A stretch of 64,000 nt of DNA from Heptranchias perlo (Eukaryota). The position numbers were made by a program, and so were the translations under genes. The notes beneath the pieces were generated by a model. It was not told the DNA's origin, ran no database searches, and worked only from the letters and a program-made list of their open reading frames with translations. Positions 1 to 64,000 of the stretch are shown one piece after another (position 1 is the stretch's first letter; every line of letters starts with the position of its first letter). The DNA lies in the NCBI RefSeq assembly GCF_035084215.1, contig NW_027139666.1, forward strand, positions 930,001 through 994,000. Direction: 5' to 3'.

Positions 1-119
1 GACATCTACTGGCCGGAAGCAGAACTGCAACAGTTCGGAACAAATTGCTGAAACTGGACAATGTGCAGTGTGAGCGTGTTTGTGATTGGTGGCAAGTATT
101 AAATCTGATTGGTTTCTTC

Positions 120-230
120 AGTTATCCAATCATATCGATAAAGGCAAAATATTGTGATATCAGTCCCAATCAGAATCATTGCCTTCCCTCATCCCTCATT
201 AGCATAGGGCTGTGGGGCTGCCTATTTAAT
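120..230 (+). promoter_or_regulatory. H2B promoter: CCAAT boxes, octamer-like ATTAGCAT (198-205), TATA-like TATTTAA (223-229)
   Basis: Motif order matches vertebrate H2B promoters and is repeated at 18280-18400 and 28240-28380. Confidence 0.75.
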
Positions 231-282
231 CCGAGCTCGGAGACGATTTGGTTCATTTCTGAGTCTGAAATTGATTTTCAAA

Positions 283-657
283 ATGCCTGAGGACAAGAAA
301 GCAGCTCCCAAGAAGGGCGCCAAGAAAACCTTGAGTAAAGCACCAGCCAAGGGCGGCAAGAAGCGGAGAAAGGCGAGGAAGGAGAGTTACTCCATCTACG
401 TCTACAAAGTGATGAAGCAGGTTCACCCCGACACCGGCATCTCCTCCAAGGCCATGAGCATCATGAACTCCTTTGTGAACGATATTTTCGAGCGCATCGC
501 GGGTGAGGCTTCCCGCCTGGCCCATTATAATAAACGCCGCACCATCAGCTCTCGGGAGATCCAGACCGCCGTGCGCCTGCTGCTGCCCGGGGAACTGGCC
601 AAGCACGCCGTGTCGGAAGGGACAAAGGCGGTGACCAAATACACCAGCTCCAAGTAA
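283..657 (+). CDS. H2B: Histone H2B (124 aa), replication-dependent
   Basis: [11 protein letters not shown]...[27 protein letters not shown]...AVTKYTSSK. True ATG at 283 (the ORF track starts at an upstream TTG). Stem-loop follows. Confidence 0.98.
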
Positions 658-691
658 AACTCCACAATGGACTGAAAAAAATAAACACAAA

Positions 692-707
692 GGCTCTTTT
701 AAGAGCC
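692..707 (+). promoter_or_regulatory. Histone 3' stem-loop (H2B)
   Basis: GGCTCTTTTAAGAGCC followed by ACCCA. Confidence 0.97.
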
Positions 708-1451
708 ACCCACAGTCTCTCTGAAGACGCTGTACCGACACCTCTGTATGGAATCATTTTACGGTAGATAGTTTGACACTAACTGTCTCTTTATAACTTG
801 TCCTTTTGTGATTTCTCTTGATATCGGGTAGATTCTCATAATAACTGCCGGGTATAATCTGTGTGGAGATGTTCAATTTACAGCCAATAAACAAAAACGT
901 GTCCCTGAACCTCTCATTTCAGTTCATTTTCCGCCCCTTCCCCCGCTTCTGCCCCTTCAGAGCTGTTTTAAGGCGGTGGATTCGAGTTCGGTCATTTCAT
1001 TCTCCTTCTCACGTATATTTGTTAATTATTCGGGACAAAACGAGGCTTTATTCCAGCCCGATTGAAAGTGAACGGAGAATGAAGCGGTTTGCAACAGATT
1101 CTGGAAGTTGTGACGAGAAATGTGGAATAACAGAGTAAAAGATGAGATGTTTAAATATTTGTTTTTACGCGACATTATTTACTAAATCCGCTTCTTGTGT
1201 TACAAATATATTGGCGGGCTTTTCACATTTCAAAAAAAGGTTCTGGCCGGTATTTTCCGCCCTTTTCTCATTGCCGGCTATTGAGTGGTGAATAAAACAA
1301 GCCTCTGATTGGTTTAACGAACAGCTCAATGTGGTTGAGAACACATGGACCAATCACAAGTGCCCCCACTGCACTCCTCCAGAAGGTTTTCGAAGGGCGA
1401 GTGCGGGAGGATTTCTTCATTCTTTGTGAAAGTGTTTGTGAGATTGTGGAA

Positions 1452-1840
<389 letters not shown>

Positions 1841-1870
1841 AGCGGACACGATTTGATCTGATAACCCAAA

Positions 1871-1886
1871 GGCTCTTTTCAGAGCC
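1871..1886 (+). promoter_or_regulatory. Histone 3' stem-loop (H2A pseudogene)
   Basis: GGCTCTTTTCAGAGCC ACCCA, then purine-rich GAAAGGGCTG. Confidence 0.95.
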
Positions 1887-2439
1887 ACCCACTGTATCGG
1901 TGAAAGGGCTGGTTACTGTCGAAGCGAGTCATGAATCAATTTAATAGGGACTTGATTCCGATCCGAGAAACTAACAATAACTTGTTCAATACAAATGATC
2001 CAGATCGGTCTTTTTGCAGTACTCGCTTCAGGACAGCAGATGTCGCCAATCTCCCATAGATTGATAATTGCAGATTGTATGGTGAATGAGACAAAAAATA
2101 ACAAAATCGTCAGAATTGTCAATTGGGCGGGTGGGATACAGAAATACCAGGGACGCATATGATTATTTTCTGTCTCATTCTCGGACAACACTGGCTCAGT
2201 CTGAGTTATTTTGCCCAGATTTGAACAGATGCTGACTGATATGCTGATTATTGTGTCAGCGATTGCTGAATTGAGAATGTGAGTGCAATTTCTTTTTGGA
2301 TGTGAGTGAGGGAATTATTCTGTCCCTGTCCGTCCCACATCTGCTCCCTCCCTTTTATGCATTTCCCATTCAAGCAAGTTTCTCACGGCCATGCGATTTC
2401 AACCCATGCGATCACAGCTCTTTCCATCGCCGATTTGGT

Positions 2440-2455
2440 GGCTCTGAAAAGAGCC
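2440..2455 (-). promoter_or_regulatory. Histone 3' stem-loop (H3) with HDE
   Basis: Reverse complement GGCTCTTTTCAGAGCC; HDE GGAAAGAGCTG about 15 nt downstream. Confidence 0.96.
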
Positions 2456-2488
2456 TTTGTTGCACTTGGTGCTGAAGCCGGGTCGGGT

Positions 2489-3028
<540 letters not shown>

Positions 3029-3721
3029 TCAGGGAGGGACCGCCCCGGGACTGTGATTGGTAGATTTGAACCGAGCTCTGTCAGTCAGACCGAAACGGCG
3101 GGAGGTATTGTGCCCAATTGGCTGAGCTGAAATTAAACATGAATTTCAAAAAGCCCGCCAATTTCAGGTCATCAAATAACAGTTTCAAGAAAATCTCATT
3201 TCTCTCAAGCAATTTAAGAATCCCTCTCTTTATAATCTCCATTATTTCCAACTCCTCAGCTCAAATCTCAAGCTGTTTCACATTCCGGTTCATTCTCTGA
3301 TCTGTCTGTAAACGAGCGGGAATTAAGCCCCGGTCATTGTTTTCCTGAACCGGACAAAGTCCAGCTTCAATTTCAAAAATCCCGCCAGTTCCAGCCCGGT
3401 GAACCGCTCCTCAAACAGAAACTTCACATCGACCTGATAATTGAATGAAACACCGAGCAGAGAGGACACAGCGGGAGAGGTTGTGAGGCGGGATTTTACT
3501 CTGAACGGAGAATGCAATGTCTGCGGAAAGACTCTGTATCACCACCTGTTCATTTATACCGTGAAACCGGGAATTCCGCTTTCTCTCGGGATGGCTGATC
3601 TCCCTTTACTGAATGTTGGGGAATCTCCCCATCGTAATTAAATATCGGAAACTGCTTCCCCACTCCTAAATCTTTCCTCTCCCCGTTCCCAGGTCAGTGC
3701 TCTCTCTGTGAGGCGGTGGGT

Positions 3722-3737
3722 GGCTCTTAGAAGAGCC
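3722..3737 (-). promoter_or_regulatory. Histone 3' stem-loop (H4)
   Basis: Reverse complement GGCTCTTCTAAGAGCC ACCCA; HDE AGAGAGCACTG downstream. Confidence 0.95.
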
Positions 3738-3772
3738 TTTGTTTTGTGTTCGGTTAGAAAGGGTCGAGTCGT

Positions 3773-4093
<321 letters not shown>

Positions 4094-4139
4094 TCACTCA
4101 GATCGCTGCTGAATGAACAGCGAACTTATCCTGGTTCCC

Positions 4140-4171
4140 TTTTTATGCAGCCTGTCCCGACCTGACTGAAA
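4140..4171 (-). promoter_or_regulatory. H4 promoter: H4-box-like TTTCAGTCAGGTCGG and TATA-like CATAAAA
   Basis: Resembles the vertebrate H4 subtype element (TCAATCNGGTCCG); a similar motif lies at 21875-21890. Confidence 0.55.
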
Positions 4172-4184
4172 CATTCACAGGATG

Positions 4185-4290
4185 ATAGAGGGAGGGGAGG
4201 AGACAAAGTGAGACATTGAACAGAGAGGGGAGGAGACAGAGTGAGATATTAAACAGAGAGGGGAGGAGAGAGTCAGAGTAACGGACAGAG
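4185..4290. repeat. ~33-bp purine-rich tandem repeat, ~3 copies
   Basis: AGAGAGGGGAGGAGACAGAGTGAGATATTAAAC units. Confidence 0.75.
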
Positions 4291-4767
4291 CAGAGAGCGG
4301 CCTCTGATCTTCCAGCTCCACCTCCAGCTTTCTCCACCCGCCAATTTCAAACCGTTTATCGATAACTGAACCGAAACACAGCGCTCCGCACAAACCCTTA
4401 CAGACTCGGGCTTCATATTCAAGGATTTCCAGAAACTCGGAGCTTTTGAATAAGCCCCATTACAATTAAGAGTCAGTAATATTCCTGCCCAAATACAGTC
4501 CCTTCTATAACATATCTACCCGTCTCCTTCCATTTCAGTGGCAGACCCGATTCTATCTCCCCACACATCCCCTCCCAGACGGGTTCAGCAGTTTACAAAC
4601 ACTTATTCCAGCTGATTTGGAGAATCTCATGTGTTGGGGTTTTAATTGTGATAGCGGCGGATCTCCGCCAGTTTTACCCTGTCACGGACTCTCGCCCTGA
4701 ATCTGTGAGAAAAATGAACTGGGACTGGAGCCGAACACACGCCAGTTCGAGTGAGGCCCGGCCCGGA

Positions 4768-4868
4768 CATATCGGAAACTGCTTCCCCAGCCCTAGATCT
4801 TTCCTCTCCCCGTTCCCAGGTCTGTGAGGCGGTGGGTGGCTCTTGGAAGAGCCTTTGTTTTGTGTTCT
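4768..4868 (-). other. Orphan copy of an H4 3' end with stem-loop (4838-4853) and deleted HDE
   Basis: Matches 3642-3751 apart from a deletion that removes the HDE; no H4 CDS is attached. Confidence 0.85.
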
Positions 4869-5022
4869 CTCTATTTTATTTCAGACAGTGGGGTTGGGGC
4901 GTGGGTAGTGAGTCACCAGGACCCTGGGTTTATTTTCAATGATTTCCATCTGAAATCTGAGCCCGGCCCCGGGACAGGAATCATCTGATTCCGGGGTCAG
5001 CTCTTTTCTGAGAGACGTGGGT

Positions 5023-5038
5023 GGCTCTGAGAAGAGCC
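5023..5038 (-). promoter_or_regulatory. Histone 3' stem-loop (H1) with HDE
   Basis: Reverse complement GGCTCTTCTCAGAGCC ACCCA; HDE GAAAAGAGCTG at 4998-5008. Confidence 0.96.
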
Positions 5039-5074
5039 GTTGGGTTCAGATGTTCACAAGTTGCACTTGATTTT

Positions 5075-5710
5075 TTACTTCTTTTTGCCCGCTGCTTTCT
5101 TGGGCTTTGCTGACTTCGGCTTGGGCTTGGCCCTCGCTTTTTCTACCTTCTTCGCCTTCACCGGCTTGGGGGTCTTGGGCTTCTTAGCCGCCGCTTTCTT
5201 CTTAATTGGTGATTTCGCCGCCTTTTTCGTGGTCGATTTCTTGGCAACAGGTTTCTTGACCGCTGATTTCTTGGCGGCCGGTTTCTTGGCCGTTAATTTC
5301 ATGACGGCTGTTTTTTTGTTCGCTGGTTTCTTTCCGGGAGATTTCTTGGTCACTTGTTTCTTCACCTTCTTTACCACTTTTGCCTGAGTTTCCTTCTGAG
5401 CGACTCTGAAGGAGCCCGAGGCGCCCGTGCCCTTGATCTGCACCAGGGAGCCTTTTTCCACATTTCTCTTGATACTTAATTTAATCTGGGACCGGTGCTT
5501 CTCCACATCCAGGCCTTTGGCAGCCAGAACCTTCTTTATCGCGGCCAGGGATATCCCCTTGCGATCCTTGCAATCCGCCACAATCTTGAGGATCTGTTCG
5601 CCCAACGGGGGACCGGTGGGTCGGGGAACCGCCTTCTTCTTATTCGGAGCATTGGTTTGAGCGGCGGCGGCGGCAGAAGGAGCCGTTTCGGCGGTTGCAG
5701 TGTCTGTCAT
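5075..5710 (-). CDS. H1: Linker histone H1 (211 aa)
   Basis: MTDTATAETAPS..., globular domain ending LVQIKGTGASGSFRV, K/A/P-rich tail, stem-loop. H1-box AAACACA at 5855-5861 and GC box at ~5809 upstream. Confidence 0.95.
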   Translation of the reverse strand: MTDTATAETAPSAAAAAQTNAPNKKKAVPRPTGPPLGEQILKIVADCKDRKGISLAAIKKVLAAKGLDVEKHRSQIKLSIKRNVEKGSLVQIKGTGASGSFRVAQKETQAKVVKKVKKQVTKKSPGKKPANKKTAVMKLTAKKPAAKKSAVKKPVAKKSTTKKAAKSPIKKKAAAKKPKTPKPVKAKKVEKARAKPKPKSAKPKKAAGKKK

Positions 5711-7338
5711 GTCCGGGACTCTGGAGAAAATCTCTCTGACAGTCAGAGCTGGGTCAGAAATGAAACGAGAGGCGGCGGCACAGAGCAACTTAAAGGCACA
5801 AAGCGGACGGGGCGGAGACACCTTGCTGTCAGCTCCCGGCCCCTCCAGCCTCTCTGTGTTTCTCTCTCCTCTTAAACTCGCCGGTTACAATTAAAATCGG
5901 GCACTCCAGAGTCCCAGACTAGCCCCTTCCTATATCTAACACCGGAATGTTTGCTGTCGAAAAACTTTCACCGGAATTGAAAGCACCAGTTTCGATTTAA
6001 ACCCGTTTCATTGCTGCACTGATCGCGCTCTCTCACCCGATCGCTGACAGGATCTCCGTTTTTCGTCTGAAATCTTGAATTTAACTCAAACCTTACCTTA
6101 ATTTTTCACTTCGGAGCTCGGCAGGGGAGGAGTGCGATCCTTTGAAAGGGATTTTTAAAAATTTTACTGAAAAGCGACCCGGAAATCCGGCGATGTGACC
6201 GGCCACACAAACACAGTGACATTAATCTAACCCGCCCGCCCGTTTAACACACTCTCTCTGACACAATGTTCACATCTTCACATTCACAGGACAAACTGGT
6301 CGCCAGATTGACAATTCCCGGGACAGGCTTTCCTCCCCGCTCGACCTGTGCTGCAGATTCTCGGGGTTTAGTTGTAGTTTCCCAGCTCAGTAACTGTTAA
6401 ACACTCTGAGGCCGGCGCTCCTCACAGTGACCGTCTCACCAACAGCACCGGAGGTCTGTTCACAAACACTGAATCAGTCTTTACCTTCCATCAGGGTGTC
6501 GATATTAAGCTCAGTAACAGTATTTCGCTTTCATTTACAGCGCTGGAGAGAGAGAAAGACAGACCGACAGATAAACAGACAGACAGAGACACACACACAG
6601 ACAATGTATCAGTCTCACACTTCCTATCAGTATGTCCGTTTCACACTCAATAACAGTATCCCACATTCATATGCTGTGCAAAAGAGAGAGAGATAAACTG
6701 ACCTGGAATGTCCAGTTTTCACTCAGTAACAAATTGGAAAAATTCTCCATTCCAATTGCTATTCCAAGGTGGAGTGACAGAAGATGCAGTCTCATCTCTC
6801 ACTAAAATTATTTCAGAGACAGACACATTATTAATCCCATTCTCAGGGACAGTGTCACACATTTAACCCTCTCTTGCATGTTTCACCCTTTGTAATCTTG
6901 CAGCTCAGGCCCATTCAGTATTTCCCTCAGTGACCGAGAGTTTCATTCCGATTGAAATAATCTGGGACTGTTGCTGTCAGATGTTAATCCCACACGGTCG
7001 CAGCAAATATACGGACTCCCACTTTCCTCCGCTGTTTCTCCAGGATTGGTTTGAGAAATCCTCCCTCCAGTTTCGGAGTCACGGGTTGCTTTATCAGTCA
7101 GGGAGCCAAGAATGAACAGAACCCATTGGCTCATTTCACAGACGCCCATTTTATCAATGAAAGGCCTTTTACCATCAAAAGATACCGAGAGAAACAGCAG
7201 GGATGGAAACATCGAGTTTAATAGTGAGAGATTGTAAAGTCAGTCTGGATTCCAGCGTTAGGCACTGGTGGAATCCCATCTGTTTCCATTCTGGTGCCTG
7301 TTCCTGCACTGTCTGTGGACCCCATTCCCTTTGACCTT

Positions 7339-7447
7339 TCTGAGAGTGATAATATACATACTGTGTGTGAGAAGGAGTTGGCTGCACTGTTCCTTTGTCT
7401 CGGGGGGAGGAAACTTCACATTCATTCTGGATCCTTCTCGGATTTGC
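7339..7447 (-). repeat. Inverted duplicate of exon 3 of gene X copy A (8464-8572)
   Basis: Reverse complement matches 8464-8572 almost exactly; absent from the paralogous promoters at 35.9 kb and 56.5 kb. Confidence 0.85.
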
Positions 7448-7517
7448 TCAGACTCTGAAAAATTCCAATTGGGGAAAGTTTCCATCGATTTTTGTATTGG
7501 GAATTAAAACAGATATC

Positions 7518-8688
7518 TGCGCATGCGTGACCCAGCCCCGCCCCCAACGCTGATTGTTGATGAGCAGAAGAGCGCATGCGCGCTCCCCTCCCCCAGCTCA
7601 GCCTGTGGGCGCCATTCCCTCAGTGAGCGGAAGAAGATGGTTTAAAACAGCCGGGAATGGAGAGATCACGGCCCCCGGGGGAAGGGAGCAAAGAGCAGCC
7701 GCGTTACAGCAGCTCATCGCTTCGGGACCGTGTCCGCAGATGGGCTCAGAGATCGGCATTGAGTCCAGGGTGAGGGCAGGGGAGTCCGGGGTCTGTTTGT
7801 AAGAGGCGGAGTGGATCAGGATCTGGTCCCGGAACATGGAGTGAGCGGGGGAAGGGAGAGTTCATTCTCGGGCTGTGTGTGTACAGGGTGTGTCCAGGGG
7901 AAGGGAGAGAGAATGGGAAGAACGTGCTATTTAAAATCATTGCTGTTTTCTCTCCCCAAACCAGTAGTGAATGGTCCTGGTTTAGTTCCTATCTCACCCT
8001 GTTTATTGTTATTGGACAGTGAAGAGTGGAAACAGAGCCGGACAGTAAGGATGTGGGGAGTTATGCAAAGAGCATCTATTGAAAGCACCAGGTGAGAAGT
8101 GTGAAGGACACATTTCAAACAGCGGCTGTTTGCTTTCTGTTGAACGGTTAGTCCCATGGGAGAGGGGATTAGAAACCCGACCTGTACAAAGGGCCCTGCC
8201 CCATAGGGTAGTCCCATTCATGGATCAGTGCAGGGGTTGCATTTTGTCTGGATGTCACTCAATTGTTCTAAAACAGCCTAACACACCTGGTATGCTGAAG
8301 CTGAGTGCTGCAGGACTGCAGTCGAGTCAGACACTGACAATGTATCACTGGTTTTCATTTGTCGAAGCACAAAATAATTATTAACAGAGCTATTAAACTG
8401 ATCACTTTTGTATTTTCTACCTCACCTGTTATTGAGTAACAAGAGATAATTTTCTTTCTACAGGCAAATCCGAGAATGATCCAGAATGAATGTGAAGTTT
8501 CCTCCCCCCGAGACAAAGGAACAGTGCAGCCAACTCCTTCTCTCACACAGTAGGTATATTATCACTCTCAGAGCACAGAGACACAGACAGGTCATCAGTT
8601 CCACAGTCTCAGACAGCAGAAGTAGTCAGTTCCACACTGATCCCAAGTTCCAGAGACACATTTTCAATCCAACAGTCAAACAGAGCAG
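7518..8688 (+). pseudogene. Unknown multi-exon gene 'X', copy A (promoter; exons 7657-7798, 8020-8091, 8464-8549/8688), disrupted
   Basis: NRF1-like sites at 7518 and 7572; GT/AG sites shared with the other copies; TGA at 7771, 1-nt deletion in exon 1, TGA early in exon 3. Confidence 0.5.
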
Positions 8689-8899
8689 GTGAGGCAGACG
8701 CTGTTCCATTGCACCCGAACTCAGTCCCGCTGACAGGAAGATACAAAAATCCCAGTCCAAGATCACACTATCAGATTGTCAATTTCCAAGAAGTGCGGCA
8801 TTCGCCATGAATTAAAAACCAGATACCCCGAGATTCCAATTGAATACTAGCCCAGAACCCTCACACCCACACGGGAGTTTAATACACGCAGTATCCATT

Positions 8900-11800
8900 C
8901 GAATAGTGTACCATTCGAATACAAATTGCAAGTCCAAAAATCATGTACAATATCAGATTGAGAAATGCTGTGACAGTGTAACCTGAGAAACAAATTAGAT
9001 ACCAGTTTATAATATACTCATAGCATGAGATTTAAAGATACAGTATCAATTCCTTTACTGCAGGCTGATCGACACATTATATACCAATTCAAAAATGTCA
9101 CCATATCAGTTTGAAAGAAATATTATCATTCACAATAGTACTCACAGAGATACTGATATGATACTCGTCCAAAAAACACAAATCTTCTGATTAAAACCTC
9201 CAGCATCAAATCCTAAAGTGTATCCATGTTTACCAATTAAATACTTGGAAAAACTGTTTAAACATTAAGATCGTAAAGCTACAGTATTGAACACCATAAT
9301 GTAATCTGAGAGAATAATTATATACAGATACAGAATGAATCTCACACTCAGATACAGTACAGAGACACACAAACACAGAATGAATCCCACACTCACATAC
9401 AGTACTAGAGTTTGCTAGACACAGATTGAATCCAACACTCAAGTATGGTGCTAGAGATGTCAGATACAGAATGTATCACACACTGACATACAGTACCAAG
9501 GACTGACAGATAGCAAAACCATCCCACACTCTCATAAAGCACTAGAGACTGAGAGATACAAAATAAATCCCAAACTCAAACACAGTACCTGAGATTGGCA
9601 GATACAGAATGAAGACCACACTCACGTACAGTACCACAGTCTGATAGAGTACAGAATGAATCTCACACTCACACACAGTACTCGAGACTGACAGATACAG
9701 ACTGAATCCCACACTCACACACAGTACCTGAGATTGGCAGATACAGAATGAAACTCACACACAGTACCAGAGACTGACAGATACAGAATGAATCCCACAC
9801 TCACAAGCAGTACCTGAGTTTGGCAGATACAGAATGAATCTCACACTCATACACAGTACCAGAGACTGACAGATACAGAATGAATCCCACACTCACACAC
9901 AGTACCTGAGATTGGCAGATGCAGAATGAATCTCACACACAGCACCAGAGACTGACAGATACAGAATGAATCCCACACTCACACACAGTGCCAGAGACTG
10001 AGAGATACAGAATGAATGCCACACTCACACGCAGTACCTGAGATTGGCAGATACAGAATTAATCTCACACTCACACACAGTACCAGAGACTGACAGATAC
10101 AGTATGAATCTCACACCAACATACATTATGAGAAACTGGATATATGGAAATAATTCAACACCCACACACAGTACTAGAGAATGTATATGCAGAATGAATC
10201 CCACAGTCAAATAGAGTACCAGAGAGTGACAGTTACAGCATGAATCCCACACTCACAGTCAGTACCAGAGACTGAGAGTAACAAAGTGAATCTCACAGTC
10301 ACCTACATTAGTGCAGGCTGAGTTACACATTACGTACCAGAGCAAAAATCTCACAGTCGCAGATCGAAAGATACCTCATCAATTCCATCAATGCTGTCTT
10401 AGTTACACATTACATACCAGTCCAAAAATTTCATCGTGTCAGATTTAAAGGTGCAGTATCAATTCTATTAGCGCAGACTGAGCTACATATTAGATATATT
10501 GGTAAATACTCATGGAGTATTACACTGAAATAAACAGTATCAATACCATTGGTACAGACTGAACTACACATTACATACGAGTCCAAAAACCTCATAAATG
10601 ATCAGACTGGAAAATAGAGTTTCAATTCTATTAGCACTGCCTGAGCTGTACATTACATACCAGACTGGAAATCCAATAAAATATTAGACTAAAAGATGTA
10701 GTATCGATTTCATGAGTGCAGACTGAGCCACACATTATATAGCAGTCCAAGAATCTCATACCTTATCAGACTCAAAGATACAATATCAATTGCATTAGCA
10801 CAGACAGAGCTACATGTTACACACCAGTCCAAAAATCTCATACAGTTTAGACTGAGATACAGAATTAATCCCATTATTGCAGAATAAACTAAACATTACA
10901 TAAGGGTCCAATAATTTCACCGGGAACAGATTGAAAGGTACATTATCATTCACAATAAAGTTCATAGATTAAGATGTAATACTACTCCAAAACTCACACA
11001 CATTGTTTGATTAAAGATAATTGAAAAGTGCATCCATATTAACAAATTAAATACTCGATGAATAACTGTATATAATTTAAAGTATTAAATCTACAGTTTC
11101 AAAAACGATACTTTAAACTGAAATAAGAACACCGAATGAATCCAGACTTGCACATTGTCTCAGAGACTGAATTACAGAATGAATCCCACACTGAGATAAA
11201 GTAGCAGAGAATGGCAGATACAGAATGAATCCCACACACACAGATAGCACCAGAGACTGACAGATACAGAATGAATCCATCACTTATATGTAATACCCCT
11301 GAGACTGAGAGATGCAGAATATACCCCATGCTCACACTCAGTACCAGAGACTGACAGATATAGAATGAATCCTACACTCACATACAGTATCCGGAACAGA
11401 ATGAATCTCACTCGCGCACAGTACCAGGGACTGACAGATACAGAATGAATCTCTCACTCAAAAAGTACCAGAGACTGATGGATACAGAATGAATGTCACA
11501 GTCACATTACTGCTGACTGAGTTACACTTTACAGACCAGTCCAAAGATCTCATAGTATCAGATTGAAAGATAAAGTATAAATTCCATTAGTGCAGACTGA
11601 GCTACATATTAGATATATTGGTAAATACTCAGTATTATACAGATATAAATATTATCAATACCATTGGTGCAGACTGAGCTACACATTACATACGAGTCCA
11701 AAAATCACATAAATGATCAGACTGAAAGATATAGTTTAAATTCTTTTAGCACCGCCTGAGCTAAACATTATATAACAGTCCAACAATCTCATACAATGTT

Positions 11801-12590
11801 AGACTGAAAGGTACAGTATCGATTTCATTAGTGCAGACTGAGCCACACATTATATAGCAATCCAAGAATCTCATACCTTATCAGACTCAAAGACATAATA
11901 TCAATTCCATTAGCACAGACTGAACTACATGTTACTCACCAGTCCAAAAACTTCATACAGTATAAGACTGATAGGTACAGTATCAATTCCTTTAGCGCAG
12001 GATGAGCTACATATTACATATCGTGTCCAAAAATCACATGTCGTGTTAGACTCAGATACAGAATTAATCCCATTATTGCAGACTGAGCTACTCATTACAT
12101 ACCAGTCCAATAATTTCACCGGGAACAGATTGAAACGTACATTATCATTCACAATACAGTTCAGAGATTAAGATATAATACTGCTCCAAAACTCTCACAC
12201 ATTGTTTGAATAAAGAAAATCGAAAAATGTATCCATATTAACAACGTAAATAATCGACGAAGAACTATATATAATTTAAAGCATTAAAGATACAGTTTCA
12301 AATACGATACTGTAAACTGAAATAAGAATACAGAATGAATCCAGACTTGCACATTGTCTCAGAGACTGAATGACAGAATGAATCCCACACTGAGATAAAG
12401 TAGCAGAGAATGGCAGATACAGAATGAATCCCACACTCACATACAGCACCAGAAAATGACAGATACAGAAATAATCCCACACTCACATAAAGTACCAGAG
12501 ACTGACAGATACAGAATGAATCCCAAACTCACGCACAGTACCAGAGACTGACAATGACAGAATCAACCCCACTCTCATGTACAGTGCTAG
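8900..12590 (+). repeat. Composite satellite: 46-bp blocks alternating with 82-bp blocks, with a ~1.2-kb higher-order duplication
   Basis: 46-mer AGAGACTGACAGATACAGAATGAATCCCACACTCACACACAGTACC; 82-mer starting CAGACTGAGCTACACATTACATACCAGTCC; marker GGGAACAGATTGAAA at 10922 and 12121. Confidence 0.9.
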
Positions 12591-12859
12591 AGATGACATC
12601 TACTGGCCGTAAGCGAGAACTGTAATGAGGGAACAAATTCACATTATCTGTCGTGGTCAGAGAAACAGGATAATGTGCAATGTGATGGAAGTTTCGGTCT
12701 GCAACTTTTACTCTCGTATTTTTGCACTTTTTGACGGTGAAAAATGAAGACGATTGATTCATAATAAAGTTTTTGTTTCACTCATTCGATAGTTGTGAAT
12801 TTACCCCATTGTATTTCGCTTTACATTGCGAAGTATTTCTCGCTGATATCTCAGGATGA

Positions 12860-13040
12860 TTTACATTGCACCTCTACCCCATTTAGACTCTTATTTTCCA
12901 TGCAGTATGTGGCCTCCTTATTCCCCCAGCGAAATGCACCACCTCACACTTTTCTATATTGAAATTCAATGGCCATTTGCACGGCCGTTCTGCAAGTTTA
13001 TTTTGTCCCAGTCTTCCTCAATATTGACTATACGCCCTAA
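12860..13040 (-). mobile_element. Old CR1-like LINE fragment carried in the duplicated module
   Basis: Similar to 17800-18000, 28680-28820, 38500-38650 and 61910-62090. Confidence 0.55.
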
Positions 13041-13099
13041 ATCGATTACAAGAATTTAACACAGCATTACAAGTAGTTTTTGGTCCAAAAAAAATGTAC

Positions 13100-13322
13100 T
13101 TGCAGCTCGTCTCCATTTTTTCTAAATCCCACTCGTGCAATATAATGTGAAGAATGAGTTTATCTTCTGTCCCTCTCTCATCTGCAAACTTCAATGTCCC
13201 GGGGTTTGGGGACATCTACTGTCCGGAAGCAGAACTGCAACAGTTCGGAACAAATTGCTGAAACCGGACAATGTGCAGTGTGAGCCTGTTTGTGATTGGT
13301 GGCAGGTACTAAATCTGATTTT
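13100..13322 (+). promoter_or_regulatory. Orphan distal H2B promoter segment joined to gene X intron 1/exon 2
   Basis: Near-identical to 18055-18271 and 1-110 up to AAATCTGATT, then switches to gene X sequence. Confidence 0.75.
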
Positions 13323-13363
13323 TTAAACCTGCCCATTAACCTTTAGTGTTTGTTATTGAACAG

Positions 13364-14010
13364 TAAACAGAGCCGGACAGTAAGGATATGGGGTGTTATA
13401 CAAAGAGCATCTATTGCAGGCATCAGGTGAGAAGTGTGAAGGTCACATTTTAAACAGCGGCTGTTTTGTTTCGGTTGAACGGTCAGTCCCATGAGAAAGG
13501 GGAGTAGAAATCTGATATGTACAAAGGTCCCTGCCCAATCGGGTAGACCCATTCATGGATCAGTGCAGGGGTTGGGTTGTGTCTGGATGTCACTCAATTG
13601 TAAAATTGCCCAACACACCTGGTGTGCAGAAGCTGAGTGCTGCAGTACTGCAGTGGAATCAGACACTGACACTGTTTGTATCGCTGTTTTTCCTTTGTGG
13701 ATATTACAATGATTATTAACAGAGAGATTCAATTGATCACTTTTGCTTTTTTCTACCTCACCTGTTCTTGAGTTACAAGAGACAGTTTTTTTTCCATCAG
13801 TCAATTCGTTGAAGGACCCAGAATCAGTGTGATGTTTACTCCACCCGAGGCACAAGGAGCAGTCAGTGCAGCCAGCTCCTTCTCACACACAGTATGTACA
13901 TTAACACTCAGAGCATAGAGACACAGACAGGTCATCAGTTCCACATTCTCAGATAGCAGAAATGGTCAATACCACACTGATCCCAATCCAACAGTCAAAC
14001 AGAGCAGGAG
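13364..14010 (+). pseudogene. Gene X copy B (exon 2 at 13364-13426 with in-frame 9-nt deletion; exon 3 from 13801)
   Basis: Homology to copies A, C and E; CAG|GTGAGA donor retained; exon 1 absent. Confidence 0.45.
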
Positions 14011-14149
14011 AGACAGACGGAATTTCTATTTCACAATGACTCAGTACCGCTGACTGGCAAATAAATAATTCCCAGTCCAAAATCACACCCAGTTTCAGAT
14101 TGAAAGGCACTGTTTCAATTCTCACATTATTTCAGCCTTAGCTACAAAT

Positions 14150-16005
14150 TAAATACCAGATAGAACTGACACATGGTACTGATTGATAGATACAGAGTGA
14201 ATAACAATAGTGTACTCCAAGATTAAAATTAAATACCAGCCCTCAACTCACACACATTTTGAGTTTAAAAGTGCAGTATTCATGCCAATAGTGCACCCTG
14301 AGATACAAATTAGATACCAATTCAGATGTTACCCATATTTGACTCACATATATGTTCAAAAAGCTCATGGTGTCAGAATGAAATGTACAGTTTTAATTCC
14401 TTTACTGCAGATTGAGGTACACGTTAGATACCAGTCCAAAATTCTCATACAGTATAAAACTGAAAGATATAGTGTTGATTTGATTAGTACAGACTGACGT
14501 ACACATTACATACCAGTACAAAAATCTCTCACAGTATGAGACTGAAAGATGCAGTATCATCCCATTAGTGCAGACTGAGCTACACATTATATACCAGTCC
14601 AAAAATCACATTCAGGGTCAAACTGAAAGGCACAGTATGAATTCCATTACAGCAGACTGAGCTACACATTATATACCAGTTCAAAAAACAGATTCAGGGT
14701 CATGCCGAATGATGCAGTATCAATCCCATTAGTGCAGAATGAGTTACACATTACACACCAGTCTAAATATATGCCGCAGCATCAGACTGAAAGATACAGT
14801 ATCAATTCCATTAGTGCAGACTGAGCTACACATTATATACAGTCCAAAATTCGCATGCAGTGTCGTACTGAAATATACAGTATGAATCCTATTAGTGTGG
14901 ACTAAGCCACACATTACAAAACAAGTCCAAAAATCTCTCTCAGTGTCTGACTGAAAGCTAGAGTGTCAATTCCATTCGTACAGACTGAACTACACATTAC
15001 ATATCAGTCCAAAAATCACTTCAAGCTCATGCTGAAATGTACAGCATCAATTCCATTAGTGTTGACTGAACCACACATTGCATACTAGAACAAAAAAAAA
15101 TCACAGTTTCAGATTGACAGAAAACGTATCAATTCCATCAATGCTGAATGAGCAACAAATTACATACAATCCATAAATCTCATACAGTGTCAGACTGAAA
15201 GATACTTTATCAATTCCATTAGTGCAGACTAAGCTACACATTACATACCGGTCCAAAAACCTCACACGGTATCGGACTGAAAGATACAGTATCATTCTTA
15301 TTATAGCTGATTGAGCCCCAGTATCAATTTGATTTGTACAGACTGAGCTACACATTCCATACCAGTTCAAAAACCTCATACTTCATCTTTAAGTCTGTTA
15401 CTGTATCAATTCCATTATAGCTGACTGAGCTACACCTTACAGACTAATCTAAATATATTACACAGAATCAGACTGAAAGATACAGTATCAATTCCATTAG
15501 CGCAGACTGAGCTGCACAAGAAATACCAGTCCAATAATTTCACAGTAAAAGATGAAATGTAAATTATCATTTACAATAGTCTTCAGAGATTAAAGTGTAA
15601 TCCTACACCAAAACTCACACACGTTGTTTGATTAAAACAAAATCCAAAAGTTTATCCATAATTACAAATTAATGCTAGACAAAAGATTGTGCATACATTA
15701 ATGAATTAAACATACAGTTTCAAGCAATATACTGTAACATGAAATAAGAATACAGAACGAATCCAGACTTGCACTTTGTCCCAGAGACGGAGTTACACAA
15801 TGAATCCCACACTCACACGCAGTACCAGAGACTGACAAGAATAGAATGAATCCTACATTCACATAAAGCACCAGAGACTGACAGATAAAGAATAAATCCC
15901 CCACACACACATACACACACACAGTACCGGAGACTGACAGACACAGAATGAATCTCACACTCAATACAGTCCCAGAAACTGACAGAGAATTAATCCCAAA
16001 CTCAC
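14150..16005 (+). repeat. Composite satellite, mainly 82-bp units (14360-15540) then 46-bp units
   Basis: CAGA(C/A)TGAG recurs at 14571, 14653 and 14735 (82-bp period). Confidence 0.9.
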
Positions 16006-16379
16006 ATACATTCTGATATCGACTGGCTGTAAGGGAGAACTGTAACATAGTGGAACAAATTCACATTATCTGTCGTTGATACAGATTCAGGACAATGTGC
16101 AATGGGAGGAAATAGTTTCTCTCTGTAACTTCTGCTCTCGTAATTTTTCATATTTTGTGAGTGAAAATGAAGACAATTGATTCATAGTAATGTTCTTGCT
16201 TTGCTCATTCGAAAGTTGCCCCATTATGTTTCACTCTACATTGCGCAATATTTCTGTCTGATTTCTCAGGACACGATTTATATTAATTCAAATAAACCGA
16301 ACTGAAACACAAATAAAAACTGAGCGCAAATCTGGAAGTTCCAATGACCGTCAAAAGTGAAAGGGATAAAACATAGAAA

Positions 16380-16480
16380 AAATTAAAACCGAAAATGCTG
16401 GAAAGACTCAGCAGGTCCGGCAGCATCTGTGGAGAAGGGAAGCTCGGGTTAACGGTTCAGGTCAATGACCCTTCTATAGA
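16380..16480. mobile_element. Short fragment of a dispersed retroelement-derived repeat
   Basis: AAATGCTGGAAAGACTCAGCAGGTCCGGCAGCATCTGTGGAG resembles a common elasmobranch repeat end; family not certain. Confidence 0.4.
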
Positions 16481-16999
16481 TCAGAAAGGTTAATCCGACA
16501 TAATTTAAATAAGGAACTGGAATCTGCAGAGGGAAAAACTTCAGAAAATCAATTAATTTCACTGACTCCGGGCAATTGTGTCCTGTGTCCACTGTACAGA
16601 TCAGGAGAAATAATAATACAAAGGAACAAAGTTAAATTCAACGTTATGGGGGAAATAAATGAATATTTAAAATATTTTTAAAATATAAATTAGACCCGTT
16701 TGTGTTTTGGAAACACTATCCCTCTGAACATCATCAAATTCGGTTCCAGTCTTGGTGTTTCTGAATTCAGCGTGCTGGGATTCAAACCTGTTGGAATTAA
16801 CTGTTTGGAAGGCAGCTATACTCACCATTATAGCACCTTATTTCACGAGGAGAGAGAAGTAGAGTGTTTCTGTGGAGTTTCACACTGAATTGCGCCCTTT
16901 GGGTTTTTGGTACTTTAATCACAGACAATAAATAGTTCCCAAACATCAGCCCCTGAACAGACACAACAAGCTGGTGGAATTTCTCATTCATAGATATTA

Positions 17000-17645
17000 A
17001 ATAAAAGGATGACAAAAGCAAATAGGAAGAGGTTAGGAAGAAGTCACAAAAACAATTAGGGAAGAAAACAGGAACCACGAAATCAAATTATCAAGGAATA
17101 TGAAAAGAAATAATAAATTATTCGACAGACACAAAAATAACAAAATGAAAATCAGAATAGTTTGAGTGCCACTGAGGGATGCACAAGATAAACTCACAGG
17201 TAACGTCAGCGAAATAGCAGAAATATTGAATTGTTACTTTGCTCATATTTACCCGGGAGATTAACAGGGTGAACATGATATTAAAGGAAGAGGTCAATAA
17301 AGATATCAAGACATTTAAGTTAGAAAGGGTGGTTAAACTGGTCCTGATGGATTGTATCCGTGCATATTAAATGAAGCAAGGGAAGAGATAGCAGAGGCAC
17401 TGTTACATATATAGACAAAATCATCACAAAGTGCAATAGTGCCAAAGGACTGGATGACAGCTAATGGGATTGTTATATTTTAAAACAGGAGATAGAACAA
17501 GTGCAGGGAACTATGGACCAGTTAACGAAAGGTCGGTGGTGGGGATGATCATGGAATCCTTTACTCAATGATGCAGTAGATAAACATATAGAAACCGAAT
17601 ATATAATAAAGAATAGTCAGCACGGATTTCAGAAAGGGAAGGTTT
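17000..17645 (+). mobile_element. Degraded CR1 LINE ORF2 fragment
   Basis: Remnant peptides GPDGLYPCILNEAREEIAEAL, VPKDW, GNYGPV and NSQHGF match the young CR1 ORF2 in this window. Confidence 0.75.
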
Positions 17646-17689
17646 AATAGTTTGACAGAAGGTTTGACAGTTTAATTTACAGTTCAACA

Positions 17690-18000
17690 GAACTTATCTC
17701 CTTTTCAATTCTGTTCCATTAGAAATAAACCTCTGTGTTTGTTTTCTATGACATTATCAACCTGAGTTGCTACTTTAATGATTTGTCAATCTGTACCCCT
17801 AAATCCCTTTGCTCTTCGACCCCATTTAGACTCTTATTTTCCAAGCAGTGTGTGGCCTCCTTATTCCCCCGAGCAAAATGCACCACGTCACAACTTTCTA
17901 TATGGAAATTCAATGGCCATTTTCACCGCCTTTCAGCAAGTTTATTAAAGTCTTCTTGAATTTTGTTAGATTCTTCCTCAGTATAGGCTATACCCACTAA
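17690..18000 (-). mobile_element. Degraded CR1-like LINE fragment
   Basis: Similar to the minus-strand CR1 at 38380-38650. Confidence 0.55.
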
Positions 18001-18442
18001 ATAATTACAAGCATTTCACACGACATTACAACAAATGTTTGCTCCAACAAAATGTTCTCCATTCCCAGTTTCTCTGAATCCCACTCGTGTAATATAATGT
18101 GAAGAATGAGTTTATCTTCTGTCCCTCTCTCATCTGCAAACTTCAATGTCAGGGGTTTGGGGACATCTACTGGCCGGAAGCAGAACTGCAACAGTTCGGA
18201 ACAAATTGCTGAAACCGGACAATGTGCAGTGTGAGCGTGTTTGTGATTGGTAGCAGGTATTAAATCTGATTGGATATCTGAAAAAACCTATCAGAGAGTG
18301 AAAGGAAAAGGTGACGTTTATCACTCCCAATGACCCAATCACAATCATTGCCTTCCACCATCCCTTATTAGCATAGGGCTGTGCTGCTGCCTATTTAATC
18401 CGAGCTCGGATTGGATTTCTGGGTCTGAAATTGAGTTTTGAG

Positions 18443-18817
18443 ATGCCTGAGGACAAGAAAGCAGCTCCCAAGAAGGGCGCCAAGAAAACCTTGAGTAAAG
18501 CACCAGCCAAGGGCGGCAAGAAGCGGAGAAAGTCGAGGAAGGAGAGTTACTCCATCTACGTCTACAAAGTGATGAAGCAGGTTCACCCCGACACCGGCAT
18601 CTCCTCAAAGGCCATGAGCATCATGAACTCCTTTGTGAACGATATTTTCGAGCGCATCGCGGGTGAGGCTTCCCGCCTGGCCCATTATAATAAACGCCAC
18701 ACCATCAGCTCCCGGGAGATCCAGACCGCTGTGCGCCTGTTGCTGCCCGGAGAACTGGCCAAACACGCCGTGTCGGAAGGGACAAAGGCGGTGACCAAGT
18801 ACACCAGCTCCAAGTAA
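18443..18817 (+). CDS. H2B: Histone H2B (124 aa)
   Basis: Intact [11 protein letters not shown] variant; stem-loop at 18853-18868. Confidence 0.98.
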
Positions 18818-18852
18818 AACTCCACAATCAACTGAAAAAAAATAAACACAAA

Positions 18853-18868
18853 GGCTCTTTTAAGAGCC
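18853..18868 (+). promoter_or_regulatory. Histone 3' stem-loop (H2B)
   Basis: GGCTCTTTTAAGAGCC ACCCA. Confidence 0.96.
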
Positions 18869-19785
18869 ACCCACAGTCTCTCTGAAGACGCTGTGCCGAC
18901 CCCTCTGTATGGAATCATTTTACTGTAGATAGTTTGATAGTAACTGTCTCTCTATAACTCTTGTGCTTTTCTAATTTCCCTTGAAATCTGGAAGATTCTC
19001 ATAATCACTGCCAGGTATAATAATCTATGTGTCGCTTTCTGTTTAGTTCCAATAACCAAAAACGTGTCCCTGATTTTCTCATTCCCGTTCATATTCCGCC
19101 CCTTCCCCCGCGTCTGCCCCTTCATAGCCGTCATAAGGCGATGGATTAGACTTCATTTCTTTCTCCTTTTCACGTTTGTTTGTTCATTATTCGGGAATAT
19201 CACTTTGAGAACCGCAATCCTTTGAAATGCAGCAACCCTGAAAGGGACGTCACACCGAGTACAGAATAGTCTAAAGGCTCTGTCACTGTTCGACTTCTTA
19301 CACCAGGAGTCTCGGCTCCGGTTTCGATCGCGCTGCAGCTCCTGTGAACAGCGATCAATCCACAATCTGTGGTTTGTTACTTTTACAAAGATTGAGCTGG
19401 AATCTGTCCCGTTACAAAATGTTACTTTACTCCCGCCAGATTGAAAGCGAACGGTGAAGGGAGCCGGATTTTAAACGGATTGTAAAAGATTCTGGAAGTT
19501 GTGACGGGAAATGTGCAATAACAGAGTAAAAGGAGAGAGATTTTTTAAACTTTGTCTTAAGGCGACATTATTTACTAAATCCGCTTCTTGTGTTACAAAT
19601 ATTTTGGCGGGCTTTTCAAATTTCAAAAAAACGGTTCAGTTCGGTATTTTCCGCCCTTTTCTCATTGCCGGCTATTGATTGGCGAATAAAACAGCTCTCT
19701 GATTGGGCTGTTCGCTAAACCAATGAGAGTGAAAACAGATTGACCAATTACAAGTGCCCCCACTTTATACCTCCAGAAGGTATAA

Positions 19786-20235
<450 letters not shown>

Positions 20236-20266
20236 ATCGGCCAAGATTTAATCTGATCAACCCAAA

Positions 20267-20282
20267 GGCTCTTTTCAGAGCC
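20267..20282 (+). promoter_or_regulatory. Histone 3' stem-loop (H2A)
   Basis: GGCTCTTTTCAGAGCC ACCCA, HDE-like GAAAGGGCTG. Confidence 0.96.
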
Positions 20283-20484
20283 ACCCACTGTATCTGTGAA
20301 AGGGCTGGTTACTGTCTGAAGAGACTGACCTATTGATCACAGTTATCCCCGGTCTACGTTGATATATTACATCACTATAGCGGTTGAAGGAATGGGAGCC
20401 AATGTAAGTCACCGAACACAAGGGTGACAGGTGAACGGGAGTTGGAGGGAGTTAGAATAGGGCAACGGAGATTTGTAGGAGTTC

Positions 20485-20735
20485 ATGTTTACAGAGCGTG
20501 GAAGATCGGAGGCAGACCAGGAGAGCATTGGAATAGCAAAGTCTGGAGGTAACAAGGGAATGGATGAGTGTTTCAGCACCAGATCAGCTGAGGCAGGGGC
20601 GGAGACGCGCGATGTTTCAAAGGTGGAATTAGGTCTTGGTGATGGAGCGGATATGTGGTCGGATGCTCATCTCAGAGTCAGATAGGACACAAAGGTTGCG
20701 AACGGTCATATTCCGGCTCACACAGTGGCCAGGGT
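20485..20735 (-). mobile_element. L2-type LINE ORF2 fragment
   Basis: Minus strand reads ...NIARLRPCLS*SGAETLIHSLVTSRLCYSNALL, typical of the L2 ORF2 C-terminal region. Confidence 0.65.
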
Positions 20736-20739
20736 CAAG

Positions 20740-21430
20740 TCTCTGTCCATCCCGGTCCCTGAATCGATCCAGTCCCCAAACAGGACCTGGGTCTGTCCAT
20801 CCCGACCACTGAATCTATCCAGTCCCCACACAAGACCTGGGTATGTCCATCCCGGTCCCTGAATCTATCCAATTTCACACTGACTCCAGCTCTAATTCAA
20901 TTCATAATAGCCACACATGACCAATCTCCATCCATTCCGGTCCCTGAATCTATCCAGTCCCCAATGACCTCAGCTCTAATTAAACTCATTTTACCCACAC
21001 AGGAACTGTCTCTGTCCATCCCGGTCCCTGAATATATGCAGGCCACACACAGGACCTGGGTCTGTCCATCCAATACCTGAATCTATCCAGTCCCCACACA
21101 GGACCTGGGTCGGTCCATCCTGGTCCCTGAATCTATCCAGTCCCCACACAGGACCTGGGTCTGTCCATCCAATATCTGAATCTATCCAGTCCCCACACAA
21201 GACCTGGGTCTGTCCATCCTGGTCCCTGAATCCATGCAGTCCCCATACAGGACCTGGGTCTGTCCATTCCGTTCCCTGATTCTGTCCAGTTCCCAATGAC
21301 TTCAGCTCCAATAAACGCATTGTACCCACACAGTAACTGTCTCTGTCCATCCCAGGACCTGAATCTACCCAGTCCCCACACAGGATCATTCTCCATCCAT
21401 CCCAGTGCCTGATTCTATCCAGTCCATACT
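20740..21430. repeat. ~50-bp minisatellite, ~13 copies
   Basis: CTGTCCATCCCGGTCCCTGAATCTATCCAGTCCCCACACAGGACCTGGGT; ATCTATCCAG at 21081 and 21131. Confidence 0.9.
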
Positions 21431-21951
21431 GACCCAAGCACGGAAAGGTACAGATTGCCTTCCACACCGATTGATGTTTATTAAACTATTGGGCGCCTCC
21501 TGTCAGCTACAAATCTGAAACTAAAACTATCCCTCTTCTAACGTTTCCGTAGCGGCATTGATTGATTTTATTATGAAAGTGATTGTGTTGGAACTGTAGT
21601 GTGCCTCATTTATTGAATTTAAATTATATATTCCGCCTTTTTTTCTGGAAACCCTTGAATATCAAGCCGGAGTCTGTAAGGATTGTCTCTGAATTTGTAT
21701 TTCCTATTTGATGCTGGTGAAAATTTTATAAAGGACGGTAACTAATTCCTGGAGGCGGAGCTTGAAGTTGCACGTCCGCTTGTCCGTCATTCTGAGCCAG
21801 TCTCCTCCTCTCCCGCACTTCATGCTCTGTCTTTCATTCAAACACTCTTCCCCGGACTGTCCGATAATGTGCCTTTCTCAACCAGGTCGGGGCGGGCTTT
21901 ATAAATGCAGAAGAAAGGCGAGAGTCTTTCATTCAGCAGCGATCTGAGTGA

Positions 21952-22272
<321 letters not shown>

Positions 22273-22307
22273 ACAACTCGATCCTTTCTAACCGGACACA
22301 AACCAAA

Positions 22308-22323
22308 GGCTCTTCTCAGAGCC
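22308..22323 (+). promoter_or_regulatory. Histone 3' stem-loop (H4)
   Basis: GGCTCTTCTCAGAGCC ACCCA, HDE AGAGAGCACTG. Confidence 0.96.
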
Positions 22324-22824
22324 ACCCACCGCCTCACAGAGAGAGCACTGACCTGGGAACTGGTGCGGGGTTATGTGGGGCTCGGGAATAGTTTTATAAT
22401 TAAAGAGTTTTCTGTGACACACAGTACGGTGAGGTGGGATCGGCGGCGTGCTGCACCGGTTACTGAGAGGGAACTTTCCCTTATTGAATGCACTGAATTG
22501 TCCAGGAAACGTTATAAGTGAGTTTACCCGGAGCTGAATTCCCCCCCCCCCCCACCTCGCTGAAATGTTCCTTCACTCCATTCGCTCTGTTTTGGTTCTA
22601 TTTATCAGTCAGATGTTGTGATGTGGGACCGGGGGTTTCCATGGGAGAACAGGTTAAGCTGAGCCGCTGTGATAAGGGCCCAGCTTGTGATATGGATTTT
22701 CCCTCTGACGGTTGTTTCTGACACTGAGACTGAGAGGGTTTGTGAAATTGAACCGTTTGAGCTCAGTCATTGGGGACCTGGAATTACCACAGGCCCAACT
22801 GGCAAAGCCCGCTCTAAACTGAGG

Positions 22825-22960
22825 CTACTTCTCATTGGTTGCTTTGCTTGAAAACTAATTTCCTTAACCAATCGGAGAGACGACAATAAGAAAACGGAGC
22901 AAATTGTTGGCCACAATTGACCGATTTTTTAAAATTTGAAAAAAGCCGCCAATTTCAGTG
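22825..22960 (-). promoter_or_regulatory. Orphan, diverged H2A-type promoter remnant
   Basis: Aligns by eye with the reverse complement of 19600-19730 (CCAAT boxes, TTTGAAAA..CCGCCAA); no H2A CDS follows. Confidence 0.5.
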
Positions 22961-23607
22961 TATGAAATAAGTGAATTACTCGGCCATGTCGTTTTTACAC
23001 AAAGACTTAAAATCTCTTTGTAATAATGTTATTCCGTATTACACGTCCCAAATTCCGAGCGCTGTTTCAAAAACACATTGTCTATAACTTGCGGAATATA
23101 ATCCCAATCATAGATTGCTGATATGGACAAATTTCACTTCTACCTGTAAAAATAACAAACTCCAGGTTATCAATTGATTCCGTTGCAGGGACTGAACAGG
23201 AACCGTGTGTCCTGAAAACGGAATCATGGACGAAGCCTGAAAATGAGCCAATTCTTTTCTCCAATCGTTCATTCTGGATTGTTACACTGCGGGGAACGTG
23301 CTGCTAATATGCGGGATATTAAGATCAGTAATTAATTATTTCAGAGATTGGCTCCACAGTGAGAAAGAGGAAGGAACTAAATTCTGATTCATAGCCCTGA
23401 AAGTGGTGGTTCACGGGAAAACCGGGGGCGGTCTAAATCTGAATGAGAGCGAGAGCAAAGCAAAAGGGAATTGAACGGACCCCGGACCCGTGTTCACTTT
23501 ATTGGGCAGTAAATTCTACAGAGACAAACATTAAAATGGGGGAGTTTCACTGACTTTCTTTCAATTTATCCACCAGATTCAAAGGATGATGACCGAGTAA
23601 AGCAGCA

Positions 23608-25050
23608 ATTCTGTATCTGTCAGTCTCTGGTCCCGTATGTGAGTCGGATTCATTCTGAATCTGTCAGACTCTAGTACTGTGTGTGAGTGTGGGATTCATT
23701 CTGTATCTATCAGTCTCTGATACTGTGTGTGAGTGTGGGATTCATTCTGTATCTGTCAGTCTCGGGTACTGTGTGTGAGTGTGGGATTCATTCGAGATCT
23801 GTCAGTCTCTGGTACTGTGTGCGAGTGTGGGATTCATTCTGTATCTGTCATTCTCTGGTACTGTGTGTGAGTGTGGGAATCATCCTGTATCTGTCAGTCT
23901 CTGGTACTATGTGTGAGTGTGGGTTTCATTCTGTATCTGTCAGTCTCTGGTACTGTATTTGAATGTGGAATTAATTCTAAATCTCTCTGTCTCTTGTCCT
24001 GTGTGTGAGTGTGGGGTACATTCTGTATTCGTCAGTTTCTGGTACTGTGTGTGAGAGAGGGATTTATTCTGTATCTGTCAGTCTCTTGGCCTGTGTGTGA
24101 ATGTTGGATTCATTCTGGATCTGTCCGTCTCCGGTACTGTGTGTGAGTGTGGGATTCATTCTGTATCTGTCAGTTTCTGGTACTGTGTGTGAGTGTGGGA
24201 TTCATTCTGTATCTGTCAGTCTCTTGGCCTGTGTGTGAGTGTGGGATTCATTCTGGATCTGTCCCTCTCCCGTACTGTGTGTGAGTGTGGGATTCATTCT
24301 GTATCTGTCCGTCTCTGGTACTGTATTTGAATGTAGGATTCAATCTAAATCTGTCAGTCTCTTGTCCTGTGTATGAGTGTGGGTTGCATTCTGTATTTGT
24401 TCGTCTCTGGTACTGTGTGTGAATGTGGGATACATTCTGTATCTGTCAGTCTCTGGTACTGTGTGTGAGTGAGGGATTTATTCTGTATCTGTCAGTCTCT
24501 GGTACTGTGTGTGAATGTGGGATTCACTCTGTATCTGTCAGTCTCTAGTACTGTATGTGAGTTTCGGATTCCTTCTGCATGTCAGTCTCTGCACTGTATC
24601 TGAGTGTGAGATTCATTCTGTGTCTATATTTATTCTCTCAGATTACATTATGGTGTTCAATATTGTAGCTTTAATATCTCAATGTTTAAATAGTTTTTAT
24701 CAATATGGATACACTTTAGGATTTGATGCTGGAGGTTTTAATCAGATAATTTGTGTGCTTTTTGGATAACTATTAAATCTGTATCTCGGAGTAATATTGT
24801 GAATGATAATGTATCTTTCAAACTGACATTTTTGAATTGGTATATAATGTGCAGATCAGTCTGCATGAAATGAATTGATACTGCATCTTTAATTTTTGTT
24901 TTGTAAGATTTTTGGACTTGTGTGTCTGTGATACTGTATCATTAAATCTCTTAACATGAGTATATTATAAACTGGTATCTAATGTGTTTCTCAGGTTATA
25001 CTGTCACAGCATTTCTCAATCTGATATTGTACATGAGTTTTGGACTTGCA
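23608..25050 (-). repeat. Composite satellite, inverted; ~22 copies of the 46-bp unit at 23608-24630
   Basis: GGGATTCATT at 23691 and 23737 (46-bp period). Confidence 0.92.
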
Positions 25051-25286
25051 ATTTGTATCCGAATGATGCACTATTCGAATGAATAAGGCATGTATTGACC
25101 TCACTTGTGTGTGAGAGTTCTGGGCTAGTATTCAATTTGAATCTCGGGGTATCTGGTATTTAATTCACGGCTAATATTGCCATTTTGTGAAATTGACAAT
25201 CTGAAAACGAGACTTTGGACTGGGATTTTTGTATCTACCTGTCAGCGGGATTGAGTTCGGGAGAAATGGAACAGTGTCTGCCTCAC

Positions 25287-25511
25287 CTCCTCTGTTTGGC
25301 TGTTGGATTGAAAATGTGTCTCTGGAACTTGGGATCAGTGTGGGACTGACGACTTCTGCTGTCTGAGACTGTGGAACTGATGACCTGTCTGTGTCTCTGT
25401 GCTCTGAGAGTGATAATATACATACTGTGTGTGAGAAGGCGCTGGCTGCACTGTTCCTTTGCCTCGGGTGGAGGAAACGTCACATTCACTCTGGCTCGTT
25501 CAAGGGTTTGC
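25287..25511 (-). pseudogene. Gene X copy D, isolated exon 3 (long form, 225 nt, open)
   Basis: TTCTACAG acceptor, AG|GTGAGG donor, open frame RQTLERARVNVTFPPPEAKEQCSQ...KQR; upstream exons missing. Confidence 0.45.
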
Positions 25512-26468
25512 CTGTAGAAAGAAACGTATCTCTTGTAACTCAAGTACAGGTGAGGTAGAAAATACGTAAGTGATCAGTTTAATAACTGTTAACCCATCAA
25601 CACATCCAGTGGCACATTTGGACAGGGAAACTACTGGCAAACAGGTACAGAATGGTCTGATTCCGGTCCTACACTTTCACGTGAGGCATCTACACCCACA
25701 GTGTCACTCTAACTCGGACATCGATACAGGGAGAGGCTCGGGCACGCGTGCAAAGTACAAGAGATGCAAGTTTTCATTTCCGATATGGTATCAGCTTGGC
25801 TCTGTTGGAAATATTTTCATCTCTAATGAACCAGACTCGGATCAAATAAAGTTTGTCTATTTTTCCTCTCCAGTTATTGTGACAGAGGCTGTTTCACTGT
25901 AACTCGCACTAATAGAACTTAAGTGTTTTCGCTCAGCGCTAGAATCAGAAGCAGTGTAAAACTTAGTGTCACATTCACTGCGGTACTCGTCACTGACACA
26001 GGAACAGACTGACAGGGACAGAATAAATCCCTCACTCAGCCAATAACAGACAAATTTCACTCACTGATTCAGCAATCGCTGACACAATAATCAACACATC
26101 CGTCACCTTCTGGCGGACAAATCTGGGTATTGGAAGTCAGACCGAGTAAGTGTTCTGGGAGGATGAGACTGTAAATAACACTTACAATAATGGCCGGAAC
26201 ACAATAGAGTGCCTCTTGTTGCCGATGATCAAACTCACCTGTTATTTCTGTATTCCACCCTCCCAGTTTAATGAACTGATTATTTTGTGCCTCATTTCCT
26301 ATACAATCTGTAAATTTCAACCTATTGGAGGTTGGCGACATCTACTGTCCAGAAGCGAGTATTGAACAGATCATTTGTATTCAACAACATATCGTTAGTT
26401 TCTAACTAAGCGATTTATTATTAAATTAAGCTCTGACTCGCTTCAGCCCTTTCATAGATACAGTGGGT

Positions 26469-26484
26469 GGCTCTGAAAAGAGCC
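26469..26484 (-). promoter_or_regulatory. Histone 3' stem-loop (H2A)
   Basis: Reverse complement GGCTCTTTTCAGAGCC ACCCA. Confidence 0.96.
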
Positions 26485-26514
26485 TTTGGGTTATCAGATT
26501 AAATCTTGACCGGT

Positions 26515-26964
<450 letters not shown>

Positions 26965-27761
26965 TTATTGACTGAAAGATCATCTGATTGGTTGGGCATT
27001 ATTACACCTCATTTGCCTATTTCAATAACCAATCAGATAGCTGGAAATTAGATGAGGGCGGGATTCAACAGCCTCAACGGACAGATTAGGAATTTTATGA
27101 ATTTCAAAAAACCCGCCAGTGTCGTAAAGGACCGGATTTAGATCAATGTCGCCCTGAGCACAAGATTTTAAACCCGTTCATTTTATCTTTTCTTATTCAG
27201 CGGTACCCGTCACCAATCGCTGGCGCTGTTTTAAAATCTGCTTTAATTTATGGCTCATTCTATTATCGCTTACAAACTGTACCGGACGGGACTAAAGCCC
27301 CATTCACAGCATTCCGTGAAGTGACACGTTTTTATTCAGTCTTTATGAAAGTGACACGTTATAGTTTGTTCCTTTCTCACAGAGCCGGGAGTGCTTCTAT
27401 TAAACGAGGGACCCGGACGGAATTCTCATTCTGCGCCTATTCCGCTGTGTTTCTGCAAGGGGTGCGTTTGCTTTTAAAATGGGGATTTTCACCTCAGACA
27501 TTAAACATTTCTGAGATTGAATTCATGGAGATAATGGAATTGCTCCCGGGGTCATTCAGGGTGTGTTCGTGGCTGGAATAGTAACGCTTTAAGAACAAAA
27601 CGAATGGGAAGGAGCGGATCAGAAACTCGCGTTCAGTTTATGGGTCAGAAATTTCAACGGTGCAGTTACAGTATCAGTTTTGGATTGGAATAATATCGCG
27701 GTATTAAAAAGATACTAAGCAATTATATAGGAAATGCAGCTCTTTCAGAGAGGTTGTGGGT

Positions 27762-27777
27762 GGCTCTTAAAAGAGCC
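27762..27777 (-). promoter_or_regulatory. Histone 3' stem-loop (H2B) with canonical HDE
   Basis: Reverse complement GGCTCTTTTAAGAGCC; HDE GAAAGAGCTG at 27737-27746. Confidence 0.96.
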
Positions 27778-27809
27778 GTTGTGGTTTTTTTTCAGTACAT
27801 TGTGGAGTT

Positions 27810-28184
27810 TTACTTGGAGCTGGTGTACTTGGTCACCGCCTTTGTCCCTTCCGACACAGCGTGCTTGGCCAGTTCCCCGGGCAGCAGCAGGCGCACGGCG
27901 GTCTGAATCTCCCGGGAGCTGATGGTCGCCCGCTTGTTGTAATGGGCCAGGCGGGAAGCCTCACCCGCGATGCGCTCGAAAATATCGTTCACAAAGGAGT
28001 TCATGATGCCCATGGCCTTGGAGGAGATGCCGGTGTCGGGGTGAACCTGCTTCATCACTTTGTAGATGTAGATGGAGTAACTCTCCTTCCTCGACTTTCT
28101 CCGCTTCTTGCCGCCCTTGGCTGGTGCTTTACTCAAGGTTTTCTTGGCGCCCTTCTTGGGAGCTGCTTTCTTGTCCTCAGGCAT
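27810..28184 (-). CDS. H2B: Histone H2B (124 aa)
   Basis: Intact [16 protein letters not shown] and AMGIM variants. Confidence 0.98.
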
Positions 28185-28970
28185 TTTCAAACTCAATTTG
28201 AGACCCAGAAATGACCCAAATCCGCTCCGAGCTCGGATGAAATAGGCAGCCCCACAGCCCTATGCTAATGAGGGATGGGGGAAGGCAATGATTGTGATTG
28301 GGTCACTGAGAGTGATGTCACAATAATTATTCACTGTAACTCTCTGATTGGATACCTGAAGAAACCAATCAGATTTAGAACCTGCCACCAATCACAAACA
28401 CGCTCACACTGCACATTGTCCGGTTTCAGCAATTTGTTCCGAACTGTTGCAGTTCTGATTCCGGCCAGTAGATGTCCCCAAACCCCGGGTCAATGAAGTT
28501 TGCCGATGAGAGAGGGACAGAAGATAAACTCATTCTTCACAATATCTTGCAAGAGTGGGATTCAGAAAAACTGGGAATGGAGACGAGATGCAAATACATT
28601 TTGTTGGACCAAACATTGGTTTTAATGCTGTGTTAAATTCTTGTAATTGATTTTGGGATTATAGCCAATACTTCGACAAAATATACTTGCAGAACGGCTG
28701 TGTAAATGTGTATTGAATTTCAATATAGAAAGGTGTGAGCTGGTGCATTTTGTTAGGGGGAATAAGGAGGCCACATACTGCTTGGAAAATATGAGTTTAA
28801 ATGGGGTAGAGGAGCAATGTAAATCGTGTCCTGAGAAATCAGAGAGAAATACTGCGCAATGTAAGTGAAAAATAACGGGGTAAATTCACAACTATCGAAT
28901 GAGTGAAACAAAAACTTTATTTTGAATCAATTGTCTTCATTTTGCAATCAGAAAACGTGCAAAATTACGA

Positions 28971-30637
28971 GAATAGTGATGTCTTGAGGAGTGTACATAT
29001 TACAGAGAGGGAGGTGCTGGAAGTCTTAACGCGCATCAAGGTAGATAAATCTCCGGGACCTGATGAAATGTATCCCAGGACGTTATGGGAGGTTAGGGAG
29101 GAAATTGCGGGTCCCCTAGCAGAGATATTTGAATCATCCACCGCTACAGGTGAGGTGCCTGAAGATTGGAGGGTAGCAAATGTTGTGCCTTTGTTTAAGA
29201 AGGGCGGCAGGGAAAAGCCTGGGAACTACAGACCAGTGAGCCTGACATCTGTAGTGGGTAAGTTGTTAGAGGGTATTCTGAGGGACAGAATCTACAGGCA
29301 TTTGGAGAGGCAGGGACTAATTAGGAACAGTCAGCATGGTTTTGTGAGAGGAAAATCATGTCTCACGAATTTGATTGAGTTTTTTGAAGGGGTAACCAAG
29401 AAGATAGATGAGGGCTGTGCAGTAGACGTGGTCTACATGGACTTCAGCAAAGCATTTGACAAGGTACCGCATGGTAGGTTGTTACATAAGGTTAAATCTC
29501 ATGGGATCCAAGGTGAGGTAGCCAATTGGATACAAAATTGGCTTGACGACAGAAGACAGAGGGTGGTTGTCGAGGGTTGTTTTTCAAACTGGATGCCTGT
29601 GTCCAGCGGTGTGCCTCAGGGATCGGTGCTGGGTCCGCTGTTATTTGTTATTTATATTAATGATTTGGATGAGAATTTAGGAGGCATGGTTAGTAAGTTT
29701 GCAGATGACACCAAGATTGGTGGCATTGTGGACAGTGAAGAAGGTTATCTAGGATTGCAACGGGATCTTGATAAATTGGGCCAGTGGGCCGATGAATGGC
29801 AGATGGAGTTTAATTTAGATAAATGTGAGGTGATGCATTTTGGTAGATCGAATCGGGCCAGGACCTACTCCGTTAATGGTAGGGCGTTGGGGAGAGTTAT
29901 CGAACAAAGAGATCTAGGAGTACAGATTCATAGCTCCTTGAAAGTGGAGTCACAGGTGGATAGGGTGGTGAAGAAGGCATTCAGCATGCTTGGTTTCATT
30001 GGTTAGAACATTGAATGCAGGAGTTGGGATGTCTTGTTGAAGTTGTACAGGGCATTGGTGAGGCCACACTTGGAGTACTGTCTACAGTTCTGGTCACCCT
30101 ATTATAGAAAGGATATTATTAAACTAGAAAGAGTGCAGAAAAGATTTACTAGGATGCTACCGGGACTTGATGGTTTGACTTACAGGGAGAGGTTAGACAG
30201 ACTGGGACTTTATTCCCTGGAGAGTAGGAGGTTAAGGGGTGATCTTATAGAAGTCTATAAAATAATGAGGGGCATAGATAAGGTCGATAGTCAAAATCTT
30301 TTCCCAAAGGTAGGGGAGTCTATAACGAGGGGGCACAGATTTAAGGTGAGAGGGGAGAGATACAAAAGGATCCAGAGGGGCAATTTTTTCACTCAAAGGG
30401 TGGTGAGTGTCTGGAACGAGCTGCCAGAGGCAGTAGTAGAGGCGGGTACAATTTTGTCTTTTAAAAAGCATTTGGACAGTTACATGGGGAAGATGGGTAT
30501 CGAGGGATATGGGCCAAGTGCAGGCAATTGGGACTAGCTTAGTGGTATAAACTGGGCGACATGGACATGTTGGGCCGAAGGGCCTGTTTCCATGTTGTAA
30601 CTTCTATGATTCTATGATTCTATGATTCTATGAATAG
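28971..30637 (+). mobile_element. Young 5'-truncated CR1 LINE (RT domain to 3' end)
   Basis: RT motifs GVPQGSVLGP and FADD; one premature TAG at 30004; (TTCTATGA)4 tail; GAATAG duplicated at 28971-28976 and 30632-30637; paralogous empty sites at ~12710 and ~61760. Confidence 0.95.
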
Positions 30638-30749
30638 AAGTGACAGACAGAAACTTTCCTCAAATTGCACATTGTCCTGTTTCTGCAACCACGACAGATC
30701 ATGCGAATTTGTTTTCCGCTCTTTCACAGTTCTCGCCTACGTCCAGTAG

Positions 30750-33700
30750 AGGTCAGTCTCTTGTACTGTGTATGAGAGCGGGATTTCATCTGCATCTGTC
30801 AATCTCTGATACTGTGTGTGTGGGATTCATTCTGCATCTGTCATTCTCTGGTACTGAGTATGAGCATGGTATTTATTCTGTATCTCTCAGTCTCTGGCAC
30901 TACATATGAGTTTAGGATCGTTCTGTATCTGCCAGTCTCTTTCACTGTATATGAGAGAGGGATTAATTCTGTATCTGCCAGTCTCAGGTACTGTGCATAA
31001 GTGTGGAATTAACTCTCTTACTGTCAGTCTCTGGTGCTATCTGTGATTGTGGGATTCATTCTGCATCTGCCATTATCTGCTACTTTATCTAAGTGTGGCA
31101 TTCATTCTGTCATTCAGTCACTGAGACAAAGTGCAAATCTGAATTCATTCTGTATTCTTATTTCAGTTACCAGTATTTTACTTGAAACTGTATCTTTAAC
31201 ACTTTAAAGTATATGCAGTTTTTCGTCAAGTATTTAATTTGTAAATATGGATATATTTTTCGATTTTCTTTAATCAAACCACGTGTGTGGGTTTTAGAGT
31301 AGCATCACATCTTAATCTCTGAACTCATATGTGAATGATAATGTACCTTTCAATCTGTCCATGGTGAAATTATTGGACTGGTATGTTATGTGCAGCTCAG
31401 ATCTGCAATAATGTCTGTGATTACTTTCTGTAAGTGTGGGATTCATTCTGTTCCTGTCAATTTCTGGTATTGTGTGTGAGTGAGCTTAATTTTGTATCTG
31501 TCAGTCCCTGGTGCTGTATATGGTTGTGGGATTCATTCTGTATCTATCAGTCTCGGGTGCTGTATGTGAGTGTAGGATTCATTCTGTATTTGTCAGTCTC
31601 TCGATCTGTATGTGAGTGTGGGATTCATTCTGTATCTGTCAGTCTCTGGTACAGTCTGTGAGTGTGGGAATCATTCTGTATCTCTCAGTCCCTGGTACTG
31701 TGTGTGAGGGATTCATTCTGTATCTGTCAGTCTCTGGTACAGTCTGTGAGTGTGGGATTCATTCAATATCTGTTAGTCCCTGGTATTGTGTGTGAAGGAG
31801 GGTTTCATTCTGTTCCCCTCAGTGTCAGATGCTGTATGTGAGGGAGTCATTCATTCTGCATCTATCAATTTCTAGTACTGTTTGTGAGTGATATAAATGT
31901 TGTCTCTGTCAGTCCGTGCTACAGTGTGTGAGTGTAGGATTCATTCGGTATCTGTCAGTCACTGGTATATTGTGCGAGTGTTGGTTTCATTCTATTTGTC
32001 AGTCTCTGGTACTGTGGGAGTGTGTGAATCATTCTATGTCTGTCAGTCCCTTGTACTGTGTGTGAGTGCAGGATTCATTCGGTATCTGTCAGTCACTGTT
32101 ACATTGTGTGAGTGCTGGTTTCAATTTGCATGTCAGTATCTGGCCCTCCATCTGAGTGTGAGATTCATTCCTTATCTGTATGTAATTTGCATCTCCGTTT
32201 ACAGTATGGTGTTCCAAACTATCTTTAATACCTCAATGTATCAATATTTTTCCCAGTGTTTAATTGGTAGATAATGATACATTTTAAAATGTAATGCTGT
32301 AGGTTATAATCAGAGAATGTGGGCACTTTTTGGACTTCTATTAAATCTGTATCGAGGGAAAACAATTGTGACTTAGTTTATCTTCCAAAATGATATGGTG
32401 ACATTTTTGAACTTGTATATAATGTGTAGGTCAGTCTGAATGAATGGAATACTGTATATGTCAGTCTCAATCTGTATCAGTTTTTTGTAGTGGTTTATAA
32501 TGTGTAGATCAGTCTGCACTAATGGAATTGATACTGTATCTTTCAATCTGAAACTATGAGATTTTTGGACTGTGTATTGTGTAACTCAGACTGCATTAAT
32601 GTGTGTGACTGTGAGATTCATTCTGTATCTGTCAGTCCCTATTACTGTCTGTGAGTGTGGGATTCATTCTGTATCTGTCAGTCCCTATTACTGTCTGTGA
32701 GTGTGGGATTCATTCTGTATCTGTCAGTCCCCAGCACTGTCTGTGAGTGTGGGATTCATTCTGTATCTGTCAGTCCATAGTACTGTCTGTGAATGTGTGA
32801 TTCATTCTTTATCTGTCAGGCTCTGGTACTGTGGGAGTGTGTGATTCATTCTATGTCTGTCACTCCCTTGTACTGTGTGTGAATGTAGGATTCAATCAGT
32901 ATCTGTCAGTCACTGTTACAATGTGTGAGTGCTGCTTTCATTCTTTTTGTCAGACTCTGGCCCTCTATCTGAGTCTGAGATTCATTCTTTATCTCTGTGT
33001 AATTTGTATCTCCATTTACAGTATGGTGTTCAAAACAGTATCTTTAATACCTCAATGTATGCATATTTTTCCCAGTGTTTAATTGGCTGATAATGAAATT
33101 CTGTAGAATATAGTCAGAGAATGTGGGCACTTTTCAGACTACTATTAAATCTGTATCGATGTGAACACAATTGTGCATTAGTTTCTCTTCCAAACTGATA
33201 AAGTGACATTTTTGAACTTGTATATGATGTGCAGCTCAGTCTGCATGAATGGAAAACTGTATATTTCAGAGTGAATTTGCATCAGTTTTTTGTAGTGGTT
33301 TATAATGTGTAGATCAGTCTGCACTAATGGAATTGATACTGTATCTTTCAATCTGATACTTCTTGGACTGGTAAGTAATGTGTTACACAGCCTGCACTAA
33401 TGTGTGATTCATTTTGTATCTCCCAGTCTCTGGAACAGTGTGTGAGTGTGAGATTCATTCTGTATCTTGTCAGTCGTGTGTGTGAGTTTGTGATTTATTC
33501 TATATATGCAGTCTCTGATACTGTGAGTGTGGGATTTATTCTGTGTCTTTCAGTCTCCAGTCTTGTATGTGGGTGTTGAATTCATTCTATTTCTGCAGCC
33601 TCTCAGACTGCATGTTGGTGTGGGATGCATTCACTATCTGTCAGTCTCTGGTACTGTGTGAATGTGGGAGTCATTATTTATTTGTCAGTCTCTAGTACTT

Positions 33701-34330
33701 TATGAGAGTGAGTAATTAACCAGATATCGATCAGCCCTTGGTACTGTATGCCAGTGTGGGATTCAAACTGTATCTGTCATCTCTGGTACCATATGTGAGT
33801 GTAGGATTCGCTCTGTGTCTGTCAGTCTCTAGTATTGTATGTGAGTTTGGGATTCCTTTTGCATCTGTCAGTCTCTGGTACTGTATCTGAGTGTGAGATT
33901 CATTCTGTATTTGTATGTAATTATTCTCTCAGATTGCATTATTGCGTTCAAAATTGTAGCTTTAATATCTTCATGTTTTGGTCATATCTCTCATTATTTA
34001 ACTGGTAAATATGGATACACTTTAGGATTTGACGCTGTAGGTTTTAATCAGATAATTTATCTGCTTTTTGAACTACTATTAAATCTGTATCTCTGTAAGT
34101 ACAAATGTGTATGATAATGTATATTTCAAATTGATATGGTGACACTTTTCAAATGGTATATAATGTGTAGCTCAGTCTATACTAATAGAATTGATACTGT
34201 ATCTATAAATCTCATACTATGAGTGTATTATCAACTGATATCTAATTTGTTTCTCAGGTTACACTGTCACAGCATTTCTCAATCTGATACTGTACATGAG
34301 TTTTGGACATGTATGGAATTTGTATCACAT
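30750..34330 (-). repeat. Composite 46/82-bp satellite, inverted, with internal kb-scale duplication
   Basis: Same units as 8900-12590 on the minus strand; the block near 31990-32580 is repeated near 32815-33370. Confidence 0.88.
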
Positions 34331-34764
34331 GATACATGCAATATCCATTCGAATAGTGTATTAAACTCACATGTGTGTGTGAGTTCTGAGCTAGTATTCA
34401 ATTGGAATCTCAGGGTACATTATTGGGATAGATTATGTACCTTCCAATCGGGTGCCATGTGTGATTTCGATCTGTGATTTAATTCGTACCTAATGTTGCC
34501 CTATTGTGAGATTGACTCAGTGCCTTTCAATCTGATAGTGTGATCTTGGACTGGGATTTTTGTATCTACCTGTCAGCGGGACTCAGCTCGGGGGAAATGG
34601 AACAGTGTCTGCCTCACCTGCTCTGTTTGAACGTTGGATTGAAAATGTGCCTGTGAAACTTGGGATCAGTGTGGGACTGAGTGCTTCTACTGTCTGAGAC
34701 TGTGGAACTGATGACCTGTCTGTGCCTCTGTGTCTCTGTGCGCTGTGTGTGATAATGTACTTAC

Positions 34765-35663
34765 TGTGTGGGAGAAGGAGTTGGCTGCACTGTTCCTTGT
34801 GCCTCGAGTGGAGGAAACATACCACTGATTCTGGGTCCTTGAAGGATTTGCCTGTCGGAAGAAATTTATCTCTTGTAACTCAAGAACCAGTGAGGTAGAA
34901 AATACAAAAGTGTTCGAATTAATATCCATGTCAATGATTATTTTGAATATCCACAAATGAAAACCAGTGATACAAACAGTGTCAGTGTCTGACTCCACTG
35001 CAGTACTGCAGCACTCAGCTTCTGCACACCAGGTGTGTTGGGCAATTTTACAACAATTTAGTGACATCCAGACACAACCCAACCCCTGCACTGATCCATG
35101 AATGGGACAACCCGATGGGGCAGGGACCTTTGTACAGGTCAGGTTTCTAATCCCCTCTCCCATTGGACTTACCGTTCAAATGAAAGCAAACAGCCGCTGT
35201 TTAAAATGTGTCCTTCACACTTCTCACCTGATCCCTGCAACAGACGCTCTTTGTATAACTCCCCACATCCTCACTGACCGGCTCTGTTTCCACTCTTCAC
35301 TGTCCAATAACAACAAACAGGGTGAGACTGGAACTAAACCAGGAACATTCACTACTGGTTTGGGGAGAGAAAACAGCAATGGTTTTAAATAGCAGGTTCT
35401 TCCCATTCAGTCTCCCTTCCCCTGGACACACCCTGGACACACACAGCCCGAGAATGACCTCTCCCTTCCCCCGCTCACTCCATGTTCCGGGACCAGTTCC
35501 TGATCCACTCCGCCTCTTACAAACAGACCCCGGACTCCCCCTGACCTTCCCCCGGACTCAATGCCGATCTCTGAGCCCATCTGCGGACACGGTCCCGAAG
35601 CGATGAGCTGCTGTAACGAGGCTGCTCTTTGCTCCCTTCCCCCGGGGGCCGTGATCTCTCCAT
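34765..35663 (-). other. Gene X copy C: three-exon open reading frame (35663-35521, 35299-35228, 34851-34765), product unknown
   Basis: ATG then donors GTAAGA, GTGAGA and GTAAGT, CAG acceptors, all introns phase 2, no stop in about 100 codons; the 3' part was not located. Confidence 0.5.
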
Positions 35664-35669
35664 TCCCGG

Positions 35670-35810
35670 CTGTTTTAAACCATCTTCTTCCGCTCACTGA
35701 GTGAATGGCGCCCACAGGCCGAGCTGGGGGAGGGGAGCGCGCATGCGCTCTTCTGTTCACCAACAACCAGCGCTGGGGGCGGAGCTGAGCCGCGCATGCG
35801 CAGATATCTG
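35670..35810 (-). promoter_or_regulatory. GC-rich promoter of gene X copy C
   Basis: Two perfect GCGCATGCGC (NRF1-like) at 35739 and 35792, a GC box and an ETS-like CGGAAG. Confidence 0.6.
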
Positions 35811-36769
35811 GTTTCAATCCCAATACAAAAATCGATGGAAACTTTCCCCAATTGGAATTTTTCAGAGTCTGAGCAAAGGAAATGGGGCTGGGGGAAAGGT
35901 CAGAGGGAATGGGGTCCACAGGCAGTGCAGGAACAGGCACCAGAATGGAAAACAGATGGGATTCCACCAGTGCCTAACGCTGGAATCCAGACTGACTTTA
36001 CAATCTCTAACTATTAAACCAGATGTTTCCATCCCTGCTGTTTCTCTCGGAATCTTTTGATGGTAAAGAGCCTTTCATAGATAAAGTGGGCGGGTGATAA
36101 ATGGCTTTGATTCATTCTTGCACTCTTTACTGATAAAACAGACGCGTGAGGAAGAAGCTGGGGCGGGGGGAGGATTTCTCAAACCAATCCTGGAGAAAAA
36201 AGGAGGAAAGAGTGAGTCGATGTGTTTGTTGGGATCGTGTCGGATTAATATCTGACAGCACCGGTCCCAGATTAATTTAATCAGATTGAAACTCTCGATT
36301 ACTGAGAGTAATACCGAACGTCCCTGAGCTGCAAAACAGAATAAAGTACAACAGGCAAGAGAGGGTTAAATGTGGCCCATTGTTTTTGTCACTCTCTGAA
36401 CTGTGTGTGGGATTAATAGTGTGTCTGCCTCTGGTACAATATCAGTGAGAGATGAGATTGCATCTTTTGTCTCTCCAATTGGATATTTCTGGATTAAACG
36501 AAACTTTACAGGTTAGTCTGCAACTGATACTGTGGCACTTTGTCTCTCCGTGTTCTCTCTCACCGTGTCTGTCTCCCTGTCTCCCTCTCTCTGTCTCTCT
36601 CTGGTGCTGTATATGAATGTGGGATGATGCTATTGAGCTTGATATGAACACACTGATAGGAAGTGTACGATTGTCAGTGTGTGTTTGTCTCTCTGTAGTG
36701 CTGGACATGAAGGTGGGATACTGTCTGACATAAAACAGAGAGAATGGGTTCTCCGGGCCGGGCCGCAGT

Positions 36770-37290
36770 GTAACCGGGGATGTGTTCGGCTTCAGTCCCA
36801 GTTCATGGACATTTCTTTTTCACAGATTCAGGGTGAGAGTCTCTGTGAGACGGTACCACTAGCGGAGAAACATCGCGTCTCAAGTCAAACCCCAACACAA
36901 GAGATTCTCGAAATCAGCTAGAATAAAGTGTTTGTAAACTGCTGAACCCGTCCGGGAGGGGATGTGTGGGGAGATAGAATCGGGGGAGTCTGGGACTGAA
37001 ATGGAAGGAGGCGGGTTGACTTGTTATAGAAGGGACTGTATTTAGGCAGGAATATTACTGACTGTTAATTGTAACGGGGCTTATTTAAAAGCTGCGGGTT
37101 TCTGGAAATCCTTGAATATGAAGTCCGAGTATGTAAGAGTTTGTCCAGAGCGCTGTGTTTCGGTTCTAATATCGATAAACTGTTTGAAATTGGCGGGTGG
37201 AGAAAGCTGGAGGTGGAGCTGGAAGATCAGAGGCCGCTCTCTGCTCTGTCTGTCACTCTTTCTCCTCCACTCCCGCCCTCTCTGTTTAAT
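36770..37290 (+). other. Orphan H4 upstream region with the gene absent
   Basis: Reverse complement of ~4270-4765; no H4 CDS follows. A shorter copy lies at 55455-55640. Confidence 0.75.
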
Positions 37291-37799
37291 CCCTTACATG
37301 GAAGCAACGCGGGTAGTTGGACTCGAAACACGGTTGACAAGTCAACAAGACGAAAGGCGAGTAATGTTTCAAATCTCCTGGGCACCAGGTAATTCACTGT
37401 CATTTGTTTCTGTACAGAGTTACATTTCAGTGATTCCCCAGTGTGTTTGATGCGTTATTTAAATAATCCAACAAAATATAACAGAAACGGAGCGAAGCGC
37501 TGAATCCCACAGATGTAGAAAGGTTCGTCGAACAGTTCTGGTGATGCCTTACGAGCCCAGCATGGCAACTATTTTAAATAAATACAAGAAATCTGGTGAT
37601 GTGTGGGCTGGGGTTCATAAGTCACCGTTTAAAGTACCGGACTTTGGTCGGTGCCCCGACTCCAGTCCCATTAATACCCAATGTCGTCTACACCAAGACA
37701 AAAGAAGCTCAAAGTAACACTGGTCGCATGATATCAGCGTCTCCTTCAGTCAGTAACCAGTCTTTTTACACATTCAGTGGGTGGATCTGAACATGAGCC

Positions 37800-38930
37800 T
37801 TTGCATCGAGTTACATCGAAACCAAGGTACAGAAACAGGCCATTCGGCCGAATTAGTCTGTGACGGTGTTCATGCTCCACGTGAGCCTCCTCCTTCCTTA
37901 CTTCATCTAACTCTATCACAACACCCTTCTATTCCTTTCTCCCTCATGTCCTTCTCTATCTTCCCCTTAAATGCCCCTATGTTATTTTCCTCAACGACTC
38001 CTTGGGTAGCGAGTTCCACATTCTTCCCAATCTTTGGGTAAAGCAGTTTCTCCTGAATTCCCAATTGGATTTATTAGCGATTATTTTATATTTATTACCT
38101 GAAGTGTTGGACTCCCCACAAGTGGAATCATTTTCCCTGCGTCTCCCCTTTCAAACCTGATCATTATCCTGTGGACTTCTATCAGGTCAACCCTCAGCCT
38201 TCTCTTTTCTAGTGAAATGAGCCCCAGCCTGTTCAACATTTCCTGATAAGAATATCCTCTCATTTCTGGTATCACCTTTGTGAATCTTTTTTGCACCTTC
38301 TCCAATCCCTCTCCGTCCTTTCTATAACATGGAGACCAGAACTGTGCACAATACTCCAAGTGTGGTCTAACCAAGGTCCCATACAATTTTAACATAACTT
38401 CTTTGTTTTCAAATCTATCCCTCTCGAAATGAATCTTAGTGTTTGATTTGTCTTTTATGACCTTATTGAGCAGCGTCGCTAGTTCTTGTAATTTTTATAT
38501 CTGTACCCCTAGATCCCTTTGCTCCTCTATCCCGTTTAGACTCCTATTATCCAAGCAGTGTGTGACCTCCTTATTCTCCATTCTGCAAGTTTATTAATGT
38601 CCTCTTGCAATTTGCTACATTCTTCCTTTGTATTAAATACATCCCCCAATTTGGAGTCGTCGACACATTTTGAAATTGTACTTCTGATTCCCGTTTCCAA
38701 ATTGTCAATGTAAATTGTGAAGAACAGTAGTCCCAGCAACTGGAACATCACTTCCCACCTTTTGCCAGTCTGAGTAGCGACTCTTAACCTCTATTCTCGT
38801 TTTTCTGCTTTGTCGCCAGCTTACGATCCATTCTACCACCTGTCCCCTGACTCCACGTGCTCTGAAATTAGCCATGAGTCTACAACGCGAAACCTTATCG
38901 AAGGCCTTCGGAAAATCCAAATATATTTAA
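37800..38930 (-). mobile_element. Degraded CR1 LINE 3' part
   Basis: ORF fragments MDFPKAFDKV, ISKCVDDSKLG and LKLYGTLVRPHLEYCAQFWSP. Confidence 0.85.
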
Positions 38931-39029
38931 TCTAATGCTTTAAACTTGTATTCAATTTCTGTTCCTTCTTCAAAGATTTCAATAAGGTTGGTCCTGTCCT
39001 TTGGGATATCAGATTAAATCTTTGCCGCT

Positions 39030-39413
39030 TTACTTGCTCTTGGAGCTGACAATGCTGGTTTTCTTCGGCAGCAGCACGGCCTGGATATCTGGCGACACCC
39101 TGAGCGATGGTCACCCGTCCCAGCAGCTTGTTGAGCTCCTCGTCGTTGTGGATGGCCAGCTGCAGGTGTCTGGGGATGATGCGGGTCTTCGTGTTGTCGT
39201 GGGCTACGTTGGCGGCCAGCTCGAGGATTTCAGCCGTCAGATACTCGAGCACAAAAGCCAGATAGACCGGGGCTCCGGCACCCACATTCAGCGGATTTCC
39301 ACTTTCGCAGGAGCAAGTGAACACGGCCCACAGGGAACTACAGTACCGGCCCGGGATGAGCGAGGCTTGGCCTTGGCCCGAGCTTTAACGCCGGTTTTTC
39401 CTCTTCCAGACAT
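39030..39413 (-). pseudogene. H2A: Histone H2A pseudogene
   Basis: Several indels, CAG>TAG at 39338-39340, stem-loop cut off after AAAGG (~39000), promoter interrupted by a LINE fragment. Confidence 0.93.
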
Positions 39414-39544
39414 TTCCACAATCTCACAAATACGTTAATGCAGAATAAAGAACTCTCCTGCTCTCGCCCTTCTTATACCTTCTGGAGGAGTACAGTGGGG
39501 GCATTTGTAGTGGGTCTCTCTCAGAGTGTTTACACTGCCCGCTC

Positions 39545-39705
39545 ACCCTCACTGATATTCTATCTTTCAACTGCTGTAATATTGTCCTTTAGCAATATTG
39601 CTGGTCTCCCTCCTTTCCCAACTTCTCTGTCCTTTCTAAAGATCTTATAGACTTGAATATTAAGCAGCCAGTCGTGCCCAGCTGGTAGTCCGGTCTCCGT
39701 AATCA
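39545..39705 (-). mobile_element. CR1 endonuclease-region fragment
   Basis: Minus strand ITETGLPAGHDWLLNIQVYKIFRKDREVGKGG resembles the CR1 APE domain. Confidence 0.6.
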
Positions 39706-39949
39706 TTTAATGTAATTATTTAACCTCACGAAATGGGTGATGCGGCCGAAAAACGTGAAGGATTACTGGATAGTGTGTAATTTCCATTGGTTGGGGGGTT
39801 TGCGACATCTACTGGGCGGAGACGTGAACTACAAAAGAGCGAGAAATGGTCAGTCGGAAACCGGTTCAAATGAAGAACAAAATCCAACCGCTTGCGGTGT
39901 CTGTTCAGGGTGTGATGTTTAACAACTATTTTATGATGATGGATGGTCA

Positions 39950-40021
39950 GCGATGGTGGTATAGTGGTGAGCATAGTTGCCTTCCAAGAAATTGATTCGG
40001 GTTCGATTCCCGGCCATCGCA
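39950..40021 (+). tRNA. tRNA-Gly-TCC: tRNA-Gly (TCC), variant or pseudogene
   Basis: 72 nt GCGATGGTGGTATAGTGGTGAGC...CTTCCAA...GGTTCGATTCCCGGCCATCGCA; paired acceptor stem; A and B boxes present; G30:A40 mismatch; no adjacent T4 run. Confidence 0.85.
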
Positions 40022-40189
40022 ATTAAGTGTTCTCATTAGTTTATTTCCTTCAGAAACTCTTAAGTATTGAATTTGATGCAGTTCAGTTGGATATTGTTTC
40101 CAAAACATAAACGAGTGTAGGTTTAGTAAAATGATTTCAGCCTTTATTTATTTTCCCTATAGAAGGAATAGAGGAAAAACATGCTGGAA

Positions 40190-41370
40190 ATAGTGAGCTG
40201 CAAAGTGTCTAATGAGAGTGAGGATGGCAAATGAAATGGTAGCCTTTATTGTAAGGGTTTTGAAATATAAGATTAAGGAGATCTTGCTGCAATTGCAGTA
40301 TGAGGAAATATTGTGTAAAATTGGCCTATATTCTGTGGAGATAGAAGAATGAGAGGTGATCTCATTGAAATGTATAACATTCTTAGACGGCTTGACAGGG
40401 TAGATGCTGAGAGGCTGATTCCCCTCGCTGGAGAGTCAAGAACTGGAGCTCATAGTCACAAGATAAGGAGTCGGCCATTTAGGACCGATATGAGAAAAAT
40501 TTCTGCACTCAAAGGGTTATGAATCTTTGGAATTCTCTACCCCTGAGGGCTGTGGATGCTCAGTCGTTGAGTATATTCAAAGCTGAGATCGATAGATTAT
40601 TGGAATCTCGGGGAATCAATGGATATGGGGATCGGGTGCGAAAGTGGAGTTGAGGTCGAAGATCAGCCCTGATCTGATTGAATGGCAGAGATGGCTCGTG
40701 GGGCCGTATGGCCTACTCCTGCTCCTATTTCTTACGTTCTTATGTAGAGAGCCTTGTATCCAAGTGTGCTGATGACACTAAGTTAGGTGGCACAATTAAC
40801 ATTATAGATTGGAGCAGAAAGTTGCAAAGGGAAATTGACAGATTAAGTGAGTGGGCAAAACTGTGGCAGATGGAGTTCAACGTGGGGAAGCGTGAGGTCA
40901 TCCAATTTGGACCATAAAAAGATAGATCAGAGTATTTTCTAAATGCGGAGAAGTTAGGAACTGTGGGGGAGGAGAGAGATTTGTGGACCAAATGCAGAAT
41001 TCACTAAAAATGCAAAAAAAAGTTAAAATGGTAATGGAATTTTGATTTTTATCTCAAGGGATCCGGAATAAAAAGGAGTGGAATTTATGTCACAGTTATA
41101 CGGAGCTCTGGTTAGACCTCATTTAAAGTATTGTATTCAGTTCTGGGCACCGCACCTCTGGCAGGATAAGAACAGATGAAATATGAGCAGTAGGTGGCCT
41201 TAGGGCCCTTCGAGCCTGCTCCGCCATTCAATCGATCATGGCTGATTTTGTACCTCCACACCACTTTACTGCCCGATCCCCATATCCCTTGATTTCCTTG
41301 TCCAAAAATCTATCAAACTCAATCTTGAATACATTAAACGACTGAACATCCACAACCTCTGGGGTGGAGA
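40190..41370. mobile_element. Cluster of old CR1-like LINE fragments (40190-40745 +, 40745-41165 +, 41165-41370 -)
   Basis: Remnant peptides RMRGDLIEMY and LVSKCADDTKLGG...WQMEFNVGK; LINE 3'-end hairpin-like sequences. Confidence 0.7.
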
Positions 41371-41371
41371 G

Positions 41372-44485
<3,114 letters not shown>

Positions 44486-44559
44486 TTCCTCATTGTACGG
44501 TCAGTGTCTGTTTAGCAAACCGGCTCTGAATTCCTCAGTCTGTATTTCGAGAAAGGGTT

Positions 44560-44782
44560 CTGTGCGCGACGCGGGCAATATGAACGGTGACCGACGCACT
44601 GCGACTAATGGCGGCCGGAGGCCCCACAATACCCGCGCCCCAGAAACCCCTCTATCTCTCCAAGGTGCTGATTTTCCGCTCAGACTGCGCATGCTCCCGA
44701 GGACCGCCGTGCATTCTGGGAACTCATCGCTGCTTTGTTCGCGAGTCGGACTCGGTGGAAACGGGAGAAGAAACCGGTAAGC
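44560..44782 (+). promoter_or_regulatory. CpG-rich promoter and probable first exon of the zinc-finger gene
   Basis: AATGGCGGC (YY1-like), TGCGCATGC (NRF1-like), strong donor CCG|GTAAGC at 44777. Confidence 0.55.
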
Positions 44783-45187
44783 GGCGGGTAGGACGGGGGA
44801 GGCGCTGGATGATGGGTGTAATGGAGTCCCGGGACCCCCGCCCGCCCGATCCCCCGGGTCCCCCGGCTCTGATTCAGGGCCTGAGCCGCACTCGGTGTTG
44901 CTGAGACTCCGCTCAGTGCAAATGCAGGTTGTTGTTGATCTGCTCCCGTTGGCCTCAGCTTTGCCGGTCAGAATCAGCCAGGGACGGTGACTGTGCTGCT
45001 CCCAATGGTTGAAATGCCGGCAGCTCGCTGTACAGGCTCACAGGTGCAGAATTACCACTTGGCCGGGTACTGGAGGGCAATCAGTGACTGGGGCCGAAAC
45101 CCAACATCACGCAGAACCTTCAGGAGAGAAAAGGAGGAAAAATAGATCCTGCCATGAATCTGGATTTCAAACAGCGAGGACGTGTCA

Positions 45188-45882
45188 CGGAGGGAGAGTG
45201 TGTGGGACGGGGGAATTCACAGCTTAATAGGGGCAAGGAGGGAGAGTGTGTGGGACGGGGGATTTAAGCTTAATAGGAGCAAGGAGGGAGAGTGTGTGGG
45301 ACGGGGGATTTACATCCCAGTAGGGGCAAGGGGGGAGAGTGTGGGACAGGGGTTTTACAGCTTAATGATGGAAAGGAGGGAGAGTGCGTGGGACGGGGGA
45401 TTTACAGCTTAATAGGAGCAAGGAGGGAGAGTGTGGGACGGGGGATTTACAGCTTAATCGGGGCAAGGAGGGAGAGTGTAGGTCGGGTGATTTGTAGCTT
45501 AACAGGGGCAAGAAGGGATAGTGTGTGGGACGGGGGATTTACATCCCAGTAGGGGCAAGGGGGGACAGTGTGGGACAGGGGTTTGACAGCTTAATGATGG
45601 CAAGGAGGGAGAGTGTAGGTCGGGTGATTTATAGCTTAACAGGGGCAAGAAGGGATAGTGTGTGGGACGGGGGATTTATAGCTCAATAGCGGCAAGGAGG
45701 GAGAGTGTGTGGGACGGGGGATTTACAGCTTAATAGGAGCAAGGAGGGGGAGTGTGGACGGGGGATTTACAGATTAATCGGGGCAAGGAGGGAGAGTGTG
45801 TGGGAAGGGGCATTCACAGCTTAATAGGGGCAAGGAGGGAGAGTGTGTGGGACGGGCCATTCACAGCTTAGGATGGGCAAGG
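45188..45882. repeat. G-rich 45-48-bp minisatellite, ~15 copies
   Basis: GGAGGGAGAGTGTGTGGGACGGGGGATTTACAGCTTAATAGGGGCAA units. Confidence 0.9.
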
Positions 45883-45974
45883 GAGAAAAGAATGCTCCAG
45901 AGAAACTAGAACTGTGTGTTCTGAATTTCTATCCTGTATTTATGGCGATGAATTATGTAAATATGAGCACAGAT

Positions 45975-46400
45975 GCGTAGAGGCTTGTATTCTCTTGAAT
46001 ATACAAGATTAAGGACTGATCTAATTGAGGTGTTTAAGATGATGAGAGGTTTTGATAGAGTAGATGGAGATAAACTATTTCCTCTGGTGGGAGAGTCCAG
46101 AACAAGGGGGAATCATCTTAAAATTAGAGCTCGGCCATTGAGGGGTGATGTCCGGAAGCAATTCTTCACACAAAGGGGAGTGGAAATCTGGAACTCTCTT
46201 CACTCCAAAAAGCTGTTGAGGCCGGGGGTCAATTGTAAATTTGAAAATTGAGTTTGATAGATTTTAGTTTGGCCAAAGTATTAAGGATTCTTATGCCAAG
46301 GAGGGTAGATAGAGTTAAGATATAAATCAGCCATGATCTAATTGAATGGCGGAACCGGCTCGTGGGGCTGAATGGCCAACTCCTGTTCCTATGTTCCTAA
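45975..46400 (+). mobile_element. CR1-like LINE 3' fragment
   Basis: GLYSLEYTRLRTDLIEVFKMMRGFDRVD...FFTQRGVEIWNSL plus 3' UTR. Confidence 0.8.
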
Positions 46401-46479
46401 ATGCAGCCATCCGCAATAAGATTGTGGATGGCAAGGGCCTTGCTCACAAGTGAACGGACATCTGGAGGGAGATGCGGTG

Positions 46480-47630
46480 AGAGCAGGTGACTGGTCAGGG
46501 AGTGTCTGTAAATGAAGTAGAAATGGGGACGGTCAGGGAGCGTCTGTCAATGAAGGAGAAATGGTGACTGGTCATGGAGTGTCCGTAAATGAAGGATAAA
46601 TGGTGACTGGTCATGGAGTGTTTGTCAATGAAGGAGAACTGGTGACAGGTCAGGGAGTGTCTATAAATGAAGGAAGAATGGAGACGGTCAGGGAGTGTCT
46701 GTAAATGAAGGAGAAATGCTGACTAGTTAGGGAGTGTCTGTAAATGAAGGAAAAATGGTGACTGGACAGGGATTGTCTCTAAATGAAGGATAAATGGTGA
46801 CGGGTGAGGAAGTGTCTGCCTATGAAGGAGAAACAGTGAATTATCAGGGAGTGTCTATCAATGAAAGAGAAATGGGGTCAGGTCAGTGAATGTCTGTAAA
46901 TGAAGAATAAATGGTGATCAGTCAGGGAGTGTCTGCAAATGAAGGAAAAATTGCCTGATTATGGAGTGTCTGTAAATGAAGGAAAAATAGTGTCTGGTTA
47001 GGGAGTGTCTATAAATGAAATCGAAATGGTGACAGGTCAGGGCGTGTCTATAAATGAAGGAGGAATGCTGACGGGTCAGGGAGTGTATATAAATGCAGGT
47101 GAAATGGCACCTGGTAAGGGAGTATCTATAAATGGGAGAGGACATGGTGACAGGTCATGGAGTGTCTATAAATGAAGGAAAAATGGTGACGGGATAGGGA
47201 CTATCTATAAATGACGGAGAAATGGTGACAGTTCAGGCAGAGTCTGTAAATGACGGAGAAATTGTGACAGTTCAGGCAGAGTCTGTAAATGATGGAGAAA
47301 TGGTGACTTGTCAGGCAGCGTTTGTTAATGAAGGAGAAATAGTAACTGGTCAAGGAGTGTCTGTCAATGAAGGAGGAACGGTGATTGGTCCGGGAGTGTC
47401 TGTGAATGCAGGAGAAATGTTGTCATGTCAGGTATTGTCTACAAATGAAGAAGAAATAGTGATGGGCCAGGGAGCGTCTATTAATGAAGGAGAAATGGTG
47501 TTTGATCAGGGAGTGTCTGTAAATGAAAGTGAAATGGTGACTGGTCAGTGAGTGTCAGCAAATAAAGGAGAAATTGTGATAGGTCAGGGATAGTCTTTAA
47601 ATGAAGGAGAAATGGTGACTGGTCAGGGTG
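46480..47630. repeat. 39-bp minisatellite, ~29 copies
   Basis: GTGACTGGTCAGGGAGTGTCTGTAAATGAAGGAGAAATG units. Confidence 0.92.
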
Positions 47631-47744
47631 ATTCCGTCGCCAAATTTGGGAGGTATTACATATGGACTGCTTACAGGCAGCTGTAGGGAGGGACATAGTG
47701 TCGAAATGAGGGGCAGACCATATACACACAGCAAGAGTGAACAT

Positions 47745-47935
47745 CTTCAGGAGAGGAGAGGGGAACCAGTGAGTGTAGAACTGAATCCAACCAGAGTCAG
47801 CACATTCAGGGGAAGAGAGAGTTGGGAGCAGTGAATGTAGAACTGAACCTAGCCAGAGCAAGCAACTTCAGTGGAGGAGAGGGAATGGAACCAGTGAGTG
47901 TAGAACTGAAACCAGTCCGAGTCGGGATCTTCAAG
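47745..47935. repeat. ~60-65-bp tandem repeat, 3 copies
   Basis: CAGTGAGTGTAGAACTGAA...CCAGAGTCAGCAC.TTCAGG repeated. Confidence 0.65.
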
Positions 47936-48142
47936 ACAGAAAAATTAAATAGAAGGAAAATTGTTGCAAGTGATGCGATGGGTTTGCGTTTCAGCAGATG
48001 GAGGAGGGTGAGTGTGCGGGACGGGGATTTACAGTCTGTGGGAATGAGCGAGCGGGTAGAATGTTCCATAGAAACTAGAATTGCCTGTTCTGAATTTCAA
48101 TCCCGTATTCACAGTGAGGACTTTTGTTATCTCCTTTTACAG

Positions 48143-49595
48143 GGTATTAGAAGGGGAGGATTTGCAGACGAGAAACTCAAACCAAACATCACGTCAAGAT
48201 CTGACAGTCACTCTATTCACCAGCCCCTGAAGATTATCGGCCTTAAAATATAGGAGAAATGTTGATCTGTTCCATCCGTGGGAAAAGATTTCAAACATCA
48301 CTGTGACTGGAATAGCAGCGAGACACACACACCCGAATGAGAGTGTTCCAGTGCACTGACTGTGGAAAGAAATTTAACCAGTTACACAGCCTGAAAAAAC
48401 ATCGTACCATTCACAGTGGGGAGAAACCAGACAAATGTTCTCTTTGCAGACGAGACTTGAACTGGTCGTCCAACCTGGAGAGACACGAGGACGCCCGCAC
48501 CATGGAGAAACCGTGGAAATGTGGGGACTGTGGGAGGGGATTCAGTTACTCGTCCCGGCTGGAAACTCATCGACACAGACACACTGGGGAGAGGCCGTTC
48601 ACCTGCTCCGTGTGTGGGAAGGGATTCACTCAGTCATCCCACCTCATTGAACATGAACTTGTTCACACTGATAAGAGACTTTTTTAATGTTCTGCCTGTG
48701 AGAAGAGCTTTAAAAGAAAAAGTGATCTGCTGACACACCAACGCATTCACAGTGGGGAGAGGTCGTTCACCTGCTCCGTGTGTGGGAAGGGATTCATTCA
48801 GTCATCCAACCTGCTGACACACCAGCGAATTCACACTGGGGAGAGGCCGTTCACCTGCTCCGTGTGTGGGAGCGGATTCACTCAATCTTCCCACCTCATT
48901 GAACATCAACTTGTTCACACTGATAGTGTCTTTTTAAATGTTCTGTCTGTGAGAAGAGCTTTAAAAGAAAAAGTGATCTGCTGACACACCAACGTACTCA
49001 CACTGGGGAGAGGCCGTTCATCTGCTCCGTGTGTGGGAAGGGATTTACTCGGTCATCCAGCCTACTGACACACCAGCGAGTCCACACTGGGGAGATGCCG
49101 TTCACCTGCTCTGTGTGTGGGAAGCGATTCACTCGATCATCCCACCTCCTGAGACATCAGCAAGTTCACATCGGGGAGAGGCCATTCACCTGCTCCCTGT
49201 GCGGGAAGGGATTCGCTCAGTCATCCACCCTGCTGACACACCAGCGAGTTCACACTGGGGAGAGGCCGTTCACCTGCTCCGTGTGTGGGAAGAGCTTCAC
49301 TCAGTCATCCACCCTGCTGACACACCAACGAGTTCACACTGGGGAGAGGCCATTCACCTGCTCTGTGTGTGGGAAGGAATTCACTTGTTCATCCGGCCTC
49401 ATTGAACACCAACTTGTTCACACTGATAAGAGACCCTTTAAATGTTCTAACTGTGAGAAGAGCTTTAAAAGAACATGGGATCTGATGAGACATGAACGTA
49501 TTCACATTGAGGAGATTCCGATCACCTGTTCCGTGTGTGGGATGGGATTCACTCAGTCATCCCTCCTGCTGAGTCACCAGCGGGTTCACATTTGA
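48143..49595 (+). pseudogene. C2H2 zinc-finger gene terminal exon (~15 fingers), disrupted
   Basis: Acceptor TTTTACAG at 48142; [16 protein letters not shown] linkers; stops before the fingers, TAA at 48685-48687, 1-nt deletion near 48925; AATAAA at 49729. Confidence 0.88.
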
Positions 49596-49899
49596 CTGCA
49601 GGAGTTGGATTCTGCTGTTATTGCTGTATCCAGGACTAAACCACGTTCATTCTGACAGTTGGAGTTTGTTTCTGATGTTAATGACCCCCTTTAACTGGGC
49701 TGAAGTTTAGTATTCTGTACAAGTGTCAAATAAATCAGCTTTCTTTTAAACACAGTGTTTTTGACCTTCATATCTCGATGATAAAAGAAACAGTTGGAGG
49801 ATGTATGACGACGTGAGTGGAATACATCTTCGTACTGAGCTCCTCCACCTTTTTAAAAGATAGATCTTCAAGATATCCAAGTCTGACAGGACATAAAAT

Positions 49900-51240
49900 T
49901 CTATTATATCACAGGGTCCAGTTCAATCAGCCTGAGCAGGTTTCCACTCTCCTTGTGTGAAAAAGAGCTTCCTGATTTCAATCCGAGACGCCCTAGCTCT
50001 AAATTTAAGGTTATGTCCTCTTGTTCTGGATTCCCCCACCAGAGAAAATAGTTTCTGTTTCTACCACTTCGAATCCCTTTATCATTTTAAATCCCTGGAT
50101 CAGATCACCCTTCAAACTTCTAAACTGAAAGGAATGCAAAACCAAGTTTATGCAACCGGTCCTCATAATTGAACACTTCAATGCCCAGTATCATTCTGGT
50201 GAATCTGCACTGTCCCCCCTCCAAGGCCAATATATCCTTGGTGAGGATCAGTACTCCAGATGGGCTCTGACCAAGGCTCTGTAGAACTGAAGCATCACTT
50301 CCTTCCCTTTGTATTCCAACACTGGAGATAAAGGCCATTAGTCTGTGGTTGCTTTTTGCATCTGTGCACTAGCATTTAGTGATTTGTGTCCATGGACACC
50401 CAAATCCCTTTGCTCCTTCACCATTCGCAGTCTCTCACTTTAAGAAAATACTCCAATGTTACCTTTTTGCATCCAAAGTGAATGATCTCACACTTCCCCA
50501 CATTGAACTCCATCTGCCACAGTTTGTCCATTCACTTAAACTTTCCCTTTGTAACTTTCTGCTCCCATCTACACAACTTACTGTGCCTCATAACTTAGTG
50601 TCATCTGGAAACTTGGATCTACAACTCTCTATTCCTTCATCCAATTTATTGATAAATATGGTGAAAAGCTGAGGCCCCAGTACAGATCCATGGGGACACC
50701 ACTAGTCATATCCCGCCAATCAAAGAAAATTCCCTTTCTCCTTACTCTTTTCTCCGACCTCCCAACCAATTGCAACCCAAGTCACAAGGTCACTTTCAAT
50801 TTTGTGCCTTTTATTTATTCCATTAATCTCTTGTGCTGAACCTTTTCAAATGCATTCTGTAAGTCCATATAGAAAACCTTCATAGACACTCCCCTGTCCA
50901 CCTTGTTAGTTTCCTCAACAAATCCAACGAAATTAGTCAGATATGACCTGCCCTTCACAAATCCAAGTTGACTCTCTTTGACCAGCTCATTTTTTTTCTC
51001 ATGATAGATTTCAGTTAGTTCCCCACAACCGACGTTAAAATGACAAGTCTGTATTGTCCTGGTTTCTCCCTCCTTCCTTTCTTAAATAAACGGAGTGACA
51101 TTTTCAACATTCATATCCAAAGGCACAATTCCTGAGTCTGGAGAGCTTTGGGAAATTATGACGAATGCATCTGCAATTTCCCCACCTGTTTCCTTTAAAA
51201 CTCTGGGGTGGAAACCGTCACATCCTGGAGATTTCATTCT
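49900..51240 (-). mobile_element. Degraded CR1 LINE
   Basis: Remnant KDILALEGGQCRFTRMILG.....YEDRLHKLG and RT-region sequence. Confidence 0.75.
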
Positions 51241-51261
51241 TAGTTTGTAGTTATTTATTTA

Positions 51262-51660
51262 TCTGACTGTGTATAACAGGACTGAGTGTCCCAGCACTGA
51301 GTGTGTGTATAACAGGACTGAATGTCCCAGCACTGACTGTGTCTATAACAGGACTGAATGTCCCAGCACTGACTGTGTCTATAACAGGACTGAGTGTCCC
51401 AGCACTGACTGTGTGTATAACAGGACTGAATGTCCCAGCACTGACTGTGTCTACAACAGGACTGAATGTCCCAGCACTGACTGTGTCTATAACAGGACTG
51501 AGTGTCTTAGCACTGACTCTGTATATAACAGGACTGAGTGTCCCAGCACTGACTGTGTCTATAACAGGACTGAGTGTCTTAGCACTGACTCTGTATATAA
51601 CAGGACTGAGTGTCCTAGCACTGACTGTGTGTTATACAGGACTGAGAGTCCGAGCACTGA
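51262..51660. repeat. 36-bp minisatellite, ~11 copies
   Basis: GTATAACAGG at 51271 and 51307; unit TATAACAGGACTGAGTGTCCCAGCACTGACTGTGTC. Confidence 0.93.
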
Positions 51661-51694
51661 GGGTGGCGAGACATGCGGTTGTCGGTGGAGATTA

Positions 51695-51880
51695 AATCGG
51701 TTGCAGGGGATTACAGAGATAGGGAGAGGGTGAGGGCCATGGAGGGATTTGAACACGAGGATTGTAGGGCTGGAAGAGGTTGCAGAGATAGGGAGGGGGT
51801 GAGGGCCATAGAGGGATTTGAACACGAGGATGAGAATTTTAAAGTCGAGGCATTGCCACACCGGGAGCCAATGTAATAGA
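51695..51880 (-). mobile_element. L2 LINE fragment with an internal duplication
   Basis: LHWLPVWQCLDFKILILVFKSL motif; ILVFKSL.GPHPLPIS occurs twice. Confidence 0.7.
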
Positions 51881-51949
51881 ACACGAACAGAGCAAGACAC
51901 ACACAGAGGTCTCACAACAGAGCATGAACGGTCTCAAGGACCACCTCCC

Positions 51950-52650
51950 TCCAGGGGTCACGATACCTCCATCGCGGGGTCGTGGTCACACCATCCCGGG
52001 GTCGCGGTCCCTCCGTCCCTGGGGTCGCGGTACATCCGTCCCTGGGGTCGCGGTCCCTCCATCCCGGGTTCACGGCCCCTCCCTCCCGGGGTCGCGTTCC
52101 CTCCGTCCGCGGGGTCACAGTGCCTCCATCCCTGGGGTCGCAGTTCCTCCATCCCGGTGTCGACGCCCCGCTGTCCCAGGATCGCGATCCCACCATCCCG
52201 GGGTCACAGTCCCTCCATCCCTGGGGTCGCAGTTCCTCCATCCCGGTGTCGACGCCCCGCTGTCCCAGGATCGCGATCCCACCATCCCGGGGTCACAGTC
52301 CCTCCATCCCTGGGGTCGCAGTTCCTCCATCCCGGGGTCGACGCCCCGCTGTCCCAGGATCGCGGTCCCACCATCCGGGGTCGCGGTCCCTCCATCCCCG
52401 GGTCTCAGTCCCACCGTTCGAGGGTCTCGGTCCCTCCATCCCGGGGTCTCAGTCCCACCGTTCCAGGGTCTCGGTCCCTCCATCCCGGGGTCTCGGTCCC
52501 ACCATCCCGGGGTCGCGGTCCCTCCGTCCCGGGGTCTCAGTCCCACCGTTCCAGGGTCTCGGTCCCTCCATCCCGGGGTCTCGGTCCCTCCATCAGGGTG
52601 TCTCGGTCCCACCGTCCCGGGGTCTCGGTCCCTCCGTCCCGGGGGTTGCG
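51950..52650. repeat. GC-rich ~22-bp VNTR with higher-order subunits
   Basis: GGGGTCGCGGTCCCTCCATCCC and variants; a ~89-bp block is repeated about 3 times (52110-52380). Confidence 0.9.
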
Positions 52651-53010
52651 ACCCCATTAACGCCGATCGGGCCTGAAGTCGGAGGAGCTGTTGCCCGGGC
52701 CGGCCTCACGGCGCCATTCCAAGGCCCCGGGGCCCAGGCCACTTCCAGATGCGGACCCTCCCTCTGTCGGTCTCGACCCCGCCCACAGCAGCGGCCGCCC
52801 GCCCACCGACCCGAGGCCGCCATCATCATCCTCCCGGGACGCGGATGTTGCTGAAGGAACGCGGCATAGGGACCGCGCGGCGCATGCGCGGCGCCCCTCG
52901 GGCCGGAGATGTATGTGCTCATCGCGATGTCAGCGCGCAAAGGTGAGAGACGATGCCGCGTGTCACGTGATAGGAGGAGTCAGCCCAGGACCCAGGAGGG
53001 CGGAGGTGAG
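52650..53010 (-). promoter_or_regulatory. CpG-island promoter, probably minus-strand
   Basis: GCGCATGCGC at ~52880, TCACGTGA E-box at ~52963, minus-strand GATGGCGGCC (YY1-like) at ~52815-52824. Confidence 0.5.
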
Positions 53011-53506
53011 GGCTGTCAATCAAAGGGCCCGGAGTCAGCACTCACTGCGCACAGGGTTTGGAGAATTTGTTCAAAAAATAAAAATAGGAATGTACAAAAA
53101 AGTGGATAAATTGCAAATCCAATAATCTGAATTAAAAACAGAAATGTCCAAAGTCACATAAGACTAATGGTCTGGGTCCTCCTGTCACTCTCAGTCTTCT
53201 CTACCTGGGGCACAGGATGAGCAGAATGCTTGAATCTATATTTTTTAATGCAGAGTGCGCTGGATGTATGGAATGGACCAGCAAGGGAGGCAGTGGGGCC
53301 TGATTGTATCAGCAAATTCCACAGAGTTGGGAAAGTACATGATAGCGCTACCTTGGGATATGACAGCCTAGAAATTGGGATCTTTCATTCATTTTTTACA
53401 CTTGTGCACTTATTTTTATTGATTGGTGTACCTGGACACCCAAACCCCTCTGCTCCTCCACAGTCCCCAGTTTCTCACCCTTAAGAAAATACTCCCTATT
53501 TCTCAC

Positions 53507-53578
53507 CTGATGCCTGCAATAAATGATATTTGTATAACTTCCAACATCTTTACGATTCGGGTCGGTTTCCACTATTCA
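53507..53578 (-). pseudogene. Gene X copy G, dead exon 2
   Basis: 72-nt homologue with the CAG|GTGAGA donor retained, acceptor mutated to CAC, in-frame TAG. Confidence 0.45.
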
Positions 53579-53624
53579 GTGTCCAATAAGAAGAGAAATA
53601 GTGAGACTGGAACTTTATTTAATA

Positions 53625-54230
53625 TTTCAAAATATACTTTATTTCATAAAATTCATGAATACACACAGTTCAATGTAAATATTACAATTACAATTCAAAA
53701 CAAATACAATACACATCATACGATTCCATTATTACAAGTCAAAACACAGTAAATATCTTCTAATACATGCTGTACAATACAAGGTGGGATAGCCTTACAC
53801 GGTTGCCTTTCCCAATAAAGCCTTTGTGTAGGCCGCACATCGCTTCAGTGTGCACCTCAGCATGAAATACTGGACCTTGGATTGTGCCAGTGGCCAACAC
53901 TTGGCCGCGGACAGTTCCCTCGGCAGGAAGACCAGCAAGTTTCGGGGGAACAAAGGGCCTCCTTGACCGAATTGATGGTCTTCCAGCAGCTGTTGATATC
54001 TGTCTCGTTGTGCATCTTGGACAACTGCCCATAGAGGACAGCGACCTGTGTTACCGAGCTGTTGGGGATGAACTCCTCTTCGACACCACGGTATAGGGGT
54101 CCAGTCTCCGTTGGGTGGGTTATCAGCTTCTACCCGAATACACGGATCCATTCGCCCACATTCATGTTAGTGTTTGGCAAACACTGTCTGATGTCTTTCA
54201 CACACCTGTCGAACCTTGGGGTCAGAGACG
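53625..54230 (-). mobile_element. Tx1/L1-clade LINE 3' end
   Basis: C-terminal remnant DINSCWKTINSVKEAL...RNLLVF...LAQSKVQYFMLR...KALLGKATV*, then an AT-rich UTR with AATAAA. Confidence 0.6.
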
Positions 54231-56596
54231 TAGGGGGTAATTTCACCTTCACATCTTGGGAGGTAAACTGACGGAGCAAGAATTAAAATCGGGCGGGTTC
54301 TGTAAGGGGCGGGTGATCGGCTCTACCAGTTCAGTCCCCAGCGATGCTGAAAATTTCCCTCCACGTGTTATGAACCGATGCAATTTGAGAAAATGGACCA
54401 GCTTGTGGGCTTCGAAGATTCATTCTAGGGCGTAGGTCAGGAAAGGTGTGGCCGATTTTAAGTATCCTCGCCTGGCGGAAATAGGGTGGTCGAGGCTTGT
54501 AAATGGTGTCAGGTCATTACCGCCCCTTTAACACTGGCGTTCCTGCCTCCACCATCGTGGGTCATGTCCTGAGAAGAGCGGCCCGAGCAACACCCACCTG
54601 TTTCCGGTCAGGCCACTTGTAATATGTAAATCAGAGTATTATGACGTACACGGGAAACCATTTAATGCTGGCTAAAAATGGATGGAGGAGCCGCCCTTTC
54701 GATGGATATTGAGTGGTCCAGAACTCTGAGAAGTTTCTTTTTAACATATATTTTGTGGGGCAAGGAGGAGCAGGAGAGCTTTCCCTTGGCCTGCTGCGGC
54801 CGTGTGAAATCTCCCGCCCCCTGATCGTCTCAGAAATGTATCAGGAGGTTTCCTTATCGATCTCTGTAACCAGGCCCAGCCTCATGTCCCATTAAACTCC
54901 CTGCAGTGAGTAAACATTGCTGCACAGCAGCTCAGAGAGGAAACGATCTCCGGAACTCCCCACTGGAGTTTGAAATTACATTAATATTTTACCAGTTAGT
55001 AACGGTCCGGGTGTTGGTCCATTATTATTCTGTTCTGGTCAAAACAAATGTCCCAATGAACAGGACGCTGTCTGACCCTGACAGCTCACCCTCAGTCCAT
55101 CCCACCAGGCAGTGTGTGTGATGGGAAATAATCATCAACCGAAATGGAGCATTTGATTTTATTCATTACAGGATTAAACATTTAATATTGAAATCATATT
55201 ATTTCCCGACTAATAACAGCAAACCATTTCATGTTAGAATCACATCTTGCATTATTTCTCAAAAAGCATTTGTTGGATAAAATATAATTCCTGTCTGTTA
55301 TTTCCAAATTTATTTGAAGTATTGGATTGATATCAGTTACTTCAGTGAACTCATTGGTGTCAATGGATAGTAAAATCAGGCGTAGTGAACAATGGGGTCC
55401 CAATCCGCTATCGCCGACTTACTCCACCGCCAAAGCGGAAAATCCACTCTCTTAATTAGCAGTTTACAAAATTCTTATTCCAGCTGATTTGTAGAATCTC
55501 ATGTGTTGGGGTTTGAATTGTGAAGCGGATTTTCTCCGCCAGTTTTACCGTCTCACAGAGACTCTCACCCTGAATCTGTGAAAAGGTTATGACCATGAAC
55601 TGGGACTGGAGCCGAACACATCCCCAGTTCCGGTGTGGCCTGGACAGCCCATTCTCTCTGTTTTATATCAGACAGCATTCCACCTTCAAAAACAGCACTC
55701 GAGAGAGAAAGCAAGACACACACTGTCAGTCTTACACTTCCTATCAGTATGTTCATATCACGGTTAATAGCAGTATCCAACCTTCATATACAGCACCGGA
55801 GAGTGAGAGAGAAAGGGAGACAGATACTGTGACAGAACGAGCGGAGAGGCACAGTGCAACAGTATCAGTTCCAGACTGACTTGTAAAGTTGCGTTTTATC
55901 CAGAAATTCCCGTTGTAGAGACAGAAGATGCAGTCTTATCTCTCACTGATATACCAGGGACGGACACACCATTAATCCCACACTCAGGGACAGTGCAGAG
56001 AGTGACAAAAACAATGTGGGCCGAATTTAACCCTCTCTTGCCTGTTGTACTACATTCGGTTTTGCAGATCAGGGCCGTTCGCTATTACTCTCAGTGACCG
56101 AGAGTTTCAATCTGATTATATTAATATGGGACTGTTGCTGTCAGATATTAATCCTACACGCTCCCAGCAAATACACGGACTCCGACTTTCATCCCATTTT
56201 TCTCCAGGATTAGTTTGAGAAATCCTGCATCCAGTTTCGGAGTCACACGTTAATTAATGGTTAATTGGGCCAAGAATGAACAGAATCCTTTGGCTCATTT
56301 CAAAACGTCCCACTTTATCTATGAAAGACTATTTACCATCAAAAGATACAGAGAGAAACAGCAGGGATGGAAACATCTAGTTTAACAGTTAGAGATTGTA
56401 AAGTCAGTCTGGATTCCAGCGTTAGTCACTGGTGGAATCCCATCTGTTTCCCATTCTGGTGCCTGTTCCTGCACTGCCTGTGGACCCTATTCCCTCTGAC
56501 CTTTCCCCCAGACCCACTTCCTTTGCTCAGACTCTGAAAAATTCCAATTGGGGAAAGTTTCCATCGATTTTTGTATTGGGAATTAAACCAGATATC

Positions 56597-57751
56597 TGCG
56601 CATGCGTGACTCAGCCGCACCCCCGCGCTACTTGTTGGTGAGTGGAAGAGCGCATGCGCGATCCCCTCCCCCTGCTCGGCCGATTGGGGCCATTCCCTCA
56701 CTGAGCGGAAGAAGATGGTTTAAAACAGCCGGGAATGGAGAGATCATGGCCCCCGGGGGAAGGGAGCAAAGAGCAGCCTCGTTACAGCAGCTCATCGCTT
56801 CGGGATCGTGTCCGCAGATGGACTCAGAGATCGGCATTGAGTCCGGGGGAAGGTCAGGGGGAGTCCGGGGGCTTTTCGTAACAGGCGGAGTGGATCAGGA
56901 ACTTGTCCCGGAACATGGAGTGAGAGGGGGAAGGGAGAGGTCATTCTCGGGCTGTGTGTGTACCGGGTGTGTCCAGGGGAAGGGAGAGAGAATGGGGAGA
57001 AACTGCTATTTAAAATCATTGCTGCTTTCTCTTCCCAGACCAGTAGTGAATGTTCCAGGTTTAGTTCCAGTCTCACCCTGTTTGTTGTTTTTGGAGAGTG
57101 AAGAGTGGAAACAGAGCCGGACAGTAATGATATGTGGAATTATACAAAGAGCATCTATTGAAGGCACCAGGTGAGAAGTGTGAAGGACACAATTTAAACA
57201 ACTGCTGTTATATTTCTGTTGAAAGGTTATTCTCCTGGGAGAGGGAATTAGAAACCTGACCTGTACAAAGTCCCCGCCCCATCGGGTAGTCCCATTCATG
57301 GATCAGTGCGGGGGTTGGGTTGAGTCTGGATGTCACTAAATTGTTGTAAAACAGCCCAACACACCTGGTGTGCAGAAGCTGAGTGCTGCAGTACTGCAGT
57401 GGAGTCAGACACTGACACTCTTTGTATCGCTGATTTACATAATTATCATTAACAGAGCTATTAAACTTATCACTTTTGTATTTTCTACCTCACTGGTTCT
57501 GGAGTTACAACAGTTACTTTTTTCTTCTGACAGAAAAATACTTGAAGGGCCAAGAATAAATGTGATGCTTCCTCCATCCTAGGCACAAGGAACAGTGCAG
57601 CCAGCTCCTCCTCAAACACAGTCGGTACGTTATCATTCACAGAGACACAGACAGGTCATCAGTTCCACAGTCTCAGACAGCAGAAGCAGTCAGTCCCAAA
57701 CTGATCCCAATATCCGGCGGCACATTTTCAATCCAACACGGAAACAGAGCA
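56597..57751 (+). pseudogene. Gene X copy E (promoter; exons 56735-56877, 57099-57170, from 57534)
   Basis: NRF1-like sites at 56597 and 56650; exons 1-2 open and the same lengths as in copy C (143, 72 nt); TAG at 57580-57582; weakened splice sites. Confidence 0.5.
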
Positions 57752-58644
57752 GGTGAGGCAGACGCTGTTTCCATTTCCCCCTAACTCAGTACCACTGACA
57801 GGTAGATACAAAAATCCCAGTCCAAAGTCATGCTTTAAGATTGTCAATCCCACAGTAGGTTAACAGTAGCTACGAATAAAATACCAGATAGTAATCACAC
57901 ATGGTGCCCGATTGAAAGGTACGGAATGAATTGCAATAATGTAACCCGAGATTCAAATTGAATACTTGACCAGAACTCTCACACACATGTGAGTTTAATA
58001 CATGTCGTATCCATTCGAATAGTGTAGCATGAGATACAAATTGCATACAGGTCCAAAACTCTCATACAGTGTCAGATTGAGAAATGCTGTGACAGCGTAA
58101 CATGAGAAACAAATTAGATATCAGTTTATAATACACTCATGGTATGAGATTTAAAGATACAGTATCAATTCTATTAGTGCAGACTGAGATACACATTACA
58201 CAGTAGTCCAAAAATGTCATCATATCAGTTTGAAAGATACATTATCATTCAAATTTGTGTTCAGAGATACAGATTTAATCATAGTCCAAAAAGCACACAA
58301 ATTATCTGATTAAAAACCTCCAGCATCTTATCCGAAACATTAAGATATTAAAGCTAAATTATTGAACGCTATAATATAAACAGAGAGAATAATTTTACAG
58401 ACACAGAATGAATCCCACACTCGCATACCGTACCAGAGACTGAGACACGCAGAAGGAATCTCAAACTCACATACAATACCAGAGACTGACAGATACAAAA
58501 AGTGAATCCCACACTCACACACAGCACCAGAGACTGACAGGTAAAGTATGAATCCCACACTCACACAAGCTACCTGAGACTGAGATACAGAAAGAATCCC
58601 AAACTAACCTACAGTATGAGAAACTGCATATGTGGAAATAATAC

Positions 58645-59035
58645 ACACACACAGTACTAGAGAAGGTATATACAGACCGAAACCGACACACAGTACCAGA
58701 GAAGGTATATACAGAATGAATGCCACACACAGTACCAGAGAAGGTATATACAGAGTGAATCCCACACACAGCACAAGAGAAAGTATATACAGAATGAATC
58801 CCACACACAGCACAAGAGAAGGTATATACAGAATGAATCCCACACACAGTACTGGAGAAGGTATATACAGAGGGAATCCCACACACAGTACTGGAGAAGG
58901 TATATACAGAGTGAATCACATACACAGTTCTAGTGAAGGTATATACAGAGTGAATCCCACACACAGTAATAGAGAAGGTATATACAGAGTGAATCCCACA
59001 CACAGTACTAGAGAAGGTATATACAGAGTGAATCC
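58645..59035 (+). repeat. 39-bp minisatellite, ~10 copies, derived from the 46-bp unit
   Basis: CACACACAGTACTAGAGAAGGTATATACAGAGTGAATCC; 13-codon period visible in the ORF track. Confidence 0.9.
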
Positions 59036-59820
59036 CGCACTCACATAGAGTACCAGAGTGTGACAGATACAGAATCTATCGCACAATCACACACAGTACC
59101 AGAGACTGAGAGATCCCAAATGAATCTCACAGTCACCTACATTAGTACAGGCTGATTTACACTTAACATACCAGACCAAATATATCATAATGTCAGATTG
59201 AAAGATACATTATCAATTCCATTGGTGCAGACTGATCTACACATTACATATCACTACAAAAAAACTGACACAGATTCAGACTGAAATATACAGTATTCCA
59301 TTCACACAGACTGAGCTACACATTATATACAAGTTCAAAAATGTCACCATATCAGTTTGGAAGACACACCAAATCACAATTGTGTTTCCATCGATACAGA
59401 TTTAATAGAATTCCAAAAAGTGCCCACATTCTCTGATTATAACCTGCAACATTACATTTTGAAGTGTATCAGTATCTACCAATAAAAGACCGGGGAACAT
59501 ATTCATACATTAATGTATTAAAGTACAGTTTTGAATGCTGTACAATAAACGGAGATACAATTTACTTCAATATAATGAATGAATCTCACACTCAGATACA
59601 GTGCCAGAGACTGACATGTACAATGAATCCCATGCTCACACAATGTACCAGTGACTGGCAGATCCAGAGTGAATGCCGCACTCACACATTGTGGCACAGA
59701 CTGACAGATACAGAATTTATATCACTCACACACTGTATCAGAAATTAAGAGGTATGGAATGAATATCTCACTCACTTACAGCACCAGATACAAACACAAA
59801 CAGAATGAATCACTCATACA

Positions 59821-59826
59821 CGCGCG

Positions 59827-59870
<44 letters not shown>
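59821..59870. repeat. (CG)7(CA)18 microsatellite
   Basis: Read directly from the sequence. Confidence 0.95.
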
Positions 59871-59871
<1 letters not shown>

Positions 59872-62139
59872 CCAGAGACTGATAGGAACACAATTAATCC
59901 CACATTCACATACAGTACCAGTGATTGAGAGATACAGAATGAATCCCACACTCGCACACAGTACAAGAGACTGACAGATACAGAATGAACCCCACACCCA
60001 CACACAGTACCAGAGATTGACAGATACAGACTGAATCCCACACTCACACACAGTACCAGAGAATGACAGATACAGGATGAATCCCACACTCACACACAAT
60101 ACCAGGGACTGAGAGATAAAGAATTAATCACACACTCACACAAAGTACCACCGATTGACAGATACAGAATTAATCTCACAGTCATGTTACTGCAGACTGA
60201 GTTATACATCAGATACCAGTCCAAAAACCTCATAGTGTCTGATTGAAAGATGCAGTATCAATTCCATTAGTGCAGACTGATCTACATTTTATATACATTG
60301 CAAAATACTCATACAGTATTATACTGAAACATACAGTATCAATACCATTGGTACAGACTGAGCTACACGTTACACACAAGTCCAAAAACCTCATAAATGA
60401 TCAGACTGGAAGATGTAGTTTCAATTCTATTATCACAGACTGAGACACAGATTACATGGCAGTCCAACAATCTCATAAATGATGATTGGAAGATACAGTA
60501 TCAATTCTATTAGCACAGACTGAACTACACATTACATATCAGTCCGAAAATCTCATACAATATTAGGCTGAAAGATACAGTATCAATTTCATTAGTGCAG
60601 ACTGAACCACACATGATATAGCAGTCCAAGAATCTCAAAGAGTATCAGACTCAAAGATACAATATCAATTCCATTAGCACAGACTGAGGTACATGTGACA
60701 CACCAGTCCAAAAATCTCATAGAATATCACATTGAAAGATTCAGTATCACTTCCATTAGTGCAGACTGAGCTACATCTCACATTCCAGGCCAAAAATCTC
60801 ATACAGTATCAGACTGATAGAGACAGTATCCACTCCTTTAGTGCAGGATGAGCTACATTTAATACCAGTTCAAAAATCTCATACAGTGTTCGACTCAGAT
60901 ACAGAATTAATTCCATCAGTGCAGACTGAGCTGCACACTACATACCAGTCCAATAATTTCACTGTGAACAGATTGAAAGGTACATTATCATTCACAATAG
61001 AGTTCAGAGATTAAGATGTGATCCCACTCCAAAACTCACACACGTTGTTTGATTGAAGGAAATTAATATTTACAGATTAAATACACGATGAAGAACTATA
61101 TCATTTAAAGTGTTAAAGATACAGTTTCAAATACAATGCTGTAAACTGAAAGAAGAATACAGAATGAATCCAGACTTGCACATTGTCTCAGAGACTGAAT
61201 TACAGAATGAATCCCAAACTGAGATAAAGCAGCAGAGAATGGCAGATACAGAATGTATCCCACACTCAGATACAACACCAGAGATTGACAGATACAGAAT
61301 GTATCCCACACTCAGATACAACACCAGAGATTGACAGTTGCAGAGTTAATTCCACACTCACACATAGTACCAGAGACTGACTGATACAGAATGAACCCAT
61401 CACTTATATGCAGTACCTGAAACTGACAGATGCAGAATATACCCCATGCTCACACTCAAAAACAGAGTCTGACAGATACAGAATGAATCCCAACGTACCA
61501 GAGACTGACAGATACAGAATGAACCCATCACTTATATATAGTACCTGAAACTGACAGATGCAGAATATACCCCATGCTCACACTCAATAACAGAGTCTGA
61601 CAGATCCAGAATAAACCCCACCAGACACAGTACCAGAGACTGACCTCTACTGGACGTAAGCGAGAATTGTTAAAGAGCGGAAAAAAATTCACATTTCCTG
61701 TCGTGGTTACAGAAACAGGACAATGTGCAATGTGAGGAAAGTTTCTGTCTGTAACTTTTATTCTCGTATTTTTGCACATTTTGATAGTGAAAAATGAAGT
61801 CAATTGATTCATAATAATTTTTTTGTTTTACTCATTCGATAGTTGTGAATTTGCCCCATTATTTTTCACTTACATTGCGCAGTATTTCTCTCTAATTTCT
61901 CAGGATGATTTACATTGCTCCTCTGTCCCGTTTAGACTCTTAATTTCCAAGCAGTATGTGGCCTCCTTAATCCCCCTGCAAAATGCACCAGCTCACACCT
62001 TTCTAGATTGAAATTCAATGGCCATTTACACGGCCGTTCTGCAAGCTGATTTTGTCGTAGTCTTCCTCGATATAGACAATATACCCGAAATTAATTACAA
62101 GAATTTAAAACAGCGTTGCAAGTAGTGTTTGGTCCAACA

Positions 62140-62362
62140 GCTCGTCTCCAGTCCCAGTTTTTCTAAATCCCACTCGTGCAATATAATGTGAAGAATGAGT
62201 TGATCTTCTGTCCCTCTCTCATCTGTAAACTTCAATGACCCGGGGTTTGGGGACATCTACTGGCCGGAATCAGAACTGCAACAGTTTCGGAACAAATTGC
62301 TGAAACCGGACAATGTGCAGTGTGAGCGTGTTTGTGATTGGTGCCAGGTACTAAATCTGATT
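62140..62362 (+). promoter_or_regulatory. Second orphan distal H2B promoter segment joined to gene X
   Basis: Same junction as at 13322 (AAATCTGATTTTTT.AACCTGCCC). Confidence 0.75.
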
Positions 62363-62393
62363 TTTTCAACCTGCCCTGTTTGTGATTGAACAG

Positions 62394-63012
62394 TAAACAC
62401 AGTAAGGATGTGGGGAGTTATACAAAGAGCATCTATTGCAGGTATCATGTGAGAAATATGAAGGACACATTTTAAACAGCGGCTCTGTGGTTTTGGTTGA
62501 ACTGTTAGCCCCATCGGAGAGGGGATTAGAAGCCTGACCTGTGCAAAGGTCCCCGCCCCATCGGGTCGTCCCATTCATGGATCAGCGAAGGTGTTGGATT
62601 GTGTCTGGATGTCACTAAATGGTTGTAAAACAGCCCAACACACCTGGTGTACAGAAGCTGAGTACTGCAGTGGAGTCAGACACTGACACTGTTTGTATCA
62701 CTGGTTTTCATTTGTGTATATTACAATGATTATTAACAGAGAGATTCAATTGATCACTTTTGTATTTTCTACCTCACCTGTTCTTGAGTTACAAGACTTA
62801 ATTTCTCTTTCTACAGGCAAATACTTGAAGGACCCAGAATCAGTGTGATGTTTCCTCCGCAAGGAACAGTGCAGCCAGCTCCTTCTCACACACAGTATGT
62901 ACATTATCACTCAGAGCACAGAGACACAGACAAGTCGTCAGTTCCACAGTCTCACACAGCAGAAATAGTCAGTACCACACTGATCCCAATCCAACAGTCA
63001 AACAGAGCAGGA
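62394..63012 (+). pseudogene. Gene X copy F (damaged exon 2; exon 3 from 62817)
   Basis: Homology to copy B; TTTCTACAG acceptor at 62816. Confidence 0.45.
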
Positions 63013-63149
63013 GATACAGATGGAATTTCCATTTCTAAACAACTCAGTACCGCTGACCGGCAGATAAATAATTCCCAGTCCAAAATCACACCCACTATCA
63101 GATTGAAAGGCACTGTGTTAATCTCACATTAGTTCAGCATTAGCCACAA

Positions 63150-64000
63150 ATTAAATACCAGTTAGAACTGCCACATGGGACCGATTGATAGATACAGAAT
63201 GAATCACAATAGTGTACCCCGAGATTCAAATTAAATACCAGCCCACAACTCACACACATTATGAGTTTAAAGATGCAGTATTCATGCCAATAGTGTACAC
63301 TGAGATACAAATTAGATACCAGTTCAGATGTTACCCATATTTGACTCACATATATGTCCACGAACTTCATAGTGTCAGAATGAAATGTACAGTGTCAATT
63401 ACTTTACTGCAGACTGAGGTACACATTAGATACCAGTCCAAAATTCTCATACAGTATCAGATTGAAAGATACTATATCAATTCCATTAATACAGATTGAG
63501 CTGCTCATTATATACCAGTGCAAAATTCACATGCAGTATCGTACTGAAATATACAGTTTCAATTCCTTCACTGCAGACTGAGGTACACAGTAGATGCCAG
63601 TCCAAAAATCACATTCAGTGTCAGACTGAAAGACACAGTTTCGATTTGACTCGTATAGACGTTACATGCCAGTATACAAATCTCACACAGTATCAGACTG
63701 AAAGATACAGTATCAATCCCATTAGTGCAGACTGAGCGACACATCATATACTGGTCTAAAAATCTCAGTGACAGGTTGAAAGATACAGTATTAATTCCAA
63801 CAGTGCAGATTGAGCGACACATTATATATGGTCCAAAATTCGAATACAGTATCGTAATGAAAGATACAGTATCAATTTCATTACTGCAGACTGAGGTACA
63901 CATTTGTTACCAGTCCAAAATTCTCATACAGTATCAGATTGAAAGATGCATTATCAATTCCATTAGTGCAGACTGAGCTACACATTTCATACAGTCCAAA
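63150..64000 (+). repeat. Satellite, 82-bp units, running off the window end
   Basis: Parallel to 14150-15000. Confidence 0.88.

Follow-up and report, generated by a model that had tools for sequence, protein, structure and literature searches.

In the newt Notophthalmus, clusters of histone genes are reportedly separated by satellite 1 DNA, an arrangement that Diaz and Gall are said to have described in 1985. 5S rDNA and U snRNA genes are linked inside histone units, and DBE-T, the transcript of the D4Z4 array, may act in cis on chromatin. CpG-island promoters of the NRF1/ETS/YY1 type with non-coding first exons occur in vertebrate C2H2 zinc-finger genes. Excerpts of PMC11602149 cite the newt histone and satellite work of Diaz and Gall (1985), and those of PMC2114352 deal with read-through transcription of newt satellite 2. 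In molluscs, crustaceans and fish, 5S rDNA and U snRNA genes found with multigene repeats are co-amplified and evolve by birth-and-death together with homogenisation, according to excerpts of PMC4106214, PMC3215682 and PMC3464664. Ampliconic lncRNA and macrosatellite units such as DBE-T at D4Z4 represent non-coding transcripts tied to a tandem array (PMC12049803, in excerpt), and excerpts of PMC6930868 treat nuclear bodies and satellite RNA in general terms.

Here we describe a spliced unit from a histone array of the shark Heptranchias perlo. The window, i.e. the whole stretch of DNA analysed, spans 64 kb of the 3.25-Gb genome. Its histone genes are replication-dependent and carry 3' stem-loops; alongside them lie a tRNA, LINE pieces, one C2H2 zinc-finger gene and satellites of 46 and 82 bp. 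Our main reading, to which we assign a probability of about 0.72, is that a multicopy spliced transcription unit occupies the spacer of the shark histone repeat and that its product is likely not a protein but a short non-coding RNA. As in Notophthalmus, satellite tracts alternate with vertebrate histone groups and are situated in the transcription path. Whereas read-through in the newt starts from gene promoters, each shark spacer contains a CpG promoter and spliced exons of its own, which face away from H1; the spacer RNA does not come from a histone promoter, as depth is near zero upstream of the unit's promoter and H1, H3 and H4 face the other way. Like the 5S rDNA and U snRNA genes, the shark unit probably represents a gene for a non-coding RNA that was amplified along with a tandem gene family; unlike those structured Rfam families, it is multi-exon and lacks an Rfam match or a conserved fold. 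It resembles DBE-T in being an array-linked transcript with a putative cis role on chromatin, and differs in that each of hundreds of repeats has one promoter, within replication-dependent histone arrays; no sequence relation between the two is expected. Palindromes reading GCGCATGCGC, which we take to be NRF1-type sites, CGGAAG and AAGATGG motifs near the start and short spliced 5' exons recall the NRF1/ETS/YY1-type promoters; unlike zinc-finger genes, the unit shows no homology that we could detect to the promoter or leader of its zinc-finger neighbour, and no downstream coding exon was found. Among openly accessible papers we found no description of this unit. The genome annotation may already carry these units as uncharacterised non-coding loci. 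The features of the focal unit, its surroundings and the related copies in the window are as follows.

35840..36050, minus strand: conserved upstream block, ~210 bp, non-CpG; diversity 0.035; very little coverage by RNA contigs; probably belongs to the promoter
35700..35830, minus strand: GC-rich promoter with two GCGCATGCGC palindromes (35792-35801 and 35739-35748)
35675..35683, minus strand: minimal uORF ATG GTT TAA, intact in 74 of 96 distinct copies
35551..35700, minus strand: exon 1 core with ATG at 35663; least variable part of the unit, diversity 0.015
35551/35550, minus strand: RNA-supported donor position in exon 1; GG in the focal copy, GT in 25 genomic copies
35421..35550, minus strand: exon 1 extension, holding the donor chosen by the first-pass annotation at 35521/35520 (GTAAGA)
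35421/35420, minus strand: second RNA-supported donor position; GG in the focal copy, GT in many copies
35228..35299, minus strand: exon 2, 72 nt; joints use both its acceptor (35299) and its donor (35228); often skipped
34765..34851, minus strand: exon 3, with depth peak and joints; 83-91 nt among copies
34460..34764, minus strand: exon 3 extension or candidate terminal segment, with alternative donor 34618/34617 and ATTAAA at 34483-34478
30752..34256, minus strand: alternating 82-bp and 46-bp satellite blocks, 3' of every full unit
26515..28184, minus strand: H2B and H2A genes downstream of the focal unit on the same strand (context)
6770..8675, plus strand: full paralogue in divergent orientation to H1 (1.9 kb); exon 3 interrupted by a stop
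13364..13891, plus strand: promoterless duplicate of exon 2 (63 nt) and exon 3 (91 nt)
25287..25511, minus strand: orphan exon 3 with open 225-nt extension
53507..53578, minus strand: degenerate orphan exon 2; acceptor lost, stop
55458..57738, plus strand: full paralogue; GAG as acceptor of exon 2, exon 3 interrupted by a stop
62394..62894, plus strand: promoterless duplicate of exon 2 (55 nt) and exon 3 (78 nt)

The exon structure first noticed in the focal copy is real. Exons of 143, 72 and 87 nt (35663-35521, 35299-35228 and 34851-34765) were recovered as annotated, with CAG acceptors and GTAAGA, GTGAGA and GTAAGT donors; every junction is in phase 2, and the spliced focal frame runs for 100 codons without a stop. 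The two NRF1-like palindromes claimed for the GC-rich promoter are present at 35739 and 35792, and the tiny uORF lies ahead of the ATG at 35683-35675. Its recurrence in hundreds of copies, together with joints in sequencing contigs, places this structure far beyond chance. Exon 2 is open in one of three frames, as had been stated, exon 1 in two and exon 3 in all three, so that the openness of exons 1 and 3 is weak evidence. The sizes reported for exon 2 held for the focal, 8.0-, 53.5- and 57.1-kb copies (72 nt) and for the copy at 13.4 kb (63 nt), but the exon 2 at 62.4 kb had been left out and maps as 55 nt, out of frame. Similarly, the alternative 225-nt exon 3 exists as an open extension at 25.4 kb, but is open just through a frame shift, the exon 3 core of that copy being 86 nt; in the focal copy the same extension measures 234 nt and has a stop at codon 30. 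The paralogue at 6770..8675 also has a stop in exon 1 when read up to the 35521-type donor.

Several further observations concern the window. H2A pseudogenes with stops and frameshifts lie at 1452-1841 and 39024-39413 among intact histone genes, and LINE pieces at 28972-30626 and 42761-44415, in opposite orientation, are 99.8% identical, suggesting a recently active LINE. The C2H2 zinc-finger gene (44540-49600) comes with a separate CpG promoter near 44.7 kb; its leader intron contains tandem repeats of 47 and 39 bp, and its frame is broken near 48.7 kb. A second GC-rich promoter-like region (51944-52960), containing a GCGCATGCGC site (52880) next to a GC-rich tandem array with 22-bp repeats, is unrelated to the spliced-unit family and absent from the other loci examined. 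The 82-bp and 46-bp satellites appear mutually related (9324-16010, 30752-34256). Degenerate 46-bp-like DNA also occurs upstream of the unit's promoter (35900-36500), which suggests that the spliced unit is embedded in an old satellite array.

We measured copy number using probes from the unit. A 22-mer from exon 1 had 824 genomic matches (≤1 mismatch), a 23-mer from the same exon 632 exact matches and a 22-mer at the exon 2 acceptor 875, while the conserved upstream block returned 875 candidates genome-wide; for comparison, histone probes gave at least 460 H2B and at least 305 H4 matches, which are probe counts rather than gene counts. The histone gene complement is unusually large, and H4 probe rows are absent from the H2B-rich C49 array. 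Among the first 100 matches listed for each exon probe (of 824 for exon 1), all were confined to array regions (C2, C3, C49 and unplaced contigs) and none was a dispersed insertion at an unrelated site. In contrast, the H2B and H4 probes also match many chromosomes singly. We examined 32 copies in long contexts. The downstream neighbour was a same-strand H2B gene in 19 and a convergent H2A gene in 5 of the 24 with a downstream gene in view, and the upstream neighbour was a divergent H1, H3 or H4 gene in 11 and a same-strand H2A gene in 8. Full units run from satellite-like upstream DNA through the 210-bp block, promoter and exons 1-3 to alternating 82/46-bp satellites, and are often accompanied by promoterless duplicates of exons 2 and 3 or of exon 3. 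The unit is a regular component of the histone repeat rather than a dispersed element. The proposal that a spliced family was co-amplified with the histone module is supported, its lncRNA alternative included, but its protein-coding alternative is not.

Sequencing runs X1 and X2 (organism A, one sample), X6 (organism B) and X5, all presumed to be RNA, were mapped over 34280-36950. The data consist of contigs, which carry no strand, ends or levels and from which rare variants are dropped; the listing covers 15 of the 20 joints and 19 of the 131 loose ends. Depth peaked over exons 1 and 3, respectively, at 46,041 and 17,772 in X1, 190,036 and 96,250 in X2, and 2,383 and 1,790 in X6; these three runs also displayed a shoulder spanning intron 1 and exon 2, with a depth below 500 upstream of 35810. 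X5 was flat (0-35) and without joints. Since depth fell from 13,040 (X1) and 132,507 (X2) at 35630-35719 to 526 and 3,754 at 35720-35809, the transcript likely starts near 35700-35720, as a rough estimate. Joints of exon 1 to exon 2, exon 1 to exon 3 and exon 2 to exon 3 were carried by X1, X2 and X6 contigs, and the exon 1-exon 3 junction motif had no match in the genome. Exons 1 and 3 alone give a spliced length of ~235 nt, i.e. more than 200 nt from the unit's own promoter, provided that the runs are RNA as presumed.

Six of the 15 listed joints end at 35550/35551, two at 35421 and two connect the exon 2 donor to exon 3. The first-pass annotation had placed the exon 1 donor at 35521. Of the two junctions it predicted, that between exons 2 and 3 was found joined, but neither 35521/35299 nor any other joint at 35521 appears among the 15 of 20 listed, and the 19 of 131 loose ends listed do not include 35521/35299 either. 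Position 35550 reads GG in the window copy and 632 copies, and GT in 25 (22 in C3, 2 in C2 and 1 in C1275). The junction letters match exactly the C3 copies L110 and L111/L118 and the C2 copy L105, and match at 30 of 31 positions the C2 copy L042, which carries ACG for ATG, indicating that the 35551 joints derive from GT copies. A non-canonical GG-AG intron at 35551 was considered and ruled out, as the junction letters trace to GT copies. Because these letters match individual genomic copies, organism A is likely Heptranchias perlo itself. In X6 no depth extends beyond 35527, from which we infer that the GT donor at 35551 is likely the ancestral state. Within the first 250 nt, three sites of the G[G/T]AAGG type (35640, 35550, 35420) switch between GT donor and GG among subfamilies. 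Alleles private to the focal copy (35527, 35277, 35373) are near-absent from the contigs (at 35527, 14 of 4,636 in X1 and 0 of 54,320 in X2). As this copy also reads GG at both supported donors, the RNA evidence concerns the family and not the focal copy.

Past exon 3 most depth is lost; 1,200-3,300 remains until ~34460, followed by ~300 (X1/X2). These values partly resolve the 3' end, with an edge near 34460, just past the ATTAAA at 34483-34478 in the exon 3 extension, where polyadenylation would presumably be directed; ATTAAA near 34480 is kept in 42 of 49 copies. The earlier suggestion that transcription continues into the satellite was not borne out, since contig depth drops near 34460, ahead of the satellite, although diverged copies may be lost at the 85% cut-off. 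In X2, a loose end at 34764, carried by 4 contigs (agreement 0.74), marks a candidate fourth exon. It resembles exon 3 starts (up to 16/31), and its first six letters equal the zinc-finger acceptor at 48143. A 30-mer from this candidate had no match in the genome, a 20-mer had 4 compared to 2 for the control, and it was absent from 1.25 Mb of DNA examined. A promoter-loss subfamily was also observed: 9 of 40 sampled copies (L085, L086, L092, L095-L097 and L102-L104) lack the whole NRF1 promoter through a deletion equivalent to window positions 35672-35866, with exon 1 still at 97-98%. A convergent zinc-finger gene lies downstream in 8 of these 9 copies, and contigs of X1 and X2 show this deletion too, in the form of a joint.

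Coding potential was measured in 69 of ~824 copies, taken from the first matches listed (40 via the exon 1 23-mer and 30 via the exon 2 22-mer, two duplicates dropped and the focal copy added), with distinct variants scored against the column majority and no tree model. The pN/pS ratio was 1.36 for exon 1, 0.65 for exon 2 (p 0.12), 0.85 for exon 3 and 0.90 pooled, and 0.99 for variants present in at least 3 copies. Purifying selection on codons was not detected in these 69 copies, the pooled 0.90 comparing with 0.97-1.01 for intron 2 read as codons. Frame-keeping was likewise not detected among the indels in all the DNA examined: 3 of 28 exonic and 29 of 163 non-coding indels were multiples of three (Fisher p 0.89). 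The claim of a coding family thus failed both comparisons, with pN/pS ~1 and indel phases no better than those of non-coding DNA. Among the 60 copies with all exons covered, 15 were open and in phase. All 17 fully covered copies with GT at 35551 stop at 32-37 codons, and the longest ATG frame was 34-79 codons in 15 GT-donor copies. Exon 1 is shorter by 1, 2 or 17 nt in 20 of 20 C3 copies of the exon 2-anchored set, 19 of which have the GT donor; this frameshift is probably one event copied ~20 times, so that the 17 of 17 do not represent 17 independent losses. In two C2 GT copies the ATG is replaced by AAG or ACG. Where the 35421 donor is usable, 16 of 18 copies stop before codon 50, and without use of the 35521 donor the exon 1 extension meets an in-frame TAA at codon 49. 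Conversely, splicing via the 35521 donor gives at least 90 codons in 29 of 59 copies, the ATG is kept in 94 of 96, the 35551 donor is likewise in phase 2 with exons 2 and 3 in multiples of 3, and exon 2 shows two indel events alone (9-10 and 15 nt) in 108 copies.

Searches for a product were negative; as the protein searches used the exon 1 peptide, a distant relative spanning the exons may have gone unnoticed. The exon 1 peptide had no protein match by word search, at near and longer lengths, none in the protein atlas, and none by phmmer over 1.84 billion representatives, a weak search with a 47-residue low-complexity query; the protein collection holds annotated Heptranchias perlo proteins, and the H2B and H1 of the window fall there into clusters in which every named member comes from this shark. 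No Pfam family was found for any exon, and a second open frame across exon 1 and intron 1 had no protein matches. A 249-codon stop-to-stop frame from promoter to exon 2 was rejected as a GC-rich chance frame, with pN/pS of 0.90-0.93 in alternative frames and closure in the focal copy. At the RNA level, Rfam yielded no match at gathering score or with E below 2, exon 1 had no conserved fold (z +0.94; alignment fold no better than shuffles, 55/100), and the fold of the upstream block was nothing unusual (z -0.56/+0.80). Taken together, contigs that bear junctions and coding tests that failed point to a gene that likely encodes no protein; we regard it as quite probable that the product is non-coding.

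We next consider the uneven diversity of the unit. In 49 full-span copies, 18 of which were chosen for resemblance to the 5' part of the window, diversity was 0.163 upstream, 0.035 in the block, 0.065 in the promoter, 0.015 in the exon 1 core and 0.002 at its CpG sites, rising to 0.039-0.070 in intron 1, 0.074 in exon 2, 0.110 in intron 2 and 0.106 in exon 3. The exon 2-anchored set gave the same order, with identities of 97% for exon 1, 96.6% for the block, 88% for exon 2 and 86.5% for exon 3. Exon 1 is thus ~7-fold less variable than intron 2 (0.015 vs 0.110), synonymous sites included, and the trough of low diversity is independent of codon position and exon borders. Distances between copies correlate across regions at 0.16-0.78 only, indicating that the copies are mosaics. 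The invariance of exon 1 may reflect either nucleotide-level (DNA or RNA) selection on promoter and exon 1, or gene conversion centred on the promoter.

These findings suggest the following scheme. The CpG promoter would fire away from the H1/H3/H4 end of one group towards the H2B gene of the next, in keeping with the observed orientation, and its GT-AG joints suggest transcription by polymerase II. Across the family, exon 1 is spliced from whichever G[G/T]AAG donor reads GT, to exon 2 or directly to exon 3, and transcripts probably terminate at the ATTAAA near 34480, or else are joined to a further, exon 3-like exon. Judging from context, the unit spreads passively, by tandem and segmental duplication with histone genes, tRNA pieces and zinc-finger genes, promoter and exon 1 DNA being kept and codons not. 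If the unit has a role, the likeliest is a local one, that of an always-open promoter whose transcription would keep the satellite-rich spacer unsilenced; otherwise the unit would be a passenger homogenised by gene conversion. Any cis role, such as open satellite-laden spacers or the seeding of histone locus bodies, is putative, and we hold it as a tentative suggestion, less probable than its absence. We think it improbable that sharks possess a dedicated sixth histone-repeat gene, i.e. a non-coding promoter/exon 1 module in ~800 copies, under strong nucleotide-level selection and spliced alike in a second organism, whose DNA or RNA would nucleate the histone locus body or shield megabase arrays from satellite heterochromatin.

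Two rival readings retain a role for the codons. If ~630 GG-donor copies spliced at 35521, the family could encode a disordered protein of 100 residues, possibly de novo, that evolves by birth-and-death. The focal junctions, all in phase 2 with an open frame, the near-invariant exon 1 peptide, the opening of exons 1 and 2 in most GG copies, the 29 of 59 copies reaching 90 codons and a GGAATGG start context would fit such a protein. However, with exon 1 at a pN/pS of 1.36, its synonymous and CpG sites are equally invariant, exon 3 lengths of 83, 84, 86, 87 and 91 scatter the C-terminus over three frames, an out-of-frame ATG lies upstream, the 15 of 20 joints listed include none at 35521, and the peptide is absent from the predicted proteins in the annotated proteome's collection. 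Alternatively, the 5' fragment of an ancestral coding gene, comprising its promoter and three coding exons, may have been captured once in the histone spacer, decayed and been amplified as a transcribed pseudogene. This would account for the phase 2 kept at both main donors, exon 2 and exon 3, for an exon 2 that is mildly conserved and open in the matching frame alone, and for the unshifted C-run kept in C2 GT-donor copies; against it, indel phases are random, no single-copy parent occurs among the genomic matches listed, and no parent protein emerged by word search or from the weak phmmer query of 47 low-complexity residues. Retention of the ATG, the phase-2 donor, the few indels in exon 2 and the 29 of 59 long frames lead us to keep both the de novo and the decayed-gene readings, each at equally low odds.

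Two further readings concern what the unit is attached to. As an orphan or shared 5' leader, it would splice onto adjacent C2H2 zinc-finger or H2B coding sequence. Same-strand H2B genes come next in 19 of 24 copies, and the loose end after exon 3 shares its first six letters with the acceptor of the zinc-finger coding exon at 48143; yet that loose end fits exon 3 starts about equally (up to 16/31) and was not found in the genome, similarity to the zinc-finger promoter and leader is no higher than for shuffles, and neighbouring zinc-finger genes are mostly divergent or convergent, making a leader very unlikely. Least probable of all is a non-autonomous transposable element, or the remnant of an LTR, that carries an internal promoter. 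Such an element would explain the many copies and the promoter, splice sites and poly(A)-like signal contained within 2 kb, but among the matches listed copies occur in arrays only, the upstream flank continues histone spacer DNA (36752-37290 matches 4248-4767), and flanks are shared subfamily contexts rather than random sites.

A short non-coding RNA from a spliced unit of the histone spacer remains our preferred reading, and the family serves as a cautionary case in which tidy phase-2 exons and an invariant peptide probably make no protein. Its near-invariant exon 1 and single promoter per spacer offer a concrete target, since one guide RNA or antisense oligo reaches hundreds of copies. If gene conversion causes the invariance, the copies provide a naturally occurring map of where conversion tracts lie around an open promoter. 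The unit bears on how satellite-embedded histone arrays of vertebrates stay active, and on what seeds histone locus bodies outside flies and mammals.
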